Source: Chloroflexota bacterium
GTDB taxonomy: Bacteria > Chloroflexota > Dehalococcoidia > Lucifugimonadales > SAR202-VII-2
Length of the DNA stretch: 64,000 bases
Direction of reading: 5' to 3'
Assembly (NCBI GenBank): GCA_003228115.1
Contig: QEVV01000001.1
Coordinates: forward strand, 467,834-531,833
The notes beneath the pieces are model-generated. The model was not told where the DNA came from. It saw only the letters and a list, made by a program, of their open reading frames with translations, and did not search any database. The translations under genes and the position numbers were made by a program. Shown here piece by piece: positions 1 through 64,000 of this stretch; position 1 is the stretch's first letter; each line of letters starts with the position of its first letter.

Positions 1-382
1 GAGTCCCATCCGGCGACCAGACCGGGGCTTTCACTCCATTGGCAAGCTCAGTGACGCGTCTAGCCTCTCTGCCGTGGGAAGGCACAACAAAGAGCTGCGG
101 CTTGTCATGGCCATCACGCTCTGACACGAAGGCCAGCACAGACCCGTCCGGGGACCAGCGGGGGGAATTGTCTCGCTTTGTGCCGGTGGTAAATGGACGA
201 GGCTCGCTGCCATCGATGTCTACGAGCCAAATGTTAGATAGGTACTCGTCCCTTTCCTTGGACAGCGTTGTCACCACAAAAGCGACACGGCCGCCATCCG
301 GCGATATCCGCGGCTCGCTCACGAACCGGATGCGGGTTAGGTCTTCAGGCGTCATGCCTCGAGGTTTGGCAGGTATGGTCAT
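1..382 (-). CDS. S9 family peptidase (acylaminoacyl/dipeptidyl aminopeptidase), N-terminal beta-propeller part; runs off the window edge
   Basis: Manual translation from ATG at 382 (GGAGG upstream): MTIPAKPRGMTPEDLTRIRFVSEPRISPDGGRVAFVV...NSPRWSPDGSVLAFVSERDG...APVWSPDG. Repeated (W/I)SPDG propeller motifs. Not in the ORF track. Confidence 0.8.
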   Translation of the reverse strand, partial: MTIPAKPRGMTPEDLTRIRFVSEPRISPDGGRVAFVVTTLSKERDEYLSNIWLVDIDGSEPRPFTTGTKRDNSPRWSPDGSVLAFVSERDGHDKPQLFVVPSHGREARRVTELANGVKAPVWSPDGT

Positions 383-460
383 ACAAGTCCTCCAGCGGCG
401 GATCGTTCCCTAGTTGTACCAGATCGGGGCTTTCCACCCAACCCACCCCCAAAGAAAAAC

Positions 461-539
461 TCACCGCGGAGCACACAGAGACCGCGGAGGGAATCTGGCT
501 ATATATCCCTTTCTGAGTGCTCCGCGATCTCTGCGGTGG
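461..539. repeat. REP-like imperfect inverted repeat built from 9-bp units (ACCGCGGAG/CACACAGAG)
   Basis: caccgcggagcacacagagaccgcggag ... ctgagtgctccgcgatctctgcggtg; the right arm reverse-complements to the same 9-mer units. Confidence 0.6.
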
Positions 540-586
540 CTTTACTCCCTTGTGCCTGAGCGCTCCGTATTCTAGAATGCCGACCT

Positions 587-1159
587 ATGTCAGACCCTTT
601 ACGCATACGACTCTTGGGCTGCCACCACACAGAGACGGCCACTGCCCGCCTGAGCAGCTACCTGGTCAATGACCGGTTGGCACTCGACGCAGGGGCGCTG
701 TCCTCCACCCTCACGCAGAAGGAGCAGGACAACCTCGCGGGTATCGTCGTCACGCACCTGCACTTCGACCACAACCGGGATCTGCTAACGGTGGGCCTGG
801 GAGGGTTCGAAACCGGGCTTTCCCTACCCGTCTACGGGACCGCGGAGACCCTCGACTATCTGCACGAGAACTTCCTGAACGGCCGCACCTACCCCGACTT
901 CACGGTCCGTCCCTCCACCAAGAAGCCTCGTCTACAGCTGACACCCCTGGAGCCTTGGAAGGAGCACGACGTTGCTGGGTTGGCTTTCCCAACCTTTTCA
1001 AGGTTGTCCGTACCTGGCGCCACGCGGCGCCTTCGCCGGTCATCGGCGGCACGTTATCGGCTCGCCAACTGCCGCGCCGCAGGCTCCCGGCCAAAGATGA
1101 GCAATACAGCGGTAACGGTGATACAGATGCCGGCAACAACCGTCCAGCCTAGAGAGTAG
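587..1159 (+). pseudogene. MBL-fold metallo-hydrolase (class II cAMP phosphodiesterase-like), C-terminally truncated
   Basis: LDAG and THLHFDH motifs. Family-like sequence ends near aa 135, after which the frame runs antisense into the MFS gene. Downstream metal ligands are missing. Confidence 0.6.
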
Positions 1160-2307
1160 GATCCCCCTCTCTCCAGCATGAGCCCGAATAAGGGCGCCGC
1201 TGTGATGGTGCCAAGGCGCATGCACATGTTCAGCACTCCGGTGGCCACACCGCTCCTCCCCACGGCAGCTGTTTCACCGACCAAGGAGATGAGGACCCCC
1301 GGCCAGGCCATCAGGGTAGCCCCGAACGCCGCCGCGATAAGCGCTACGAAGACCACCGACGCGCCCTCGCCAAGTCGACTCGCTCCAAAAAACACCGTGG
1401 AGGTCAGCACGCCAATGACGCCCAGCACCAGTACCCGACGACCCCCGAAGAGAAAATCACTGGCGGCGCCCCAGAACAGGCGCCCCACGGCGCTGGCCAG
1501 CAACGCGATACCAAGTTGCCCCCCGGCGGCAACGGGGGAATACTTCGCCACGTCCACAAGGAACAAGATGAAATAGACGGTAACCAAGACATGCGTGCTG
1601 GCGAAGACGACGCCCCAAAGGATGGCCAACACCAGAGTGCGATCGTGCAACAGGTACCCCAGCCCTCCCGCTCCTTGACCACTCACGTTTCTCCGCTCAA
1701 CGGGGCGGTCCCTATAGCTAACCGTAAACACAACGCCAACAACAAACACGAATCCGGCAAGGCAGACCAGCGCAGCGCGCCAACTCCAGGCTGTGGCGAT
1801 AATGGGCAGTAACAACGCCGCCGTAGACGCCACAATCGGAGGCCCCGATTGTTTGATGCTCATGGCCATGGCCCGAATGCGAGGCGGAGCCCAATCGATG
1901 ATAGCCTTTGAGGTGGCGGGGAAACCCGGCGCCTGAGCGAACCCAATGAGGCTGGCGAAGGCTAGGAACACCGGGAATGACCAGGCGACGGAAAGGGTCA
2001 GCAGCGCCACGGATAGCACCGCCATGCTCACAGCCATGATGATCCGGACGCCCCAGATGTCCGAGAGCCAGCCTGCGGGTACGACGGTAATCAGCCCTCC
2101 GGCGAAGAGCGCCGACCCCATCAGCCCCAATTGCACCGGCGACAGCCCCAACTCCTGCTGTACGAAGGGGAAAAGCACTGGTATGCCCTGAAGCGGCACC
2201 TGCGTAGTCCCCTGGACGATGGTAACCAAGGCAATAACGAAAACCAGGCTGGATCGTTTGACCGGCAGGCCCGGCTGAGAAGGGGAAGTGTTGTTCTTCG
2301 AGTTCAT
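1054..2307 (-). CDS. MFS transporter
   Basis: About 12 hydrophobic segments; motif A-like GWLSDIWGVR and GAASDFLFGGRR. Confidence 0.9.
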   Translation of the reverse strand: MNSKNNTSPSQPGLPVKRSSLVFVIALVTIVQGTTQVPLQGIPVLFPFVQQELGLSPVQLGLMGSALFAGGLITVVPAGWLSDIWGVRIIMAVSMAVLSVALLTLSVAWSFPVFLAFASLIGFAQAPGFPATSKAIIDWAPPRIRAMAMSIKQSGPPIVASTAALLLPIIATAWSWRAALVCLAGFVFVVGVVFTVSYRDRPVERRNVSGQGAGGLGYLLHDRTLVLAILWGVVFASTHVLVTVYFILFLVDVAKYSPVAAGGQLGIALLASAVGRLFWGAASDFLFGGRRVLVLGVIGVLTSTVFFGASRLGEGASVVFVALIAAAFGATLMAWPGVLISLVGETAAVGRSGVATGVLNMCMRLGTITAAPLFGLMLERGGSYSLGWTVVAGICITVTAVLLIFGREPAARQLASR

Positions 2308-2421
2308 ATCTCTTCAACGCCCGACTGTATGGGTGGCCTTATAACGTGTCAACGAGCGGCTCCTTGCCACGCATGCACCAGTTTGCTACCGTTGCCGTAA
2401 TTGACGGAGGAATCCTATCTA

Positions 2422-3165
2422 ATGACGGCCACGTCGCGCAAAGTATCTCTGTTTATAACCTGCTTGGTCGACCAGTTCTTTCCGGAGGTCGGCGAGGCAG
2501 TGGTTCGAGTGCTGCGCCGCCAGGGGGTTGAAGTGGATTTCCCCGAAGGCCAGACCTGCTGCGGTCAACCTGCTTTTAACGGCGGGTTCACCGAGGATGC
2601 CAAAGCGGTGGCGCGTAGGTTTCTGGACAACTTCGATGGCGATCAGGATGTCGTCGTCCCGTCCGGCTCTTGTGGGGCAATGGTGAAGGTCTTCTACCCG
2701 GAGATCTTTCATGACGAGCCGGGGACGGCCGCTCGAGCCAAGGATCTCAGCGCCCGCACCTATGAATTTTCCGAATACTTGGTCAACGTCCTAGGCGTCA
2801 CCGACGTTGGCGCCTCCAAGAAGACAAAGGTCGCCTATCACGCCGCCTGCCACTTGCTGCGAGAGCTGCGAGTGAAGGAGCCTCCCCGCCAACTTATTGA
2901 GGGCGTCGAAGGCGCCGAATACACGCCAATGGAGCTTGAGGAAGCCTGCTGTGGCTTTGGCGGCACCTTCTCGGTGAAGTATTCGGAGATATCAGAGGCC
3001 ATATTGGAGGACAAGCTAAAGAGCTTGGCGGAGTGTGGCGCTGATACCCTTGTTTCCTGCGACTCCAGCTGTCTCATGCATATTTCAGGCGCGCTTTCCC
3101 GGCGCGGCAGTCCAGTGAAAGCCATGCACTTAGCTCAGCTCTTGGACAATCGAGAGGACTCCTGA
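2422..3165 (+). CDS. lutA: Lactate utilization protein A (CCG-domain Fe-S protein)
   Basis: FITCLVDQFFP, TCCGQPAFNGG, YHAACH, CCGFGGTFSVK; GGAGG upstream of ATG 2422. Confidence 0.9.
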   Translation: MTATSRKVSLFITCLVDQFFPEVGEAVVRVLRRQGVEVDFPEGQTCCGQPAFNGGFTEDAKAVARRFLDNFDGDQDVVVPSGSCGAMVKVFYPEIFHDEPGTAARAKDLSARTYEFSEYLVNVLGVTDVGASKKTKVAYHAACHLLRELRVKEPPRQLIEGVEGAEYTPMELEEACCGFGGTFSVKYSEISEAILEDKLKSLAECGADTLVSCDSSCLMHISGALSRRGSPVKAMHLAQLLDNREDS

Positions 3166-3166
3166 A

Positions 3167-4603
3167 ATGGACGTTAAGACGAAGGACTTCGTGAGTGGCT
3201 CCAAGGCAGCCATTCTCGACCCCCAAATTCAAGAGGCCCTGGCCAAACTACGAAACGGGCTGGGCCGGGGTCCAAGGCTGGCCTCTGAGGAGTTGACGCC
3301 CCCCGTCTGGCAGGACATGCGGCAGCGGGCAAGCGACATCAAGACCCACACAATAGCCAATCTTGATTACTACCTCGAGAAACTATCAGACAACGTAGAA
3401 AAAGCAGGCGGCCACGTCCACTTTGCCCGAGACGCCAAAGAGGCTAGCGACATCGTTCTGGACATCGCCCGCAAGCGCGACGTTGAGTTGGTTATCAAGG
3501 GCAAGTCCATGGTCTCGGAAGAACTTGAGATCAACGACCACCTTGAAAGTATCGGCATCGAATCGGTGGAAACGGACCTGGGCGAGTACATTCTCCAGCT
3601 GATGAATGAGCCGCCCTTCCATATCATCGCTCCCGCAATTCACAAAAGCCGCCGCCAAGTATCCGAGATCTTCACTGAGAAGCTCAAGACCTTGCCCTCG
3701 GACGAGGTGGAGCAACTTTGCGAGACGGCGCGAGAGACGCTGAGGGAGAAATTCCTCAACGCCGACATGGGTATTACGGGAGTCAACTTCGCGGTGGCCG
3801 AAACGGGAACCATCGCCCTGGTCACTAACGAGGGTAACGGAAGGATGTGCACCTCCCTTCCCAAGGTGCACATAGCACTCATGGGCATGGAAAAGATCCT
3901 GCCACGGCTCGAAGACCTGGCTCTGTTCCTCGGCGTACTGCCACGGTCGGCGACAGGACAGCGCATCTCCAGCTATGTCACCTGCGTCACGGGACCCCGC
4001 CGCTCGACAGACGAGGACGGTCCCGAAGAATTTCACCTAGTCATCGTAGACAACGGCCGCTCCAAGATATTGGCCGATGAGCAGATGCGGGAAGCCTTGA
4101 ACTGCATCAGGTGCGGCGCATGCCTCAACGCATGCCCGATCTACGGCAAGGTAGGAGGGCACGCATACGGCTGGGTCTACTCAGGCCCCATTGGCGCAAT
4201 AGTCACGCCAATGCTGACCGGAACGGTGGAGGCCAAACACCTTCCCTTCGCTTCCACCCTTTGCGGCGCCTGCAAGGACGCCTGTCCCGTCAAGATCGAC
4301 ATTCCGCACATGTTGCTTCGCCTCCGGCAAGAGATAACCCAGGGAGGAACCCTTGCCAAAAACGGCAAAGCCCCTTGGTACGAAGCTGCTTTGATGAAGG
4401 GTTGGCGGCAGTCAGTGAGAGGCTCTCGAGTGTTCTCTTTGGCCAACCGACTGGGCCGCCTTGCCCTGCTACCCCTGTCTCGCAACGGCAAAGTACGCCG
4501 CCTACCACCACCGCTTTCCGGCTGGACACGGTTCCGCGACTTCCCATTGCCATCGGCGAAACCGTTCCGGGAGCGTTGGCGCAAGGGTTTGAAGGACGAG
4601 TAA
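3167..4603 (+). CDS. lutB: Lactate utilization protein B (LUD domain plus 4Fe-4S)
   Basis: KGKSMVSEE, ETDLGEYI, TNEGNGR, CIRCGACLNACP, STLCGACKDACPVKIDIP. Confidence 0.93.
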   Translation: MDVKTKDFVSGSKAAILDPQIQEALAKLRNGLGRGPRLASEELTPPVWQDMRQRASDIKTHTIANLDYYLEKLSDNVEKAGGHVHFARDAKEASDIVLDIARKRDVELVIKGKSMVSEELEINDHLESIGIESVETDLGEYILQLMNEPPFHIIAPAIHKSRRQVSEIFTEKLKTLPSDEVEQLCETARETLREKFLNADMGITGVNFAVAETGTIALVTNEGNGRMCTSLPKVHIALMGMEKILPRLEDLALFLGVLPRSATGQRISSYVTCVTGPRRSTDEDGPEEFHLVIVDNGRSKILADEQMREALNCIRCGACLNACPIYGKVGGHAYGWVYSGPIGAIVTPMLTGTVEAKHLPFASTLCGACKDACPVKIDIPHMLLRLRQEITQGGTLAKNGKAPWYEAALMKGWRQSVRGSRVFSLANRLGRLALLPLSRNGKVRRLPPPLSGWTRFRDFPLPSAKPFRERWRKGLKDE

Positions 4604-4643
4604 ACGATGGCGACCAAATGAATCCTGAGGAAGGAGGACCCAA

Positions 4644-4829
4644 ATGCCTATCGTACGTGTAGAGATGTTCCCCAGAAGGACCCACGAGCAGAAGGCCGCC
4701 CTTGCCAAGGCCATTACCGATGTGATGGTCGAAATCGCCGAAACACCGCGGGAGGCCATCCACGTCATCATTCAGGACATCCCAAAGGACCACTGGGCTC
4801 AGGGCGGGGTTCTGGCCTCAGAAGTCTAG
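4644..4829 (+). CDS. 4-oxalocrotonate tautomerase family protein
   Basis: 61 aa, N-terminal Pro after Met (MPIVRVEM..RTHEQK..W..GG); strong RBS GGAGGA. Confidence 0.88.
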   Translation: MPIVRVEMFPRRTHEQKAALAKAITDVMVEIAETPREAIHVIIQDIPKDHWAQGGVLASEV

Positions 4830-4832
4830 GCA

Positions 4833-5570
4833 ATGCCCGGAACCACTAGAGCCGACTTCATAAGCACCGTTCGGCAAGCTCTAGGACGATCGGAGCCTCT
4901 CACTGAGGCGCCTGTCCCGCCGAATGGCTCGCCCTCTCTCGCTGAGGTTGAAGCGCGGGCTGTCGCTATTCGCCAACGTTTATCGAACAGTGGCCCGGAG
5001 TTGGTAGAGGCGTTGGTGGGAGCAGCGGAGCGGGCCGGTTGGAAGATCTGCCGTGCAGCGTCGCCTGAGGACGCGTTGGATTACATCGCCGCGTTAGCGG
5101 AGCGGGACGAGGTAAAGAAGGTAGTTCGCTCCTCTCACGATGTCTTTAGCCGCCTTGATGTGGAGGGCACGTTACGACGTGCGGGAGCCGAGGTCATGGT
5201 GCAATCCAGAGCAAATGGCGTCGACTTGGACGCCAGCCGGGAGGAAGCTGCTATTGCCGAGCTAGGCGTGACAGGCGTGGACTATGCCATAGCTGATCTT
5301 GGCTCGTGTGTGATCCAACCGCGTGAGGGCATTAGCCGCACAACGTCGCTTCTACCTCCCCTGCACGTTGCCATCGTCGAGCCCGCACAGATTGTTGGCG
5401 ACCTATCGGACTTCATGGCGCTCTGGGCCGCCGATGCTCAGCGCGATGGCGACCCCGGTAGCTATATGAATATCATCACGGGCCCCAGCCGCACCGCCGA
5501 CATCGAACAGATATTGGTCGTGGGGGTCCATGGCCCGAAAGAAGTGCACATGGTGGTGCTGGATAGCTAG
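4833..5570 (+). CDS. lutC: Lactate utilization protein C (LUD domain)
   Basis: SLLPPLHVAIV and ITGPSRTADIEQILVVGVHGPKEV. Confidence 0.9.
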   Translation: MPGTTRADFISTVRQALGRSEPLTEAPVPPNGSPSLAEVEARAVAIRQRLSNSGPELVEALVGAAERAGWKICRAASPEDALDYIAALAERDEVKKVVRSSHDVFSRLDVEGTLRRAGAEVMVQSRANGVDLDASREEAAIAELGVTGVDYAIADLGSCVIQPREGISRTTSLLPPLHVAIVEPAQIVGDLSDFMALWAADAQRDGDPGSYMNIITGPSRTADIEQILVVGVHGPKEVHMVVLDS

Positions 5571-5600
5571 GAACACTTCCCTTGTCCCACACCACTGACT

Positions 5601-5630
5601 TGTCGTTCTGAGCGAAGCGAAGAACCTTGT
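5601..5630. repeat. TGTC-type REP-like element (single copy)
   Basis: tgtcgttctgagcgaagcgaagaaccttgt, nearly identical to the unit at 28467. Confidence 0.65.
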
Positions 5631-5676
5631 ACGTGTACCCGAACCTTGGGTTGGACGAAATGCAAAGGAGGCTTCA

Positions 5677-6303
5677 ATGGCCGAAAGCAATAACGGCAGC
5701 CAGACGTCAGGCACCAGTGTCGCTACCTTGGCGGGCGGCTGCTTCTGGTGCCTGGAGGCGGTTTTTGAGCAGCTGATTGGCGTAGAGAAGGTAGTTTCGG
5801 GATACGCCGGCGGGCACACGCCGAACCCGAACTATCACGATGTCTGCTCTGGAACCACGGGCCACGCAGAGGTCGTGCAGGTGACCTTTGACCCGTCGGC
5901 ACTCTCCCTCCGAGACCTGTTGGAGGTCTTCTTCTCCATCCACGACCCCACAACGCTGAACGCTCAGGGGCCGGACGTGGGGACTCAATACCGCTCAGCC
6001 ATCTTTTACCACGATGATGAGCAGAAAGTGGCCGCAGAGGAGGCAATCCAGCAGCTGACTGAGGAGCAAGCCTTCAAGGACAAGATCGTCACAGAAGTGG
6101 CGCCTCTAGAAGTCTTCCACGCCGGGGAGGACTACCACCAGGAGTATTACCGCAATAATCGCAGTGCGGGCTATTGCCGGGTCATCATCGACCCCAAGGT
6201 AGCCAAGTTCAAGAAGAGTTACGGGGATAGGCTCAAGGAACCGGAGACGGCGGAAGCTGCCAGTGGCTCAGGCGGCATCTGGCCTTTCAACCGCAAGGGC
6301 TAG
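5677..6303 (+). CDS. msrA: Peptide-methionine (S)-S-oxide reductase
   Basis: GGCFWC, SGYAGG, TGHAEVV, HDPT, GTQYRSAIF, EDYHQEY. Confidence 0.95.
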   Translation: MAESNNGSQTSGTSVATLAGGCFWCLEAVFEQLIGVEKVVSGYAGGHTPNPNYHDVCSGTTGHAEVVQVTFDPSALSLRDLLEVFFSIHDPTTLNAQGPDVGTQYRSAIFYHDDEQKVAAEEAIQQLTEEQAFKDKIVTEVAPLEVFHAGEDYHQEYYRNNRSAGYCRVIIDPKVAKFKKSYGDRLKEPETAEAASGSGGIWPFNRKG

Positions 6304-6309
6304 GATGCC

Positions 6310-7443
6310 CTAGCCAACCCAACGGGCGCTACGCATCGCCCGCTCTGCTGCGTCAGCTAGCAATGCATAGGCATTCGCTATGGCCTCTTCCAGCGGTATC
6401 GATCCATCCGTCAGGGTCTCGACCGCGTCAATGCCCATGCTCAGGGTCTGCTCATGGCCCTCTCCCACCGTCCCAGCCAGCGCTATGACTGGCAATCCCT
6501 TCGCCTTTGCCCTGCGCGCCACTCCCACAGGAACCTTGTTGTAGACCGTTTGACCGTCCAAGCGACCCTCTCCAGTGATGACAAGGTCGGCGGAGACCAG
6601 TGCAGCGTCCAGTCCAACGGCATTGGCAATCAAATCAACGCCCGGTTGGAGTCGAGCATCTAGGAACGCCATGAGCCCTGCGCCAAGGCCACCTGCCGCG
6701 CCAGCACCAGGGACGTTGGAGACATCGCGGCCCACGGTTGCTGCCAACACCTCCCCATAGCGTGAAAGTGCCGCGTCCAGGAACTGGACGACCTCCGGCG
6801 TGGCCCCCTTTTGCGGGCCGTAGACCGCGCTGGCGCCCTCCGGCCCAGTCAGCGGGTTCGTCACGTCGCATGCCACCAAGAACTCACACGAACCGACCCA
6901 ACGATCCAAGCCAGTTAGGTCGATCCGGACCAAACGAGCCAAGGCTGCGCCACCCTCAGGCAGGACTTTGCCCTCAGCATCAAGATAGCGGGCCCCTAAC
7001 GCCGTTGCCATCCCCGCGCCACCGTCGTTCGTAGCACTGCCCCCAATCCCGATGATCATGCGGCGGCATCCAGCGTCCAAGCCCGCCCGGATGAGTTGGC
7101 CAGTCCCATAAGTAGAAGCTCGTCTGGGGTCTAGACTGTCTTGAGGCACGAGAACGAGGCCAGAGGCCCGCGCCATTTCGATAACAGCACTCTCCCCGTC
7201 TCCCGTAACCCCCCAAAGCGCCAAAACCTCGTCGCCCAATGGCCCGAGAACGGCGGTCTCCCTGTACGACCCGCCGGTCGCTTCCACCAGAGCCTCCAAA
7301 GTCCCATCACCACCATCGGCCATGGGCATGAGGACGACCTCAGCCTCCGGCAGGACCCTCAACACACCCTCACGGATGGCGCGGCAAGCCTCCCGAGCAG
7401 ACAGGCTTCCCTTGAACGCTTGTGGGGCAACAACAATTCGCAC
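6310..7443 (-). CDS. glxK: Glycerate kinase
   Basis: APQAFKGSLSA, ADGGDGT, GGSATNDGG, GPQKGA, GAGAAGG, TGEGRLD; GTG start at 7443 chosen by family N-terminus. Confidence 0.92.
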   Translation of the reverse strand: MRIVVAPQAFKGSLSAREACRAIREGVLRVLPEAEVVLMPMADGGDGTLEALVEATGGSYRETAVLGPLGDEVLALWGVTGDGESAVIEMARASGLVLVPQDSLDPRRASTYGTGQLIRAGLDAGCRRMIIGIGGSATNDGGAGMATALGARYLDAEGKVLPEGGAALARLVRIDLTGLDRWVGSCEFLVACDVTNPLTGPEGASAVYGPQKGATPEVVQFLDAALSRYGEVLAATVGRDVSNVPGAGAAGGLGAGLMAFLDARLQPGVDLIANAVGLDAALVSADLVITGEGRLDGQTVYNKVPVGVARRAKAKGLPVIALAGTVGEGHEQTLSMGIDAVETLTDGSIPLEEAIANAYALLADAAERAMRSARWVG

Positions 7444-7471
7444 GGCGTCATTATAGGGTGGCATCAGTGCC

Positions 7472-7501
7472 TTGACAAGAACTTATGTTCTGCACTACTT
7501 T
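7472..7501 (+). promoter_or_regulatory. Sigma70-type promoter with LexA (SOS) box in the spacer
   Basis: TTGACA (7472-7477), AGAAC-TTAT-GTTCT (7478-7491), TACTTT (7496-7501). Confidence 0.75.
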
Positions 7502-7532
7502 GATGACCCACCTTCACAACGCGAGGATTCCC

Positions 7533-8432
7533 ATGCCCTTAGAGTCGGTCGAAGAGGTTCCCTGCAAATCGCTGATAAACCGGGTCTACGGGAACAACCT
7601 TCCCTTTCGGTGGACCATCAACCCCTATCGCGGGTGCCAGCACGCGTGTGTCTACTGCTTTGCCAGGGGCACGCATGAATTCCTCGGATACGACGGCGGA
7701 CGTCAATTCGACACGCGCATCATCGTGAAGATCAACGCGCCGGAGGTGCTGCGGGAAGAACTCAAACGTCCCAACTGGCGTAGGGAAATCATCGCCCTAG
7801 GCACTGCTTGTGACCCTTACGAACCCGCTGAGCGCCGCTATGAAGTCACCAGACGGATCGTCGAAGCTCTCCGAGATGCAGCCAACCCTGTCTCCATCAC
7901 CACCAAGTCGGTGCTGGTAAAGCGGGACATCGATATCCTTCAAGAGTTGGCTCAGATCGCCAAGGTACGCGTGAACTTCAGTGTAGGTTCACTGGATGAC
8001 CGTGTGTGGCAGAAGACGGAGCCAGGAACGCCCCGTCCCATCCGACGTCTCGAAGCAATGCAGGCGTTGGTGGAAGCGGGCATCCCGGCAGGCGTGCTCA
8101 TGGCCCCTATTATTCCAGTGCTCTCAGACAGCAAAGAGAGCATGGAGACCGTCGTCAAGGCAGCCGCTGAGCACAAAGCGCAGTTCCTAGGCGCCAATGT
8201 CCTCCACCTGAAGCCAGGCTCCAAGGAGTGGTTCATGCCCTTTCTGAGGGAGGCTCATCCTCACCTTCTACCCGAGTACCACCGCCTCTACAGGGGCGCC
8301 TACGCGCCCAGGCAGTACACGGAACAGGTCATGGCAAAGATTGATGAGCTAAGGGATCGATGGGGCCTTCACGATCGCGGAGCCCTTTTGCAGGGGCCGC
8401 AAAAGGGCCAGCTTGCGCTGGCCCTTGCATAG
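7533..8432 (+). CDS. Radical SAM DNA-repair protein (Rv2578c / spore photoproduct lyase-like)
   Basis: INPYRGCQHACVYCFAR (CxxxCxxC), DPYEPAE, ITTKS; ATG 7533 preceded by GAGGA. Confidence 0.9.
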   Translation: MPLESVEEVPCKSLINRVYGNNLPFRWTINPYRGCQHACVYCFARGTHEFLGYDGGRQFDTRIIVKINAPEVLREELKRPNWRREIIALGTACDPYEPAERRYEVTRRIVEALRDAANPVSITTKSVLVKRDIDILQELAQIAKVRVNFSVGSLDDRVWQKTEPGTPRPIRRLEAMQALVEAGIPAGVLMAPIIPVLSDSKESMETVVKAAAEHKAQFLGANVLHLKPGSKEWFMPFLREAHPHLLPEYHRLYRGAYAPRQYTEQVMAKIDELRDRWGLHDRGALLQGPQKGQLALALA

Positions 8433-8451
8433 CTTAACCTGAACGCCCTGC

Positions 8452-8874
8452 CTATCGGATCATCCCATAGACTTTGTCAGGGCTTGTAAGTACGACGACC
8501 GCGTCCTGGTCTCCCATGACTTGGTCGTATTCATCCCAATTGGGATGTTCTCCGCCGCCGCAGGCGCTGTAGACAGCACGACGTAAGAGCCGCAATTTCT
8601 CCGCGTCAGTGTTGCCGGAGTCGAAAAGCGTAGCCTGTCCCTCGACGATAACGTAACTACGCCAGTCGCTATCCACAGTCAGGACAGAACATTGAGGGTC
8701 GCTGCGAAGATTGCGCACCTTCGCGGTCTTGCCTTGAACAGACACGAAGCCCATCTTTCCTTGAAAGGGCCCGGCGACAACAATGCTGTTCTGGATTCCG
8801 CCAACAGGCCTGTGTGTACTAATCACCGCCCGGTGATTGGTCTCCAGAAAGGGAACGGCGTCGCTGAATTCCAT
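8452..8874 (-). CDS. PPOX-class (pyridoxamine 5'-phosphate oxidase-like) probable F420-dependent oxidoreductase
   Basis: TAKVRNLRSDP, YVIVEG, EHPNWDEY motifs. Confidence 0.8.
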   Translation of the reverse strand: MEFSDAVPFLETNHRAVISTHRPVGGIQNSIVVAGPFQGKMGFVSVQGKTAKVRNLRSDPQCSVLTVDSDWRSYVIVEGQATLFDSGNTDAEKLRLLRRAVYSACGGGEHPNWDEYDQVMGDQDAVVVLTSPDKVYGMIR

Positions 8875-8926
8875 GATTCACCTTAAATGCGTTGTTGATT
8901 CGGGGCGGGCGGTTGGATTCCTCGCC

Positions 8927-9421
8927 CTAAACAGCTATAACCTCTGTCAGTGCCGCTACGGGTTCCGGGTCCTTGAACATAGGGTTCTCGTGCATGTTGA
9001 TCATCCACACTGAGAACTCCAAGGAAATACCGTTGGGGTCCTCGAAGTAGATGGACTTGACCATGCCGTGGTCGACGAAGTCAGTGGCGTCAACGCCGTG
9101 GGACCGAACCCGCTCCTGCACTTGGCGCAGGACTTCCTCTGACTCCACGTTGATTGAAACATGGTCAAAGTTGCGGCCCGTGGCCGGTACACCCGAATCC
9201 TTGCGAGGCGGCAATTCAATGTCTGGCCATTCGAAAAAGGCGATGGTGCTGGCAGGGCCAAGGCTAAAGAAATAGTGCCGCATCCGCTTACCGTCAAATA
9301 CGCCACCCACGGTGCCTACCACCTTCATACCCAGCACGTCGCGTTAGAACCGCACCGTCTTGTCCATGTCGTCAGTGATCATAGCCAAGTGATTTACGCC
9401 TCTGTAGATCGTTTCGTCCAT
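8927..9421 (-). pseudogene. VOC/glyoxalase family protein with in-frame TAA at codon 26
   Basis: GGAGG-N7-ATG at 9421; MDETIYRGVNHLAMITDDMDKTVRF*RDVLGM... continues in frame to DHVS and SIYFEDPNGISLE; stop at 9344-9346. Confidence 0.8.
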
Positions 9422-9480
9422 AGTACACCTCCCTTTGTGCTGCCGATTAAACCGATTATACGCCACGAAGAAGCGGCTCC

Positions 9481-9990
9481 CTAACCTGTCACTCTCCAAC
9501 ACGTGGGCTCATGGTCATTGACCATACCAACGCTTTCAAGAAAGGAGTAGCACACGGTCGGCCCCACGAAGCGGAAGCGGCGGCGGAAGTCGCGGCACAC
9601 CTCTTCGTTCTGGCCAGCCATGGCCCACAGGAACCGGTCGAAGGAACCATGCTCTCCTTGGATGTCGAGGATGGCCCCAGCATTGTAGATAGTCGCTTCA
9701 ATCTTCTTGCGATGCCGCACGATGCTCGAGTCCTGCAACAGCCGCTCAATGTCGGTCTCGTTGAAAGATGCGACCTTTTCAATGTCGAAGCCCTCAAACG
9801 CCCGCACGAAAGCCTCTCGTTTGTAGAGGATGGTGCGCCACGCTAGGCCGCTCTGAAACGCCTCCAAGGTCAACCGCTCGAAGAGCGCGGCGTCTTCATG
9901 GCAGGGGACTGCCCAATCCTCGTCATGATACTTCGCCATGAGTGGATCGCTGGCTGCCCAAAAACAACGAAAGCGGCCATCGTCAGTCAA
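9481..9990 (-). CDS. tag: DNA-3-methyladenine glycosylase I
   Basis: RCFWA, YHDEDW, LFERLTLEAFQSGLAW, FRFVGPT, VNDHEPTC; TTG start overlapping the upstream stop. Confidence 0.92.
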   Translation of the reverse strand: MTDDGRFRCFWAASDPLMAKYHDEDWAVPCHEDAALFERLTLEAFQSGLAWRTILYKREAFVRAFEGFDIEKVASFNETDIERLLQDSSIVRHRKKIEATIYNAGAILDIQGEHGSFDRFLWAMAGQNEEVCRDFRRRFRFVGPTVCYSFLESVGMVNDHEPTCWRVTG

Positions 9991-10687
9991 TGATCCCCAC
10001 CTCCGAGAACTCCGGCAGACCACCTTGGACGATGGCCCAAGCCAGGAACAAAACGAGAGTCAGGGCGTGCGCTCCAACGAAGAAGGAAAGGAGCGGCCTG
10101 CCCATTAGGCTACGCCGAGCGTAGGTTAAACCAAAAATGGTGACCAGCGCAGCGAAGGGCAAGCCCAGCGGCCATGTGGCGCCTTCGATCACGATAACGA
10201 AGAACGTTGCGCCATAAATGATGGCTGCGGGGAGCAAGCTTGCCAACGAAACGCTGCCCTGCGCTCCCTGCACCCGCCACTCGCGCCACACGGCCAAGGC
10301 GGAGAGTCCCATAATCCCAGCATGCCAAAGATAATGGCTAAGCACTTCGTCGTAGAAGTGCGTCAGATCAGCGAGGTCAGTTCCGGTCTCGCTCACCAGA
10401 TGACCGATGGAGTTGGCGCCCAGGTGCATGCCCTGTCCCTCTACCCAAAGGGCAGCCAGCACAAGGAATGCCACGACTTCTCGGACGGTAGGGGTCCTCG
10501 GCCCTGCTTGGAAGAGAAACCAGTACAACGGAAGAAGAACGAGTGGCGTTGCCAAATCGACAATATCGCCCCATTTTACCAAGTCGTAAGGGGAGAACTG
10601 GAACGATAAGAAGGCCGGAGCCAAGAGCAGGGCAGCGAAAGCGGAGGCGAAAATCAGTGCGAGACGACCGGAATTAGCCATAGCCAA
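9983..10687 (-). CDS. Hypothetical integral membrane protein
   Basis: About 7 hydrophobic segments with intramembrane polar motifs GQGMHLGANSI and YDEVLSHYLWH; no family recognised. Confidence 0.75.
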   Translation of the reverse strand: MAMANSGRLALIFASAFAALLLAPAFLSFQFSPYDLVKWGDIVDLATPLVLLPLYWFLFQAGPRTPTVREVVAFLVLAALWVEGQGMHLGANSIGHLVSETGTDLADLTHFYDEVLSHYLWHAGIMGLSALAVWREWRVQGAQGSVSLASLLPAAIIYGATFFVIVIEGATWPLGLPFAALVTIFGLTYARRSLMGRPLLSFFVGAHALTLVLFLAWAIVQGGLPEFSEVGIID

Positions 10688-10877
10688 AGTAACCTCAGGA
10701 GCATCTTCACGAAAGCACCTCTCGTCGTCAAGCGTCGACTGTGTGGCAGAAACGGCCTCGTGCCCGTCAGCGCAGGAAGAATCCTGCAGCCCGCTTGAAA
10801 AGAGGCCTCCCCTTCACTACACTTGCCGCGTTCGGTGGCGAAAGGCTAGATCGGCTTCGACGAAAAGGAGGCCACCT

Positions 10878-11612
10878 ATGGCTGAACGAGTATGGGACAA
10901 GTTCCTGACTGAGCAGGACAAGGCCCATCTCGCCGCGTCCCCGCACCATCGCATCGGGTTCGGCAAACGGCCTGCGCTGCTCCTTGTAGACTTCTACCGG
11001 GGCGTTTTCGGCGACAAGCCCGAGCCCCTGCTAGAAGGTATCAAGACTTGGCCGGGGAGTTGCGGCATGGTGGCGTGGGACTCCATCCCGCACCTTCAGG
11101 CCATGCTGAGCGCCGCCCGTGATGCGGACATGCCCATTGTCCATGTTACCGTCGTCAACGACGTGACCGACGGCGTCGACATTTGGATGGCAACCCGAAC
11201 GGGGTCCGCACAAGATCTGCCCAAGGAAGAGCAAGAGCAGCGGCTGCGGGGATGGCAGATCATCGACGAGGTCGCGCCCCTGCCCGGCGAGGGTGTCTTG
11301 CGCAAGACGGCTGCCAGCGCCTTTTACGGCACGCCCCTAGCCGCCCACCTTAACTACCTGGATGTCGACACGCTCATCGTACTTGGCGAGAGCACTAGCG
11401 GCTGCTTGCGGGCCAGCGTGGTCGATGCCGCGGCCAATCGCTATCGAGTGATCGTGGTCGAGGAGTGCACATTCGACCGGCATGAGGCGCCGCACGCCAT
11501 CAACCTCTTCGACATGGACCAGAAGTACGCCGACGTCCTACCGCTGGCTGAGGTAGTAGAGTGGATCGCAGAGTGGAAAGCAGAGAAAGAAAAGGAGGCC
11601 ATTCATGACTGA
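10878..11612 (+). CDS. Isochorismatase-family cysteine hydrolase (N-carbamoylsarcosine/maleamate amidase-like), copy 1
   Basis: Asp-Lys-Cys triad: LVDFY, RKTAASAF, GESTSGCLRASVVDA; AGGAGG RBS. Confidence 0.9.
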   Translation: MAERVWDKFLTEQDKAHLAASPHHRIGFGKRPALLLVDFYRGVFGDKPEPLLEGIKTWPGSCGMVAWDSIPHLQAMLSAARDADMPIVHVTVVNDVTDGVDIWMATRTGSAQDLPKEEQEQRLRGWQIIDEVAPLPGEGVLRKTAASAFYGTPLAAHLNYLDVDTLIVLGESTSGCLRASVVDAAANRYRVIVVEECTFDRHEAPHAINLFDMDQKYADVLPLAEVVEWIAEWKAEKEKEAIHD

Positions 11613-12339
11613 GCGCGTGTGGGATAAGTTTCTAACCCAGAATGACAAGGATCATCTAGCGGCATCCAAACAGACTCGAATCGGTTTCGGTAAGCGCCCT
11701 GCCTTGGTTCTCATTGATGTCTACAGGGGTGTATTCGGCGATGAGCCGGAGCCCCTGCTTGACGCCATCAAGACGTGGCCGGGGAGCTGCGGCCCGGTGG
11801 CGTGGGACGCCATCCCGCACCTTCAGACGATGCTGACCGCGGCCCGCGAGGCCGAGATCCCCGTCGTCCACGTTACCGGCATCAACGACCTTCAGGACAG
11901 TATCGAGCCCTGGGCCGTGCGCCGCATGGGACCGGCCAAGGAGTTGTCTGGGGAGGAACTGGAGAGGCGCAAACGGCGATGGGACATCATCGACGAAGTC
12001 GCTCCCCTACCAGGCGAGGGTGTTCTCCGAAAAGCGGCCCCCAGCGCCTTTTACGGCACCCCTCTGGCAGGACACCTGAACTACAAAGACGTAGACACGC
12101 TCATTGTGGTTGGCGAAAGCACCAGCGGCTGCGTGCGAGCCAGCGTGGTGGACGCCGCGGCCAACCGCTATCGAGTGGTGGTCGTGGAAGAGTGCGTGTT
12201 CGACCGCCACGAGGCTGCCCACGCCATAAACCTCTTCGACATGGACCAGAAATACGCCGACGTCATGTCCCTGGCCGATGTCCTGGAATGGCTGGCAGAG
12301 TGGAAGGCCGAAAAGGACAACGCAGCAACGAGCGCATAA
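11605..12339 (+). CDS. Isochorismatase-family cysteine hydrolase, copy 2
   Basis: LIDVY, RKAAPSAF, GESTSGCVRASVVDA; closely similar to copy 1. Confidence 0.9.
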   Translation: MTERVWDKFLTQNDKDHLAASKQTRIGFGKRPALVLIDVYRGVFGDEPEPLLDAIKTWPGSCGPVAWDAIPHLQTMLTAAREAEIPVVHVTGINDLQDSIEPWAVRRMGPAKELSGEELERRKRRWDIIDEVAPLPGEGVLRKAAPSAFYGTPLAGHLNYKDVDTLIVVGESTSGCVRASVVDAAANRYRVVVVEECVFDRHEAAHAINLFDMDQKYADVMSLADVLEWLAEWKAEKDNAATSA

Positions 12340-12364
12340 AGTCACTACAGAGGGGGAATGTTAC

Positions 12365-13207
12365 ATGGTAGAGAAGACGACAGGCTTCGCAGGCGCCAAG
12401 ACGGAGATGATGACCTTTGGGAATCGTGTTAGCGCGTTCCTGGCAGTGCCTGAGAACGTGGCGCCACCCTATCCGGTGGTGATGCTCTGTCACGAGCGCT
12501 ACGGGTTGGTGCAGCACACGCTGGACTTGGCAGCCAAATGGGCGGCCGACGGCTACCTATCCATTGCCCCTGACCTCTTCTCGCGTTGGGACGGAGACAA
12601 GGAAGCCCTAGCTCGAGGGGATTTCATGGTCCCCATCAGCGACGACGAAATCAGAATCTACATGGGCGAAACCATAGACTACCTACTTGAGCGCCCGGAC
12701 GTGGACGCCAAGCGTATCGCCGTCATGGGCGTATGCCAGAGCGGCGAATACCCGCTCGTCCTCAACAGCTTCCGCGACGAGGTCGCGGCCAATATTGTCG
12801 TGTACGGCGGCGCCCAAACTGGCATCGTGAACGTTTGGGACGTCGGCGAAGTCCGCAGGGAACCCTATGAGGACATACTGAAACGTGTCAAGGCCCCCAT
12901 CATCGGCATCTGGGGTGAGGATGACTTCGTTGTATCGGTCGACGACGTGCAGCGCCTGCGGAACACCCTGGAAAAGCACATGAAGACCTACGTCTTCAAG
13001 TTGTACCGGGATATGCCCCACGGCTGGTTCAACTCAACGATGCCAGGCCGGTACCGCCCAGCGGAGACCGAAGACGCCTGGGCCTACATCAAGAAGTTTC
13101 TGGACGATGTCTACGCCGGAGCGTTTCCAAAGGACCGGGTCCTATGGCGCTTCGAATCCGACATTGCCCCTGACTACGACTTCACCAAGAAGTACCGCCA
13201 GGTCTAA
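12365..13207 (+). CDS. Dienelactone hydrolase family protein, copy 1
   Basis: HERYGL, APDLF, nucleophile MGVCQSG, GEDD, PHGWFN. Confidence 0.88.
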   Translation: MVEKTTGFAGAKTEMMTFGNRVSAFLAVPENVAPPYPVVMLCHERYGLVQHTLDLAAKWAADGYLSIAPDLFSRWDGDKEALARGDFMVPISDDEIRIYMGETIDYLLERPDVDAKRIAVMGVCQSGEYPLVLNSFRDEVAANIVVYGGAQTGIVNVWDVGEVRREPYEDILKRVKAPIIGIWGEDDFVVSVDDVQRLRNTLEKHMKTYVFKLYRDMPHGWFNSTMPGRYRPAETEDAWAYIKKFLDDVYAGAFPKDRVLWRFESDIAPDYDFTKKYRQV

Positions 13208-13255
13208 GGCGCCGACGCGGCACAAAGAAGCGTGGTTCTGACCATGAGGAGCATT

Positions 13256-14290
13256 GTGCCCAACACACTACTTCCAACCACAGTTGTGGGGAGCTACCCG
13301 CAGCCGGACTGGCTTATTGGCCGCGAGGCGCTGGCGGGCCGCTTCCCTCCGAGGGTGCGGGCAAAAGAGTTGTGGCGCATCCCTCCTGAGTTTCTAGCGC
13401 AAGCCCAGGACGACGCCACGATCCTCGCCATACGCGATATGGAGCGTTGCGGGATCGACATCATCAGCGACGGAGAACAGCGGCGAGAGAGCTACTCCAA
13501 CCGCTTCGCCACCTCCCTTGATGGTGTCGATATCGACAATCCGGGCACTGCACTGGATCGCACCGGCCATCCCAATCCTGTTCCCAGGATCGTTGGGCCA
13601 ATACGCCGCTCCAAGCCCTGCGAGGTAGAAGACGTTCTGTTTCTTCGGGGCAACACCGATCGGAGCATTAAGATCACCATACCTGGGCCTTTCACCATGT
13701 CCCAGCAGGCCCAGGACGACTACTATGGCGACTCAGAAAGGCTGGCAATGGACTATGCCGAGGCGGTGAATCAGGAGATCAAGGACCTGTTCGCAGCCGG
13801 GGCCGACGTCGTCCAAATAGACGAGCCATACATGCAAGCCAGGGCGGAGACAGCGAAGGGCTATGCCATAAGGTCTCTGAACTGCGCCTTGGAAGGAGTC
13901 CAGGGCACCACCGCTGTCCACCTATGTTTCGGCTACGCCGCCATCGTCCACGAGCGGCCCAGTGCTTACTCATTCCTACCGGAGTTGGCTGACGCCAGCG
14001 TCGATCAGATATCTATTGAGGCGGCCCAGCCCAGACTGGACCTCTCCATCCTTCGAGAATTGCCAAGCAAGACCATTATCTTGGGCGTGCTTGACCTAGG
14101 TGACATGACCCCTGAGACACCAGAGATCGTGGCTCAACGCCTGCGCAACGCTCTTGAATATGTTGATGCAGACCGGCTCGTCGTCGCCCCGGATTGTGGC
14201 ATGAAATATCTACCCAAAGATGTGGCCCTGCGCAAGCTCAGGGCCATGGTCTTGGGCACAGCCATCGTGCGTGAGGAGCTAGCCGGGTAA
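13256..14290 (+). CDS. Single-domain cobalamin-independent methionine synthase (MetE C-terminal-like) Zn enzyme
   Basis: TTVVGSYPQP, SDGEQRRESY, QIDEP, HLCFG, APDCGMKY; GTG start with GAGGAG. Confidence 0.88.
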   Translation: MPNTLLPTTVVGSYPQPDWLIGREALAGRFPPRVRAKELWRIPPEFLAQAQDDATILAIRDMERCGIDIISDGEQRRESYSNRFATSLDGVDIDNPGTALDRTGHPNPVPRIVGPIRRSKPCEVEDVLFLRGNTDRSIKITIPGPFTMSQQAQDDYYGDSERLAMDYAEAVNQEIKDLFAAGADVVQIDEPYMQARAETAKGYAIRSLNCALEGVQGTTAVHLCFGYAAIVHERPSAYSFLPELADASVDQISIEAAQPRLDLSILRELPSKTIILGVLDLGDMTPETPEIVAQRLRNALEYVDADRLVVAPDCGMKYLPKDVALRKLRAMVLGTAIVREELAG

Positions 14291-14353
14291 CCCAGGCGGC
14301 TTCGCTAAATCCGGCTCTTCAATCGGTCTCGCCAACGCGAAGAAGGAGAACTC

Positions 14354-15184
14354 ATGGTTCAGACGACTACCTACCCAGGCGCTCAAACCTCGATGATCAC
14401 CTTTGGCGACCGGGTCAAGGCCTTCCTAGCCGTGCCAGAGGAGGGAACCGGCCCTTTCCCCGCTATGATCCTGAGCCACGAGCGCTACGGACTCGTACAG
14501 CACACGCTGGATTTGGCGGCCAAATTCGCCAGGTATGGTTACGTTGGTATCGCCCCAGACCTCTTTTCCCACTGGGAGGGCGACCAGGAGGCCCTGATCC
14601 GGGGCGACGCGCGCGTCACCATCAGTGACTACGAGATCAAGACCTTTCTAAGCGCCGGCTTCGATTTCCTAGCAAACGACCCCAGGGTGGACGCCTCAAA
14701 GATATCCTCGATGGGCGTTTGCCAGAGCGGGGAGTACCCCATTGTCCTCAACAGCGTCCGGCCTAATCTTGCCGCCAACATCGTCGTTTATGGCGGAGCA
14801 CAGGCGGGTCTCTGGGACGTAGGAGAGCTCCGGCTGGAACCCTATATCGACATCATCAAACGGATCACCGCGCCTGTGCTCGGCATTTGGGGAGAAAGCG
14901 ACCATGTGGTCTCCACGGAGGCCGTCCGGAATCTGCGCAACGCTCTCGAGTCAGAGATGAAGACTTATGAGTTCAAGCTGTTCCGGGACATGCCCCACGG
15001 CTGGTTCAACGACACCATGCCCGGCAGGTACCGGCCCAAGGAGACTGCGGAGGCTTGGGACCTGATCATGGACTTCCTCGACCGGGTGCACAACGGAGCG
15101 TTCCCCAAGGACCGCGTTACCTGGAAGTTCGATTCAGACATTGCCGCGGACTATGACTTCACTAAGGCGGTAAGGCTCGAATAG
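14354..15184 (+). CDS. Dienelactone hydrolase family protein, copy 2
   Basis: HERYGLVQHTLDLAAK, MGVCQSGEYP, PHGWFN; paralog of 12365-13207. Confidence 0.88.
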   Translation: MVQTTTYPGAQTSMITFGDRVKAFLAVPEEGTGPFPAMILSHERYGLVQHTLDLAAKFARYGYVGIAPDLFSHWEGDQEALIRGDARVTISDYEIKTFLSAGFDFLANDPRVDASKISSMGVCQSGEYPIVLNSVRPNLAANIVVYGGAQAGLWDVGELRLEPYIDIIKRITAPVLGIWGESDHVVSTEAVRNLRNALESEMKTYEFKLFRDMPHGWFNDTMPGRYRPKETAEAWDLIMDFLDRVHNGAFPKDRVTWKFDSDIAADYDFTKAVRLE

Positions 15185-15213
15185 GAGCCGTCTCGAAGGC
15201 GAATCAGCGTGTG

Positions 15214-15285
15214 GTAGGGGAGGGTCTATGACCCTCCTCCCCAGAAACACGCAGGGAGAGGGCCGGTCTGAGACACGGCCCCTAC
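15214..15285. repeat. GTAG-type REP pair
   Basis: gtaggggagggtctatgaccctcc ... ggccggtctgagacacggcccctac (GTAG...CTAC ends, internal GGTCT-N-GACC hairpins). Confidence 0.65.
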
Positions 15286-15340
15286 CGAACGCCTCTCAAG
15301 AAACCTCAGTGCACAATCGCTCCGAAGGACTTTGACACGC

Positions 15341-15378
15341 AAAGAGAAGGGCGGGTCTGAGACCCGCCCTTCTCTTTT
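15341..15378. terminator. Bidirectional intrinsic terminator
   Basis: aaagagaagggcgggtc-tga-gacccgcccttctctttt between convergent genes. Confidence 0.85.
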
Positions 15379-15396
15379 GCTATCTACATGCAGCCG

Positions 15397-16665
15397 TTAG
15401 CGGGGCGCTGGTAGTATCTCATCACGCTGGAACGTGTCGATGATCTCCACACCCGTCTTGGTAACTACTAGCATATTCTCCAGGCGTGCGCCGCCTACGC
15501 GAACCTCACCCTCTCTGCTCTCAACCGCGATGCACATTCCCTCCTCAAACTCCTGAGGGAACTGAAGGGACCACTGCCGGTTGACGATGGGGTGGTCGTA
15601 GCCGGTCATGGCACCGATGCCGATGCCGTGGCCGATCTCGCTAGCCAAGATCTCGTGCTCGCCCTCGTAGCCCCATTTGGTGGCTGGTGGGAAATGCTTG
15701 GCGGCTGCGTCGGTCGATGCGCCCGGCTTTATCTCGCTAATGACATTGTCGATGCGGTCCAGGACCTGTTTATACCAGTCCTTCTGTTGGTCTGAAGGCT
15801 TCTTCCCGATGCTGAACGACCGGTACGTGCAGCTTCCATAACCCATGTAGGTGAATCCACAAACGGACCCGTAGAGAAGGTCCCCCGTCTGCATCAAACG
15901 CCCCGTGGTTGAGAAGCCACGGTCGAATGTTATAGGGCCACTGCGCCAGCCTCCCATGTGGGAATGTTCGGCACCCAACTCGTAGCCAGTCCGCGCAACG
16001 ATCGCGCCCAGGTCCGTGTCCCGCATGCCGGGGCGTGCGGTCTCCCAGACCTTGAACCAAATGCCGTCGCAAATCGCGGCGACCATCTTAAGACAATTAA
16101 TCTCGTCCTCATTCTTGATCATCCGGGCTTCCAGCATCAGTTGCTGGGAGGGCACGATGTTCGTAACGCCAGCAGCGACCAGGGCCGCTATGCCAACGCC
16201 GTCAACGCCACCAACGGCGATCTTCTCACCTAGCAGGCCACGCTTCCGAAGCTCCTCGGCTATCTCGCCGGCAAAGAGCCTGGCTTCTTCCAGAGAAGCC
16301 TCCATGCCTGGCGAGAACCCAAGCCAGGAACGAGCAGGCCGGAACTCCCCTATCCAGGGCGCTTGGTCTTGCAGCTGGACATACCACCCAGCGTGCTCGT
16401 ACATGATCGGCGCGTCTTCGGCGAAGAAAAGGGTGTACCGGGTCAGGGGCATGGGGAAGCCGATCATTCCGGTGAGGTACCGGATGTGTTGCGTCCCACC
16501 CTCTAGGATCACGGCGACGCCATGCTTCTTCATGATCTTCCGGGCCCGCTCCGTGCGGTACTCCCGCATGCGGTCAACATTGAGCCGTTCTTGCCAGTCT
16601 GCGGTACCCTGCCCGTAGGTCAGCCTGCCGGTGTCAACTATCTTTACGCTAGGTCCGTATGCCAA
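15397..16665 (-). CDS. M24-fold (Xaa-Pro peptidase/creatinase-like) hydrolase, copy 1
   Basis: ARMIKNEDEI, IGHGIG, AVES, GARLENM. Confidence 0.85.
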   Translation of the reverse strand: MAYGPSVKIVDTGRLTYGQGTADWQERLNVDRMREYRTERARKIMKKHGVAVILEGGTQHIRYLTGMIGFPMPLTRYTLFFAEDAPIMYEHAGWYVQLQDQAPWIGEFRPARSWLGFSPGMEASLEEARLFAGEIAEELRKRGLLGEKIAVGGVDGVGIAALVAAGVTNIVPSQQLMLEARMIKNEDEINCLKMVAAICDGIWFKVWETARPGMRDTDLGAIVARTGYELGAEHSHMGGWRSGPITFDRGFSTTGRLMQTGDLLYGSVCGFTYMGYGSCTYRSFSIGKKPSDQQKDWYKQVLDRIDNVISEIKPGASTDAAAKHFPPATKWGYEGEHEILASEIGHGIGIGAMTGYDHPIVNRQWSLQFPQEFEEGMCIAVESREGEVRVGGARLENMLVVTKTGVEIIDTFQRDEILPAPR

Positions 16666-16731
16666 CGCACACCTCCGCTTGTCTCTGTAACTTCATTACT
16701 TTGATGCGCAATATAAGGCAAGTTCCCAGGC

Positions 16732-18000
16732 CTATCTGGGAGCCTGCAGTACTTCGTCCCTCTGGAAGGTGTCGATGATTTCGACGCCAGTCTTGGTGAC
16801 CACGACCATGTTCTCCAGCCTGGCCCCACCGACCCTCACCTCTCCTTCCCGGCTCTCAATGGCCAAGCACATGCCCTCTTGGAATTCTTGGGGGTACTTG
16901 AGTGACCACTGTCGGTTCACGATCGGGTGGTCGTAACCAGTCATGCCGCCCAGCCCGATACCGTGACCAATTTCGCTGGCCAGAATCTCGTGCTCGCTGG
17001 CGTATCCCCATTTTGTCGAAGGGGGGAAGTGCTTAGCCGCAGCGTCTGTTGACGCACCGGGCTTGATTTCACTGATCACGTTATCGATTCGGTCCACTAC
17101 CTGCTTGTACCAGTCCTTCTGTTGATCCGAAGGCTTCTTCCCAATGGTCAGCGTGCGGTAGGTGCAGCTTCCGTAGCCCATGTACGTGAATCCGCAGACG
17201 GAGCCGTACATGATGTCGCCGGTCTGGAGGAGACGACCGGTGCTGGAGAAGCCACGGTCGAATGTAATGGGACCGCTGCGCCAACCTCCGGGGTGAGCGA
17301 ACTCAGCGCCCAGCTCGTAGCCGGTTGAGGCGACAATGGTGCCTAGGTCCGTGTCCCGCATTCCGGGGCGGGCAGTTTCCCAGACCTTGTACCAAACGCC
17401 ATCGCAGATGGCGGCGATCATTTTCAAGCAGTTGATCTCATCTTCATTCTTAATCATGCGGGCTTCCAGCAAAAGCGGCTGGGAGGGCACGATGTTGGTT
17501 ACCCCAGCCTCAGCCAGAGCAGCAAGGCCAAAGCCGTCTACGCCGCCAACAGCGATCTTCTCGCCGAGGACGCCCTTGTCCTTTAGAACCTGCGCTATCT
17601 CCTCAGCGAACTGTTTGGCCTCCCATTGCGTGGCATCAATGCCAGGCGACAGGTTGAGCCAGGAGTGGGCTGCTCTGAATTCCGGGATCCAGGGTGCCTG
17701 GTCCGGCATCTGGGCGTACCAACCTGAATGCTCCCACATGATGGAAGGCTGCTCAGCGAAGAACAGCACGTACCGGGACAGTCCCATGGGAAACCCAATA
17801 AGACCGGTCAGGTAGCGGAGGTTCTGGGGAACCCCCTCAAGAATCACGGCCACGCCGTGCTTCTTCATAATCTCGCGAGCCCGGCCCTCCCGGTACTTGC
17901 GCATACGATCCACATTGAGCCGCTCCTGCCAGTCTGCCGTCGCTTGCCCGTAGGTAAGCCGCCCGGTATCCACCACCTTTACGCTAGGTCCAAAAGCCAT
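16732..18000 (-). CDS. M24-fold hydrolase, copy 2
   Basis: Same length (422 aa) and motifs as copy 1. Confidence 0.85.
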   Translation of the reverse strand: MAFGPSVKVVDTGRLTYGQATADWQERLNVDRMRKYREGRAREIMKKHGVAVILEGVPQNLRYLTGLIGFPMGLSRYVLFFAEQPSIMWEHSGWYAQMPDQAPWIPEFRAAHSWLNLSPGIDATQWEAKQFAEEIAQVLKDKGVLGEKIAVGGVDGFGLAALAEAGVTNIVPSQPLLLEARMIKNEDEINCLKMIAAICDGVWYKVWETARPGMRDTDLGTIVASTGYELGAEFAHPGGWRSGPITFDRGFSSTGRLLQTGDIMYGSVCGFTYMGYGSCTYRTLTIGKKPSDQQKDWYKQVVDRIDNVISEIKPGASTDAAAKHFPPSTKWGYASEHEILASEIGHGIGLGGMTGYDHPIVNRQWSLKYPQEFQEGMCLAIESREGEVRVGGARLENMVVVTKTGVEIIDTFQRDEVLQAPR

Positions 18001-18026
18001 ATTGATTCCTCCTAGGGATTGAAGCC

Positions 18027-18797
18027 CTACACCATCAATTCGCCGCCGTTGACTGGAATGATCTGTCCGGTCACATAACTACTCTTGCCGCTGAACAGCC
18101 ACATCATTGTGTCCGCGATGTCCTGCGGTTGCCCCAATCGGTTCAGGGGCACCAGCTCCGGCCGTGTGCGGTTTTCGATGTGACGTTCTAACTCGTCTCC
18201 CTTCATGTCGCCGCGCCACAGGGGCGTGTCGATCGGACCCGGCGCTATACCGTTGATCCGGATGCCCTTGTCCGCCACCTCACGGGCCACTGCCCTAATA
18301 AAGCCAATGATGCCGGCCTTGGCCGCTGAGTAGTGGGCCGCGCCCGGCTGTCCTTTTTGAGCGTGAAGAGATGATATGCAGGCGATCCCGCCTGAACCCC
18401 TCTCCAACATTTCAGGAAGGATAGCCCTGGTGCAGAAGAATGTGCCGTTGAGGTGGACGCTTATCATGCGAATCCAGTCTTCGTCCGATATTTCGTGGAC
18501 CAAGGCGTTACCACCGATCCCGGCGATGTTCGCCAGGTAGTCAATGGGGCCCAACTCTGCCCGCGTCTTGGCAACCGCTGCATTGACCTGGGAGGAGTCG
18601 GAGACATCGAGTTCCAGCGTGAGAACCTTACCGCCGCCTTCTTCTATCTCAGCGGCCACGGCCTCAGCATTTGCCTTGCGGATATCGGCTACAGCAACTG
18701 CCACACCTTCTCGCGCTAGGTTCAATGCTACCGCCCGACCAATTCCGCTCCCAGCCCCGGTCACGAAGGCGACCTTTCCGCTTAGGTCCCAGGCCAT
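18027..18797 (-). CDS. Short-chain dehydrogenase/reductase (FabG-like)
   Basis: TGAGSGIG, YSAAK, PGPIDT. Confidence 0.92.
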   Translation of the reverse strand: MAWDLSGKVAFVTGAGSGIGRAVALNLAREGVAVAVADIRKANAEAVAAEIEEGGGKVLTLELDVSDSSQVNAAVAKTRAELGPIDYLANIAGIGGNALVHEISDEDWIRMISVHLNGTFFCTRAILPEMLERGSGGIACISSLHAQKGQPGAAHYSAAKAGIIGFIRAVAREVADKGIRINGIAPGPIDTPLWRGDMKGDELERHIENRTRPELVPLNRLGQPQDIADTMMWLFSGKSSYVTGQIIPVNGGELMV

Positions 18798-18930
18798 ACA
18801 ACCTCCATGGCGTCAAAAGTTAGTCTTTTTTTGGGATCTTGCAGCCCTGCGGCTGCGGCTTGGCTAGACTAGACCTCTCCAAGTTAAGCGCAAAGAACAA
18901 TAGAGAGAGCCGCCAGCGCAAGCGTAGCCG

Positions 18931-18962
18931 GATATATATCAGTTCAACCTTGGGCTTGTCAA
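18931..18962 (-). promoter_or_regulatory. Candidate sigma70 promoter for the SDR-M24-M24 unit, overlapping palindrome GATATATATC
   Basis: Minus strand reads TTGACA-N18-TATATA. Confidence 0.45.
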
Positions 18963-19130
18963 CAAGGATCCATGTGTCCGGCCTATTCTCCCCACCTGAA
19001 GAAAGCATTACCAAGAGACTCTTTTATAACGTGGGGCAGTACGCTACAATGCGTGGGGCCATTCAGGAGGGGCGAGAATCGTCGCGCGCCGCTGCCAAGC
19101 CTTATATCGGTTAGAGAAGGAGTGTTGCGT

Positions 19131-21248
19131 ATGGTTCAGAGTCAGGGAACGTACGTTATTGGAGTCGACACCGGGGGGACCTTCACAGACATCGTTGCTC
19201 TGGGCGAGAGCGGCGAGGTCATCACCGGAAAGTCGCCTACTACGCCGTGGGACTTCTCGATTGGCGTACTCAATGCCATCGAAGAGGTTGCGAAGACCAT
19301 GGGCATCGACCGCAAGGACCTGCTTGGCCGCACAAGAATGGTCAAGCACGGAAGCACTGTGGCCACGAACGCCGTCATCGTCAGAGGTGGGGCCAAAGTA
19401 GGTCTCATCACAACGAAGGGCTTCGAAGACACCACCCTTATTATGAGAGCGGTGGGCCGGGTCGACGGCCTTTCGGAAGACGAGATCCGGCACGTAACCC
19501 GTGTCACTAAGCCAGAGCCCATCGTCCCCAAGGAACTGATCCGGGGCGTGTCCGAGCGCATTGACTACACCGGCGACGTGCTGGTGCCTCTCAATGAGGG
19601 CGAGGTCCGTGCGGCCGCCAAGGAACTGATCGACGACAACGAATGCAAGGCCATCGCCGTCAGCCTCCTTCAGAGCTGGGCCAATCCCGCCCACGAACGC
19701 CGCATTCTCGAGATCCTTGAAGAGATGTACCCCAACGGCGACATCTTCTTCTCTGTCGGTAGCGACTTGATCAGGGTATCCGGAGAGTACGCCAGGGCCA
19801 ACACCGCAGTGATCAATGCCTACGTTGGCCCCATTGTGACCCGGTACCTGAACAACCTTGAAAGCAAGCTGAAAGAAGAAGGCTTGACCGGGCCGCTGCT
19901 CATCACCCAGGGCAACGGCGGGGCGGTGCACAAGGACCACGCCACGCCAATCGGCAATTTCCAGTCGGGTCCCGCGGGCGGCATGATGGCCAGTGCCTAT
20001 ATGGCAAACGTGATGAAACACGACAATGTCATTACGACAGACATGGGCGGCACCAGTTTCGACGTGGGTATGCTGACCAACGGCTACTGGCGCTACGCCT
20101 CAGAGCCTATTGTTGAGCGCTTCCGGGTGCTTCAACCCATCATCGACATTGAATCCATTGGCGCTGGCGGTGGAACCATAGCCAGGGTAGACCCGGAGAC
20201 CAATCGCCTGCTTGTGGGGCCGGAGAGCGCAGCCGCTTACCCCGGACCCGTTGCTTACGACCAGGGTGGCGAACGAATTGCCACGACGGACGCGGACCTA
20301 GTCATGGGAATCCTGGATCCCGACTACTTTCTTGGTGGCCGGTCCTCGCTCAACATAGCGAAGGCAGCGCAGTACATAAAAGAAAAGATAGCTGACCCTC
20401 TGGGCCTCGATGTCCATGAAGCCGCCGCAGGCGTCTTCGACATCATCAATGCCAAGATGGCGGACTTGATCCGTCGCCAAGTAATCCGGCAGGGCTACCT
20501 CCCCGAGGAGTTCGTACTCTACTGTTTCGGCGGAGCGGGGCCAGTCCATTTGGCCGGATTCGCCGAAGAGTTGGGTATCAAGCGGGCTTTCATCTTCCGC
20601 CCATCAGCTGTGTTCTCCGCATTCGGAGCAGCGGCAGCGGATGTCATTCACACCCGGATGCTCAGCGTGACCTACGGCTTGCCCATGGACCCATCAGAGC
20701 TGAACAAGACACTGAGAGAAATTGAAGATGACTTAAGTACGGCCATGGCGGACGAGGGTTTCAGTCGAGATAAGGTAACCTTCCAACGCTATTTCTCCAT
20801 GCGGTTCCGGCGGCAGACAACCGGAGTGGAGATCCCCGTCCAGTGGGATAGCTTCACTGACCAGGAAATGGGCGACGTCCAGCGGCTCTTCGAGAGCACG
20901 TACGAAGAGTTGTACGGAATCGGCGCCGGCTTCGCCAGGGCGGGAATTGAGATCAACGCCATCAGAGTCGACGCAGTTGGCACCGTCTCAAAGCCCAACA
21001 TGGAAAGCCACACCCCGGGAGGACCCGACGCTTCTGGAGCTATTAAGGCCCACCGCGATGTCTTCTTCACGCAGCCTGACCGGGGCTTCGTTAGCACTCC
21101 CGTCTACGAATACGACAAGCTTGCTGCGGGCAACCAGGTGCCTGGCCCTGCGGTTATCGAGTCTCAGTTCACAACAATCCTTGTACCGAAATCTTGGAAC
21201 GTGACTGTTGACCACCTTCAGAGTCTGGTGATGGAACACCTCGTCTAA
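19131..21248 (+). CDS. Hydantoinase/oxoprolinase A subunit (HyuA / acetone carboxylase beta-like ATPase)
   Basis: GVDTGGTFTD, HGSTVATN, SGPAGG, TDMGGTSFDV, GAGGGTIA; AAGGAG RBS. Confidence 0.92.
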   Translation: MVQSQGTYVIGVDTGGTFTDIVALGESGEVITGKSPTTPWDFSIGVLNAIEEVAKTMGIDRKDLLGRTRMVKHGSTVATNAVIVRGGAKVGLITTKGFEDTTLIMRAVGRVDGLSEDEIRHVTRVTKPEPIVPKELIRGVSERIDYTGDVLVPLNEGEVRAAAKELIDDNECKAIAVSLLQSWANPAHERRILEILEEMYPNGDIFFSVGSDLIRVSGEYARANTAVINAYVGPIVTRYLNNLESKLKEEGLTGPLLITQGNGGAVHKDHATPIGNFQSGPAGGMMASAYMANVMKHDNVITTDMGGTSFDVGMLTNGYWRYASEPIVERFRVLQPIIDIESIGAGGGTIARVDPETNRLLVGPESAAAYPGPVAYDQGGERIATTDADLVMGILDPDYFLGGRSSLNIAKAAQYIKEKIADPLGLDVHEAAAGVFDIINAKMADLIRRQVIRQGYLPEEFVLYCFGGAGPVHLAGFAEELGIKRAFIFRPSAVFSAFGAAAADVIHTRMLSVTYGLPMDPSELNKTLREIEDDLSTAMADEGFSRDKVTFQRYFSMRFRRQTTGVEIPVQWDSFTDQEMGDVQRLFESTYEELYGIGAGFARAGIEINAIRVDAVGTVSKPNMESHTPGGPDASGAIKAHRDVFFTQPDRGFVSTPVYEYDKLAAGNQVPGPAVIESQFTTILVPKSWNVTVDHLQSLVMEHLV

Positions 21249-21278
21249 ATGGCGGGGCTAGCTTAGGGAGGATAAGTT

Positions 21279-23519
21279 ATGACGACCACGTCCGCGGTGG
21301 GGCAATTGGACCCCGTCAAATATGAGATGTTCTTTCACCGGCTTTGGGCCATCGGCGAAGAAGGCCGGTTGGCAATCCAGAGGGTGACCGCTTCGCCGAT
21401 CGTTTCCCAAGGCGGAGAGTGCATGTGCTCCTTCTATAACCCTGAAGGAGTCATGACCTTGGCCTGCTCCGGGCACCTACGCTTCGCCGGAGCAACGTCA
21501 GACGCCATTAAGATGCTACTCCGCCGGTTCTCCGAGAACCCCGGGTTCTTCGATGGCGACCAGTTCTTCATGAACGACCCATATGTCGCTGGCGCCCACA
21601 CCTTTGACATGATGATCATCAAGCCACTTTTCTACAAAGGCGAGCTTGTCGGTTGGACCGCCGCCAGTATCCACACGGCCGACACGGGCGGTGTGATGAG
21701 AGGCCTGGCGACAGAGGTCTTCCACGAAGGCATCCGAATCCTGGGTCTGAAGATCGTGGAGAAGGGCCAGCAAAGAGAGGACGTCTTCGCCACGCTCACC
21801 GAGCAATGCCGCGACCCTCAGTACGTTAGTTTGGACCTTAACTCGATGATCGCCGCCAACAACGTTACTGCCGGTCGCTACGTTGAACTGCTGGACAAAT
21901 TCGGTTTGGATTTCGCTAAGGCTGCAGAGGCCAAGGTAATTGAGGACTCGGAGACAATGGCCCGAGCTAAACTTCGAGCCCTTCCGAATGGAACATGGAA
22001 GTCCAGGGTTTACGGCACCGCCGTTGACAAGCGTGCCCAGGCGCTGCGGATATTCCAGGTCGTTTGTACCATGACCAAGAAGGACGATGAACTGTTCCTG
22101 GATTTTGAAGGAACGAGTCCCCAAAGCGACGACGCCACCAATTCCACGCTGCCTTGCACCATGGCTCACTTCTGCGTAGCGCTGTCTAACCAGCTTTATT
22201 GGGACGTTCCCTGGAGCGATGGCAAGATGGCCCCCATTTCTTGGAACATACCGGAGGGGAGCATCCTGAACGCCACCTATCCCGCCGCCGCGGGTAACGG
22301 TCCCGGGGTGGGTGGCATCATGGTAGGCGCGCTCAGTGAATGCCTGGCCCAGATGCTCTATGCAGGCGGGCGCTTGGACGACGTCAACGCCCCCTGGCAC
22401 GTACTGCCCTATCAAGGCGGTCCGGGATTCTTCTACGGGGGCCACAACCGGGAAGGACTCGTCACGGCACAGGGCCTGTACGACATCCACGCCAGCGGGC
22501 TTGGTGCCGCACCTGATCGGGACGGCGTGCCTACCGGTGGTCACTACAACATTCCATCGGGCGGTATATCCGATATTGAGCGAACTGAGATGCAGTACCC
22601 CTTCATCTACTTTGCTCGAAACCACAATCGGGATGGTGGCGGATTCGGCAAATACTCCGGAGGCGCGGGTTCTTACCGCATCTACATGATCTACGGCTCC
22701 AAGAACTCCAATGTGGACTACAAGCCCTACGGCGGCGTTCCTCAAGGCAACGGATTATTCGGCGGTTACTCCACCGGCACGGGCGGCGTGCGAGGAATAT
22801 ACCGTACGGAGTCCGGCTCCTTCCTCGACAAGGTGCAGTCAGGGAACAGCTATCCGAATTTCTCCGAGGACATCATCGCCGATGGATGGGCTATAGACGC
22901 TCTTCCCAACGACCTGCCAGACCGCATGGCCCTACCCGAATTTACACTCCTGTCCGATGTTGTTCCTGGTGGCGCCGGCTACGGCGACCCACTGGACAGG
23001 TCTCCTGAACAGGTAGCCAACGACGTTCGCGACTCGTTGACCTCCCTGGAAGTTGCAGACCGGATTTACGGCGTTGTCCTGTCAGCATCAGGCGGCGCGG
23101 ATCTCGACGCCACCCAAAAGCGCCGGCGGGAAATGCGGGAACAGCGGCTTGCCACTGGAGCACCTTACTCCGGTAAGACCTCTGGGGTCTCTGACGAGCT
23201 TCAGAAGGCCAGCGGCTGGCAGTCCGAACTGCGCTGGCACGAAAACCTAGAGGTCGCCAGCCTGAATGGCCAGAGGGCCATCCGCTGCACAGAGTGCGGC
23301 CACGTGTACTGTGATGTGAGTGAGAACTACAAGAACTACGCGGTGCGCTACACACAGGACCTCAATGAGATGCCTGGCCCCAAGATGCCGCGACACGGCT
23401 TCGATGGCGTGTACCACATCTACTACTGCCCAGGTTGCGCAACGCAGGTTCGCGTTGACACCTACAGCCCCGCTCCCGGCGACTCAGACGAGCCGCTATG
23501 GGATTTCAAAGCAGGCTAG
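21279..23519 (+). CDS. Hydantoinase B/oxoprolinase subunit with C-terminal acetone carboxylase gamma-like Zn domain
   Basis: NDPYVAGAH, HTADTGG, PGGAGYGDPLDR; C-terminal RCTECGH...YYCPGC. Confidence 0.88.
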   Translation: MTTTSAVGQLDPVKYEMFFHRLWAIGEEGRLAIQRVTASPIVSQGGECMCSFYNPEGVMTLACSGHLRFAGATSDAIKMLLRRFSENPGFFDGDQFFMNDPYVAGAHTFDMMIIKPLFYKGELVGWTAASIHTADTGGVMRGLATEVFHEGIRILGLKIVEKGQQREDVFATLTEQCRDPQYVSLDLNSMIAANNVTAGRYVELLDKFGLDFAKAAEAKVIEDSETMARAKLRALPNGTWKSRVYGTAVDKRAQALRIFQVVCTMTKKDDELFLDFEGTSPQSDDATNSTLPCTMAHFCVALSNQLYWDVPWSDGKMAPISWNIPEGSILNATYPAAAGNGPGVGGIMVGALSECLAQMLYAGGRLDDVNAPWHVLPYQGGPGFFYGGHNREGLVTAQGLYDIHASGLGAAPDRDGVPTGGHYNIPSGGISDIERTEMQYPFIYFARNHNRDGGGFGKYSGGAGSYRIYMIYGSKNSNVDYKPYGGVPQGNGLFGGYSTGTGGVRGIYRTESGSFLDKVQSGNSYPNFSEDIIADGWAIDALPNDLPDRMALPEFTLLSDVVPGGAGYGDPLDRSPEQVANDVRDSLTSLEVADRIYGVVLSASGGADLDATQKRRREMREQRLATGAPYSGKTSGVSDELQKASGWQSELRWHENLEVASLNGQRAIRCTECGHVYCDVSENYKNYAVRYTQDLNEMPGPKMPRHGFDGVYHIYYCPGCATQVRVDTYSPAPGDSDEPLWDFKAG

Positions 23520-23544
23520 GCCCGGCAAGTTTCATCGCAAGTTT

Positions 23545-23584
23545 GGCAGGAAAGCCCTCATTGAGAAATGAGGGCTTTCCTGCC
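23545..23584. other. Perfect 18-bp hairpin with GAGA tetraloop and no U-tract
   Basis: GGCAGGAAAGCCCTCATT-GAGA-AATGAGGGCTTTCCTGCC. Confidence 0.7.
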
Positions 23585-23677
23585 CATAGAGCAGGCGCAT
23601 ATCCTGGTTAGAGGGGCTTCCCCCTTTAACGACCGCAGTCAGTTCGGGGTGCAGCCCCAAAGGAGGACGACCACATC

Positions 23678-24853
23678 GTGACAACAAATCTCAGCGGCAA
23701 ATATGCCATCGTCGGTGTGGGCCAGAGCGCCATCGGCCAGGTCGGAGGCGTCAGCAGCACCAACCTTCTGGCAATCGCCATGAAGAACGCCATTGAGGAC
23801 GCCGGCCTCACCAATAAAGACATCGACGGCCTCGTTTCTCGCGGCACTGACGAGATCTACTGCCATCACCAGAAGATGGGCGAGTTGATGGGCATGAACG
23901 TGTCCTACAGCAACTCCCTGGACAGTGGCGGGGCTTCCCAGATTATGGCCATTATGCTTGCGTGCCAGGCCATCGAAACAGGTCTGTGCAACACCGTAGT
24001 ATGTGGCTATGGGCGGGACACCTGGTCTCGCACCCGGTCACCCCGGTCCAAGATGGCGGTCGATATGGTCTCGCAGTCGCAGTTAGGTCTGGAATTCGGG
24101 CCGGAATTCGGGATACTCGGCGCTCCCGTCGACTACGCCTTTGCCCTAAGCCGCCACCAAGCCCTGTACGGCACCACCAAGGAACAACTCGGCCACATAG
24201 CCGTGACCCTTCGCAAGCACGCCTCAAAGAATCCTCTCGCACAGATGCAGACGCCAATCACTATGGACGACTACGCCAACGCTCGCTGGATCGTGGAGCC
24301 TCTGAACCTGTTGGATTGCAGCCTTCTGAGCGATGGCGCGGGCGCCGTGGTAGTAACCACAGCCGAGCGGGCCAAAGACCTGAAGCAGCCTCCCGCCTAC
24401 ATCTTGGGATTCGGCTCTCACAACAACTTGCGCGGCTGGTACCACAACGACCACATGACCAACACCGCGGCCATCCAGAGTTCGCAGGCCGCTTACCGCA
24501 TGGCAGGGCTGGGTCCCAAGGATATCGATACTGCCCAGCTCTACGACTGTTTCACCTACATGCTCATGGCCGAACTTGAAGACTACGGCTTCTGCAAGAA
24601 GGGAGAGGGAGGCCCATTCGTGGCCTCGGGAGCGTTGGACCTAGACGGAGAAATCCCGACGAATACTTCGGGAGGACAGCTCTCCGAAGCCCACGTTGAG
24701 GGGATGCTCCAAATCCTGGAAGGCGCTCGTCAGCTACGGCACCAATACCCCATCGAGCGCCAGGTCCCCAACGCCGAAGTAGCCCTGATAAGCGGCCACG
24801 GTGGCCGTACCGTTTGTCATTCCACTCTTATTCTGGGGAGGCAACCGTCATGA
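23678..24853 (+). CDS. Thiolase-superfamily protein (Ltp2/SCPx-like)
   Basis: AIVGVG, DCSLLSDGAGA, LYDCF, NTSGGQLSEAH; GGAS where thiolases have the catalytic Cys. Confidence 0.85.
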   Translation: MTTNLSGKYAIVGVGQSAIGQVGGVSSTNLLAIAMKNAIEDAGLTNKDIDGLVSRGTDEIYCHHQKMGELMGMNVSYSNSLDSGGASQIMAIMLACQAIETGLCNTVVCGYGRDTWSRTRSPRSKMAVDMVSQSQLGLEFGPEFGILGAPVDYAFALSRHQALYGTTKEQLGHIAVTLRKHASKNPLAQMQTPITMDDYANARWIVEPLNLLDCSLLSDGAGAVVVTTAERAKDLKQPPAYILGFGSHNNLRGWYHNDHMTNTAAIQSSQAAYRMAGLGPKDIDTAQLYDCFTYMLMAELEDYGFCKKGEGGPFVASGALDLDGEIPTNTSGGQLSEAHVEGMLQILEGARQLRHQYPIERQVPNAEVALISGHGGRTVCHSTLILGRQPS

Positions 24854-25266
24854 CCGAAGCGAACACCTACAACAAGCCCCTACCTGTCCCCTCGCCGGAG
24901 ACGGAGGCATTTTGGGAAGGGTGCAAGCGGCATGAGCTGCTGATACCTCGTTGCGACAAATGTGGATCGCATTGGTTCCCCCCTAGTATCCTGTGCCCTG
25001 AGTGCTTGAGCACGGAATGGCAGTGGGTAAAGGCCAGCGGCAAAGGGAAGGTCTTCGCTTTCGGCGTGTACCACCGTGTGTACCACCAGGGCTTCAAAGA
25101 AGAGGTTCCCTACACCGTCGCCGTCGTGGAGCTAGAAGAGGGCCCCCGGATGGTCAGCAACGTCACAGGCATCCCGCCAACTGACGTTAAGGTGGACATG
25201 CCAGTCGAAGTCTACTTCGACGATGTTACACCCGAGGCTACCTTGTACAAGTTCAAGCCTGCCTAG
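24850..25266 (+). CDS. DUF35 Zn-ribbon/OB-fold protein
   Basis: FWEG, RCDKCG...CPEC, ELEEGPRMVSN; ATGA overlap with the thiolase-like gene. Confidence 0.9.
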   Translation: MTEANTYNKPLPVPSPETEAFWEGCKRHELLIPRCDKCGSHWFPPSILCPECLSTEWQWVKASGKGKVFAFGVYHRVYHQGFKEEVPYTVAVVELEEGPRMVSNVTGIPPTDVKVDMPVEVYFDDVTPEATLYKFKPA

Positions 25267-25286
25267 ATCTCCCTACGCTCTGAATG

Positions 25287-25324
25287 AGAAAACGGCCCCG
25301 GCGCAATCGCCGGGGCCGTTTTCC
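25287..25324. terminator. Intrinsic terminator
   Basis: gaaaacggccccggc-gcaatc-gccggggccgttttc. Confidence 0.8.
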
Positions 25325-25371
25325 CGTACTTTCGAAGGTTGCTCTGGCGACAACCCGAAATGCTGACGCCC

Positions 25372-25710
25372 CTACTTCACCTTTGTTGGCCTGCGAGGCC
25401 TGATGGCCTCCACCAACGTCGCTGGCGCGCCCAGGTAGACGCTCACCTCGGCGTGGGGAAAGTAGAGTTCCAGGCTGCCCTCCAACTCCATTTCCACTGT
25501 CTGAGCGTAGGGAACATGGCCTGACTCCTCTGGAGGTCCTTCGTGGGGGCATTCCTCACCGCGGTCCGTCTGAGGGCAGGTGTGACGGCCCCCTGCCTGG
25601 GCGTCCCAGTAGGCCACCAAGCGAAACGGGTGATACAACGCCTCGGCTACATTCCGCAGATCAGCGACAATCTCGCTGGCCCGGGAAGAGCCTGCACTCT
25701 CGAGAAGCAC
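25372..25710 (-). CDS. Hypothetical protein directly downstream of tRNA-Sec
   Basis: Open frame with globular-looking sequence; start uncertain (GTG 25710). The longer track ORF overlaps the tRNA. Confidence 0.5.
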   Translation of the reverse strand: MLLESAGSSRASEIVADLRNVAEALYHPFRLVAYWDAQAGGRHTCPQTDRGEECPHEGPPEESGHVPYAQTVEMELEGSLELYFPHAEVSVYLGAPATLVEAIRPRRPTKVK

Positions 25711-25752
25711 GGTTATTCGCTCTATAGCGGTATCTCGGGGCCTGTGATGGTT

Positions 25753-25851
25753 TGGCGGGAGCGGGAGGGAGTCGAACCCACCACGGACTGCGCAGGCAGC
25801 CCGCCATCCGGGTTTGAAGCCCGTGGGGCCCACCGGGACCCATCCGCCCCC
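25753..25851 (-). tRNA. selC: tRNA-Sec (anticodon UCA)
   Basis: 8-bp acceptor GGGGGCGG/CCGCTCCC plus GCCA end; 6-bp D stem GGGTCC/GGGCCC; anticodon loop CT-TCA-AA; long variable arm GCGGGCTGC/GCAGTCCGT; GGTTCGACT T loop. Confidence 0.93.
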
Positions 25852-25872
25852 AAAGGGTTGTGAATGACAAGA

Positions 25873-25911
25873 ATAGGCCCCCTGAAGCTGTTCCACAACC
25901 AGGGGGCCTAT
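25873..25911. other. Hairpin between trxA and selC (weak terminator or processing site)
   Basis: ATAGGCCCCCTG-N15-CAGGGGGCCTAT. Confidence 0.55.
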
Positions 25912-25928
25912 CTTCTCTAAGTCGCTGG

Positions 25929-26258
25929 CTAGCTGGCCAGTGCCGCCTCAAGCCGCTTCTTTATCTCGGCCTTGGGGACTGCACCGATGACTTGGTCTAC
26001 CGGCTTGCCGTCCTTGAACACCAGCAGCGTAGGAATGCTGCGGATCCCGAACGTCGTTGCAATCATCGGGTTGAAGTCGACATTCAGTTTAGTGAAGTCA
26101 ACCTTACCTTCGTACTCCGCGGCCAACTCTTCAATGATTGGAGCGACCATGCGACAAGGTCCGCACCATTCGGCCCAAAAGTCCACCAAAACGGGCCTCC
26201 CCGCCTGAATGACCTTCTCGTCGAAATCTTGGTCGGACACTTCAAATGGCTTCGTCAT
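25929..26258 (-). CDS. trxA: Thioredoxin
   Basis: [18 protein letters not shown]. Confidence 0.96.
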
Positions 26259-26378
26259 CCTTCCTCCTTCAAACTCTGCTACTCAACCCTTTCGAGCCTA
26301 GCACCCATTGAGATGCTGGAGTCGCAGGAATCGATGCGGAATCTTTGACCCGCAAAATCGATTGTACGCCTCAGCACA

Positions 26379-27032
26379 TCATTGAATCAATGACCCCGTG
26401 AGCACAATTGCCAGGGCACCCGCGAGCGGTATCCAGATGTTGTCATCGATCGGAAGCGGTGCAAGTTCTGCCAGCGCCGCTGATCCAGAGCCAGCCGCAG
26501 CCATCCAGGGGCTGTCGAGCTTCCCTGCCCAAAAGAGGGCGAGGCCCACCGCCAAGGCGATCCCGAAAAAGGCCAGTGTCCCCTCGATCGACTTCTGGCC
26601 TATCCGTCGCCTTCCGTAGCGTTGTCCTACAAGACTGGCGGCAGGGTCGCCCACGGTCAAGAAAAGGATGGCGGCGGCGGCAACATCCCTTTCGAAAACC
26701 AACAGACAAAGCGCAACGGCCAGCAGCATGTAGGAGGCGCCGGTGACCCGTTTGCTCTTCTCTGAGGCCTTCATCAGCGGTTGAAACCATCGCAGCACGT
26801 GGCGATTGATCTGTGGGCTGATCAGACGGGCGACGTCCAGAGAGACAAATCCCAAAGCGAGGACGACAACAACGGCGCGAACCCAAGGAATAGGAGCGAA
26901 CAAGGCGGCCGCAGCAATGCCGCCACCCAAGCCCACGTGAATGACCCGGCGCATCGGGGCAACCATCTTAGCGTTGCGGCTTTTGGGAGTGAACTCAGCC
27001 TCAGTCATAGTAGACCAGAGGCCACCTGGCAT
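26379..27032 (-). CDS. Phytol/dolichol/diacylglycerol kinase family (CTP-dependent) membrane protein
   Basis: RRVIH, GDPAASLVG, KSIEGT, AELAPLPIDDN. Confidence 0.82.
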   Translation of the reverse strand: MPGGLWSTMTEAEFTPKSRNAKMVAPMRRVIHVGLGGGIAAAALFAPIPWVRAVVVVLALGFVSLDVARLISPQINRHVLRWFQPLMKASEKSKRVTGASYMLLAVALCLLVFERDVAAAAILFLTVGDPAASLVGQRYGRRRIGQKSIEGTLAFFGIALAVGLALFWAGKLDSPWMAAAGSGSAALAELAPLPIDDNIWIPLAGALAIVLTGSLIQ

Positions 27033-28229
27033 CTACCGGGAGAAGGATGAGGAACCTAGCGCCCTGAGCCGGGCGACAAGCTTGGGAAGGACAGAAAGGA
27101 CGTGGTCCATCTCTTCTTCCGTGTTGGCGCCACCTAAGGTCAACCGAAGGCTTGAGCGCGCTTGATCAGCGGAAAGGCCAAGCGCCAACAGAACATGGGA
27201 AGGTTCCAATGAAGCGCTGGTGCAGGCGCTGCCACTAGAGGCAGCGATTCCCTCCAAGTCCAGACCCAGCAACACCGGTTCAGCCTCTACACGGCCAAAG
27301 CTGAAGTTGACGTTGTTGGCCAGACGCTCAGTAGGGTGCCCGTTGAGGCGGGCTTCTGGAACGCTATCCTGGATTTGGGCTATGAGTCTCTCTCTAAGCT
27401 GTAGGCAGTGAGCGACGGTAGACTCTCGTTCGGCGTCAGCTCTCTCAAGCGCTAGAGCCGCTCCAACAATACCTGGAACGTTTTCCGTGCCTGCTCGCCG
27501 TTGCCGCTCTTGGCCCCCGCCCAAGTGTTGTGGCTCGAAGGGTGTTCTGCGCCGCAAATAGAGAAGGCCAACGCCCTTCGGCCCATAGAACTTATGGGCA
27601 GAGAGACTTAGAAGGTCGACACCCAGCTGGTCCACGTTAACGTCCAGAAAGCCAGGTCCCTGCACTGCATCTGTATGCACGACGATGGAGCGCTTCAACT
27701 CTTGGGCCCGTTGCTTGACTCGCCTAGATATCGCCCCAACGGGCTGAACAGTGCCAATCTCGTTGTTGGCTAGCATGACGCTGACCATGATCGTCTGGTC
27801 TGTTATCGCTTCGACCAACGCCTCAACGTCCACAAGGCCCTGCCGGTCCACGGCAAGGTAGGTTACTCGGAACCCCATTCCCTCTAGCCAGTGGCAGGCG
27901 TGGAGCACGGCATGGTGCTCAATGTTCGTAGTAATGATGTGGTTGCCGCTCTGTCTGAGAGCGAGAGCCGCCCCCCGCAATGCGGTGTTGTCCGACTCTG
28001 TGCCGCCGCTGGTAAAAATAACCTCGCTTGACCGGCAGCCAAGCACCTTTGCCACCCGGTCCCTGGCCTCATCCACGGCCATGCGGGACTTCTGAGCCAA
28101 CGTGTAGAGGCTAGAGGGGTTGCCGAAGCTGCCCGTGAAATACGGCAGCATGGCTTCGAGGACTTGCGGGTCAACGGGCGTCGTTGCCGCGTGGTCTAGA
28201 TAGATAGGTTCTTTGGGTGAGGGGGCCAT
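27033..28229 (-). CDS. iscS: Cysteine desulfurase (IscS/NifS)
   Basis: [43 protein letters not shown]. Confidence 0.95.
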
Positions 28230-28330
28230 CGACGAGACTCTCCACAGGCAAGCTAGCTGGTGAATCCTATCTTACCATCATGCACTGGCCCACCCCCCGC
28301 TTGTTCCTGTGCCCACCGACGCGCCCCCCT

Positions 28331-28631
28331 TGTCATTCCAGGTACAGAGAAGCACCTTGTCCGCGCCTAGGTGTCCAAGCGGGCTCCCGCCAAGCGTTAC
28401 TCTCTCAAATTCCAACAAAAACCTCGCTTCCTCGGAATGACAAGAACTGACGGTAGGGCCACCGCTTGTCGTTCTGAGTGCAGCGAAGAACCTTGTCCGT
28501 TCAGATCAACGTTGCGTGGTATCGGACGGCCACCTGCGAGCGCCGCCATCAATAACGAACGAAAACCTCGGTCGCTGCGCTCTCTCGGAATGACAAGTGC
28601 TAGATGTCGTCCTAAGTGCAGGGAAGAACCC
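28331..28631. repeat. Cluster of alternating TGTC-type REP-like units (BIME-like)
   Basis: Forward units at 28331, 28467, 28605 (tgtc[ag]t[tc]c...gaag[ac]acc); reverse units ending ctcggaatgaca near 28442 and 28595. Confidence 0.65.
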
Positions 28632-28663
28632 TTTTCATGGGCGTAGCCACCCTCGGGAGCCAT

Positions 28664-28702
28664 AAACGAAGAACGCCGCCTCTGGGGCGGCGTTCTTCGT
28701 TT
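28664..28702. terminator. Intrinsic terminator
   Basis: aaacgaagaacgccgcc-tctgg-ggcggcgttcttcgttt. Confidence 0.8.
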
Positions 28703-28721
28703 CAAATGCTAACGCTGGCCC

Positions 28722-30920
28722 CTACTGAGGCGTAGCAGCCAATTCCCGTTTGGGTTCTCCAAGAAGCAGGGCTTCAGCCTGGAGCCGCTCCAGCACATCG
28801 AAGACCACTCCACAGGACGGGCACAAATACTCCACGAGGTGGAAGTTGGGACTATCGCCTGCCCACCGTTCCGCGAGCCAAGGACCCGCCTTCCTCAACG
28901 GACTGTACCTTACTGCTGCGTGATCCCGCGCTTCCTCGGACGCTGAACAATAGACGTGGTGGCATTCGGTGCAACGCACCATCCCGTTCTCGTCGTCTCC
29001 TATCTGCTCCACGTATTCGATGACAAAACGGATGGGCTGATCCCCAGTGCCATTGCCCGAAGCCACAACAGCGTCGCCGTCGCGAACGTTGGCCTCTGAC
29101 TTTCTCTTCTCTACAAGGCGCAGGCGTTCTTGCCGCGTGCCTTCAACATCGACAGTGAGGTCCGCGGCCAAAACTATGCCGTAGGCCAGCCTGGCCATTT
29201 CGATAGTGACTGCTCCCTTGAGGACGTCTACGCGTACCCGCTCTGGATCCCGATGGAAGGGATCTCCAACACCACCACCGCCCGGGGCGTGGTAAATGTA
29301 GAGGTCGCTACTTTCCAGGAAGCCATCAGACTTCGACGACAGGTGCTTCAGATCACCCCCGAAGCCCTCGTAATATTCAGGTATGTCCCAGGTGCTCAGG
29401 ATTCGCTCCGTGTCAGCGTTCCTTACAACTGACGCTTGCGAGCCAGCGCCAGGATAGCCGCCGCCTATGCCAAGGGCGTTGGATTGGTCAGCCCCTGACG
29501 TGTTCTGCGACTTCCACATAAGCCGGTCCGTGCGATGCGGCATGACTGCAGTTACAGCAGTCATGCCCCCGCGGAACTTGCCGGGGCCGCCGGAGTCGGG
29601 TAGCTGCTTACGGTAGAGATAGAGCACCGGCAGTTTCCACTCTTGGTTCTCCACATCCGCCATCAGGCTGACGGGACAGAGGGCAAAACCGCCGTGGTCG
29701 AAACCGTCCCCGAACGTACGAGCACCGGCGCCGCCACCTCGATGGTCGGATAGCACGTTGCCCACATACTTGCCGCGCCGGCCAATACCGAAGATGTTGA
29801 CCGCGTTGATGGAGTTGGCCCAGGACGGGCACACCAAGTCGCGGTACTTCTCCGAGCCGGACATCATCTGAGACATCACATGCATGGAGGCTGCATTGGC
29901 CAACGACGAGCACACAATGACGCCAACGCTTACTGCGGCCGGAGGCCGGCAGTTCAATACCGACCCTTCAGGAACGTATACCGTGGCGACGCGTTTCACG
30001 CTGCTGTTCCAGTCGATCTCGCCACGGCAGAGAAGCGCCTGAATTGGCGCAGTAGTACCAGCGTTAGTAACGTTCTCAGTTGTATTGATAGAAGCCGCCA
30101 CCTGTGGGTCGGTGCCCGTGTAATCGAAGTAGAGGTGGTCCCCTTTCTTCTCCAGCCTTAGGCAGATACGAACAATGCGATCCGAACCCACCCGGTCGCC
30201 ATCTATGTATACCTGGGTCTTCCATTCACCGTCCGGCAACTCGGAGATACGCTCACGGAGTTTCCGCTCGGCCCAAGCAATACTCTGCTCGGCGACTGCG
30301 GTGACTGTTTCCACGCCGTGCTCTTCCAACACTTCGTGGAGACGCTTTCTGGCTACGTGAACAGCGCCCACCTGGGCCCGCACATCCAACGCCACCATAT
30401 CTGGCAGGCGGGAATTAGTGACGACAGTACGCTCCACCTCATTGGAGAACTTGCCCCGGTCCACGATCTTCAGGAAATAGCGCGGCGCTTCCTGATAGAG
30501 GTTGTCAGCATTGATGCAGAAGGAACCCTCGTCCATGCCGGCGACGTCTGCGTAGTGCATCACGTTGCCGACCCACATGATGTGCTCCCCTTCGTAGAAG
30601 AAGGGACTCACCACGGCCACATCGTTCTGATGACAGGCTCCGATGAAGGGGTCGTTGGTAAGAAACACATCGCCGTCGTTGATCTCACTGGCGATGGCCA
30701 TCGTGTTCTTGATGATGGTGTCCATCGTGGTGACGTGGATAAGCATATAGGCGCCCGGGCTTATGATCTCGGCGTCCTTGGTAAATAGGCCGGTACCGAA
30801 GTCATTACCCTCAACGACAATGGGCGACACAGACATCGTGCGGATGGCGTTCGCCTGTTCATCGTTGATCTGCCAAAGGCGGTGTTTGACTACCTCGAAG
30901 GTTATGGGATCGACTATCAT
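28722..30920 (-). CDS. Hydantoinase B/oxoprolinase subunit with C-terminal acetone carboxylase gamma-like Zn domain (second system)
   Basis: NDPFIGACHQND, HYADVAG, DSGGPGKFRGG, PGGGGVGDP; C-terminal RCTECHH...YLCPSCG. Confidence 0.88.
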   Translation of the reverse strand: MIVDPITFEVVKHRLWQINDEQANAIRTMSVSPIVVEGNDFGTGLFTKDAEIISPGAYMLIHVTTMDTIIKNTMAIASEINDGDVFLTNDPFIGACHQNDVAVVSPFFYEGEHIMWVGNVMHYADVAGMDEGSFCINADNLYQEAPRYFLKIVDRGKFSNEVERTVVTNSRLPDMVALDVRAQVGAVHVARKRLHEVLEEHGVETVTAVAEQSIAWAERKLRERISELPDGEWKTQVYIDGDRVGSDRIVRICLRLEKKGDHLYFDYTGTDPQVAASINTTENVTNAGTTAPIQALLCRGEIDWNSSVKRVATVYVPEGSVLNCRPPAAVSVGVIVCSSLANAASMHVMSQMMSGSEKYRDLVCPSWANSINAVNIFGIGRRGKYVGNVLSDHRGGGAGARTFGDGFDHGGFALCPVSLMADVENQEWKLPVLYLYRKQLPDSGGPGKFRGGMTAVTAVMPHRTDRLMWKSQNTSGADQSNALGIGGGYPGAGSQASVVRNADTERILSTWDIPEYYEGFGGDLKHLSSKSDGFLESSDLYIYHAPGGGGVGDPFHRDPERVRVDVLKGAVTIEMARLAYGIVLAADLTVDVEGTRQERLRLVEKRKSEANVRDGDAVVASGNGTGDQPIRFVIEYVEQIGDDENGMVRCTECHHVYCSASEEARDHAAVRYSPLRKAGPWLAERWAGDSPNFHLVEYLCPSCGVVFDVLERLQAEALLLGEPKRELAATPQ

Positions 30921-30922
30921 TA

Positions 30923-33034
30923 CTACCCCTCTATCGCTGAAATACGCGTGTTTTGGTAGCCGTCGATGGTTGCCTTGTAGCCAGGTGGGACAAGTATGAG
31001 TGTATCACGCCGTTGAATAATGGCAGGTCCTTCCAGAGTATGCCCCGCTCGTAGATGGTCGTAGTCGTAGACAACCGCCTCCAACTGACCGTATCGCCGC
31101 AGGTATACAGGCCGGGTGCCCACCTTGGCCAAATCCACACCCTCGTTATTCTTCGCCTCCTCAACCTGGGCGATGGCGGGCTTTTCGGTAGCTTTGACTG
31201 CTTCCATCCGGAAGGTGATCACCTCAAGCGGATGAATTGAACGGCTTGCGCCTTGTCCGAATCTGGCCTCGTACCGTTCCTCAAACTCTTTTCGAATCTG
31301 TCCCATGGTGTCAAAGCTCAACGCCCCTTCATGCCAGGGGATAGTGAACTCGTTGAACTGCCCCTCGTACCGCACCTCCAGCCTGCGAACCAAGAAGATC
31401 TCGTCCGCGCCAATGCCGGAAGCCGCAACGTCGCTGAGCACGCGGGCTTCCAAGTCATTGAAAGCGCCATTGAAAGCGTCGATGAACTCCTGGGTCTCCT
31501 CCACATACAGCGGGTCCGAGTGCTCATAGATGAACTTCACGTCCGACAGGACGCACCCGAGTGCAGAAAAGACAGCACTGGAGTGGGGCACAATCATTTC
31601 CTTGATCCCAAGAGCAGCGCCATACTGCACAACGTGCGCAGGGCTGGCCCCTCCATAGGCGAACAGAGCGAACTCACGAGGGTCATAGCCGCTCTCAACC
31701 GTCACCTTCCGGATCAGATCTGCCATCTTGGCCGTAACGATGTCGTAGATGCCCGCAGCAGCTTCGAGCACGGTCATGTTCAGTGGTCCTGCAACCCGCT
31801 CTTGGATTGCGGCCTCAGCGGCGGCCTTGTCCAGCTTCATGCGGCCGCCGAAAAAGTTGTCAGGGTCAAGAATGCCGAGCACTACTAGGGCGTCGGTAAC
31901 GGTCGGCGCTGTGCCACCCTGGCCATAGCACACCGGACCGGGGGACGCCCCGGCGCTTTGCGGGCCAACCATAAGACGCTGGCCTTCCGTCCAAGCTATG
32001 CTACCCCCGCCAGCCCCGATCCCAACTTCCTTGACTCGGGGGGCACGAACAGGAAGGCCGTGGTCAACGAAGGGCATCTTTTCTTCAGCGGGTTCACCCC
32101 TGTAGATGACGCCGACATCGAAGCTGGTGCCTCCCATGTCTGTAGCCAGGACATTGTCATAGCCAAGAATCTTTCCGAAGTACTGAGCGGCAACGAGCCC
32201 AGCCACCGGTCCGGAGTCGATGATAGAAACGGCCTCACGGCCTATACGGGAAGGAAGACAAGCGCCGCCAGAATTTTTCATCACCTGGAGGGGCCACTTG
32301 AACCCCTGCGCCCCAAGCCGCTCTTGCAAATCGTTGATGTAGGAAGCCAACCGTGGGGCCACGTAGGCGTTCACGATAGCAGTGTTCGCCCGCTCGAATT
32401 CACCTATGACGGGCGCCACCTCCGATGAAAGGCTGACATGGGTACCGTTCCCAATGGACCCAATCGTTTCCTTAATAACGTCTTCGTGGTTGCGGTTTCG
32501 GAAGGACCACATCAGACACACAGCAATGCTGTCGACGCCTTCAGCGAGCAGCTCCTTCACCGCCTGTTCAACATCGGCTCGGTTGATCGGAGCGATGACA
32601 TCCCCTTCGAGGTCAACGCGTTCCCGAATGCCCCGGATTAGGGCTTTGGGCACCAAGGGCTCAGCTCGTTCGGTGTAGATGTAGTCCAAGGTCTGCTCAA
32701 TCGGGACCCCCAGGGTTCGTCCCATCGGGCCTCGAGCGATGATGGTGGTGTCCTCAAAGCCTACAGTTGTAATCAGGCCAACCTTGGCTCCCCTGCGGTT
32801 GATGAGGGCGTTTGTCGCCACCGTGGTGCCGTGGGCGAAACGGGCGGCATCGGCCAGGACGGTCTCAACCTCTGTGTTGAGCAATGCCGCCGCATTTGTT
32901 AGAGCATTCATCACTCCGAGCGCAGGGTTGTCAGGAGTTGACAACGCCTTGTCGAAGATGATTGTGCCCTTGTCGTCCAGAATCACGACATCGGTGAAGG
33001 TGCCACCGGTGTCCACGCCAATGTAATAGGTCAT
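30923..33034 (-). CDS. Hydantoinase/oxoprolinase A subunit (second system)
   Basis: GVDTGGTFTD, HGTTVATN, DSGPVAG, TDMGGTSFDV. Confidence 0.92.
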   Translation of the reverse strand: MTYYIGVDTGGTFTDVVILDDKGTIIFDKALSTPDNPALGVMNALTNAAALLNTEVETVLADAARFAHGTTVATNALINRRGAKVGLITTVGFEDTTIIARGPMGRTLGVPIEQTLDYIYTERAEPLVPKALIRGIRERVDLEGDVIAPINRADVEQAVKELLAEGVDSIAVCLMWSFRNRNHEDVIKETIGSIGNGTHVSLSSEVAPVIGEFERANTAIVNAYVAPRLASYINDLQERLGAQGFKWPLQVMKNSGGACLPSRIGREAVSIIDSGPVAGLVAAQYFGKILGYDNVLATDMGGTSFDVGVIYRGEPAEEKMPFVDHGLPVRAPRVKEVGIGAGGGSIAWTEGQRLMVGPQSAGASPGPVCYGQGGTAPTVTDALVVLGILDPDNFFGGRMKLDKAAAEAAIQERVAGPLNMTVLEAAAGIYDIVTAKMADLIRKVTVESGYDPREFALFAYGGASPAHVVQYGAALGIKEMIVPHSSAVFSALGCVLSDVKFIYEHSDPLYVEETQEFIDAFNGAFNDLEARVLSDVAASGIGADEIFLVRRLEVRYEGQFNEFTIPWHEGALSFDTMGQIRKEFEERYEARFGQGASRSIHPLEVITFRMEAVKATEKPAIAQVEEAKNNEGVDLAKVGTRPVYLRRYGQLEAVVYDYDHLRAGHTLEGPAIIQRRDTLILVPPGYKATIDGYQNTRISAIEG

Positions 33035-33139
33035 AGGACGCCGAACCCCCCTTGGGTGTGGTTTGCCTCAGACACATGGGTGCGCCGGAGGACAACATTT
33101 CCTCGTGTCTCGTAGCCCCTCGATTGGGTAACGGACTGT

Positions 33140-34132
33140 CTAGTAGGGTTCGATAGGGGGGAGCTGGTCGAGAAGTCCGATGTAGTCGGGAATGGCCATC
33201 TCCAGAGGATAGGCCGGCTCGTAGCCTAACTCGTCTCGCGCTCTGCTGATGTCTAGTCGACTGTAGCCCACCATGCCCAACTGCATCGGGTCCAGACCGG
33301 GTCCGATCTCGACATCAGCGGTGGGAATCAATTCGTTGATCGTGTCCACAACCTGTCGGTAGGACATTAGCTCACCCGAGCTAATGTGGAACGTCTTATG
33401 TTCGGGGGTCGCAGCATGGCTGGCAATGATGCAGCTCCTGGCCACATCCTTGAGGTACACCATCTCGTCCTTCTGCTCACCGCCCTGAGCCACGCGAACC
33501 GGGCGTCCGTAGTAGGCCTCTTCAATCCATTTGCCCACCAACTGGCGATTGCCGTGGCGGATCCTGCCAGGCCCAAAGATTGTGGCAAACCGGAGCATGA
33601 CGATGTCCAAGTCCCACATATCCATGCACTTATGGAGGTAGTGCTCGCAGAAGACTTTGGTGTCGTTGTAGAGGGTGTGGGTGTTGCGAGGCGGGATCAC
33701 TGGAGCGTCTTCGTTGAGGGGCTCGTAGGTCGGGTGAGCGTGTTCGCCGGTTGGGTCCGCCAATATTCCCTTCGTGCTGGTGAAAACCAAGCGGGGAACG
33801 TCGAAAGCCCTAACCACCTGGACAATGTTGTCCGTGCCAATGATGTTTACCTTCAACGCCTGAGAAGGGTTGCCCCGCGCTAGGTCCGGCAAAATGGCAG
33901 CGGTGTGAATAATTCGATCAACCTTGGTCCGCTTCACGACGTCCATCAGCAGCGACAGATCCAGTAGGTCGCCGCGAATGAACTCGAACTCACCCTTGAT
34001 GTCAGGCAAAAAGGTGAAATCGCCAGAGACGTCCAAGCCTATGGGGTCCTCGCCCTGCTCGAGCAGAAGGCGGACAACCATCCCCCCCATAGAACCGTTT
34101 GCTCCAGTTACCAGTGCTCGTGAACCTGCCAC
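33140..34132 (-). CDS. NAD-dependent epimerase/dehydratase (extended SDR)
   Basis: VTGANGSMG, IIHTAA, YNDTK. Confidence 0.88.
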   Translation of the reverse strand: MAGSRALVTGANGSMGGMVVRLLLEQGEDPIGLDVSGDFTFLPDIKGEFEFIRGDLLDLSLLMDVVKRTKVDRIIHTAAILPDLARGNPSQALKVNIIGTDNIVQVVRAFDVPRLVFTSTKGILADPTGEHAHPTYEPLNEDAPVIPPRNTHTLYNDTKVFCEHYLHKCMDMWDLDIVMLRFATIFGPGRIRHGNRQLVGKWIEEAYYGRPVRVAQGGEQKDEMVYLKDVARSCIIASHAATPEHKTFHISSGELMSYRQVVDTINELIPTADVEIGPGLDPMQLGMVGYSRLDISRARDELGYEPAYPLEMAIPDYIGLLDQLPPIEPY

Positions 34133-34184
34133 ATTGCCTCCCCTTGGTGCCGTCTTCTGCCCACAGCCGCGTTATTATACACAC

Positions 34185-34228
34185 AAAACATCGCCGCGAC
34201 CCCAGCGTTTGGGATCACGGCGATGTTT
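34185..34228 (-). terminator. Probable terminator after the ABC substrate-binding gene, followed on the minus strand by TATAAT
   Basis: aaacatcgccg...cggcgatgttt inverted repeat. Confidence 0.6.
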
Positions 34229-34250
34229 ATTCATTCAGTGCCGGAAGAGA

Positions 34251-35492
34251 CTAGCCGCGTACTGGCTTCGGGCACGGGAGCCTAGCGCCGTCGAACTGTT
34301 CGACGTGCGTGGTAGCTGGCTTGCCGTCCACGAGCTTCACTTCCTTCAGATACACCGGCATCACCGCATCGTTGCAGGCATCAATGGTGTAGGTGCCAGT
34401 GGGCATTTCGAAGGGCGTCTTCATCGCGGCGATGAAGGCTGCAGAGTCCTCGACGTTACCATCGATGCTCTCGATGGCGCTGACCAAACGGTTGACGACG
34501 GTGAGTCCGCGCCAGCCGTAGCCAGGCCATACGTCAAACTTTTCCTTGTATTCAGCCGCATATTGTTGGAAGGCGGGCGAAGGGTGGTTGATGGGAGGCA
34601 GGTCGAACCAGTTCAGCGTACCAGCGTAGGCGTCGCCAAGGTCGGCCAAGCCGAAGTCGTCCAACACGAAGGCATGACCAAAGGCCATCCGGAGGTTGTC
34701 CGTGAGGCCGAACTCGTGCAACTGGTTAACCATCCGGATCCCCGGGCCGCCGAACATAGCGCCCGTGAGAAGCTGAGCGTCATCCGTGTCCATCTGGCTG
34801 ATGTAGGGCCCAAAGTCAGTGACTGACAGAGGCACAAACATCTCCTGGATGACTTCAATGTTGCCGCCCTGCAAGATGGTCTTCGTTGCATCCACAATGT
34901 CGTGGCCAGCGGCATAGTCCAGACCAATAATGATGGCCTTCTTCACCCCAAACTTCTCCGCAATTACCTCACCAATCCTGGGCATTGCAAAGTGATGGCT
35001 TGTAGCAGAGGTCCTGATGGCGTTCGCCGGTGGGTAGAAGCTCACCGCACCAGCCTCAGGGGCCATCCAGGGAATGGCCGTTGTACCAATGTAATCCTCG
35101 ATCCCGACGGCCACGCCGCTATGCACCGGCCCAATGATAATGTCAACCTTGTCCAACTCAATAAGCCGCTTGGCCTTGCTCAGGGCCACGTCCAGCTTAC
35201 CCTCTGAGTCGACCCAGATGGTCTCTATCGGCCTGCCTGCGATGGTCCGGCCGATCTTGTCCAACTCCCATTCCATAGCGGCCTTGTAGACCCCCATGGT
35301 GCCAGCGAAAGGCCCGGTAAGCACACCTATGACGCCAACCTTAATCGGCTCCTTGGGTTCCTCTTGGACTTGTGTTGCCGTGGGCGCAGCACCGCCCCCG
35401 TCGTCATCGCTTCCGCAGGCAGCCAATACAAGCATGCCGGCCACCAGCACCAGAAGCAAAAAGGGAAGCTTTCGAAAGAATCCAGTCATCAT
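34251..35492 (-). CDS. Liv-type ABC transporter substrate-binding lipoprotein
   Basis: Lipobox LVLAAC; IKVGVIGVLTGP, IIGPVHSG, DYAAGHD. Confidence 0.88.
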   Translation of the reverse strand: MMTGFFRKLPFLLLVLVAGMLVLAACGSDDDGGGAAPTATQVQEEPKEPIKVGVIGVLTGPFAGTMGVYKAAMEWELDKIGRTIAGRPIETIWVDSEGKLDVALSKAKRLIELDKVDIIIGPVHSGVAVGIEDYIGTTAIPWMAPEAGAVSFYPPANAIRTSATSHHFAMPRIGEVIAEKFGVKKAIIIGLDYAAGHDIVDATKTILQGGNIEVIQEMFVPLSVTDFGPYISQMDTDDAQLLTGAMFGGPGIRMVNQLHEFGLTDNLRMAFGHAFVLDDFGLADLGDAYAGTLNWFDLPPINHPSPAFQQYAAEYKEKFDVWPGYGWRGLTVVNRLVSAIESIDGNVEDSAAFIAAMKTPFEMPTGTYTIDACNDAVMPVYLKEVKLVDGKPATTHVEQFDGARLPCPKPVRG

Positions 35493-35615
35493 TTTCCCTC
35501 CAGAAACGGGGTTATCCGCGGTAGTCGTGCCACCGCCCAAACTGGCGGCATCATAGCAGGTGCCAGCTAGGCGGTCAATACAATATGAAGCGAGGCAATC
35601 CTAACTATTGACCGC

Positions 35616-36317
35616 CTAGACGCCCAGATACGTCTTCTTTATCTCTTCGTTCTGCCAAAGTTCTGCGGGAGCACTGTCATGTACGATCTGCCCCTGCGCC
35701 ATCACATAAATGTGATCGGCCACTCGAAGAGCAAAGCCGAAACGCTGCTCGGTGAGCAAAATGGTCACGCCGGTCTTTTTGAGCTCCAATAATAGACCTT
35801 CCAGTTCCTTGACAATGATCGGCGCCAAGCCCTCAGTAGGCTCGTCAAGCAAGAGCAGGGAAGGGTTCCCCGCCAGAGCCCTACCGGTGGCGAGCATCTG
35901 CTGTTCCCCTCCGCTGAGCTTGTTACCCATGTGGTGGGCTCGCTCACGGAGTCTTGGGAAGAAGTCCATGATGCGCTCTACATCCCAACTCTGACCACCG
36001 TCCTTTCCCTTTTTTAAGGCAACCTCAAGATTCTCCCTGACGTTCAGTGAAGAGAATATCCGCCGGCCCTGGGGTACCAGAGCAATTCCCTGCTTGGCAA
36101 TCTCATGAACGGGCCTCTTGGTGATCTCCACACCGTTGTAGTAGATACTTCCTTGCCGGGGAGGCACGAACCCATTTACAGAATGGAGCAGAGTTGTCTT
36201 CCCTACGCCATTCCGCCCAAGGATAGCGGCCACGGTGCCTTCAGGCACCTGCAAGGACAGGCCTTGGAGAATGTGGCTCTCGCCGTAATACGTATTTATG
36301 TCTTGAATATCAAGCAT
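35616..36317 (-). CDS. livF: Liv-type ABC ATP-binding protein (LivF-like)
   Basis: GRNGVGKTT, PQGRRIF, LSGGEQQM, LDEPTEGLAP. Confidence 0.9.
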   Translation of the reverse strand: MLDIQDINTYYGESHILQGLSLQVPEGTVAAILGRNGVGKTTLLHSVNGFVPPRQGSIYYNGVEITKRPVHEIAKQGIALVPQGRRIFSSLNVRENLEVALKKGKDGGQSWDVERIMDFFPRLRERAHHMGNKLSGGEQQMLATGRALAGNPSLLLLDEPTEGLAPIIVKELEGLLLELKKTGVTILLTEQRFGFALRVADHIYVMAQGQIVHDSAPAELWQNEEIKKTYLGV

Positions 36318-37062
36318 CTTCCACTTCATCCCCGAGGTACACCCGCATGACCCTGGGGTCCGCTCTCACTTCAAGGGGTGGTCCTTCGACAAGAAGCTCA
36401 CCCAGGTGAAGAACACTTATGGAGTCTGCCACTGCAAAGGCAACATCAATGTCATGGGAGACCAGCAGCATGGCGACCTCCCCCTTGAGACGGTAAAAGA
36501 CCTCCGTCATCGTCGTTCGCTCCGCCTCGGACAGGCCAGCGGTCGGCTCGTCCAAGAGAAGAACCGAGGGACGTCCAGCCAGGGCCAGAATTAGCTCCAA
36601 CTGCCGCTGTTCACCGTGGGAGAGCTGCCTTACCGGCACCGAACGCTTCTCCCAAAACCCACCCTCCTCAAGCATTTCTTGTGCCCTGTTCATGACGCTG
36701 GTGAAGGAAGTTGCGGGGCGGTAGATTGCGTACCTACGTCCCTCCCACGGCTGAAGGGCCAACATGACGTTCTGTTCAATCGTTAGGGAAGGGAAGAGAC
36801 TGGTGATTTGAAAGGTGCGGCCAAGACCCTTCAGAGTGCGGCTGAAGGGACGCATCTTCGTCACATCCTGCCCCATCAATGAAATCGCGCCGGAAGTGAC
36901 GGGTAAAGTACCGCTTAGGAGATGGAGAAGCGTGGTCTTGCCCGCCCCGTTCGGGCCAATGATAGCTCGGCATTCTCCAGGTTCCACCTCGATAGTAACC
37001 CCGCTCACAGCATGAAGGCCTCCGAAGACCTTGCTGACGCTTTGGGCCGAAAGCGCTTTCAT
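36310..37062 (-). CDS. livG: Liv-type ABC ATP-binding protein (LivG-like)
   Basis: GPNGAGKTT, RTFQ, LSHGEQR, LDEPTAG. Confidence 0.9.
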   Translation of the reverse strand: MKALSAQSVSKVFGGLHAVSGVTIEVEPGECRAIIGPNGAGKTTLLHLLSGTLPVTSGAISLMGQDVTKMRPFSRTLKGLGRTFQITSLFPSLTIEQNVMLALQPWEGRRYAIYRPATSFTSVMNRAQEMLEEGGFWEKRSVPVRQLSHGEQRQLELILALAGRPSVLLLDEPTAGLSEAERTTMTEVFYRLKGEVAMLLVSHDIDVAFAVADSISVLHLGELLVEGPPLEVRADPRVMRVYLGDEVEDA

Positions 37063-38048
37063 CTCTTGCTCCAACGCCTCAAGAGTCGCCGAACGAGGCC
37101 CACCATTCCATCACGGGCAAAGAGCATGAAGACGATATACCCACCGCCCAGAAACATGATCCAACGTTCGGGAAAGTGAATATTAAGTATCTCAGACGCC
37201 CCGATAATGGCGCCTGCTCCCACCAGAGGCCCGATGATGGTTCCGGGGCCTCCCAGAATCACCATCAAAAGAACTTCGGCAGAAGGCAGTATATTGGTCC
37301 ATTCCGGGGAAATTGCGCCCACTGAATAGGCGTTGAGCACTCCCGCTACTCCGCCAAACACACCAGCCATGATGAAGGCGATGTACATGTAGAGCCAGGT
37401 ATTATATCCAAGGGAGCGCATCCGTTGCTCATTCTCTCGAATCCCCTGCAAGGCAAGGCCAAACGGAGAACGGACGATAAGGACAAAAGCGACAACGGCG
37501 GCGACCAAGAAGAAGAGCGTGAAGTAGTAGTAGTTGACCTCGCTGGTTAGTGACCACGGCAGAAAACCAGGACGCGTCACACCAGGGAAACCGTCTTCGC
37601 CACCGGTAAGGGAGCGCCAAGTAAACGCTATAGCCCATGTTGACAGGGTTAGAGCCATGGTGATGAGGAGAAAGTACGCACCTCTCGCCCTAAGGGCCAC
37701 TAACCCGTAGACCGCCGCCATAAGCCCGGCAATAACGACTGCTCCGACCATGCCTATGGGGTGAGGGACGTTGTAGGTCACCGTCATCACCCCTACGCCA
37801 AAGGCGCCTGTTCCAAAATAGGCGCCTTGCCCCAGAGACGGCAGGCCCGTATATCCCATAAGAAGGTTCAGGCCTATGGCAAAGATGGCGAAGATAATTA
37901 CGCGTGTCAGCACCCCAACGTAGTAACCAGGGATGAAGTGCGGAAGGATGACGAACAGGACGAGCACCCCCAACATGGCGTACGTCCCTGTTGCCAGGCT
38001 GCCAATGCCCATCCTGTTCTTGGCAGCTACACGGGTACTGGTACTCAA
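37059..38048 (-). CDS. livM: Liv-type ABC permease (LivM-like)
   Basis: GYTGLPSLG, LTGGEDG, IRENE, MVILGG. Confidence 0.9.
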   Translation of the reverse strand: MSTSTRVAAKNRMGIGSLATGTYAMLGVLVLFVILPHFIPGYYVGVLTRVIIFAIFAIGLNLLMGYTGLPSLGQGAYFGTGAFGVGVMTVTYNVPHPIGMVGAVVIAGLMAAVYGLVALRARGAYFLLITMALTLSTWAIAFTWRSLTGGEDGFPGVTRPGFLPWSLTSEVNYYYFTLFFLVAAVVAFVLIVRSPFGLALQGIRENEQRMRSLGYNTWLYMYIAFIMAGVFGGVAGVLNAYSVGAISPEWTNILPSAEVLLMVILGGPGTIIGPLVGAGAIIGASEILNIHFPERWIMFLGGGYIVFMLFARDGMVGLVRRLLRRWSKR

Positions 38049-38908
38049 GCGCCTCTCCCAAGCAAGCCTCTAGGCCGTACGGCCAAAATCACTGCCATCG
38101 GAACGTAAATGCTGAACCACGCCAACTCAGGATAGTAGGTCTTTGTCGCCGTATCGATCAAGGCTACAAGTATGGCGCCCACGAAGGCGCCCTCAATGTT
38201 CCCTACCCCACCCACGATGACGACCACGAAAGCCAGGATCAGTACTTCAAAGTCCAAGCCGGGGTTGATCCCCAAGAAAGGCGCTCCCATCATGCCGGCG
38301 AAGCCGGCCAGGAACGAACCGAATACAAACACGCCAAGGAAAACCATTGGAGTGTTGATGCCAAGGGCTTGCACCATCAACTTGTCGTCAACGCCGGCCC
38401 GTACCAGTGCCCCAATCTTTGTTCGAGCCACGAATAGGTAGAGCCCAATAGCAAGCACAAGACCCGAGCCCATCAAGAAGAAGCGGTATTTCGGGTAGCT
38501 GATGCCACCAACCAGTTCGACGGGCCCCCTTAGAAAAGCAGGGCCAGGAAAACTGAAGAAGTCAGCACCCCACCTCCACATCGTGAAGTCAGCTATGACA
38601 AGCAACGCACCGAAGGTCAACAGAGCCTGAGGCATCTCGTCCAGCACGGAGAAGCGCTTCAGAAAGCCCCAATAGATAATACCGCCCGCGACGGCAGCCG
38701 TAAGGGATGAGGCCAAGATGGCGAGAGGCGTGTTGCCCGTCGTGCGCCAGACGGTAAGACCGACATAAGCGCCCAGCAAATAGAATGACCCGTGGGTCAT
38801 GTTGAGTACACGCATGAGCCCAAAGGTCAGCGAAAGCCCCGCAGCCACCAAGAAGAGAAGGCTGGCCAGAGAGGCCGTGTTCAGTCCTACTTGCGCGAGG
38901 GTTGTCAT
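38045..38908 (-). CDS. livH: Liv-type ABC permease (LivH-like)
   Basis: GLSLTFGLMRVLNMTHG, VVVIVGGVGN, RPRGLLG. Confidence 0.9.
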   Translation of the reverse strand: MTTLAQVGLNTASLASLLFLVAAGLSLTFGLMRVLNMTHGSFYLLGAYVGLTVWRTTGNTPLAILASSLTAAVAGGIIYWGFLKRFSVLDEMPQALLTFGALLVIADFTMWRWGADFFSFPGPAFLRGPVELVGGISYPKYRFFLMGSGLVLAIGLYLFVARTKIGALVRAGVDDKLMVQALGINTPMVFLGVFVFGSFLAGFAGMMGAPFLGINPGLDFEVLILAFVVVIVGGVGNIEGAFVGAILVALIDTATKTYYPELAWFSIYVPMAVILAVRPRGLLGRGA

Positions 38909-39179
38909 AAAATCTCTTGCTTCCGCCCTGCTTCAAAGGCCACAGAGCGCCCAAGGTCAGCGCGTACTCTGTAGTTCAAAGGATCGGACCAAAGGGATAT
39001 CAGCTAGTCGAGCCTGGACGGGATTATAATGAGCGTTCAGCAGACTAGCAATAGCAAACACCCATCATTGTGAGACTTGCCAGTAGGTCTTTCTTCATGA
39101 ACACCTGCCTGCCTCCGCTTTCACTTCAGGAAAACTCACCGAAGATGCACCCCTTACCCAACTAGTGCGGAGGAAGCCC

Positions 39180-39998
39180 ATGCCGGAGTTCACTGACCTG
39201 GAAATTGTTGAACAAGGGGAGACCGTTCGGATCAATTGCCCCCGCCTCAGCGCCGAACTAGTGCAGGAATTGCTTGGCGTGGGCTGCCACTCTGTAGCCT
39301 GGGGCCCGGACCAGGTGTCCTTCCTACTGAGCGCTGGCGACCTTGACCGGTTCAAGGCCATCTACGAGGCCGGCGGACACGTAACCCTCAACGTCCCCTT
39401 CCGAGTCATCGCCTATTACGACTACATTTCTCCGTTTGCCTACGTCTCCACCGAGTTAGTTAAGCACGTGGAAGCGGCATTCAACATCTATGTTGAGTGG
39501 CGTGGCTTTGAGTTGCGGCCTCGCTGGTCCCAGTACCCGGATGTCGCCGCCGACCCCGTGCGTTCTCAGGCACGCTGGGCCATGCAAAAGGACACCGTTC
39601 GACGTTGGGGACTGCCCATCGCAGAGGACCGCCCTCCCTTCCGCCTTCGTACTCGCACCGCCCTTATGGCCAGCGAGTACGCCAAGGAAAACGGCCGCTT
39701 TCGAGAGTTCCAGAGGGCCATGTACACCGCCTACTACGTCACGCACGAGGACATTCGTGACCTCTCGGTGATTGCCCGCATCGCAGAGGGCCTGGGCCTC
39801 AACGGCACGGACCTGGTTTCCTCGGTGATGGAGCGCCGATTCGAGCAGAGGATGGAGCAGTGGCGACGCGAGGCGGAAGCAGACCTGGTCTTCGGCGTCC
39901 CCACGTTCAAAGTGGGCACAACGATCATCTGGGGGCGAGAAGCCTTAGAGGATCTATCACAGGCGTTAGAAGCAGCAGGCGCACAGCAACGGACATAG
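39180..39998 (+). CDS. DsbA/FrnE/HCCA-isomerase-like thioredoxin-fold protein with an N-terminal extension
   Basis: YYDYISPFAY, VFGVPTF, IWGRE. Confidence 0.78.
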   Translation: MPEFTDLEIVEQGETVRINCPRLSAELVQELLGVGCHSVAWGPDQVSFLLSAGDLDRFKAIYEAGGHVTLNVPFRVIAYYDYISPFAYVSTELVKHVEAAFNIYVEWRGFELRPRWSQYPDVAADPVRSQARWAMQKDTVRRWGLPIAEDRPPFRLRTRTALMASEYAKENGRFREFQRAMYTAYYVTHEDIRDLSVIARIAEGLGLNGTDLVSSVMERRFEQRMEQWRREAEADLVFGVPTFKVGTTIIWGREALEDLSQALEAAGAQQRT

Positions 39999-40018
39999 AC
40001 CCCCAGGACAACAGTGCC

Positions 40019-40855
40019 TCAGGCGTCGATGGTCTGGCCGCCATCTACTGCCAGTGCATGCCCCGTGACGAACGAGGCCTCATCAGAAGCCAGGAACAAC
40101 ATGCCATAGGCAATCTCTTCAGGGTTGGCCAGGCGCTGAAGACAGCGGTTACGGCTAGCTGAGGCCTGAAGAGCCGCTTGGCCTTCCTCGGCACTCTTGC
40201 CTTCCGTCAGGTTTCGCAGCAATCGGGGCGTAGCCGTGCCTCCAGGGCAAACGCAGTTCACCCGGATCCCCATTTGACCGTAATCAATAGCCATACTGCG
40301 GGTCAGTAGCACAACGCCACCCTTGGAAGCAGAGTAAGCAGCGTAGTCGTTGGTTCCCAATAGACCATGAGTCGAAGCGGTGTTCACGATGCTCCCTTTG
40401 CCTTGGGCCATCATGTGAGGTAGGGCAGCCTTAGAGCAAAGAAACATCGAAGTCAGGTTGATGTTGATGAGGCGTTTGAACTCTTCCTCGGTCAATTGAT
40501 CGACGCGCCCCCGTATGCCCGTACCCGCGTTGTTCAGAAGAATGTCCAGGCCTCCAAATCGCTCGAGGGCCAGCGCAACCATGCCTTGGCAGCTTTCGGC
40601 AGATGTGACGTCTGCCTGGAGAAAGACGGCGTCGCCCCCCTCTGACTGGATCAAAGCGTCTATGCGAGGAGTAATCGATTCAGCCAAGTCTACGCAAACC
40701 AGCTTGGCCCCCTCGCGAGCAAACAAACGCGCCGCGGCCCGCCCGATGCCGCTGTTGGCTCCGGTGATGATGGCCACCTTGCCAGCCAGCCGGCCTCGGC
40801 CAGAGCCCATCATGGGGTGTTCATCAGTGGTGGGGGAGGACGCTGCAGATGTCAC
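40019..40855 (-). CDS. SDR array copy 6
   Basis: DEHPMMGSGRGR, TGANSGIG, NNAG, YSASK; GTG start with AAGGAG. Confidence 0.92.
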   Translation of the reverse strand: MTSAASSPTTDEHPMMGSGRGRLAGKVAIITGANSGIGRAAARLFAREGAKLVCVDLAESITPRIDALIQSEGGDAVFLQADVTSAESCQGMVALALERFGGLDILLNNAGTGIRGRVDQLTEEEFKRLININLTSMFLCSKAALPHMMAQGKGSIVNTASTHGLLGTNDYAAYSASKGGVVLLTRSMAIDYGQMGIRVNCVCPGGTATPRLLRNLTEGKSAEEGQAALQASASRNRCLQRLANPEEIAYGMLFLASDEASFVTGHALAVDGGQTIDA

Positions 40856-40889
40856 GATTACTCCTTTTCGCGCGAATGCCTCGGAGAAC

Positions 40890-41708
40890 CTACGCTTGAA
40901 TCGTCTGTCCGCCATCCAGGGCTAGGGCGTGACCGGTAACAAACGACGCTTCATCAGAGGCGAGGAAAAGCATACCGTAGGCAATTTCCTCAGGCATGGC
41001 CGCTCGCTGCAAGCAGCGGTTCTTCTTGGCAATTTCCTCAATGGGAACGCCCCGCCGAGCGATGTTCCCCAGTAGCAGCGGCGTGGCAGTCACACCGGGG
41101 CAAACGCAGTTCACACGTATCCCCATCGGACCGTAGTCGATTGCCATGCTTCGGGTCAGAAGAATCACACCAGCCTTCGAAGAGCAGTAGGCGGCGTTGT
41201 CGTTGGTTGCCAGGATTCCGTAGGTAGAGGCCGTGTTGATGATGCTCCCCTTGCCCTGCGCCATCATATGAGGCAGCACAGCCTTGGAGCCCAGAAACAC
41301 GGAGGTCAAGTTGACGTCCAAAAGGCCCTTCCAGTCTTCCTCAGAAAGGACGTCCACTCGCCCTCGGGCCGTTTTTCCCGCGTTGTTGAGGAGAATGTCC
41401 AGGCCCCCAAACCGCTCCAGGGCCAGCGCTACCATGCCCTGACAACTCTCGGATGAGGTCACGTCGGCCTGGAAGAAGACTGCCTCGCCACCCTCGCTCC
41501 GAATCAATGCGTCGATGCGCGGGGCGACCACGTCAGCCATGTCCACACAGACGATCTTCGCACCCTCGCGGGCAAAGAGTCGGGCAGCCGCCCGGCCAAT
41601 ACCACTGTTGGCCCCCGTAATGACGGCGACCTTGCCTTCCAAGCGGCCGCGGCCAGGGCCCATCATGGGGTGTTCGTCAGTACTTGTTGAGGACGCCTGG
41701 GAGGTCAT
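40890..41708 (-). CDS. SDR array copy 5
   Basis: DEHPMMGPGRGR, TGANSGIG, YCSSK. Confidence 0.92.
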   Translation of the reverse strand: MTSQASSTSTDEHPMMGPGRGRLEGKVAVITGANSGIGRAAARLFAREGAKIVCVDMADVVAPRIDALIRSEGGEAVFFQADVTSSESCQGMVALALERFGGLDILLNNAGKTARGRVDVLSEEDWKGLLDVNLTSVFLGSKAVLPHMMAQGKGSIINTASTYGILATNDNAAYCSSKAGVILLTRSMAIDYGPMGIRVNCVCPGVTATPLLLGNIARRGVPIEEIAKKNRCLQRAAMPEEIAYGMLFLASDEASFVTGHALALDGGQTIQA

Positions 41709-41738
41709 GAATGAACTCTTCGCAGCAGCGCCAAACGC

Positions 41739-42575
41739 CTAGGCGTCAATGGTCTGCCCACCGTCCACAGCCAGCGCGTGCCCAGTAACGAACGAGGCTT
41801 CGTCTGAGGCCAAGAAGAGCATGCCGTAGGCAATTTCCTCGGGTCTGGCTAAACGCAGTAGGCATCGGTTGATGCCTGCTGCGGCCTGGATGGAAGCCTC
41901 TGCATCCTCGGGGCTTTTGCCCTGCGTTAGGTTGCGCAGGAGCCTTGGCGTCGCCGTAGCGCCGGGGCAGACACAGTTCACTCGGATGCCCATAGGGCCG
42001 TAGTCGATAGCCATGCTTCGGGTCAACAGCACGACGCCGCCCTTGGAAGCGCAGTATGCCGAATAGCTCTCAGTCGCCAGCAGCCCGAAGGTAGACGCGG
42101 TGTTGATGATGCTGCCGCGGCCTTGCGCCATCATATGGGGCAGCGCCGCCTTGGAGCCCAGGAAGACCGAACTCAGGTTGATATCGAGGAGGCGCTTCCA
42201 GTCTGCCTCGTCGAGCTGGTCGACCCGACCCCGTATGCCTGTGCCAGCGTTGTTGAGGAGAATGTCCAGGCCCCCGAAACTCTCCAGCGCCTGGGCCACC
42301 ATGCCCTGGCAGCTCTCGGCAGACGTAACGTCGGCTTGGAAGAAAACGGCCTCGCCGCCATCGCTTTGAATGAGAGCATCAATCCGGGGAGTGATAACCT
42401 CCACGAGATCCACACAAACGACCTTGGCGCCCTCCCGAGCAAACAGCCTGGCCGTGGCGCGCCCAATCCCACTATTGGCCCCCGTGATGATGGCAACTTT
42501 ACCTTCCAAACGGCCCCTGCCTGGACCAAGTCCGGGATGCTCGTCAATGCCGGGTGAAGATGTTGTCGATGTCAT
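41739..42575 (-). CDS. SDR array copy 4
   Basis: DEHPGLGPGRGR, TGANSGIG, YCASK. Confidence 0.92.
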   Translation of the reverse strand: MTSTTSSPGIDEHPGLGPGRGRLEGKVAIITGANSGIGRATARLFAREGAKVVCVDLVEVITPRIDALIQSDGGEAVFFQADVTSAESCQGMVAQALESFGGLDILLNNAGTGIRGRVDQLDEADWKRLLDINLSSVFLGSKAALPHMMAQGRGSIINTASTFGLLATESYSAYCASKGGVVLLTRSMAIDYGPMGIRVNCVCPGATATPRLLRNLTQGKSPEDAEASIQAAAGINRCLLRLARPEEIAYGMLFLASDEASFVTGHALAVDGGQTIDA

Positions 42576-42607
42576 TTAGATCCTCCGCCGCAGGAATACG
42601 TTGCCCC

Positions 42608-43444
42608 TTAAGCCTTGATTGTCTGCCCACCATCCACACACAGCGCGTGGCCAGTCACGAAAGAAGCTTCGTCAGAAGCCAGGAACAACATGCCGTAGGC
42701 GATCTCTTCGGGGTTGGCCAATCGCTTGAGCGCGTGATTGCTATCGGCCACAGCTTTGAGTGCGGCCACCCCCTCCTCTGGACTCTTGCCCCGCAAAACG
42801 CCCCCAATCATCCGATCCGTTGCGGTGGCGCCGGGGCATAGGCAATTGACCCTGATACCCATCGGCCCATAGTCGATAGCCATGCTCCGGGTCAGTAGAA
42901 TTACTGCCGCCTTTGACGCGCAATAGGCAGCGTACCTGCTGAACGCCAGCAGACCGAACGTAGACGCCGTGTTAATTATGCTCCCACGGCCCTTCTCCAT
43001 CATGTGCGGCAGTGCCGCCTTCGAGCCCAGGAAAGCAGAGTTGAGGTTGATGTCGATAATACGGTTCCAGTCTTCGAGAGAGGTCTCGTCGACCCGGCCG
43101 AAGACACCTGTGCCGGCGTTGTTCACCAAGACATCCAAGCCACCAAAGCGTTCCAAGGCCAGTGCAACCATCGCCTGGCAGCTTTCGGAGGATGTCACAT
43201 CTGCTTGAAAGAAAACGGCATCGCCGCCCTCGCTCTCAATCAATACGTCGATGCGGGGGGCAACGACCTCCACCAAGTCCACACAGACGACTTTGGCCCC
43301 TTCCCGGGCGAACTGGCGGGCTGCCGCCCGGCCAATGCCACTGTTGGCCCCGGTAATGACGGCGACCTTCCCCTCAAGCCGACCCCTGCCGGGGCCCATC
43401 ATGGGGTGCTCATCGATGTTGGGAGAAGAAGCCGCCGATGTCAT
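42608..43444 (-). CDS. SDR array copy 3
   Basis: DEHPMMGPGRGR, TGANSGIG, YCASK. Confidence 0.92.
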   Translation of the reverse strand: MTSAASSPNIDEHPMMGPGRGRLEGKVAVITGANSGIGRAAARQFAREGAKVVCVDLVEVVAPRIDVLIESEGGDAVFFQADVTSSESCQAMVALALERFGGLDVLVNNAGTGVFGRVDETSLEDWNRIIDINLNSAFLGSKAALPHMMEKGRGSIINTASTFGLLAFSRYAAYCASKAAVILLTRSMAIDYGPMGIRVNCLCPGATATDRMIGGVLRGKSPEEGVAALKAVADSNHALKRLANPEEIAYGMLFLASDEASFVTGHALCVDGGQTIKA

Positions 43445-43477
43445 CTCGACCCTCTCAGCACAATTTTGCTCGCGGGC

Positions 43478-44308
43478 CTAAGCGTCTGTCGTTTGACCGC
43501 CATCTACCGCCAAAGCGTGCCCGGTGACGAAGGACGCCTCATCAGAGGCGAGGAAGAGCATGCCGTAGGCAATCTCCTCTGGGTGCGCCAGTCGTTGGAT
43601 TGCCCTGTTGATATCCCCGGCCGCCTTCACAGACGCGGCAGCCTCTTCAGGGCTCTTACCCTCCGTCAGAATCCTGAGCAACCGCGGCGTAGCTGTTCCT
43701 CCGGGGCAGATGCAATTGACCCTGATTCCCATGGTGCCGTAATCGATGGCCATGCTCCTGGTTAAGAGCACAACACCACCCTTGGACGCGCTATACACCG
43801 CGTAACTGGCCGTGCCCAGCAAACCAAAGGTGGAAGCTGTATTGACGATGCTTCCCTTCCCCTGGGCCATCATGTGCGGCAGCGCAGCCTTGGACCCCAA
43901 GAACACGCCCGTAAGGTTGAGGTTTACGATCTTCTTCCAGTCTTCTTCTGATAGTTGGTCCACCCGGCCCCACACCCCGGCCCCTGCGTTGTTGACCAAA
44001 ATGTCCAAATCGCCGTAGCGCTCCAGGGCCGTATTCACCATTCCCTGGCAACTCTCAAACGACGTAACGTCGCCCTTGTAAAAAACGGCATCGCCACCTT
44101 CCCCTTGAATCAGGGCGTCGACCCGAGGGGACACGTCCTCCACGAGATCGACAGCGACCACCTTGGCGCCTTCGCGGGCGAAGAGCCTGGCCGTAGCCCG
44201 ACCGATGCCGCTATTGGCTCCAGTTATTGCAGCGACTTTACCTTCCAAACGGCCCCTGCCCGGCCCCATCATGGGGTGTTCATCATTACTTGGTGACGCT
44301 GATGTCAT
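43478..44308 (-). CDS. SDR array copy 2
   Basis: DEHPMMGPGRGR, TGANSGIG, YSASK. Confidence 0.92.
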   Translation of the reverse strand: MTSASPSNDEHPMMGPGRGRLEGKVAAITGANSGIGRATARLFAREGAKVVAVDLVEDVSPRVDALIQGEGGDAVFYKGDVTSFESCQGMVNTALERYGDLDILVNNAGAGVWGRVDQLSEEDWKKIVNLNLTGVFLGSKAALPHMMAQGKGSIVNTASTFGLLGTASYAVYSASKGGVVLLTRSMAIDYGTMGIRVNCICPGGTATPRLLRILTEGKSPEEAAASVKAAGDINRAIQRLAHPEEIAYGMLFLASDEASFVTGHALAVDGGQTTDA

Positions 44309-44359
44309 GGTTCCTCCCTATTGTTCTTTGTTTGAATTGCCGCTCTGACCCTAGCAAGT

Positions 44360-45178
44360 CTAGGCGTCGATGGTCTGGCCGCCGTCTACCGCCAGAGCGT
44401 GCCCCGTCACAAAGGAGGCCTCGTCGGAAGCTAGGAACAGCATGCCGTACGCAATCTCCTCCGGTCGTCCCAAACGAAGCACGGCCCGGTTGATCTTTGC
44501 TGCTTCGGCTATGGCTGCCTCAGGATCGGGCTGTGAGTCGAAGAAGCGAAGGAGCCTTGGCGTAGCGGTGGCTCCGGGGCAAACACAGTTAACCCGAATA
44601 CCCATCACACCGTAGTCAATGGCCATACTGCGGGTCAGCAGGACCACCCCGCCCTTGGAAGCGCAGTAGGCCGCGTAGTCCTCAGAAGCGAGCAAACCGA
44701 AGGTGGAGGCCGTGTTGATGATGCTGCCTCGCCCCTTTTCCATCATGTGGGGCAGGGCCGCCTGGCTACCGTTGAAAACGCTGTTCAGGTTCGTGTCCAG
44801 CACCAGCTGCCACTGATCGAGGGACAATTGGTCCACCCGGCCTCTGATGCCCGTGCCCGCGTTGTTGACCAGGATGTGCAGGTCACCGTAGTTGTCGAGT
44901 GCGGTGGATACCATGCGGTCGCAGTCTTTGCGGTCGGTTACGTTTACGTTGACGAACGTGCACTCCCCACCTTGGCTCTTGATGAGATCATCTATGCGAG
45001 GCTGGATGTCCTCAACGAAGTCGACTGCCACCACCTTCGCACCCTCTCTGGCGAACAAATCGGCGGTTGCCCTTCCAATACCGCTATTGGCGCCGGTCAC
45101 AATAGCGACCTTGCCCTCCAACCTGCCTCGACCGGGTCCAAGGCCTGGATGCTCCTGCGCCGTCGATTGTGTTGTCAC
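44360..45178 (-). CDS. SDR array copy 1
   Basis: QEHPGLGPGRGR, TGANSGIG, YCASK. Confidence 0.92.
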   Translation of the reverse strand: MTTQSTAQEHPGLGPGRGRLEGKVAIVTGANSGIGRATADLFAREGAKVVAVDFVEDIQPRIDDLIKSQGGECTFVNVNVTDRKDCDRMVSTALDNYGDLHILVNNAGTGIRGRVDQLSLDQWQLVLDTNLNSVFNGSQAALPHMMEKGRGSIINTASTFGLLASEDYAAYCASKGGVVLLTRSMAIDYGVMGIRVNCVCPGATATPRLLRFFDSQPDPEAAIAEAAKINRAVLRLGRPEEIAYGMLFLASDEASFVTGHALAVDGGQTIDA

Positions 45179-45292
45179 AACGTTGCTCCTTACTCAATCT
45201 ATCTGTTTGGAGTTATTGCAGTTGGGCCTGCCCCGACAACGATACGCCCTACTGAGGCGGAGCAGGCCCAAGTTTTTTGCGAATAGTCTTTG

Positions 45293-46417
45293 CTATGCGC
45301 CGTTGATGCCGTACAACGCCCTGGGGTTGTCAATAAGGATCTTGTTCTTGACCTCTTCTGAAATGTCAGGACGTCGCTTCAAGTCGGGCACAATGCCATC
45401 TTCTCTCGACTGATCCTGGTGACCGTAGTCCGAACCGATGATGATGTTGTCCTCGCCAATGAAGTTCAGGAGGTAGCCGATGTCTTCATCGACCTCCGTG
45501 GCCACATAGAGGCGATAGTCGCGGAAGAGCTGCGGCCCCCACCACTTGCCCCAGTCGGGCCCGGTGGCGGTTACCTGGAACCCAGCCTTGGAGGAGCGCC
45601 TAAGCAGGTGCATGACGTAGGGCACCCAGGAGGACGCCGCCTCAACAAAGGCGAAGCGCAACTCTGGGAACTTCTCCGGGATCTTGTTGGCGACGATATC
45701 CCGAAAGGCAAACAGGGGCATGACCCGAACGTGAGGGAAGACAGAGCTATAGCTGATATCGATGAGCTTGGTCAGGGCGGGAACGCCGCCCCCGGTGTGG
45801 AAGCAGATGGGCAAACCCGCCTTCTGAGCAGCTTCATAGATGGGAAAGAAGTAAGGCTCAGCCACCGATCGAGAGCCCTCAATACCCCGGAAGAGCAAGC
45901 CCACAGCCCCGTTGGCCTTGACGAAATCAATCTCTTCTATCGTCGCCTCGACCGAGCGCAAGGGAACGGGGGCCACCCAACGGATGCGGTTCTCTCCCTT
46001 GGCCCAAACATCCGCCATGTAGCGGTTGTAGGCTCGGCATAGGGCGATCTCGAGTTCCACGTCGTCAGTCAAGTACATGATGAACATCGTGGGGTAGACC
46101 ACCTCGACACCACAGTCCCGCTCGTCCATCGCCTTGAGACGCCCTGGCACGTCCATAATGCCCCGTACGGCAGAGGGAATGTCCGTTCGAGACTCTTCCT
46201 TGATACCTCCAGGGACATGCAGGCCGAAACTGCCCTTGCCCTTGGGCCGTGGGTAGATTTCCCCGTCTATGAGCCAGAACGCGTTGAACTCGCCGTACCA
46301 CGTGTCGGCGGGAGCAATGAGCCGAACAGGACGCCGCTCATACCACTCCTTGTCCATGTACTCCCAGATGCCCGGGTGCTCGATGATATGCGTATCAGCG
46401 TCAACAATGCTCGCCAT
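45293..46417 (-). CDS. Amidohydrolase_2 family protein (ACMSD/LigW-like hydratase/decarboxylase)
   Basis: VDADTH, YPT, CFHTG, VEAASSW, GSDYGH. Confidence 0.88.
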   Translation of the reverse strand: MASIVDADTHIIEHPGIWEYMDKEWYERRPVRLIAPADTWYGEFNAFWLIDGEIYPRPKGKGSFGLHVPGGIKEESRTDIPSAVRGIMDVPGRLKAMDERDCGVEVVYPTMFIMYLTDDVELEIALCRAYNRYMADVWAKGENRIRWVAPVPLRSVEATIEEIDFVKANGAVGLLFRGIEGSRSVAEPYFFPIYEAAQKAGLPICFHTGGGVPALTKLIDISYSSVFPHVRVMPLFAFRDIVANKIPEKFPELRFAFVEAASSWVPYVMHLLRRSSKAGFQVTATGPDWGKWWGPQLFRDYRLYVATEVDEDIGYLLNFIGEDNIIIGSDYGHQDQSREDGIVPDLKRRPDISEEVKNKILIDNPRALYGINGA

Positions 46418-46534
46418 GCTGGATACCTCCCTCGTTGTCTTCGTCTTTCCTTGTCATTGGTGGCGAGTCAGACCCGCCAAGTGGACAGCTATGTTATGGC
46501 AGCGCAGCCGGGGACTGTCAAGGGAACGATTGGC

Positions 46535-47440
46535 TCACCTCACAACCAGAGCCGCCGTGCCGCCGACAATCATTGCAATGGCCGTCAACTTCAAGGCCAG
46601 TATCCGTGGCGTGAGGAGTTCGTAGACCAAGCGGGGCGTTAGCCGACTTCCAACTACTACGAAGATAAAAACGAACAGCGGCCGTGTGGCGTTCAGTGCC
46701 GAGGCCCCCGACACCGGACCCGCCACAAACGAGGCAAACAATAGGTAAGACCCTACCAATGCCATTAATGTGTCCGCCGCGAAGAGCACCAGGTTTGGAG
46801 GACGGTTCCGCACGATGGCCCAGGCCTCCCTCACAGAGTCTCGGCTGGTCGACACAGACAAGATAGCCACGCCGACGGCGAAGAAGTTGATGGTGAACAC
46901 CTGAACGGTGGACATCTCTGAAAGAGCGTCCTTGCCAAGGAAGTTCGATGCCCCCACTGCGAGGCTGGACAGCGTGAGCAGGAAAAAGGACGACCCCAGG
47001 AAACCGCCCAGCGCTCCCGGAGTGCGGCGGGCCGACAAAAGTACGGCCCCGGCGACAATCACGACGATGGCCACCCAATCCAGTACTCCGACCTGCTCGT
47101 TTAGAAACAGGGCCGCTAGTATTGCGACGAAGATCGGGTATGTCTGGGTAACTGGTAGGGCTCTGGAGACCTCCTCCTTTCGCAGCACCCAGAAGAGGAT
47201 CGCCAGGGACAAGCCACGGATGAGTCCGGATGCCACGGCCGCGCCAATGGCCCGTAGCGAATAGGACGAGTAGGACGGATCAGCGATAAAGAAAGGGATA
47301 CAAATCAGGACGCCAAAGACGCCCATGATGAACAAAATGGACCGGGTATTCCGGGACAGATGGTCGACTATGTATTTGTCAAGAATGCTGACGAGGCCAA
47401 ATATGGCCGCGCTAAGCAGCGCAAGAATGGCCCAATCCAT
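46535..47440 (-). CDS. EamA/DMT family transporter
   Basis: About 10 hydrophobic segments; EEVSRA..YPIFVAILAALFLNE. Confidence 0.85.
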   Translation of the reverse strand: MDWAILALLSAAIFGLVSILDKYIVDHLSRNTRSILFIMGVFGVLICIPFFIADPSYSSYSLRAIGAAVASGLIRGLSLAILFWVLRKEEVSRALPVTQTYPIFVAILAALFLNEQVGVLDWVAIVVIVAGAVLLSARRTPGALGGFLGSSFFLLTLSSLAVGASNFLGKDALSEMSTVQVFTINFFAVGVAILSVSTSRDSVREAWAIVRNRPPNLVLFAADTLMALVGSYLLFASFVAGPVSGASALNATRPLFVFIFVVVGSRLTPRLVYELLTPRILALKLTAIAMIVGGTAALVVR

Positions 47441-47449
47441 AGGGAACCT

Positions 47450-48628
47450 CTAATCCACTGGGTCAGGCAGCCATCCCCAGGGACGCGGGCCCCAGTCGGG
47501 GGTGATGACCTCGCCCCGCTTTACGGTGACGAAGGGGATCATGGCCTGTTCCACCGTCTGAGACTGGCCGTCTGAGTCGATCACTTTCCACTTGCCTTGC
47601 TGAATATCTAGGACGGTGACATCTCCCTGGTGTCCGGGCTTCAGCGTCCCCAGGCGGTCATCGGCGTTCATTGCCCTAGCGGGCTTGATTGTAGCCATCT
47701 CTATGGTCTGCTCCAACGTAAAGCCCAAGGCCATAAAGCGGGTGAGGGTCTCCACCATGCTATGCACGACTTCTCGGCCGGGGATGGTCAGGTCCGTGCT
47801 GGCGCAATCGGGGGCCATGCCTTGGTCCAGTAATCGCTGGCCCACATCGAAGCTAAAGTTGAAGCGTCCATGGCCCGTATCAAAGAGGACACCACGTTCC
47901 ACCGCCGCCTTCACCTGTGGGTAAAGCTTGCCGTTGGCATCCAGCACCCCACCGTGGTGTGAGGTGAAGAGGTGGGTGAGTATGTCCCCCTCGTCGAGGA
48001 TGTCCAACAACTCCGTCAATACTGACTTCTGCCCCACCTTGGCGTGCGGATCACCGATGTGCACCATCAACGGCAATCCCGTCTGACGCCCAATGTCCTT
48101 GGCGATGCGGGCAAGGTCCATGCCCATATTTTCCAAGGCCGGATTGACCATCCGCACCTTCAAGCCGTGGATCTGCCCCTTGTACTGGGCTGCAATCTTG
48201 ATGGCCTCGTCAGCATCTATGTCTTCGGGGCCGCGAATCTCCGGCAAGCTGACCAAGCCGTGCCGGCCGACGTGCATGAAGCAGACAACCTCTGTCTTGC
48301 AATAAGGCAACACGTATTTGGGAAAGCCGCCAAAGTTGAAGGGACCGGCGCTGCCGGCATCCACGACCGTCGTCACTCCCGCTCGGACACCGGCAGAATC
48401 TGGGTTGAGGCCTCTTGGGTTCACCGCCTCATAAACGTGGACGTGGAAGTCTATCAGGCCCGGTACAACAGTCTTCCCCGGGACACGAATGCTGCGCAGC
48501 GCTTCCGTCTCCGGGATGTCAGCCGCCACACTCGCCACAAGGCCGTCAGTAATAGCGACATCGAGGTCGGCATTGAGTCCCAGAGCAGGGTCCAAAACCC
48601 GCCCACCTTTGATGAGCAGATCGTACAT
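47450..48628 (-). CDS. Dihydroorotase-like amidohydrolase/deacetylase
   Basis: PGLIDFHVH, GVTTVVDAGSAG, GLKVR, MVHIG, THLF, DTGHG, STD. Confidence 0.87.
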   Translation of the reverse strand: MYDLLIKGGRVLDPALGLNADLDVAITDGLVASVAADIPETEALRSIRVPGKTVVPGLIDFHVHVYEAVNPRGLNPDSAGVRAGVTTVVDAGSAGPFNFGGFPKYVLPYCKTEVVCFMHVGRHGLVSLPEIRGPEDIDADEAIKIAAQYKGQIHGLKVRMVNPALENMGMDLARIAKDIGRQTGLPLMVHIGDPHAKVGQKSVLTELLDILDEGDILTHLFTSHHGGVLDANGKLYPQVKAAVERGVLFDTGHGRFNFSFDVGQRLLDQGMAPDCASTDLTIPGREVVHSMVETLTRFMALGFTLEQTIEMATIKPARAMNADDRLGTLKPGHQGDVTVLDIQQGKWKVIDSDGQSQTVEQAMIPFVTVKRGEVITPDWGPRPWGWLPDPVD

Positions 48629-48875
48629 GGCGGTCTCCTTGTAGCTTCGCTGAGCCGCCACATTGTGGCATGGGCCGTATCACGAGGCAAGGAAGCCGAT
48701 CTCTCGGCCTCCGTTGGTCAACAGATCACCTGCAAACTAGCCGTTTTCGCTGCGAACACCAACGCTTTTCACCATCGCTAGGCACCCTTTATACGACTAT
48801 CGTCCATTCTTGACAGATGCCGTTGGTGAAGCCTAAAGTTGGGCACCACTCATTCGAGGTCCATCGAGGTCCATC

Positions 48876-49112
48876 ATGGATTCCAACCAACTCAAGCTCA
48901 CGGTAGAGGCTATGCCTGACGGAGGCTTCCGAGCCACCAGTTCAGATGTCCCCGCGCTTGATGTCCAGAATGCAACCATAGCGGGAGCCATGGAAGCGGC
49001 CCAGGTGACTGTGCGGGCAATTGCCCACGAAGGCGGGAGCGAGTTGTCGCCGCTATTGAAGGCCGCTAGAACCTCCCTGCTAACACTCAAAGTCAGCATC
49101 GTAGGTGCCTGA
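48876..49112 (+). CDS. Small DUF1902/HicB-like protein
   Basis: GGFRATSSDVPALDVQNATI resembles HicB/DUF1902 N-termini. Confidence 0.55.
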   Translation: MDSNQLKLTVEAMPDGGFRATSSDVPALDVQNATIAGAMEAAQVTVRAIAHEGGSELSPLLKAARTSLLTLKVSIVGA

Positions 49113-49187
49113 CTTCTGGCACTTCCGCAGCTTCGGTAATCCTTCCGTCCCCCTTGTCCCTTACTTCCCTTTGTTCGGAGTGCGCCC

Positions 49188-49976
49188 ATGGACTTGCTAC
49201 TCGGCGACCGCATCGCCATCGTGACCGGCGGAGCGTCAAACATAGGCCGTCAGGTTGCTTTGACCCTAGCTCAGGAGGGCGCCAACGTCGCCATCTTGGA
49301 TCTCGATGAGGCCGGAGCGCAGCGGGTTGCTCAGGAAGTGAAGGCCAGTGGGGGTCAAGCTACCGGCTATGCGACCAATATTGCCGACCCAGCTATGGTC
49401 AAAGAATCCGTTGACCGCGTGGTTCACGACCTAGGGAAGATCGACATCCTGGCTAACGTAGCTGGCTGGATGTTCGACGAACTTTTCCTAGATGAGACCC
49501 TTGAGAAGCAGGAGAAGGTCGTGGGAGTGAACCTTTGGGGTCCCATGAACATGATCCGCGCCGTGCTGCCTCACATGGTGACCAGCGAGTATGGCCGGGT
49601 AATCTCCGTGGCTTCAGACGCTGGGCGGATGGGGGAGTATAAAGAGGCAGTTTACTCAGCCTGCAAGGCCGGCGTTATCGCTTTGTCAAAAGCGTTGGCA
49701 AGAGAGGTCGGACGTTACAACATCACCCTCAACTGCGTGTGTCCGGGCCTCACAATCCCGGAGGCGCCGGAAACGATCAGTGCAGGCAGTTTCTGGCATG
49801 AGAACCTCGACTTCTGGACCGATGAGCGCCAACAAAAAGCGACCAGGGCCTACCCGCTGCGCCGCCTCGGCAAGCCAGACGATGTCGCCAATATGGTGGC
49901 ATGGCTTGCCTCCGACCGCTGCTCTTACGTCACAGGCCAAACGGTCAGCGTGAGTGGTGGCTACACCATGATGTAG
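49188..49976 (+). CDS. SDR oxidoreductase (BadH-like)
   Basis: TGGASNIG, ASDAGRMG, YSACKAG, TVSVSGGYTM. Confidence 0.88.
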   Translation: MDLLLGDRIAIVTGGASNIGRQVALTLAQEGANVAILDLDEAGAQRVAQEVKASGGQATGYATNIADPAMVKESVDRVVHDLGKIDILANVAGWMFDELFLDETLEKQEKVVGVNLWGPMNMIRAVLPHMVTSEYGRVISVASDAGRMGEYKEAVYSACKAGVIALSKALAREVGRYNITLNCVCPGLTIPEAPETISAGSFWHENLDFWTDERQQKATRAYPLRRLGKPDDVANMVAWLASDRCSYVTGQTVSVSGGYTMM

Positions 49977-50085
49977 CTGCCATTGCGCATCTTTCACCGC
50001 TGCCCGCACATCTTAGATTCCGCCCCGCTACGCATACTTCCTATAGCAGGGTCTGCCCCAATAAGACCAGCCTAAAGGAACATGG

Positions 50086-51627
50086 ATGCCTTTCAAGCAG
50101 CAGACGTTTGCCCTTGGCCTCACGGCCCTTCTGGCCTTGCTGGTGGCTTGCTCTAATAGCTCGGAACCCGCCGCTACTCCTACGAGTTCTCCTGAGCCAG
50201 AGCCCTCCGCAACTTCAACGTCCTCGCCTGCGGTGAGGCCAGCGACCCCGCCATCGCCCGTGCCCACCCTTGACCCAAGAATCCCGGAGCCGCCCGCACT
50301 GGAGGGCCCTGGCCAGCTTATGCTTACCGCTCTCCAGGAAGTCATCTTCAGTTCCCAGACTGCCGCAATTGGGGAGATCCGGGAAAGTGGCGATCCCACC
50401 TATATTCCCGCACTGGTGGAACTGCTTCGGTTCAATCCCTTCTATATGCAGGACGTAACGGACAGCCTCCTTTACGCTCTGGACACGTTGTCTGCTCCCA
50501 TCGATGGAATCACCTTTTCCACGAGATTCACCTGGAGCGCCTGGGTCAAGTGGCTTGCCGAAAATTCGATTGATGCTCCACAGGGCTTCGCAGCCTGGAA
50601 AGGCTATCTGTATACGTTAGTAGACCCAGCTATGGGCGCGTTCCTCTACGAAGGTGTGCCGACCAGGATCGACATTGGTGAAGTGGTGTGGGGGGGCGTA
50701 GCCAAGGACGGGATTCCCGACCTCAGGGACCCTCCTGTCGTTTCGCCTGAGGCGGCCACCTACCTGAATCCTGACGACCGGGTATTTGGCATTTCCATAA
50801 ATGGGGAGCACCGGGCCTACCCGCACCGCATCATGAACCCCCACGAAATGGCCAACGACGTCCTTGGAGGAGTGCCCATCGCGTTAGCCTACTGAACACT
50901 CTGTGGATCGGGAATCGTGTATTCCCGCACAGTCAACGGACAGGTCACCGAGTTCGGCACCTCCGGCTTTCTCTACCGCAGTAACAAGCTCATGTACGAC
51001 CGGGCCACAAATACGCTGTGGCGTCAGTTTATAGGCGAGCCGGTGGTAGGGCCGCTGGCTTTCAGCGGCATCCAGCTAAAATTGTTTCCCGTGACCGTTA
51101 CGACCTGGGAGCAGTGGCTAGAGGAGCACCCAAACACGACTGTTCTGGATATCCAGACCGGAATATACACACCAGACAGGTACCTGCCTGAGTCGGACCC
51201 CTCTTCGATCTACCACCTTTATCGTGAGGACGCTGGCACCATGTTCCCCGTTCCGCTGGAAAGCGACCTGCTGGCCACCAAGGCCGAGGTATTCGGCTTG
51301 CTGCTTGGGGGAGAGGCAAGGGCATACGCCTTGGACAGCCTTACCGAGACTCTCGTGGTCAACGACACCTTGGGTGGCGGGGACGTGGTGATCATTACCG
51401 ACCCGAAGGCCGGAGCCGCGCGGGCGTATGAGAGCGGCGGTCACACCTTTTCAGTGGGCGAAGGCAGCATGATCGTCGACGAAAACGGGACCAGTTGGGT
51501 AGCCCGTGACGATGCATTGGTGCAGGACGACGACCCCTCCCAAGAGTTGCCGCGGCTGGACGCCCGTAACGCCTACTGGTTCGGCTGGTCCTCCAACCAC
51601 CCAGACACCTCTGTCTACGAGGACTAG
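50086..51627 (+). CDS. DUF3179 domain lipoprotein, selenoprotein (Sec at TGA 50893-50895)
   Basis: Lipobox LLVAC; WGGVAKDGIP, RAYP..HEMAND..IALAY-TGA-TLCGSG continues in frame to FGTSGFLYRSNKLMYDRAT and YWFGW...HPDT. Confidence 0.88.
50901..50932 (+). promoter_or_regulatory. Bacterial SECIS element
   Basis: CTGTG-GAT-CGGGAAT-[CGTGT]-ATTCCCG-CACAG directly 3' of the UGA. Confidence 0.8.
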
Positions 51628-51682
51628 CCAGCCCCATCGTTGCTGAGATTTTCCCTGTCGGTCTGAACAGGATGGGACAGGC

Positions 51683-52831
51683 TTACGTCCTAGGCGGATG
51701 CTGGATTCCCCGCTCCTCCAGATAGGCCCGCATCTGCGAAGCGACGCCGTTCTTCTCGCACTCTTTTTCGAAGAGGTCCAGGATACGGGGGTCCTCATCT
51801 CCGTATTCGACCTGAATGCCGCCCTTCTTGATGTCGGTATCCGCAGCCTGCACCACCGCCTTCCGCTTGTCGAAAACCGGGTAGCGGCGGCTTCCGAAGC
51901 CCAGAACGTAATAGCGGGACTGCCCGTTGGCGATATTGAAATGCTGGTGGTAGGTCGGCCCGTCCGGTGGGGCGAAAAGGACGCCAGGCCACCAGTCAAC
52001 GCGGACCGTGTCCGTGGGATCCTGCCCTTCCAGCCATAGCAGCGAATACCCCTTGCCCGTAACGCAGAAGATATGAGCACCCGCGTCGTGGCGGTGGGCC
52101 TTCTTGTATGTCCCTGGGGGAAACTCCGACATGTGAGCGCTGAGCGTGCTCTCGGCGAATATGAAATTGATCATGTTGCCGCCAGCGCCTCGCTCGTGCC
52201 ATTGTGGCAACTCGAAGTTGACGAGGTCGGGGACCAGATTGGTCTCCCACATATGCTGACCCGCCTTCACCTCGCGGAATTTTCCCTCGCCCGCAAAGTA
52301 ACTGGCATCCCCGGTGCGCTCCGGGAAGTGGTAGGGGTTGTCGAAAACGAAGCTCTCGTTGTGGAAGATGTTGAGAATCACCGGCAGGTCGGTAACGGCG
52401 GCAAACCTCGCGGGCTCAGACCCGGAGCCATTGAAGTGCTGGTGCTTGGCGTTCAAGGGAATGCCGAACGAACTGCCTTCCTGCCACTCAAATGTATGTC
52501 GAGAGCCATCGGCCAACTCAACTGATGTTGCTCCGCGGCCCTTGACCACATATATGGCCTCGTCGTAAAGGTGTTGCTCGACGTTCAGTTGCCCGCCAGG
52601 GGGAATCTCCGACACATAGGTGCTGAGGAACTCTCCGCGGCCCGCCAGGTGGACGTACGCGCCAAGCCCGCCCATGCGAGGCCAGGGCTCTAAGGGCATG
52701 TTGACGCAGTCAACGGCGTACTCTTCTACAACTGGCACGCCCTCTCGGGCCAGGAACTCTCTATAGGGGTCCCTCATGTAATACTGCTTGATCAGCTCCG
52801 GGTCTGGCGAGCCGGTCACCTCGATTGCCAT
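51683..52831 (-). CDS. Bicupin protein (gentisate dioxygenase-like fold)
   Basis: Two cupin motif sets: EQHLYDEAIYV..HQHFN and KAHRH..HQHFN; AGGAGG RBS before ATG 52831. Confidence 0.82.
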   Translation of the reverse strand: MAIEVTGSPDPELIKQYYMRDPYREFLAREGVPVVEEYAVDCVNMPLEPWPRMGGLGAYVHLAGRGEFLSTYVSEIPPGGQLNVEQHLYDEAIYVVKGRGATSVELADGSRHTFEWQEGSSFGIPLNAKHQHFNGSGSEPARFAAVTDLPVILNIFHNESFVFDNPYHFPERTGDASYFAGEGKFREVKAGQHMWETNLVPDLVNFELPQWHERGAGGNMINFIFAESTLSAHMSEFPPGTYKKAHRHDAGAHIFCVTGKGYSLLWLEGQDPTDTVRVDWWPGVLFAPPDGPTYHQHFNIANGQSRYYVLGFGSRRYPVFDKRKAVVQAADTDIKKGGIQVEYGDEDPRILDLFEKECEKNGVASQMRAYLEERGIQHPPRT

Positions 52832-53017
52832 GCTGTCCTCCTTACTGGGGAGCTGGGGCCGTTTGACAGGCCGACGATAGGGCCGACTCAGGCAGTTGTC
52901 AATTCCAAATGGCCAGGCGCGTTCCGGCAAGCCGTGACCGAGGGGCTCCATCCAACATCCCCAATTGGTGCTGGGGGTGGTATTCTGTCGGCCACCTAAT
53001 TCCAGGGAGGTCTTTCA

Positions 53018-53983
53018 ATGGAAACGTTACCGAGAGGAGCGCAGTTCGTTCGGTCCAGGATGCTGTGGGAGATAGCACTGGGCGTGGCCGGAGACCCATC
53101 CATTCCCTATTACGCGAACCGTGACGTCGCCATCTACATCGGGAACGGGTCTGGTGAGGAATTCAAGCCCTCTCTTCGCATGGCGCCTGGTTCCCCCATC
53201 CTTTCCAAGGGAATTGTCAAAGGCGATCTGGACGCCGCATTCGTCAACCCATCAGCCCTGCTAACGCAGGCATACCGTGGCACCGGTCTGTATGAAGGAG
53301 CCCCTCTTCCGGTCCGGGTCATCGCCTCTTTCCCTTCCTGGGACCGTTTCGTGATCTTGGTCAAACCCGGCCTAGGAATAACGTCGTTGGCCGACGTCAA
53401 GAACAACCGCATGCCGCTGCGCATATCCACGAGGGAAGACACCACGCACTCAACGCGTGTCTTGTTGGGGCAGTTGCTGCCAATGTACGGCTTTACCTTA
53501 GAGGACATAGAACCCTGGGGAGGCAGTATTCAACTCAATGGGCCGCCCAACGACCCACGCCGGATGGCAGAGATCCGCGAGGGCACCCTGGACATCGTTT
53601 TCGACGAGGGCGTCCCCGCCTGGCTGGATGTCGCTGTAGAACACGGCTACAAGCCTTTGGAACTGGAAGCGGGCATCATGCAGCAAATGCTGGACATTGG
53701 ATGGCGGAAGGTGATCCTGCCAAAGTCCGTCTTCAAGGGGCTGGACCGCGACTATGAAACCATCGACTACAGCGGCTGGCCGCTGTACACCCGAGAATCC
53801 TTGCCTGACGAGGTTGCCTATAGCATGTGCGCCGCTATCGGGGCCCGCGCCGACGAGATCAAGTGGGAGGATGGCGCATACACCGGACTCGATCAAATCG
53901 GTAGAGACACGGAGTCCACACCACTGGATGTACCTCTTCACCCCGGCGCCGAACGCTGGTACAAGGAGCAAGGGTACCTGTAG
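53018..53983 (+). CDS. TAXI-family solute-binding-fold protein lacking a signal peptide
   Basis: AYRGTG, GITSLADVK, LPDEVAY, VPLHPGAERWYKEQG. Confidence 0.8.
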   Translation: METLPRGAQFVRSRMLWEIALGVAGDPSIPYYANRDVAIYIGNGSGEEFKPSLRMAPGSPILSKGIVKGDLDAAFVNPSALLTQAYRGTGLYEGAPLPVRVIASFPSWDRFVILVKPGLGITSLADVKNNRMPLRISTREDTTHSTRVLLGQLLPMYGFTLEDIEPWGGSIQLNGPPNDPRRMAEIREGTLDIVFDEGVPAWLDVAVEHGYKPLELEAGIMQQMLDIGWRKVILPKSVFKGLDRDYETIDYSGWPLYTRESLPDEVAYSMCAAIGARADEIKWEDGAYTGLDQIGRDTESTPLDVPLHPGAERWYKEQGYL

Positions 53984-54001
53984 ATAGGGTAAGTACGCTG
54001 C

Positions 54002-54040
54002 TAATGAGAACGCCCGCCTCTAGGGCGGGCGTTCTCATTA
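54002..54040. terminator. Bidirectional terminator hairpin
   Basis: taatgagaacgcccgcc-tctag-ggcgggcgttctcatta between convergent genes. Confidence 0.75.
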
Positions 54041-54053
54041 TTTAGAGGGCTAT

Positions 54054-55184
54054 CTATCCAACCGCAGGCGCAGCATTGCGGAGCCGCGAGGCGGCCCCAA
54101 ACCCCGAGTGGCCGGCAAGCCATTCATCCAGTTCGGCCCGATCCCCAGGCGGGTCCGGGGGCTTAGGAACATTGCCGCCGTTGTAGACCCGAACGGCATT
54201 GCCCCAGAGCACCTTTTCGCGTGTCTCCTGAGGGACGTGCTGTAGCTCCTCAGAGACGACGACGTGGGACTCCGGCCATGTGCTGGCTGGGTGGGGGTAG
54301 TCGTGGGACCACATGAAGTTGTCTTGCCCGTATGCTTCCAGGAGGTACGAGCCAACCGCATCGCTGATGAAGGTGCTGCTGACTTGGCGATGGAAATACT
54401 CGCTAGGAAGCATAGGCAGCGGCTGGCGGCTCACCGTATAGTAGTCCAACTCTTGTAGCCAGAAGGGAATCCAGCCAACGCCGATCTCCGCGACCACGAT
54501 CAGCAAGCGCGGGTACCTTTCCAGCACGCCTGACCCGATGATGTGGAGCAAGGAATTCATCGCGTCAAGCTTATGACCATTGACCGAATGAGCTTGAGGG
54601 AGCTTGGGATTCACGATGACCGGCCTGGCTCGCGCGTTGATGTGCATACTCAACGGCATCTCCATGTCTTGTGCCGCTGCCCAGAACTCCTCGTAGTGGT
54701 CTGAGTTGTAGGGGAGCTCATCGGGCGCTGCGATCCAGACGGCAGCTCCTCGCAAGCCCCCCTTCTTGAAACGCTCCATCTCCTTGATTGCGTGGCCAAC
54801 ATTCCACAGTGACACCACGCCCAGGCCCCAGAAGCGCTCAGGCGCAACGCTGCAGAAATCCATGAGCCAGTCGTTGTAGACCTGGAAGCAAGCCTCTTCC
54901 AACTCCCAGTCGTCAGGGAATCGCACATCCAACGTACCCAGCGTGGGATACAAAACCTCAGCACTAACGCCGTCGAAGGCCATGTCTTTCAGGCGCTCAT
55001 GCGGATCCCAACCTCCGGCCCGGAGATGCTGGCTGGTTTCGAAGAGCCTGGCCGTGATCCGGGGCGCACGGTCACGAAGACTCTGCGGAAGGTTCCTATC
55101 CCAGAGGTCAGGGGGCTCCGCCATATGAGAGTCCGCCGAGACGAGAAGGTTGTTAGAGGGGGTGGTTGGAACCGGTTCCTGCAT
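54054..55184 (-). CDS. Amidohydrolase_2 family protein
   Basis: SADSH, EVLYPT, SMHI, AEIGVGWIP, WSHDYPHPASTWP. Confidence 0.88.
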   Translation of the reverse strand: MQEPVPTTPSNNLLVSADSHMAEPPDLWDRNLPQSLRDRAPRITARLFETSQHLRAGGWDPHERLKDMAFDGVSAEVLYPTLGTLDVRFPDDWELEEACFQVYNDWLMDFCSVAPERFWGLGVVSLWNVGHAIKEMERFKKGGLRGAAVWIAAPDELPYNSDHYEEFWAAAQDMEMPLSMHINARARPVIVNPKLPQAHSVNGHKLDAMNSLLHIIGSGVLERYPRLLIVVAEIGVGWIPFWLQELDYYTVSRQPLPMLPSEYFHRQVSSTFISDAVGSYLLEAYGQDNFMWSHDYPHPASTWPESHVVVSEELQHVPQETREKVLWGNAVRVYNGGNVPKPPDPPGDRAELDEWLAGHSGFGAASRLRNAAPAVG

Positions 55185-55278
55185 GGCGTTCACCTCGCTG
55201 ACCATCCATTGGAACCGAGAGCCTAGCAAGCGCAGCACATGGAGTCAATTGGGTGCGCACAGGCCAGTGGTCGACGCT

Positions 55279-56349
55279 TCAAAGAAGTCTGGGCGCCTTC
55301 TGAGGTTGTCCGGCGGGGATTAGCTTCTCCGCCTTGACACCCAGAAGGCGCACTGGACGATTCGTCTCCCAAGCCCCTGTGAGCAAAGCGGCAGCTTCCT
55401 CATTGATGTCCCCGGCCGCATCCGTAGGTTCAAAACGCGTGTGGGCCCGAGTAAGCGTCGTGAAATCGGAATAGCGCAACTTGATGCCGATGGTACGCGC
55501 TAGGACGCCCTCCTTCTGCAACTGTCCAGCTACGTCTTCGCTCATCTCCCTGATGCTCTTCAGCAACGCCTCAGCATCGGCGATGTCTTTGCCAAATGTA
55601 CGCTCGACACTACGAGACTTTGCTTCACGCTCTGTCACGACCGGGTTGAGGTCGACACCCATCGCTCGTTGGCGCATTTCGGGGCCACGTTTGCCAAAGA
55701 GTCGAGCCATAAGGTCGTCAGAGCAGGCTGCCAATTGGCCCAGGGTCTCCAGACCCTGCTTGTTGAGAACCTCTGCAGCCCTGGGGCCTATACCAGGCAT
55801 GCGGCGGACAGGCAATGGGGCCAGAAATTGCGCTTCCCGGCCTGGGGGCACTGCTAGAAATCCCTGCGGCTTGGAACTCTCGCAGGCGATCTTGGCAACA
55901 ACTTTGCTCGTTGCCACCCCAACGGAGCTTGGTAGCCCAAGGGCCACTTCGATTCGGCGTTGGACTTCCCTGCCGATCTCCCCAGCCCTATAGAAGGGAA
56001 TGCCGGAAGAAAGCTCTACATATGCTTCATCAATGGAAACCTGCTCCACCATTGGCGAGAACTCTTCCAACAAAGCCATCACCAGGCGGGACTTTTCGCT
56101 GTAGGCGCCACGGGAAAACGGCAAGATAATCAGGTCAGGACACAATTTCATGGCGGTGCGCATGGGCAGCGCTGAATGAACGCCATACTCCCGCGCAGCA
56201 TAGGAAGCGGCAGCCACGACACCTCGCCCCTCAGGACTACCGCCGACCACCACCGGTTTGCCTCGAAGGGATGGGTCCCTTAGCTCCTCAACCGACACGT
56301 AAAAAGCGTCGAGGTCCAATAGGAGAATACGCCGGTCTAGAAGCTGCAT
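55279..56349 (-). CDS. dinB: DNA polymerase IV
   Basis: DLDAFYVSVE, AASYAAREYGV, SIDEAY, KPQG, VRLLGV. Confidence 0.95.
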   Translation of the reverse strand: MQLLDRRILLLDLDAFYVSVEELRDPSLRGKPVVVGGSPEGRGVVAAASYAAREYGVHSALPMRTAMKLCPDLIILPFSRGAYSEKSRLVMALLEEFSPMVEQVSIDEAYVELSSGIPFYRAGEIGREVQRRIEVALGLPSSVGVATSKVVAKIACESSKPQGFLAVPPGREAQFLAPLPVRRMPGIGPRAAEVLNKQGLETLGQLAACSDDLMARLFGKRGPEMRQRAMGVDLNPVVTEREAKSRSVERTFGKDIADAEALLKSIREMSEDVAGQLQKEGVLARTIGIKLRYSDFTTLTRAHTRFEPTDAAGDINEEAAALLTGAWETNRPVRLLGVKAEKLIPAGQPQKAPRLL

Positions 56350-56437
56350 GGCCCCCTTCCTCCAACGAGCCTAGAGTACACAACGCCAAGCCCTCGTCCA
56401 AGGCGTCAACGGCACCTACCGCTGGTAGCTGTCAAGT

Positions 56438-56466
56438 TTGACAACCCTACTACCGGCTGCTAAATT
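56438..56466 (+). promoter_or_regulatory. Sigma70 promoter of korAB
   Basis: TTGACA-N17-TAAATT. Confidence 0.7.
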
Positions 56467-56561
56467 GTCCGATGTTACGTTCACGCGTGGCGCCCCAAAT
56501 TTTGCGAGTTGGGACAGCGTAAGCTAAGTCCCTCATAACCCCTCGTTCGCGGAGGCTGAAG

Positions 56562-58262
56562 TTGGAACGCCGTGACTTCGTCGTTCGTTTCGCAGGTGAA
56601 GGCGGCCAGGGTGTAGTTACCGCCGCCGAGTTTCTGGCCAGAGCGGCCGCAACCGTCGGTTATCATGTAATGACCTTCGCTACGTTTCCCTCCCAGATCA
56701 AGGGGGGGCCCACCTACACCCAGGTTCGTATTTCCACCGATCCGGTCCTAAGTTCCGGAGACGAGATTGATGTCCTCGTCGCCCTGAATCTTGAAGCCTA
56801 CAACAACCACAAGGCGGAGGTCAGAGAAGACGGTGTGGTTATGTATGACACCGTCTTCGAAATTGACGCTGAAACCAGGGCGTTGGGCGTACCTATTGAG
56901 GTACTGGCCAAGGAAGCTGGGGAGGCACGCTCTGCCAACATGGTCATCCTGGGCGCATTGGCGCACTTGGTGAACATGCCAAAGGAGTATTTCCAGGACT
57001 TCGTGGCAGAACGGTTCAAGGGACGGGACAAGGTTGTTGACTTCAACACGAAAGCGCTTGAACTGGGCCGCCTTCATGCCGCCACCAGCGAGTTCCAGCT
57101 AGGAAGCCTGATGGCGCCTATAAGGCCCGAGGGAAAGCAGATACTGATCAAAGGGAACGATGCGCTCTCCATCGGCGCTTTGCAAGCGGGCGTCGACTAC
57201 TATGTCGGCTACCCCATTTCCCCTGCTACTCCCATCTTCATCTTCATGGAGAAGAACCTCGTCGGCCCAGGCAGGTTCGCCTACCAAGCAACGTCAGAGA
57301 TCGAGTCCATCACGGCTATCATTGGCGCAGGCTACGCCGGAAAGAAGGCAATGACGGCCACGGCGGGCCCCGGGTTCACGCTTATGAGCGAGGGTCTTGG
57401 TCTAGCATGGATGGCTGAAATTCCATGCGTTGTCGTTGATGTTCAACGAGGCGGACCCGCAACTGGCCTGCCAACCAAGACGGAACAGTCCGACTTCCAA
57501 ACGGCACTGCACCCTGCCCACGGTGACTCCAAGCTACCCGTGATTGCTCCAGGCACAATCGAGGAATGTTTTTACTCCGCTATCCATGCCTTCAACTGGG
57601 CTGAGAGGTACCAGGGGCCGGTAATTCTGCTTAGTGAGCACATGATGGCAGAGCGGTCTCAAAACATTCCCATGCCTGATCTAGACCTTGTGCCCCCCGA
57701 AACCCGCGAAACGTACACAGGTGACAACGGGTACCTCCGGTACGACGGTGCGGAACTCTCGGCCATGCCGATCCCAGGCTCACCAGGCGCCTACGTGGCA
57801 AACGGGTCAGAGCACGACTCCTACGGTGACACGACCCATCTAGCAGAACGTCACGTCCAGATGACGGAGCGCCGCTTCGGTAAACTGAAGCTGCTGGAAG
57901 ATGGTCATTACGAATCTGAGGGTACCGACTCCCCCATTGCAATCATGCCTTGGGGCGGTTCCAAGGGTCCAGGCCGAGAAGCTTGGGAGGCCCTTATAGC
58001 GAGCGGACAGAGCATCGGCTGGTATTACACGATGTTCCTACACCCTCTGCCAGCGAAACTATTGGAAGAGTTGCTGCAGAAGGAACTGGTCATCGTGCCT
58101 GAATTGAACTACCTGGGCCAATTCTCTTCATACCTACGGACATACGGCATACGAGCCGAATCCATAACCCAGTACACGGGACTGCCCTTCAAGGTCAGCG
58201 TCCTGGAAGAGCGTATTACGAAGCGAGTTGAAGCCCACGGAAGAGGAGTCGTTAGAGTATGA
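56562..58262 (+). CDS. korA: 2-oxoacid:acceptor oxidoreductase alpha (gamma-alpha fusion)
   Basis: AGEGGQG, GYPISPA, TAGPG, QRGGPATGLPTKTEQSD. Confidence 0.92.
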   Translation: MERRDFVVRFAGEGGQGVVTAAEFLARAAATVGYHVMTFATFPSQIKGGPTYTQVRISTDPVLSSGDEIDVLVALNLEAYNNHKAEVREDGVVMYDTVFEIDAETRALGVPIEVLAKEAGEARSANMVILGALAHLVNMPKEYFQDFVAERFKGRDKVVDFNTKALELGRLHAATSEFQLGSLMAPIRPEGKQILIKGNDALSIGALQAGVDYYVGYPISPATPIFIFMEKNLVGPGRFAYQATSEIESITAIIGAGYAGKKAMTATAGPGFTLMSEGLGLAWMAEIPCVVVDVQRGGPATGLPTKTEQSDFQTALHPAHGDSKLPVIAPGTIEECFYSAIHAFNWAERYQGPVILLSEHMMAERSQNIPMPDLDLVPPETRETYTGDNGYLRYDGAELSAMPIPGSPGAYVANGSEHDSYGDTTHLAERHVQMTERRFGKLKLLEDGHYESEGTDSPIAIMPWGGSKGPGREAWEALIASGQSIGWYYTMFLHPLPAKLLEELLQKELVIVPELNYLGQFSSYLRTYGIRAESITQYTGLPFKVSVLEERITKRVEAHGRGVVRV

Positions 58263-59131
58263 GCGCCAAGAATCCTGAGTACGATTTCAAGTGGTGTCCC
58301 GGCTGCGGCGATTTCGGGGTCCGGCGGGCTTTGGAATGGGCGGTAGAGGAACGCGGTGAGCGGACCGGCGAACCGATCTACAACAACGTCATAGTGGCTG
58401 GGATCGGATGTTCTGGAAACCTTGTGCACCTCTACGAGGGAGAGCAACAGCCCTATGGCATCCACGGCATCCACGGCCGCACACTTCCCATTGCGCTCGG
58501 TGTCAAGATGGGCAGGCCGGACCTAAACGTCATTGTAGTGGCCGGCGATGGTGACTTCCTGAGCATTGGCCAGGAGCATATTGCCCCTCAGGCCGCTCGG
58601 AACTTGGACATCACCTGCGTCATCATGGACAACGGCGTCTACGGACTGACCAAGGGCCAGAGTTCGCCTACCGGCGAGCAAAACATGGTGACCAACTCCA
58701 CGCCCTACGGAAAGCTGGAGGTGGGACTCAACCCTCTTCAGTTCTTCCTGAGCGTAGGTGTCTCATTCGTGGCCTCAGCGTTCTCCGGCAAGCCCAGAGA
58801 CATGGCTAAGCTTATGGGTCAAGCGATGGATCACCCAGGTTTCTCGATCATCAATGTGCAGTCGCCCTGCACCACCTATAACGACACCTTTGAAATGCTG
58901 AAGGGCAGCAAGAACAAAGGCATTGAGCCTGCCCTCTATGACATCCCCGAAGACCACGACCCCACGGACTGGAATGCAGCCCTAGAGATAGCGAGGGCGG
59001 ACGGAGTACCGGTGGGAATCCTGTACCAGGAGCAGTACTCCCAGCCCCTGCATCAGAGGATCATCGACACCATTCATCCCCAGTTTCAGGCCAAGACCGT
59101 GCCTGAGATGCTAGAGGCCTTCGTTCTCTAG
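58259..59131 (+). CDS. korB: 2-oxoacid:acceptor oxidoreductase beta (TPP-binding)
   Basis: WCPGCGDF, GIGCSG, HGR, GDGD, NGVYGLTKGQ. Confidence 0.93.
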   Translation: MSAKNPEYDFKWCPGCGDFGVRRALEWAVEERGERTGEPIYNNVIVAGIGCSGNLVHLYEGEQQPYGIHGIHGRTLPIALGVKMGRPDLNVIVVAGDGDFLSIGQEHIAPQAARNLDITCVIMDNGVYGLTKGQSSPTGEQNMVTNSTPYGKLEVGLNPLQFFLSVGVSFVASAFSGKPRDMAKLMGQAMDHPGFSIINVQSPCTTYNDTFEMLKGSKNKGIEPALYDIPEDHDPTDWNAALEIARADGVPVGILYQEQYSQPLHQRIIDTIHPQFQAKTVPEMLEAFVL

Positions 59132-59183
59132 GGCCCCATCTTGGGGGCTGCGTCTTAGACCGGCCCTCCCCGCGTAAGAGTAG

Positions 59184-59226
59184 AAAAAGAAGAGCGCCCC
59201 GCGTTTAGCGGGGCGCTCTTCTTTTT
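59184..59226. terminator. Bidirectional intrinsic terminator
   Basis: aaaaagaagagcgccccgc-gttta-gcggggcgctcttcttttt. Confidence 0.88.
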
Positions 59227-59253
59227 GTCGGTCATAGGCGCCGAAAGCAAGCC

Positions 59254-59794
59254 TTAGGTTGCCATGTAAGGCTCCAAATAGCTCCTGAGTTGCACCCGCG
59301 CCCGGTGGAGCCGGGCTTTGAACGCTGACACTGTGGTCTCCAAGACCTCCGCGGCCTCCAGGTTGGAGAGACCCTGCACATCTCGTAGCGTTACTGCGAT
59401 TCGCAAATCATCGGGCAGGGCAGCCAGGCCAGCCTCCAAGTGCTCCCCCAATTCCTTGTTGAGCGCGGCCCTCTCTGGAGCCTCTTCGGCGCTGGGGGAG
59501 GGGTCAGCGAGCACCTGCTCGACCTCCCCTTCCGGCTGGGTCATGGTCTTGGCCCTACGATCTTTGCGGAGGCGCATGAGGCATGCGTTAACGACAATCC
59601 GATAGAAGCCAGGTGGAAACCTTGGAATCTTGCCGGAACTTATCCAGGTTGCGATAGGCGGAGATGAACGCGTCCTGAACACAGTCCTGAGCGTCATCAG
59701 GGTTCCCCATCACCCGATAGGCAACGTTGTATGCGAAGTCAGCATAGTTCTCTACAATCTGGTCGAAATCAGCGACTTCCGGCTGGAGGGACAC
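59254..59794 (-). pseudogene. ECF sigma-70 factor with a single-base frameshift
   Basis: Region 2 (AQDCVQDAFISAY..STWL) and YRIVVNACL..region 4 (EAAEVL..KARLHRAR) lie in different frames; extra base at TGG-CTT-C-TAT (59606-59607). Confidence 0.82.
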
Positions 59795-59995
59795 GGAGAA
59801 CCTCAGAGGAAATTCAGGAGCAGTTCCATCGTACCGTAGCCGCTCAGCCACGACAGTGTCAATGAATCCCCTACAGGCATCTCCGCCAGCGGGTGATGCA
59901 TCTAAGCCAACAAGAGGGCTCGGCTTCATCTTGACTGGATAAAGGGGCCCAACTACAGTGAATCGAAGATTGGGAGTCCTCAATGGAGTGTAGAG

Positions 59996-60271
59996 ATGGC
60001 GGATTGGCTCAAATTGCCCTCATTCCTGCGTAGGCGAAAGACGGAAGACCACGCCGAAATAGCAGGGTGTTGCTCCGATTACATTGATGGGGAGCTTACG
60101 GAACCGATGCTGTCTCGCCTTGAGAATCATCTGTCATGGTGCGGACCATGCACCGCTTTCATATCCTCGTTGCGATCAACAGTGGATAGCCTGCGAGGGC
60201 TTCCTGCTAAAACGCCCCCTCCCGAACTCAAGGACGCAATCCGGCGTGAGGTTCGGAACTCCAAGAACTAG
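59996..60271 (+). CDS. zf-HC2 (ZAS) anti-sigma factor
   Basis: SDYIDGEL...HLSWCGPC (HxxxCxxC). Confidence 0.85.
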   Translation: MADWLKLPSFLRRRKTEDHAEIAGCCSDYIDGELTEPMLSRLENHLSWCGPCTAFISSLRSTVDSLRGLPAKTPPPELKDAIRREVRNSKN

Positions 60272-60288
60272 CACTTCCGCGAGCCCAC

Positions 60289-60326
60289 AAAAGAAAGACC
60301 CGGCGCAAGGCCGGGTCTTTCTTTTT
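60289..60326. terminator. Bidirectional intrinsic terminator
   Basis: aaaagaaagacccggc-gcaag-gccgggtctttcttttt. Confidence 0.88.
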
Positions 60327-60349
60327 CCGATCTGCGCAGAGGGGCCAAC

Positions 60350-60847
60350 TCAAACGTCGTAATCCGCCTCGTAGTCTGCCGGTTGTTCACCAGGCTCGTC
60401 CAGCTCTTGGAACTTGGTGGGACACTTGATCAGCGGATCACCTTTCGTCGTGAAGACGCCGCTTGGGTCGTAGGTGCCCTGGAGGATGATCTCCGAGTGC
60501 GGATTGAAGAAAAGGCTCGGTACCGCTCCGGCGTGGGACACTTGCAGATGATCTCCATTGTCGTCCACCAGAATGAACTCTCCGGTACCGGTACCGGGCG
60601 CTCGCTCAAACGACTCCTGTAGCAACTTCCCCCGAATCCTGAGCGTCTCGTCCGCAAGGGCTTCACCCTGCGCCTGAAGTTCCTGGACCGAGTAGAAGTA
60701 CTGGGCCGCGCCCTGGAAAGACTGAAAGGCAAAGTAGAACATGGCCAAGGCCACGACCGCGACGCTTATGAGCAGCTTCCTGCGGCCCGTGAGCCAAGGC
60801 TCCGGAGCGGCGGCTAGGTTAGGCGGAATGTTAGGTTCAATGGTCAT
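60350..60847 (-). CDS. ccmE: Cytochrome c maturation heme chaperone, Cys-type
   Basis: N-terminal membrane anchor, YFYSVQEL, LRIRG, VPSLF, IKCPTKF. Confidence 0.82.
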   Translation of the reverse strand: MTIEPNIPPNLAAAPEPWLTGRRKLLISVAVVALAMFYFAFQSFQGAAQYFYSVQELQAQGEALADETLRIRGKLLQESFERAPGTGTGEFILVDDNGDHLQVSHAGAVPSLFFNPHSEIILQGTYDPSGVFTTKGDPLIKCPTKFQELDEPGEQPADYEADYDV

Positions 60848-60992
60848 TGTTCGATTCAATCTCCTAGATACCTTCAGCATATCCCATTGCCACTTCCTTC
60901 ACAATGTAATGACGGGAGTCCTTCCACTTGCTCCGTGAGTGCCTACATAGGTATACTTTCGCTGGTCAGCTTGACCAGCAAGGAGTCCTTGA

Positions 60993-61931
60993 ATGCCACC
61001 TCAACCGTTGGCTTTTTTTCGTGGTGAATTCTTGCCACTTGCAGACGCAAAGGTAGGAATCGCTACCCACGCCCTGCACTATGGGACCGCGGTCTTCGAG
61101 GGAATTCGGGCCAACTGGAACGAAGACGACTCGACGCTCTACATCTTCCGCCCACGAGAGCACTACGAGCGCTTGCTGCGCGGGTGCCAGATCCTCCGGA
61201 TGGACATACCCTACTCCGTGGACGATCTCTGTCGGCTGTCGGCGGAGCTGGTGGAGCGAAGCGGCTACCACGACGACCTCTATATACGGCCTCTGGCTTT
61301 CAAAAGCACCGAGCGGGTGGCTAACCTCAAGCTTCATGAGCTTGACGCCGAATTAACTATTATGACCGTCCCCTTGGGGGCCTATTTGGATGTGGAAGCC
61401 GTTGCTCGTTGTTGTACATCAAGTTGGCGTCGCATGGAAGACACCATGATCCCGACGGGCCTGAAGATCAGTGGTCTCTACGTGAACAGCATCCTGGCCA
61501 AGACAGAGGCGGTCTTGGCCGGCTTTGATGAAGCCATTCTGTTGAATCAGGACGGCCACGTCGCGGAGGGTTCCGGCGAAAACATTTTCATGGTGCAAGA
61601 CGGCCGCTTGTTCACTCCGCCCATAACGGACAACGTCCTACCTGGCATAACGCGGGACACGATAATGAAAATGGCGAAGAGCGAGCTAGGCATTGAGACC
61701 GAGGAGCGCAGCATTCGCCGCAGCGAACTCTACCTTGCCGACGAGGTGTTCATGACGGGCACAGCGGCTCATCTGACTCCTGTAGGCGAAATCGACAATA
61801 TGAAGATAGGATCTGGAGCCTGGGGCCCCATCGCCACCGAGCTTCGTTCCCTTTATTTCGACGTGATCCGAGGCCGAAACGCCAAGTACCTTGATTGGTG
61901 CATGCCAGTGCGGGCCAAGGTGAGCGCCTAG
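60993..61931 (+). CDS. ilvE: Branched-chain amino acid aminotransferase
   Basis: HALHYGTAVFEGIRA, YIRP, KISGLYVNS, EGSGENIF, LPGITR, GTAA. Confidence 0.95.
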   Translation: MPPQPLAFFRGEFLPLADAKVGIATHALHYGTAVFEGIRANWNEDDSTLYIFRPREHYERLLRGCQILRMDIPYSVDDLCRLSAELVERSGYHDDLYIRPLAFKSTERVANLKLHELDAELTIMTVPLGAYLDVEAVARCCTSSWRRMEDTMIPTGLKISGLYVNSILAKTEAVLAGFDEAILLNQDGHVAEGSGENIFMVQDGRLFTPPITDNVLPGITRDTIMKMAKSELGIETEERSIRRSELYLADEVFMTGTAAHLTPVGEIDNMKIGSGAWGPIATELRSLYFDVIRGRNAKYLDWCMPVRAKVSA

Positions 61932-61945
61932 TTCCAGGGACGAAC

Positions 61946-62353
61946 GTGATCCTGTTCGCCCTCCACTACTCCATCTTCTCCTTCGTTGCCTGTTGCGGCG
62001 GGCTTCAGATTGCTGCGTGGTATAACCATCTGGACGGCCTGCTTTTTGTGACCAACCGCCTCATTGGTGGCCTTCTCGGCGTGGCGTTAGCCGTGGGAGC
62101 CTTTCTGTGGTTCTTCCTCAGCCGTGAACGCAACGTTCCAGATACCGAGGATGGCCTTGGCGGGTCACTGATGTTCGCCCTATTCCTTGCCGCTGCTGCA
62201 TTCGCCACAGTGTTTACCTTGGGCTTCTCTTCCCTAGTCAATAGCATGCGTTCTCATCAGCCACCGGACGATGTCGACGGTGTCGAGGCGCTGAGGACCA
62301 CCACGTTTGGCACGGCGCTCCGGGCAAGCTTCCGCAGGGATAACCGGTCATGA
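61946..62353 (+). CDS. Hypothetical membrane protein
   Basis: Three hydrophobic segments; ATGA overlap with the next gene. Confidence 0.65.
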   Translation: MILFALHYSIFSFVACCGGLQIAAWYNHLDGLLFVTNRLIGGLLGVALAVGAFLWFFLSRERNVPDTEDGLGGSLMFALFLAAAAFATVFTLGFSSLVNSMRSHQPPDDVDGVEALRTTTFGTALRASFRRDNRS

Positions 62354-62931
62354 CGCGGGTGGACGAGACGGTTCTCCTGTGGCTCAATCAGTGGGTGGGC
62401 TTTCTGCCCTGGGTCGACGCAGCGCTAAAGGTGCTGATTAGCGACTACTTCATGCCCGTGCTGTTCTCTATTACGCTGCTGGGGCTCTGGTTCACCGGCC
62501 TAACCAGGCAGCTACGGGAGATCAATCAGCGGGCAGTCTGGATCGCCGCATCCTCAATGGGATTGGTAAACGCCTGGGTCACCGTGATGAATGCCCACAT
62601 CTTCCGCTTCCGGCCCTTCGTGGATCACGACCTGCCGCTGCTGTTCTACCGCCCAACGGACTCCTCGTTTCCGGCCAATCCAACCGCTTTGGCTTTCGCA
62701 GCGGCGTCAGGGGCTTGGCTAGGCAACAAGAAGGTTGGGGGAATCCTCTTCGCGCTCGGGACGCTGTATTCCGCTGGGAGGGTGTATGCGGGAGTCTTCT
62801 ACCCGTCGGATGTGATCGCCGGCGGTCTGCTGGGAATCGCCTCGACGGCTTTCATGACTATGATCTTCCGGTTAGGAGAGCCCATCCCGACCATCGCACT
62901 GCGTATCATGCGAAGGATCCGGCTAGCCTAG
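62350..62931 (+). CDS. PAP2-family (BcrC-like) membrane protein with degenerate active site
   Basis: FRFRPF (C1), SSFPANP (C2), RVYAGVFYPSDV (C3). Confidence 0.82.
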   Translation: MTRVDETVLLWLNQWVGFLPWVDAALKVLISDYFMPVLFSITLLGLWFTGLTRQLREINQRAVWIAASSMGLVNAWVTVMNAHIFRFRPFVDHDLPLLFYRPTDSSFPANPTALAFAAASGAWLGNKKVGGILFALGTLYSAGRVYAGVFYPSDVIAGGLLGIASTAFMTMIFRLGEPIPTIALRIMRRIRLA

Positions 62932-62944
62932 CAGCGCTTCAGGG

Positions 62945-63274
62945 CTAGAGTTCTCCATTGCCGTGTTCGCCGTGGCCGTTACCATTCTCAGTAAAGTCGT
63001 TCTTGCTCCAAACGCCTATATCGCGCCCTTGATGGACGTGGATGATGAACTCTTCACGCGAGATACCCACGGAGTCCACAATCTCTTCATCCAAGGCGTC
63101 GATGAGGTCTTGAATGCCCTCCTGAGTCACACTCTCGCCAATGGTGAGGGTGCCGTGGACCATTCCAGAAACGTAGTGCAGGTCAATCCTGCCGATCACC
63201 GCTTCGTCCTCTAGTATGGTGTACACCTCAGAATAGGGTGTACGCACCTCTCGCTCAAAGTAAAACGGTCCCAT
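62945..63274 (-). CDS. Hypothetical acidic protein
   Basis: GGAGG RBS; MGPFYFEREVRTPYSEVY..GRIDLHY; no family recognised. Confidence 0.7.
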   Translation of the reverse strand: MGPFYFEREVRTPYSEVYTILEDEAVIGRIDLHYVSGMVHGTLTIGESVTQEGIQDLIDALDEEIVDSVGISREEFIIHVHQGRDIGVWSKNDFTENGNGHGEHGNGEL

Positions 63275-63456
63275 CGACGTTTTCCTCCAATGCAATATTC
63301 CGCCAGGCCTAATCCCTGCCGGCCTTGATAGCTCGCAACATCACCTTCGCGCACTGGACGGTTTCGCTCACCAGGGAATCAAGCGGAGATCCGGGTGCCC
63401 GTGGCCCTTGCCGCCTACGAGAATACCCTGACTTGGGCAATGGGCGCGGCCCCTCC

Positions 63457-64000
63457 CTACTCCCGGACTTGACCGTCGCCCATGATAATCCACTTATAAG
63501 ACGTTAGCTCCCGCAGGCCCATTGGCCCCCGTGCGTGAAGCTTGTTGGTGCTGATAGCCACTTCCGCTCCAAGTCCAAACTGAGCGCCGTCCGTAAAACG
63601 AGTGGAAGCGTTTACAAATACGGCGGCGGCGTCCACCTCGTCCAGGAAGCGCATTGCCGCCGAGTAGTCCTCCGTGAGAATAGCCTCAGAGTGGCCAGAG
63701 CCGTATTTGTGGATGTGCTCCAAAGCCTCGTCAAACGAGTCGACAACGGCCACGGCAGCGACCAAGGAAAGAAACTCCTTGCCCCAATCGTCCTCAGTTG
63801 CCGGAACCACAGCGGTCCCGTGACTCGGTCCGAGAATAGAAAGCGCCCTGTGGTCGCAATGCATCTCCACACCTGCTTCAGCCCAGGCCAAAGCCACCTT
63901 GGGCAACACCTCCGGCGCCACCTTGGCGTGGACCAAGAGGGTATCCAGGGCATTGCATACGGTGGGGCGTTGAACCTTTGCATTGTAGGCAATGGCCACA
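63457..64000 (-). CDS. proA: Gamma-glutamyl phosphate reductase, C-terminal part
   Basis: [38 protein letters not shown]. Confidence 0.95.

Follow-up and report, generated by a model that had tools for sequence, protein, structure and literature searches.

Six tandem SDR paralogs of a single clade, each with its own orthologue in congeners, downstream of a putative dinuclear oxygenase gene in a marine Chloroflexota genome

The expansion of SDR paralogs in SAR202 bacteria is already published (COG1028 / Sfam 1639; Landry 2017, PMC5395668; Lim 2023, PMC10444878). The accessible parts of these papers describe, as here, many SDR paralogs in a small marine Dehalococcoidia genome, and share the idea that many related dehydrogenases serve many related organic substrates. 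In the same parts, Landry 2017 proposes that the paralogs supply Baeyer-Villiger oxygenation with ketones made from alcohols, and Lim 2023 assigns paralogs of COG1028 and COG3618 to non-phosphorylative sugar pathways of cultured SAR202. These reports, as far as their accessible text goes, give genome-wide counts, whereas the six members described here form a monophyletic, strictly tandem array with 1:1 orthologues; in such text the word "tandem" is absent from Landry 2017 and Saw 2020, and is used once in Lim 2023, for flaB (archaellin) copies.

By fold, the closest described proteins are the NAD(H)-bound secondary-alcohol dehydrogenases/ketoreductases BacC (5itv), isopiperitenol dehydrogenase (7djs) and S-HPCDH (4itu), which share with the array the fold, NAD(H), the N-S-Y-K tetrad and a core of about 250 aa. 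They are only 40-44% identical to the array copy that we modelled, and the array proteins carry in addition an ordered arm at the N-terminus, in which E12-H13-P14 and R22 are invariant. The R- and S-hydroxypropyl-CoM dehydrogenases are paired SDRs for two enantiomers, so that related paralogs in one organism split stereoisomers. They are a precedent for the array in that the stereoisomers of one substrate are divided between paralogs, but they are two enzymes rather than six, do not form a tandem monophyletic array and have a known substrate.

The array lies in the window, the whole stretch of 64,000 nucleotides that was analysed. The sequencing runs that contain this stretch are seawater or marine metagenomes, and, judged by habitat and gene content, the host appears to be a SAR202-like marine Dehalococcoidia. 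Its genome of 2.78 Mb contains 31 SDR matches at E <= 1e-30 and, as in the SAR202 reports, large families of luciferase-like monooxygenases (34 matches to PF00296) and Rieske proteins (37 matches). On the minus strand, six co-oriented classical SDR genes stand in a row at 40019-45178, downstream of a PF04909 gene. The features, with the evidence for each, are as follows.

47450..48661, minus strand: amidohydrolase/deacetylase-type metallohydrolase, separated from the downstream EamA gene by 9 bp; also syntenic in the two congeners (Pfam, NCBIfam, synteny)
46535..47440, minus strand: co-oriented transporter of the EamA family, separated from the downstream gene A by 117 bp; also syntenic in the two congeners (Pfam, synteny)
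45293..46417, minus strand: gene A, PF04909 (Amidohydro_2), 374 aa (Pfam, PDB sequence matches, motif frequencies, AF2, Foldseek)
44360..45178, minus strand: S1 SDR, 272 aa, GTG start; loops TGIR / FGLLASEDY; earliest-branching copy (ORF, Pfam, alignment, tree)
43478..44308, minus strand: S2 SDR, 276 aa; loops AGVW / FGLLGTASY (ORF, Pfam, alignment)
42608..43444, minus strand: S3 SDR, 278 aa; loops TGVF / FGLLAFSRY (ORF, Pfam, alignment)
41739..42575, minus strand: S4 SDR, 278 aa; loops TGIR / FGLLATESY; the copy modelled with AF2 (ORF, Pfam, alignment, AF2, tree)
40890..41708, minus strand: S5 SDR, 272 aa; loops KTAR / YGILATNDN (ORF, Pfam, alignment)
40019..40855, minus strand: S6 SDR, 278 aa from GTG 40855; loops TGIR / HGLLGTNDY (ORF, Pfam, alignment)

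The ORF list and Pfam thus agree with the earlier note on this DNA, which had described six consecutive co-oriented SDRs of 272-278 aa. The spacers from S1 to S6, given there as 30-51 bp, measure 51, 33, 32, 30 and 34 bp, and 114 bp separate gene A from S1. As first listed, S6 began at ATG 40915 (298 aa) and overlapped S5 by 26 nt; we revised its start to GTG 40855, which is preceded by AAAGGAG and gives a protein that aligns from residue 1 with the other copies. A Shine-Dalgarno-like sequence stands ahead of each of the six SDR genes. The promoter and terminator scan of 39000-49300 was uninformative (promoter-like sites: 5, with 3.5 expected; terminator-like sites: 12, with 8.6 expected). It is uncertain whether the EamA gene and the metallohydrolase gene, the latter scoring 369.9 bits with NCBIfam PRK09237 against a cut-off of 371, are part of the SDR/gene A unit. 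Contigs at least 99% identical from three metatranscriptome libraries, which cannot prove transcription, match gene A, each of S1 to S4, and S5 over its first 69 nt; that none lies on S5 past 69 nt, S6, the DsbA-like gene or most of the upstream amidohydrolase is not evidence of silence.

All six proteins are adh_short_C2 (E 8e-69 to 1e-65) / adh_short members, with adh_short scores of 194-204 bits against a cut-off of 26.6. The alignment bears out that every copy keeps TGANSGIG, NNAG, NTAST, Y174xxxK178 and the 24-residue PEEIAYGMLFLASDEASFVTGHAL, all invariant across the six. The tetrad N133, S161, Y174 and K178 is invariant in the six copies and in 60/60 subfamily sequences, as is, in the latter, Asp56 at the end of beta2. 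An acidic residue in this position marks a preference for NAD rather than NADP in SDRs. The AF2 model of S4, the copy with the shortest branch and nearest to the consensus, has a Rossmann fold with seven parallel strands (pLDDT 92.5) and matches many SDR structures in Foldseek with probability 1.00, the best being BacC, isopiperitenol dehydrogenase and S-HPCDH (TM 0.84-0.86). The best solved structure is 43% identical to an array SDR, and no close characterised relative was found.

The whole array forms one clade in the careful tree (support 100/99), and therefore the six copies arose by duplication in place. In that tree the only resolved branching is the first, which separates S1 (100/99), the order of S2-S6 being without support. 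A branching order that repeats the gene order, S1,(S2,(S3,(S4,(S5,S6)))), came from a quick tree and was dropped, since the careful tree retains only S1 as first. The duplications are old: protein identity among copies is 67-83% and synonymous sites are saturated (pairwise pS 0.68-0.83), with the same codon in 1198 of 2933 same-residue codon comparisons (0.41), where codon usage alone predicts 0.37-0.38. The wide synonymous divergence reported earlier is thus correct. Selection for codon divergence as a block to recombination was rejected, because codon identity is slightly above, not below, this expectation. A gene-conversion test, one of the checks proposed in the earlier note, gave no tract (permutation test on 447 polymorphic sites, global p >= 0.27 in 15/15 pairs), and the longest identical run between copies is 29 nt.

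The array is not an assembly repeat, as had been argued from the synonymous sites: it is found again in the single-contig 3.09-Mb chromosome of a congener, in a second congener, and in the contigs of X2, an independent run of another study, which cover it in three pieces with zero mismatches. One X2 contig joins 42122 to 44854, which would be an S4-S1 junction, with 22 letters on one side of the joint; this is probably an assembly chimera.

In both congeners (G001 and G002) the six SDR genes recur as 1:1 orthologues in unchanged order, so that copy number, another of the proposed checks, is the same in these relatives. Their copies are 83-93% identical to the positional partner and less so to every other copy. 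Bootstrap support is 100% for five of the six orthologue groups as clades; the S4 group forms one in just 16% of bootstrap trees. In all 14 intact orthologue pairs dN/dS is 0.030-0.104, at dS up to about 2. These data support six distinct genes held by selection, as judged from sequence, and not a dosage amplification. Two copies are frameshifted, S2 in G001 (+1 nt) and S5 in G002 (+2 nt), while all six are intact in the window. Since conservation continues past both frameshifts, they are very recent or assembly errors; unless they are errors, one broken copy in each congener means that a single copy may be dispensable. Outside the congeners, a scan of genome contigs with the six-copy alignment, whose patterns proved too specific, returned only SDRs at 38-51% identity. 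Among the metagenome matches listed, three loci are near relatives (55-60% identity), and their neighbours are NMT1-like binding proteins, not PF04909.

The earlier note quotes correctly the variable strings that follow NNAG and the catalytic Ser. Forty-one alignment columns are fixed inside each orthologue group yet different between groups. The two loops at the active site have 13 columns fixed between groups and 3 variable within, against 70:61 elsewhere, a borderline enrichment (Fisher p 0.059) computed on 18 related sequences. In S5 the lid is shortened by a 6-residue deletion and Tyr171 is missing. The claim that variation concentrates in the loops and the lid stands in part: fixed between-copy differences do lie there, but unrelated outgroup pairs of equal divergence have the same regional profile, which is generic for the SDR subfamily, except in the beta5-alphaF loop, more diverged between paralogs (0.61) than in such pairs (0.75). 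Because outgroup pairs share it, the regional pattern does not alone show a selected library; what holds of that proposal is that these are distinct genes under purifying selection with group-specific loops.

Gene A, which had been called an amidohydrolase, matches Pfam PF04909 (E 3.2e-26, 93.2 bits against a cut-off of 26.4), and its AF2 model is a TIM-barrel (pLDDT 88). Foldseek returns amidohydrolase-related dinuclear oxygenases (AROs) intermixed with ACMSD-type decarboxylases of comparable E-value, and the class of gene A therefore cannot be read from the fold alone. In PDB sequence searches the top 10 matches are AROs or the putative ARO 4dzi (E 1.6e-18 to 9e-10), ahead of ACMSD at 8e-7. 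According to the accessible text of PMC13154177, AROs have the motifs N-terminal D-x-H and C-terminal D-x-P-H-x-D/E, and characterised PF04909 hydrolases lack D-x-H and the second-site ligands. The metal-ligand set of gene A is ARO-like (D8-T-H10, H207, E259, D330-Y-G-H333-Q-D335): the D-x-H, His, Glu and C-terminal Asp/His/Asp ligands and the PF04909 domain are common to SfbO, AibH1H2, PtmU3 and DitZ (PMC10811679 and the same part of PMC13154177). In the model D8-T9-H10 sits on strand 4-10, that is, as the N-terminal D-x-H on the first strand. The hydrophilic Thr inside D-x-H and the non-aromatic Gln between His and the last Asp match the diiron class in Table 1 of PMC13154177, as far as this source was available. 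D8, H10, H207 and E259 are each found in 122/122 gene A family members. Gene A departs from the AROs in the C-terminal motif, with Gly for Pro and the three ligand residues kept; the published motif filter would miss its family because 113/122 members have D-x-G-H-x-D and only 5/122 D-x-P-H-x-D. It also differs in its surroundings: a neighbouring Rieske ferredoxin served to find the first 3,307 ARO candidates (PMC10811679), and no Rieske ferredoxin gene was found in the window, against the 37 Rieske matches of the genome. From its residues, gene A is more likely a dinuclear C-H hydroxylase of the ARO type than a hydrolase, and "amidohydrolase" is probably a misnomer. Its linkage to the SDRs is seen in three congeners only; a member of another family (G145) has an A homologue 68% identical without an adjoining SDR of the array clade, and the nearest outgroup SDRs have no PF04909 neighbour.

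The reading that we favour, with a little more confidence than doubt, is that the locus encodes six NAD-dependent classical secondary-alcohol/ketone SDRs of diverged specificities, acting in parallel. Tandem duplication would have taken place in the ancestor of a marine Dehalococcoidia genus, each copy then coming under purifying selection on a common scaffold (cofactor site, N-S-Y-K tetrad, N-terminal arm and C-terminal helix-strand). The residues that are specific to a copy and conserved across species lie in the loops beta4-alphaE and beta5-alphaF and in the lid, the parts of the SDR fold that line the substrate pocket. Most probably each copy prefers one substrate or isomer in the oxidation of related alcohols, or in the reverse reaction on the corresponding ketones; alicyclic and other small secondary alcohols are candidates. 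Gene A, as a putative ARO-type hydroxylase, may make the alcohols that the six SDRs oxidise. The analysis shows the structure, age, orthology and selection of the genes, the fold and motifs of the proteins, the location of the differences and the ligands of gene A; the difference in specificities, the direction of reaction, the substrate class and the coupling to gene A we infer.

The six enzymes could instead take successive steps on one polyol-like or polycyclic molecule, each at another of its hydroxyl/keto positions, or in oxidation-reduction epimerisations. The single co-oriented cluster with short spacers and a Shine-Dalgarno-like sequence per gene would suit this, as would the pocket loops conserved copy by copy across species. 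The SDR PtmO8 acts after the ARO PtmU3, inverting a hydroxyl, and PtmO8 is among the PDB matches of S4. However, frameshifts in different copies in two congeners agree less with an obligatory series than with parallel branches that can each be spared, and we regard successive steps as unlikely.

Slightly less likely still are sugar 1-dehydrogenases, acting on aldoses or 2-keto-3-deoxy sugar acids, with a PF04909 lactonase in parallel non-phosphorylative pathways such as those in which Lim 2023 (accessible text) puts COG1028 and COG3618 paralogs. S4 exceeds the cut-off of NCBIfam PRK07231, the "glucose 1-dehydrogenase" subfamily (250 vs 215 bits), but this is a broad subfamily model; glucose and aldohexose dehydrogenases are also among the Foldseek matches of S4. 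Against this stand the D-x-H and second-site ligands of gene A, the absence of any lactonase among the 17 distinct PDB sequences matching it at E <= 1e-3, the top ones being AROs, and the absence of an enolase-superfamily dehydratase or aldolase among the 32 window ORFs scanned.

Mixed oligomers, raised in the earlier note as mixed tetramers, would be heterotetramers of co-assembling paralogs whose composition tunes activity. Adjacent genes are probably co-expressed, and the segments that make up the interfaces of classical SDR tetramers, alphaF and alphaG-betaG, have 86% and 93% identity among the copies. This conservation is not specific to the array, since unrelated outgroup pairs have it equally (0.83 and 0.91; for the invariant C-terminal segment, 0.93 vs 0.91), and alphaE has 5 fixed between-copy differences; the proposal thus finds no specific support, and we consider it improbable. 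That the copies are interchangeable and slowly decaying, a functionally degenerate array en route to loss, as the two frameshifts might suggest, is very improbable given the dN/dS of 0.03-0.10, the six intact copies of the window and the conserved sequence past both breaks.

The parallel oxidation of related alcohols can be extended, more speculatively, to a module that would "hydroxylate, then oxidise" refractory organic matter of the sea, which we consider possible although doubtful. A Gly-variant ARO subfamily, abundant in marine Chloroflexota, would yield a mixture of alcohols that are regio- or stereo-isomers; six NAD-dependent SDRs with diversified pockets, a set particular to the genus, would turn each isomer into its ketone; and the ketones would feed the many Baeyer-Villiger-type flavin monooxygenases of the genome.

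SAR202-type bacteria are thought to turn over refractory ocean carbon via expanded enzyme families, almost none of whose paralogs has an assigned substrate. The array is a compact natural experiment, in which six copies of one ancestor differ chiefly in a pair of short pocket loops and in the lid, and the proteins, small and soluble, should be easy to express. It bears directly on whether paralog expansion is a division of labour over isomers, and gene A points to a large Gly-variant branch of the dinuclear-oxygenase superfamily that marine genomes still list under "amidohydrolase".

Seven co-oriented genes lie on the minus strand between 40019 and 46417, as identified by ORF listing and Pfam searches. 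A PF04909 gene (gene A) stands upstream of six short-chain dehydrogenase/reductase (SDR) genes, S1 to S6, numbered in gene order from gene A.

The array in gene order
45293-46417, minus strand, gene A, 374 aa, PF04909 Amidohydro_2 (E 3.2e-26)
44360-45178, minus strand, S1, adh_short / adh_short_C2
43478-44308, minus strand, S2, adh_short / adh_short_C2
42608-43444, minus strand, S3, adh_short / adh_short_C2
41739-42575, minus strand, S4, adh_short / adh_short_C2
40890-41708, minus strand, S5, adh_short / adh_short_C2
40019-40855, minus strand, S6, adh_short / adh_short_C2, from the GTG at 40855 to the array end, 278 aa

The adh_short_C2 E-values range from 8e-69 to 1e-65 across S1-S6. As listed, the S6 ORF begins at ATG 40915, which gives a 26-nt overlap with S5; the alternative GTG at 40855, behind AAAGGAG, yields the 278-aa protein, alignable with S1-S5 from residue 1. 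With this start, the six proteins are 272-278 aa long and their spacers measure 51, 33, 32, 30 and 34 bp. A Shine-Dalgarno-like purine-rich stretch is clear in 5/6 spacers and weak (GAAGAG) before S5, and the region shows no unusual base composition (GC 0.585-0.600). The alignment bears out the six tandem SDRs and the motifs quoted in the earlier note, since TGANSGIG, NNAG, NTAST, Y174xxxK178 and the 24-residue PEEIAYGMLFLASDEASFVTGHAL are invariant in S1-S6. A DsbA-like gene (39165-39998) abuts S6 directly in the window; in both congeners, G001 and G002, about 5 kb including a ~970-aa ORF separates the two (loci L011 ~11730-16580 and L012 ~720-5880).

The window's genome assembly comprises 2.78 Mb in 18 contigs. 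The same six-gene array is found in the two congeners, one of which is a single 3.09-Mb contig (chromosome of 'MAG: Dehalococcoidia bacterium'), and contigs from a different study's run match 39000-41665, 41724-43863 and 44148-46823 with zero mismatches, confirming that the array is not an assembly repeat. Three metatranscriptome libraries, from three studies, contain contigs with at least 99% identity to gene A, S1-S4 and the initial 69 nt of S5, some spanning the A-S1, S1-S2 and S4-S5 junctions; such RNA-library contigs are proof neither of transcription nor of a single transcript.

Pairwise identity between the copies is 66.5-82.7% for the proteins and 62.7-72.4% for the DNA, and synonymous differences are at saturation (proportion 0.68-0.83). 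At columns with a shared residue, the same codon is used in 1198 of 2933 comparisons (0.41) as compared with 0.37-0.38 predicted by codon usage alone, indicating that almost no synonymous trace of common descent remains. These values show no excess codon divergence, and selection against recombination acting through codon divergence was therefore rejected. Gene conversion, for which the earlier note had proposed a test, left no tract in a permutation test on 447 polymorphic sites (global p >= 0.27, all 15 pairs), and no two copies are identical over more than 29 nt.

The comparison of copy number across relatives, also proposed in that note, recovered the array position by position in both congeners. 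Each S gene there has its best match (83-93%) in the window gene of the same position, every other copy being less similar, and the flanks are syntenic (gene A 92%, EamA 73%, the upstream amidohydrolase 85-86%, a divergent SDR 85-86%). The bootstrap tree places all array genes in a single clade (100/99), itself nested among metagenomic homologues with 60-70% identity. Of the six orthologue groups, five are recovered as clades at 100%; S4, on a very short branch, is not recovered as one. S1 is sister to S2-S6 (100/99), and the order within S2-S6 is a polytomy, so that the agreement of branch order with gene order seen in a quick tree was lost. The array clade was detected (E <= 1e-80) in 3 of the 41 genomes searched, a sample of the order to which its absence elsewhere applies: the window's own and the two congeners. 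One more genome carries a single homologue of 57%, and the window's genome contains a seventh homologue (56%) elsewhere.

Orthologue dN/dS is 0.030-0.104 in 14/14 intact pairs, with dS at about 1-2 when the window's genome is compared with the congeners, indicating that purifying selection has maintained all six copies since the split from the congeners. Two orthologues carry frameshifts, S2 of G001 (L011 7296-8168; 1 nt inserted after codon 121) and S5 of G002 (L012 6712-7569; 2 nt inserted into a GAG repeat near codon 241). The sequence 3' of both is still conserved, and they are either very recent losses (pseudogenes) or consensus errors. We conclude that the array is a real, old and selected set of six paralogs.

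We then classified alignment columns from 18 sequences, representing the six groups in each of three species. Invariant columns number 133; 41 are fixed within every group and different between groups, 42 are nearly fixed within groups and different between them, and 64 vary within groups. On the AF2 model of S4 (pLDDT 92.5), the fully fixed differences fall mainly in the beta4-alphaE loop (TGIR, AGVW, TGVF or K/T-TAR at positions 113-115), the beta5-alphaF loop (163-173, after Ser161) and the lid (206-243). Variable columns make up 49/61 of the two loops plus lid vs 98/217 elsewhere (p 1e-6). The two loops contain 13 columns with differences fixed between groups and 3 that vary within groups, the ratio elsewhere being 70:61 (p 0.059). 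As a control, outgroup protein pairs of equal overall divergence show the same regional profile of variation as S1-S6, with one clear exception: in the beta5-alphaF loop, the paralogs have diverged further from one another than the outgroup pairs have (0.61 vs 0.75). In the N-terminal arm, the paralogs are somewhat closer to each other than the outgroup pairs are (0.78 vs 0.68). Taken together, the loop pattern and the control support copy-specific pockets maintained across species and point to nothing special about the interfaces. The selected library for isomers suggested in the earlier note is plausible and partly supported by these loops, from which the substrate side of the proposal is extrapolated, whereas its mixed tetramers gain no specific support, the invariant C-terminal helix-strand being conserved to a similar degree in the outgroup (0.93 vs 0.91).

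The closest solved proteins to the SDRs are BacC, isopiperitenol dehydrogenase, several ketoreductases and S-hydroxypropyl-CoM dehydrogenase (40-44% identity, TM 0.84-0.86). Beta2 ends in an invariant Asp56, and by the usual SDR rule the cofactor is presumably NAD. NCBIfam names for S1-S6 are generic only, the best equivalog (PRK06138) scoring below its cut-off. The subfamily has an N-terminal arm, DEHPxxGPGxGRL (residues 9-25 of S1-S6; window 42501-42551 in S4), which is modelled as ordered (AF2 pLDDT ~92) and whose residues E12, H13, P14 and R22 are invariant in 60/60 subfamily sequences.

By sequence, the best solved relatives of gene A are, in order, 8sm9, 8sm8, 8sm6 (SfbO) and 8sm7, which are amidohydrolase-related dinuclear oxygenases (AROs; Liu et al. 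2024), followed by AibH1 and AibH2, then 4dzi, PtmU3 and DitZ, and only after these by ACMSD decarboxylases. Foldseek returned AROs and decarboxylases mixed. Passages of PMC10811679 and PMC13154177 describe AROs as PF04909 members carrying D-x-H near the N-terminus and D-x-P-H-x-D/E towards the C-terminus, motifs that characterised hydrolases and decarboxylases sharing the fold lack, and term 4dzi a putative ARO. The ligand set of gene A is D8-T-H10, H207, E259 and D330-Y-G-H-Q-D335. D8, H10, H207 and E259 occur in 122/122 family members, and the C-terminal motif reads D-x-G-H-x-D in 113/122 and D-x-P-H-x-D in 5/122. The ligands are thus present and shared with AROs, but the motif Pro is replaced by Gly, and the family would escape a strict motif filter. 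Gene A therefore appears, from its sequence, to be ARO-like.

The window's genome has five members of the gene A family at E <= 1e-120, gene A included, and 37 Rieske matches, none of them in the window. Its small Rieske proteins include one of 109 aa (C1:218771). No SDR of the array clade lies near a 68% homologue of gene A in another family of the class, and the nearest outgroup SDRs among the matches listed have no PF04909 neighbour, so that only three close relatives are known to have the A-SDR pairing. Another PF04909 protein in the window, a distant one (54054-55238, minus strand), aligns with the gene A family with an N-terminal D-S-H and a C-terminal D-Y-P-H-P-A, lacking the last acidic ligand. 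In another Dehalococcoidia genome, an SDR has three PF04909 homologues within 8 kb, which are 24-27% identical to gene A (L034 6043-14065).

Other repeated or split genes were noted. Two adjacent 422-aa M24 metallopeptidase-family ORFs (15397-16665 and 16732-18000, minus strand) look like a tandem paralog pair, and two separate hydantoinase/oxoprolinase A+B gene pairs (18972-23519, plus strand; 28722-33034, minus strand) lie within 15 kb. DUF3179 (PF11376) extends over two consecutive plus-strand ORFs, the first (50086-50895) ending with profile positions 1-64 and the second (50917-51627) containing 74-292, which may be a frameshifted or split gene. On a metagenome contig (L095 4568-7963), three NMT1-like substrate-binding protein genes, another tandem paralog set, precede the nearest outgroup SDR among the matches listed (58% identity).

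The stretch is present in seawater and marine metagenome runs. The 2.78-Mb genome has 34 luciferase-like monooxygenase, 37 Rieske (mostly ORFs of 410-530 aa) and 31 SDR hits (SDR E <= 1e-30), a predicted gene content that matches published SAR202 descriptions. Expansion of SDR paralogs has been described before in SAR202: the available text of Landry 2017 (PMC5395668) counts 60 SDRs in five SAR202 genomes and proposes that they turn alcohols into ketones before Baeyer-Villiger oxygenation, and that of Lim 2023 (PMC10444878) reports 44 COG1028 genes and proposes parallel non-phosphorylative sugar pathways including COG3618. Saw 2020 makes a case for chirality driving the enolase paralogs, and its available portion does not mention short-chain dehydrogenases. 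Searches of the literature on SAR202 SDRs, paralogs, expansions or amidohydrolases and on bacterial tandem SDR paralogs yielded no description of the array; Supplementary Table 3 of Lim 2023, which gives paralog counts per COG, may list such genes. What is new is the strictly tandem, monophyletic and orthologue-conserved form of the SDR set, together with its apparently ARO-like neighbouring gene.

Follow-up and report, generated by a model that had tools for sequence, protein, structure and literature searches.

Two open reading frames (ORFs) of the forward strand, 50086-50895 and 50917-51627, share a single frame in the window, by which is meant the whole stretch of 64,000 nucleotides of DNA that was analysed. 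The locus raises the question of whether the TGA codon that closes the first ORF is a stop or is decoded as selenocysteine (Sec) and, in the latter case, which role the resulting DUF3179 protein might play. Translation with TGA read as Sec (U) yields a polypeptide of 513 residues in which codon 270, found in the context AY-U-TLCGSG, is the sole TGA of the frame. The features relevant for the analysis are the following.

50086..51627, + strand: predicted selenoprotein gene, DUF3179 lipoprotein long form, complete (513 codons followed by a TAG stop)
50086..50151, + strand: predicted signal peptide with lipobox L19-V20-A21-C22, from the sequence (Cys22 codon at 50149-50151)
50152..50307, + strand: linker rich in Pro, Ser, Thr and Ala, residues 23-74, from composition
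50308..50643, + strand: helical N-domain, about residues 75-186, from helices of the AF2 model
50704..51609, + strand: DUF3179 domain (PF11376), Pfam match, residues 207-508
50764..51147, + strand: repeat 1, Rieske-like beta domain, residues 227-354, with H253-E254-x-x-N257-D258 and U270-x-x-C273
50893..50895, + strand: predicted Sec270 codon, the in-frame TGA, aligned to the first Cys of the family CxxC
50901..50932, + strand: full hairpin including the 5-bp lower stem, from the fold of the window RNA
50909..50927, + strand: conserved SECIS upper stem (7 bp) and apical loop, from the fold and covariation in homologues
51271..51621, + strand: repeat 2, second Rieske-like domain, residues 396-512, without the HE and UxxC motifs
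25753..25851, - strand: tRNA-Sec with anticodon TCA (ARAGORN; Rfam RF01852, 65 bits)

The in-frame TGA and its decoding

The match of the read-through protein to PF11376 crosses the TGA and covers the complete profile (positions 1-292 of 292, E 9.1e-77, 258.8 bits for a cut-off of 27), in agreement with the original prediction that the two ORFs are one frame broken by a single TGA. A search of the same protein against NCBIfam retrieved no family. TGA ends 13 of the 49 long ORFs in the window, ORF 50086-50895 among them. There are 42 TGA codons in the window with at least 60 stop-free codons on either side, and only the one at 50893 has more than 200 on both sides. Gene callers divide the locus 50086-51627 at this codon. 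Contigs from four other runs, belonging to four seawater or marine metagenome studies, have 0 differences at position 50893 and keep the TGA; the TGC, TGT or TGG that would have spoken for a Cys or Trp codon was not seen. No RNA run containing the locus was found among the sequencing runs listed.

Homologues were searched in 61 genomes, 60 related ones of the same order and that of the window itself, and the protein was matched in 43 of them. Long-form matches in these same-order genomes feature exactly one TGA in 28 of 30 cases and none in the other two. When 34 read-through proteins are aligned, the TGA column is occupied by U in 26 and by Cys in eight, so that every one of the eight Cys-form homologues has the Cys that the prediction required at this place. 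The motif reads U-T/P-L/I/V-C in the Sec forms and C-P/V-L-C in the Cys forms. Across public genomes, 79 named loci yielded the motif 83 times, with TGA as the codon in 39 hits and TGC or TGT in 44. The Sec forms belong mostly to Dehalococcoidia, including SAR202 with one cultured SAR202 strain among the carriers, and are also present in metagenome-assembled genomes (MAGs) of Methylomirabilota, Rokuibacteriota and Acidobacteriota. A tree of 92 DUF3179 domains, from which three short rows had been removed before building, requires eight changes between Sec and Cys, at least five of them forced by well-supported branches. The family is large: one homologue search gave 4615 sequences at E <= 1e-10, and long and short forms of DUF3179 together are spread over more than 10 phyla. 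A control search also gave a member in Haloferax volcanii. The window's genome carries four other DUF3179 copies, whose neighbours are inconsistent.

The UGA is followed by a stem-loop. Its lower stem pairs 50901-50905 with 50928-50932 (5 bp), a GAU bulge separates it from the upper stem that pairs 50909-50915 with 50921-50927 (7 bp), and the apical loop CGUGU at 50916-50920 begins 21 nucleotides past the last base of the UGA. Bacterial SECIS elements are located immediately 3' of the UGA, obey a rule on their distance from it and feature a G in the apical loop. The folding energy of the hairpin compared to shuffled sequences is not significant (z = -0.64, with 52 of 200 shuffles folding equally well), and its mean values of -8.1 kcal/mol in Sec forms and -7.1 kcal/mol in Cys forms do not discriminate between the two. 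What sets the SECIS hairpin above chance is not folding energy but the covariation that homologues show in its upper stem.

Covariation was assessed in ungapped alignments of the 48 nucleotides starting from the TGA, with sets of 26 and 45 Sec forms (44 of the latter distinct). In the smaller set, pair 18-34 is CG in 15 sequences, GC in five, UA in three and AU in one, while pair 21-31 is AU in 20, CG in three, and GU and UG in one each. The larger set displays exchanges at pairs 17-35 (CG 13, GC 9), 18-34 (CG 21, GC 6, UA 6, AU 1, GU 1), 20-32 (GC 35, CG 3), 21-31 (AU 27, CG 5, GU 5, GC 4) and 22-30 (AU 37, GC 3). The upper-stem covariation score of these 45 Sec forms is 0.305, compared to a shuffled mean of 0.111, and was reached by 0 of 500 shuffles; slid controls all gave 0.083 or less. 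Loop bases G25 and U26 never vary among the 26 sequences of the smaller set and reach a conservation of at least 90% among the 45 of the larger one. Some of the paired bases fall on the wobble position of a Gly, Tyr or Ser codon in the peptide G-I-V-Y-S, which is kept by most Sec forms and varied among Cys forms. The 5-bp lower stem falls outside the conserved element because only 45.6% of its cells are paired across homologues in the 26-sequence set, and it is lineage-specific. The stem-loop first proposed from the window alone is therefore exact in its geometry and covaries in its upper stem, whereas homologues do not keep its lower stem.

The genome (2.78 Mb, 18 contigs, completeness 92%) codes for SelA (564 bits), SelB (361.7 bits) and SelD (386.3 bits), all above their curated cut-offs; selD carries one in-frame TGA itself. 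The absence of selA and selB, which would have counted against Sec insertion, is not observed, and the tRNA-Sec that had been noticed in the same window is recognised by both ARAGORN and Rfam. Sequence and comparison together show that the UGA at 50893 would be translated as selenocysteine with the help of the downstream hairpin. Its decoding would draw on this hairpin, on the tRNA-Sec of the window and on the SelA, SelB and SelD encoded in the genome. It can be held with high confidence that the locus 50086-51627 is a genuine Sec-decoded DUF3179 lipoprotein gene.

Two other readings of the TGA were weighed against Sec insertion. If the TGA were a normal stop, a mistake of sequencing or damage in a pseudogene, the locus would amount to two ORFs or a dead gene. 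Gene callers do split it, and 55 of the best 150 representatives of the helical N-domain (852 in all) finish exactly here. Termination is, moreover, always in competition with Sec insertion. Yet the same TGA is shared by 28 of the 30 related long-form matches and by 39 of the 83 motif hits in named genomes, and contigs of four other runs carry it unchanged; beyond the TGA the sequence is conserved and supplies the remainder of the Pfam profile, the SECIS covaries and the Sec machinery is complete. A stop or lesion is thus very improbable. Still less credible is a variant genetic code in which TGA would specify Trp or Gly. The frame is indeed open when TGA is taken as a sense codon, but 12 other long ORFs of the window stop at TGA, a long open frame on both sides exists at TGA 50893 only, the aligned residue of homologues is Cys and never Trp or Gly, and a tRNA-Sec with anticodon TCA is present.

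Domain layout and the fold of DUF3179

Bacterial lipoproteins share a lipobox consensus. The amino terminus of the read-through protein, MPFKQQTFALGLTALLALLVAC, has the lipobox LVAC at its end with Cys22 as last residue; a lipobox-like xxC[GS] is conserved among orthologues, and Lgt and LspA are both encoded in the genome with scores above cut-off. Judged from these motifs, the product would be a lipoprotein that a Sec-type signal peptide directs out of the cytoplasm and that receives its lipid at Cys22. The 52 residues that follow are 15 P, 10 S, 6 T and 6 A, and orthologues have a similar low-complexity stretch and the same N-terminal layout. An AF2 model of residues 70-513, computed with a 33-sequence alignment (pLDDT 94.7, pTM 0.91), features a helical domain and then a beta-rich body. 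The lipobox, the Pro/Ser/Thr linker and the helical pre-domain of the original prediction are all recovered by these data, in the LVAC lipobox with its processing enzymes, in the composition of residues 23-74 and in the AF2 model, respectively.

A Pfam search of the helical N-domain in 33 members found no family. Its comparison with solved structures gave weak HEAT/ARM-like rows (Z about 6), which may be a mere common arrangement. The profile of the domain collects 852 representatives at E <= 1e-3. The best 150 of these 852 comprise 55 that stop exactly before the Sec position, 24 full-length Cys forms and 71 fragments or unclassifiable sequences, and no architecture other than N-domain plus DUF3179 was seen among them. 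The helical N-domain, found only with DUF3179, appears to be private to it. The 55 proteins that end before Sec indicate gene calls truncated at the TGA, and their number implies that Sec forms are routinely mis-annotated as proteins of ~250-300 residues. Only two longer fused forms were found, one with FG-GAP/VCBS repeats and the other with GH4; they are uninformative.

A new finding here is that DUF3179 consists of two Rieske-like beta domains in tandem, produced by duplication and devoid of the ligands for the Rieske cluster. Alignment of residues 227-359 to residues 395-513 with hhalign gives a probability of 99.7% (E 1.3e-25), and the assignment of repeat 2 is also backed by structural matches. 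Repeat 1 was modelled alone with AF2 (pLDDT 93.8) and compared against 48,161 solved chains. Rieske-fold chains fill each of the first 44 rows, and the leading row of any other fold has a Z of 4.4; the best match is the NirD-like 3c0d (Z 9.2, rmsd 3.3, 98 aligned residues), while Rieske ferredoxins score Z 8.0-8.6. Foldseek also puts Rieske ferredoxins on top for repeat 1, with probability 1.0 but E about 1e-2. The 444-residue model has no Foldseek match at E <= 0.001, and a PDB search with the DUF3179 family profile gave nothing below E 0.089.

The CxH and CxxH ligands of Rieske proteins (C.H or C..H) are absent anywhere in the 513-residue protein. Cys or Sec is found at positions 22, 270 and 273 only, and Sec270 and Cys273 are the sole Sec/Cys residues of the mature protein. 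Among 33 sequences E254, N257, D258, U/C270 and C273 are invariant and H253 is at least 90% conserved, all of them within repeat 1. Sec270 and Cys273 occupy the turn of a beta hairpin between two strands of repeat 1, with Gly/Ser after the CxxC. The strand boundaries of the repeat 1 model and a two-residue GG turn suggest that His253 would be positioned across the hairpin from Sec270.

Membership in two known classes was considered for this domain. A Rieske iron-sulfur protein would agree with the fold, while the cluster ligands are absent, so that the domain is Rieske-like in fold only. In thioredoxin-type oxidoreductases the CxxC is found at the N-terminus of a helix. The DUF3179 domain does not belong to the thioredoxin fold, its CxxC being located between strands of a Rieske-like domain and not at a helix N-terminus.

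The thioredoxin link and the role of the Sec-Cys pair

The neighbourhood of the long form, studied in 79 loci with 885 ORFs, has no conserved partner. Its best non-self cluster is an ABC ATPase present in 6 of the 79 loci, and the remainder are large catabolic paralogue families. In the window the neighbours are unrelated catabolic genes (SDR, cupin and amidohydrolases) and no TlpA-like thioredoxin gene is adjacent to DUF3179. A search with a profile begun from one neighbour was extended to 1671 ORFs of 159 loci, 80 of the short form and 79 of the long form. It identified 12 thioredoxin-like ORFs, ten of which are confirmed by Pfam (AhpC-TSA, Redoxin or Thioredoxin) while Pfam gives nothing for two. 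A Pfam-confirmed thioredoxin-like neighbour or fusion is thus found in only 10 of the 159 loci, several of them from related Anaerolineales, and both the fusions and the adjacencies belong to short-form relatives.

A TlpA-like gene is found on the DUF3179 strand with a gap of 17-76 nucleotides at loci L172, L180, L160, L187 and L182, and precedes DUF3179 at L118. Locus L188 codes a fusion of DUF3179 (residues 94-406) to an AhpC-TSA/thioredoxin-like domain (residues 447-567), and an ESM Atlas cluster of 103 proteins of ~575 residues has DUF3179 in 100%, Thioredoxin_2 in 90% and AhpC-TSA in 87% of its members. The neighbouring TlpA-like proteins have an anchor at the N-terminus and motifs of the WCGPC type. 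The window's genome itself encodes at least three TlpA-like proteins with an anchor, and the gene of one of them adjoins a weak DsbD_TM match (23.9 bits, below the cut-off of 27.1 bits). Pyr_redox_2 neighbours occur in 10 of the 80 short-form loci, four of them glutaredoxin-fused and one MerA-like; they are a weak lead only, the family being very large.

Where Sec and Cys replace each other at a site, the residue is usually one that takes part in redox catalysis. Such exchange at the first position of the motif, combined with a single Sec-Cys pair in the mature protein, favours a selenol/thiol redox cycle, and an extracytoplasmic selenol/thiol redox role is the favoured one. The early suggestion of a thiol/selenol oxidoreductase receives indirect support from the short-form DUF3179 proteins that are fused to TlpA-like thioredoxins or adjoin them. 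The motifs suggest that the protein would be tethered on its Pro/Ser-rich linker at the outer face of the cytoplasmic membrane. Sec270 would act there as the attacking nucleophile and Cys273 as the resolving residue, a Sec270-Cys273 selenenylsulfide being formed during turnover on an extracytoplasmic oxidised substrate. The pair would then be re-reduced by a membrane-anchored TlpA-like thioredoxin, which a CcdA/DsbD-type pathway may feed. The whole explanation, a Sec-decoded, exported and lipid-anchored DUF3179 protein with a TlpA-recycled Sec-Cys redox pair, is given a probability of about 0.6. On the narrower question of whether UxxC serves catalysis as a redox pair or binds metal, the chances of the former are judged to be even.

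A CxxC in the turn of a beta hairpin has a geometry typical of metal-binding knuckles, and in Sco/SenC proteins a Cys pair and a His bind copper and are held reduced by TlpA. The (U/C)xxC turn, with Gly/Ser next to it, could form together with His253 and the carboxylates a mononuclear metal site (Cu(I), Zn, Fe or Hg), in which case the protein would resemble Sco/SenC and handle metal outside the cytoplasm, as chaperone, sensor or scavenger. The nearly invariant H253 and the invariant E254, N257 and D258 agree with such a site and a TlpA-like partner would be equally fitting. The TlpA-like neighbour at L118 has also a weak SCO1-SenC match (E 1.7e-5), and among the short-form loci two have a metal-related neighbour, which at L151 is a MerA-like reductase that includes an HMA domain and at L182 an HMA P-type ATPase. 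However, metal-related genes are present in only 2 of the 10 annotated loci with a Pyr_redox neighbour, a subset of the 80 short-form loci, the protein has neither a second knuckle nor any further Cys, and the Sec/Cys exchange speaks for catalysis. The tables of reviews PMC9312934 and PMC13188914 list several predicted metal-binding selenoproteins alongside DUF3179, but the family motif they give is UxxC/T; if the second Cys can be replaced by Thr, a two-thiolate metal site would not be essential. A metal site, although the chief rival, is on balance considered rather unlikely, and the redox pair recycled by a TlpA-like thioredoxin is preferred.

Significance and relation to known systems

The prior knowledge on which the original prediction drew, that Sec forms of DUF3179 had been predicted before, is confirmed by the tables of PMC9312934 and PMC13188914, where a DUF3179 domain-containing selenoprotein is listed with the motif UxxC/T. 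No function is given for DUF3179 in these tables. Both reviews credit the family to a 2007 study of symbionts of the worm Olavius (a deltaproteobacterium; PMC1976440), in whose section 12 the name DUF3179 is not used. As the family is already catalogued among selenoproteins, the gene of the window is a new member of a known family. DUF3179 is widespread yet little covered in the literature searched, where it is rarely mentioned, once merely as a table entry, and is given no function in the passages found; the combination of SAR202 and selenoprotein was not found in that literature.

What the analysis adds is the assignment of a Rieske-like fold, the connection to thioredoxins, an N-domain private to DUF3179 and evidence that Sec forms are systematically mis-annotated. 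For selenium biology, several predicted exported selenoproteins are added to the abundant deep-ocean Dehalococcoidia. Assays have a direct point of entry in the sole Sec/Cys pair that the mature protein contains, and likewise in the clear assignment of its fold and in the thioredoxin that is its candidate partner. More speculatively, DUF3179 might represent an unrecognised class of extracytoplasmic selenol/thiol reductases. Their scaffold would be a Rieske fold that is duplicated and has no cluster, their site a His-Sec-Cys arrangement at the turn of a hairpin, and dedicated TlpA-like thioredoxins would recycle them; in marine SAR202-type Dehalococcoidia an expansion would have given several Sec and Cys paralogues, and in the long form the helical domain would hold the substrate at the cell surface. 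This proposal is put forward only tentatively.

Three known systems resemble the protein in part. Rieske [2Fe-2S] domains and the cluster-less, Rieske-like NirD have the fold common to both DUF3179 repeats. In contrast to Rieske domains, DUF3179 has no CxH/CxxH ligands and no Pfam Rieske match, and the aligned ranges suggest that its Sec-Cys pair would sit in a hairpin turn away from the cluster-binding place. The TlpA/ResA/CcmG-type thioredoxins and their clients (Sco1 and apocytochrome c) provide the second parallel, anchored thioredoxin-like genes being adjacent or fused to DUF3179 in relatives; DUF3179 has a fold other than that of thioredoxin, and would stand to these proteins in the presumed relation of client to reductase. 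The third likeness is to the DUF3179 selenoproteins already listed, with which the window copy has in common the Pfam family, the position of Sec in the motif and a SECIS directly after the UGA. It differs from them in being a long form, with lipobox, Pro/Ser linker and helical domain, from the genome of a marine SAR202-like member of the Dehalococcoidia.

DUF3179 genes of the genome and of short-form loci, with their surroundings

The 2.78-Mb genome has four DUF3179 genes besides the one at window 50086-51627, as found by genome search and alignment:

C1:188556-189458, minus strand, DUF3179 paralogue
C1:316616-317434, plus strand, DUF3179 paralogue, Sec-form copy
C7:471-1406, plus strand, DUF3179 paralogue
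C4:56048-56947, plus strand, DUF3179 paralogue

The motif position, the first residue of UxxC/CxxC, is an in-frame TGA in two of these four and Cys in the other two, giving a total of three Sec and two Cys forms when the window gene is counted. IscA-like Fe-S_biosyn genes lie close to two of the paralogues, one being divergent from the C4 copy. They and the other neighbours are:

L129:4930-5298, minus strand, Fe-S_biosyn gene
L128:9863-10282, plus strand, Fe-S_biosyn gene
L128:7287-8003, plus strand, chlorite-dismutase-family gene near the C1:188556 copy
L128:8134-8523, minus strand, ferredoxin gene near the same copy
L130:2683-5570, minus strand, four DUF4286 paralogues in tandem, immediately upstream of the C1:316616 Sec-form copy

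The Fe-S_biosyn, chlorite-dismutase-family and ferredoxin genes may be chance neighbours.

Glutaredoxin-fused thioredoxin-reductase-like flavoproteins are encoded a few kb from short-form DUF3179 genes in four Chloroflexota loci:

L185:1748-2944
L190:54-1298
L197:2941-4140
L212:3650-4879

Of two further short-form loci, L151 encodes a MerA-like reductase that includes an HMA domain, and L182 encodes an HMA P-type ATPase.

SECIS region and database records of the Sec form

In three sequencing runs a second contig matches the window only at 50800-50822 and at 50909-50939, the SECIS region, while the 86 bases in between have diverged. The SECIS region is therefore almost letter-identical in a relative. 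Truncated deposits of the Sec-form long-form protein are widespread in databases: 55 among the best 150 representatives of its helical N-domain (P0124-P0269) stop exactly before the Sec position.

selD and a SelA-family gene

The selD match (C7:30580-31503, minus strand, locus L009) has one in-frame TGA, and the selenophosphate synthetase of this genome is therefore probably itself a selenoprotein. Four of the 79 loci, namely L067 (1229-2356), L073, L074 and L114, share a cluster of aminotransferase class V/SelA-family genes (PF03841, 55.9 bits) that lie upstream of the long-form Sec gene. The product, with ~376 residues, is shorter than true SelA.
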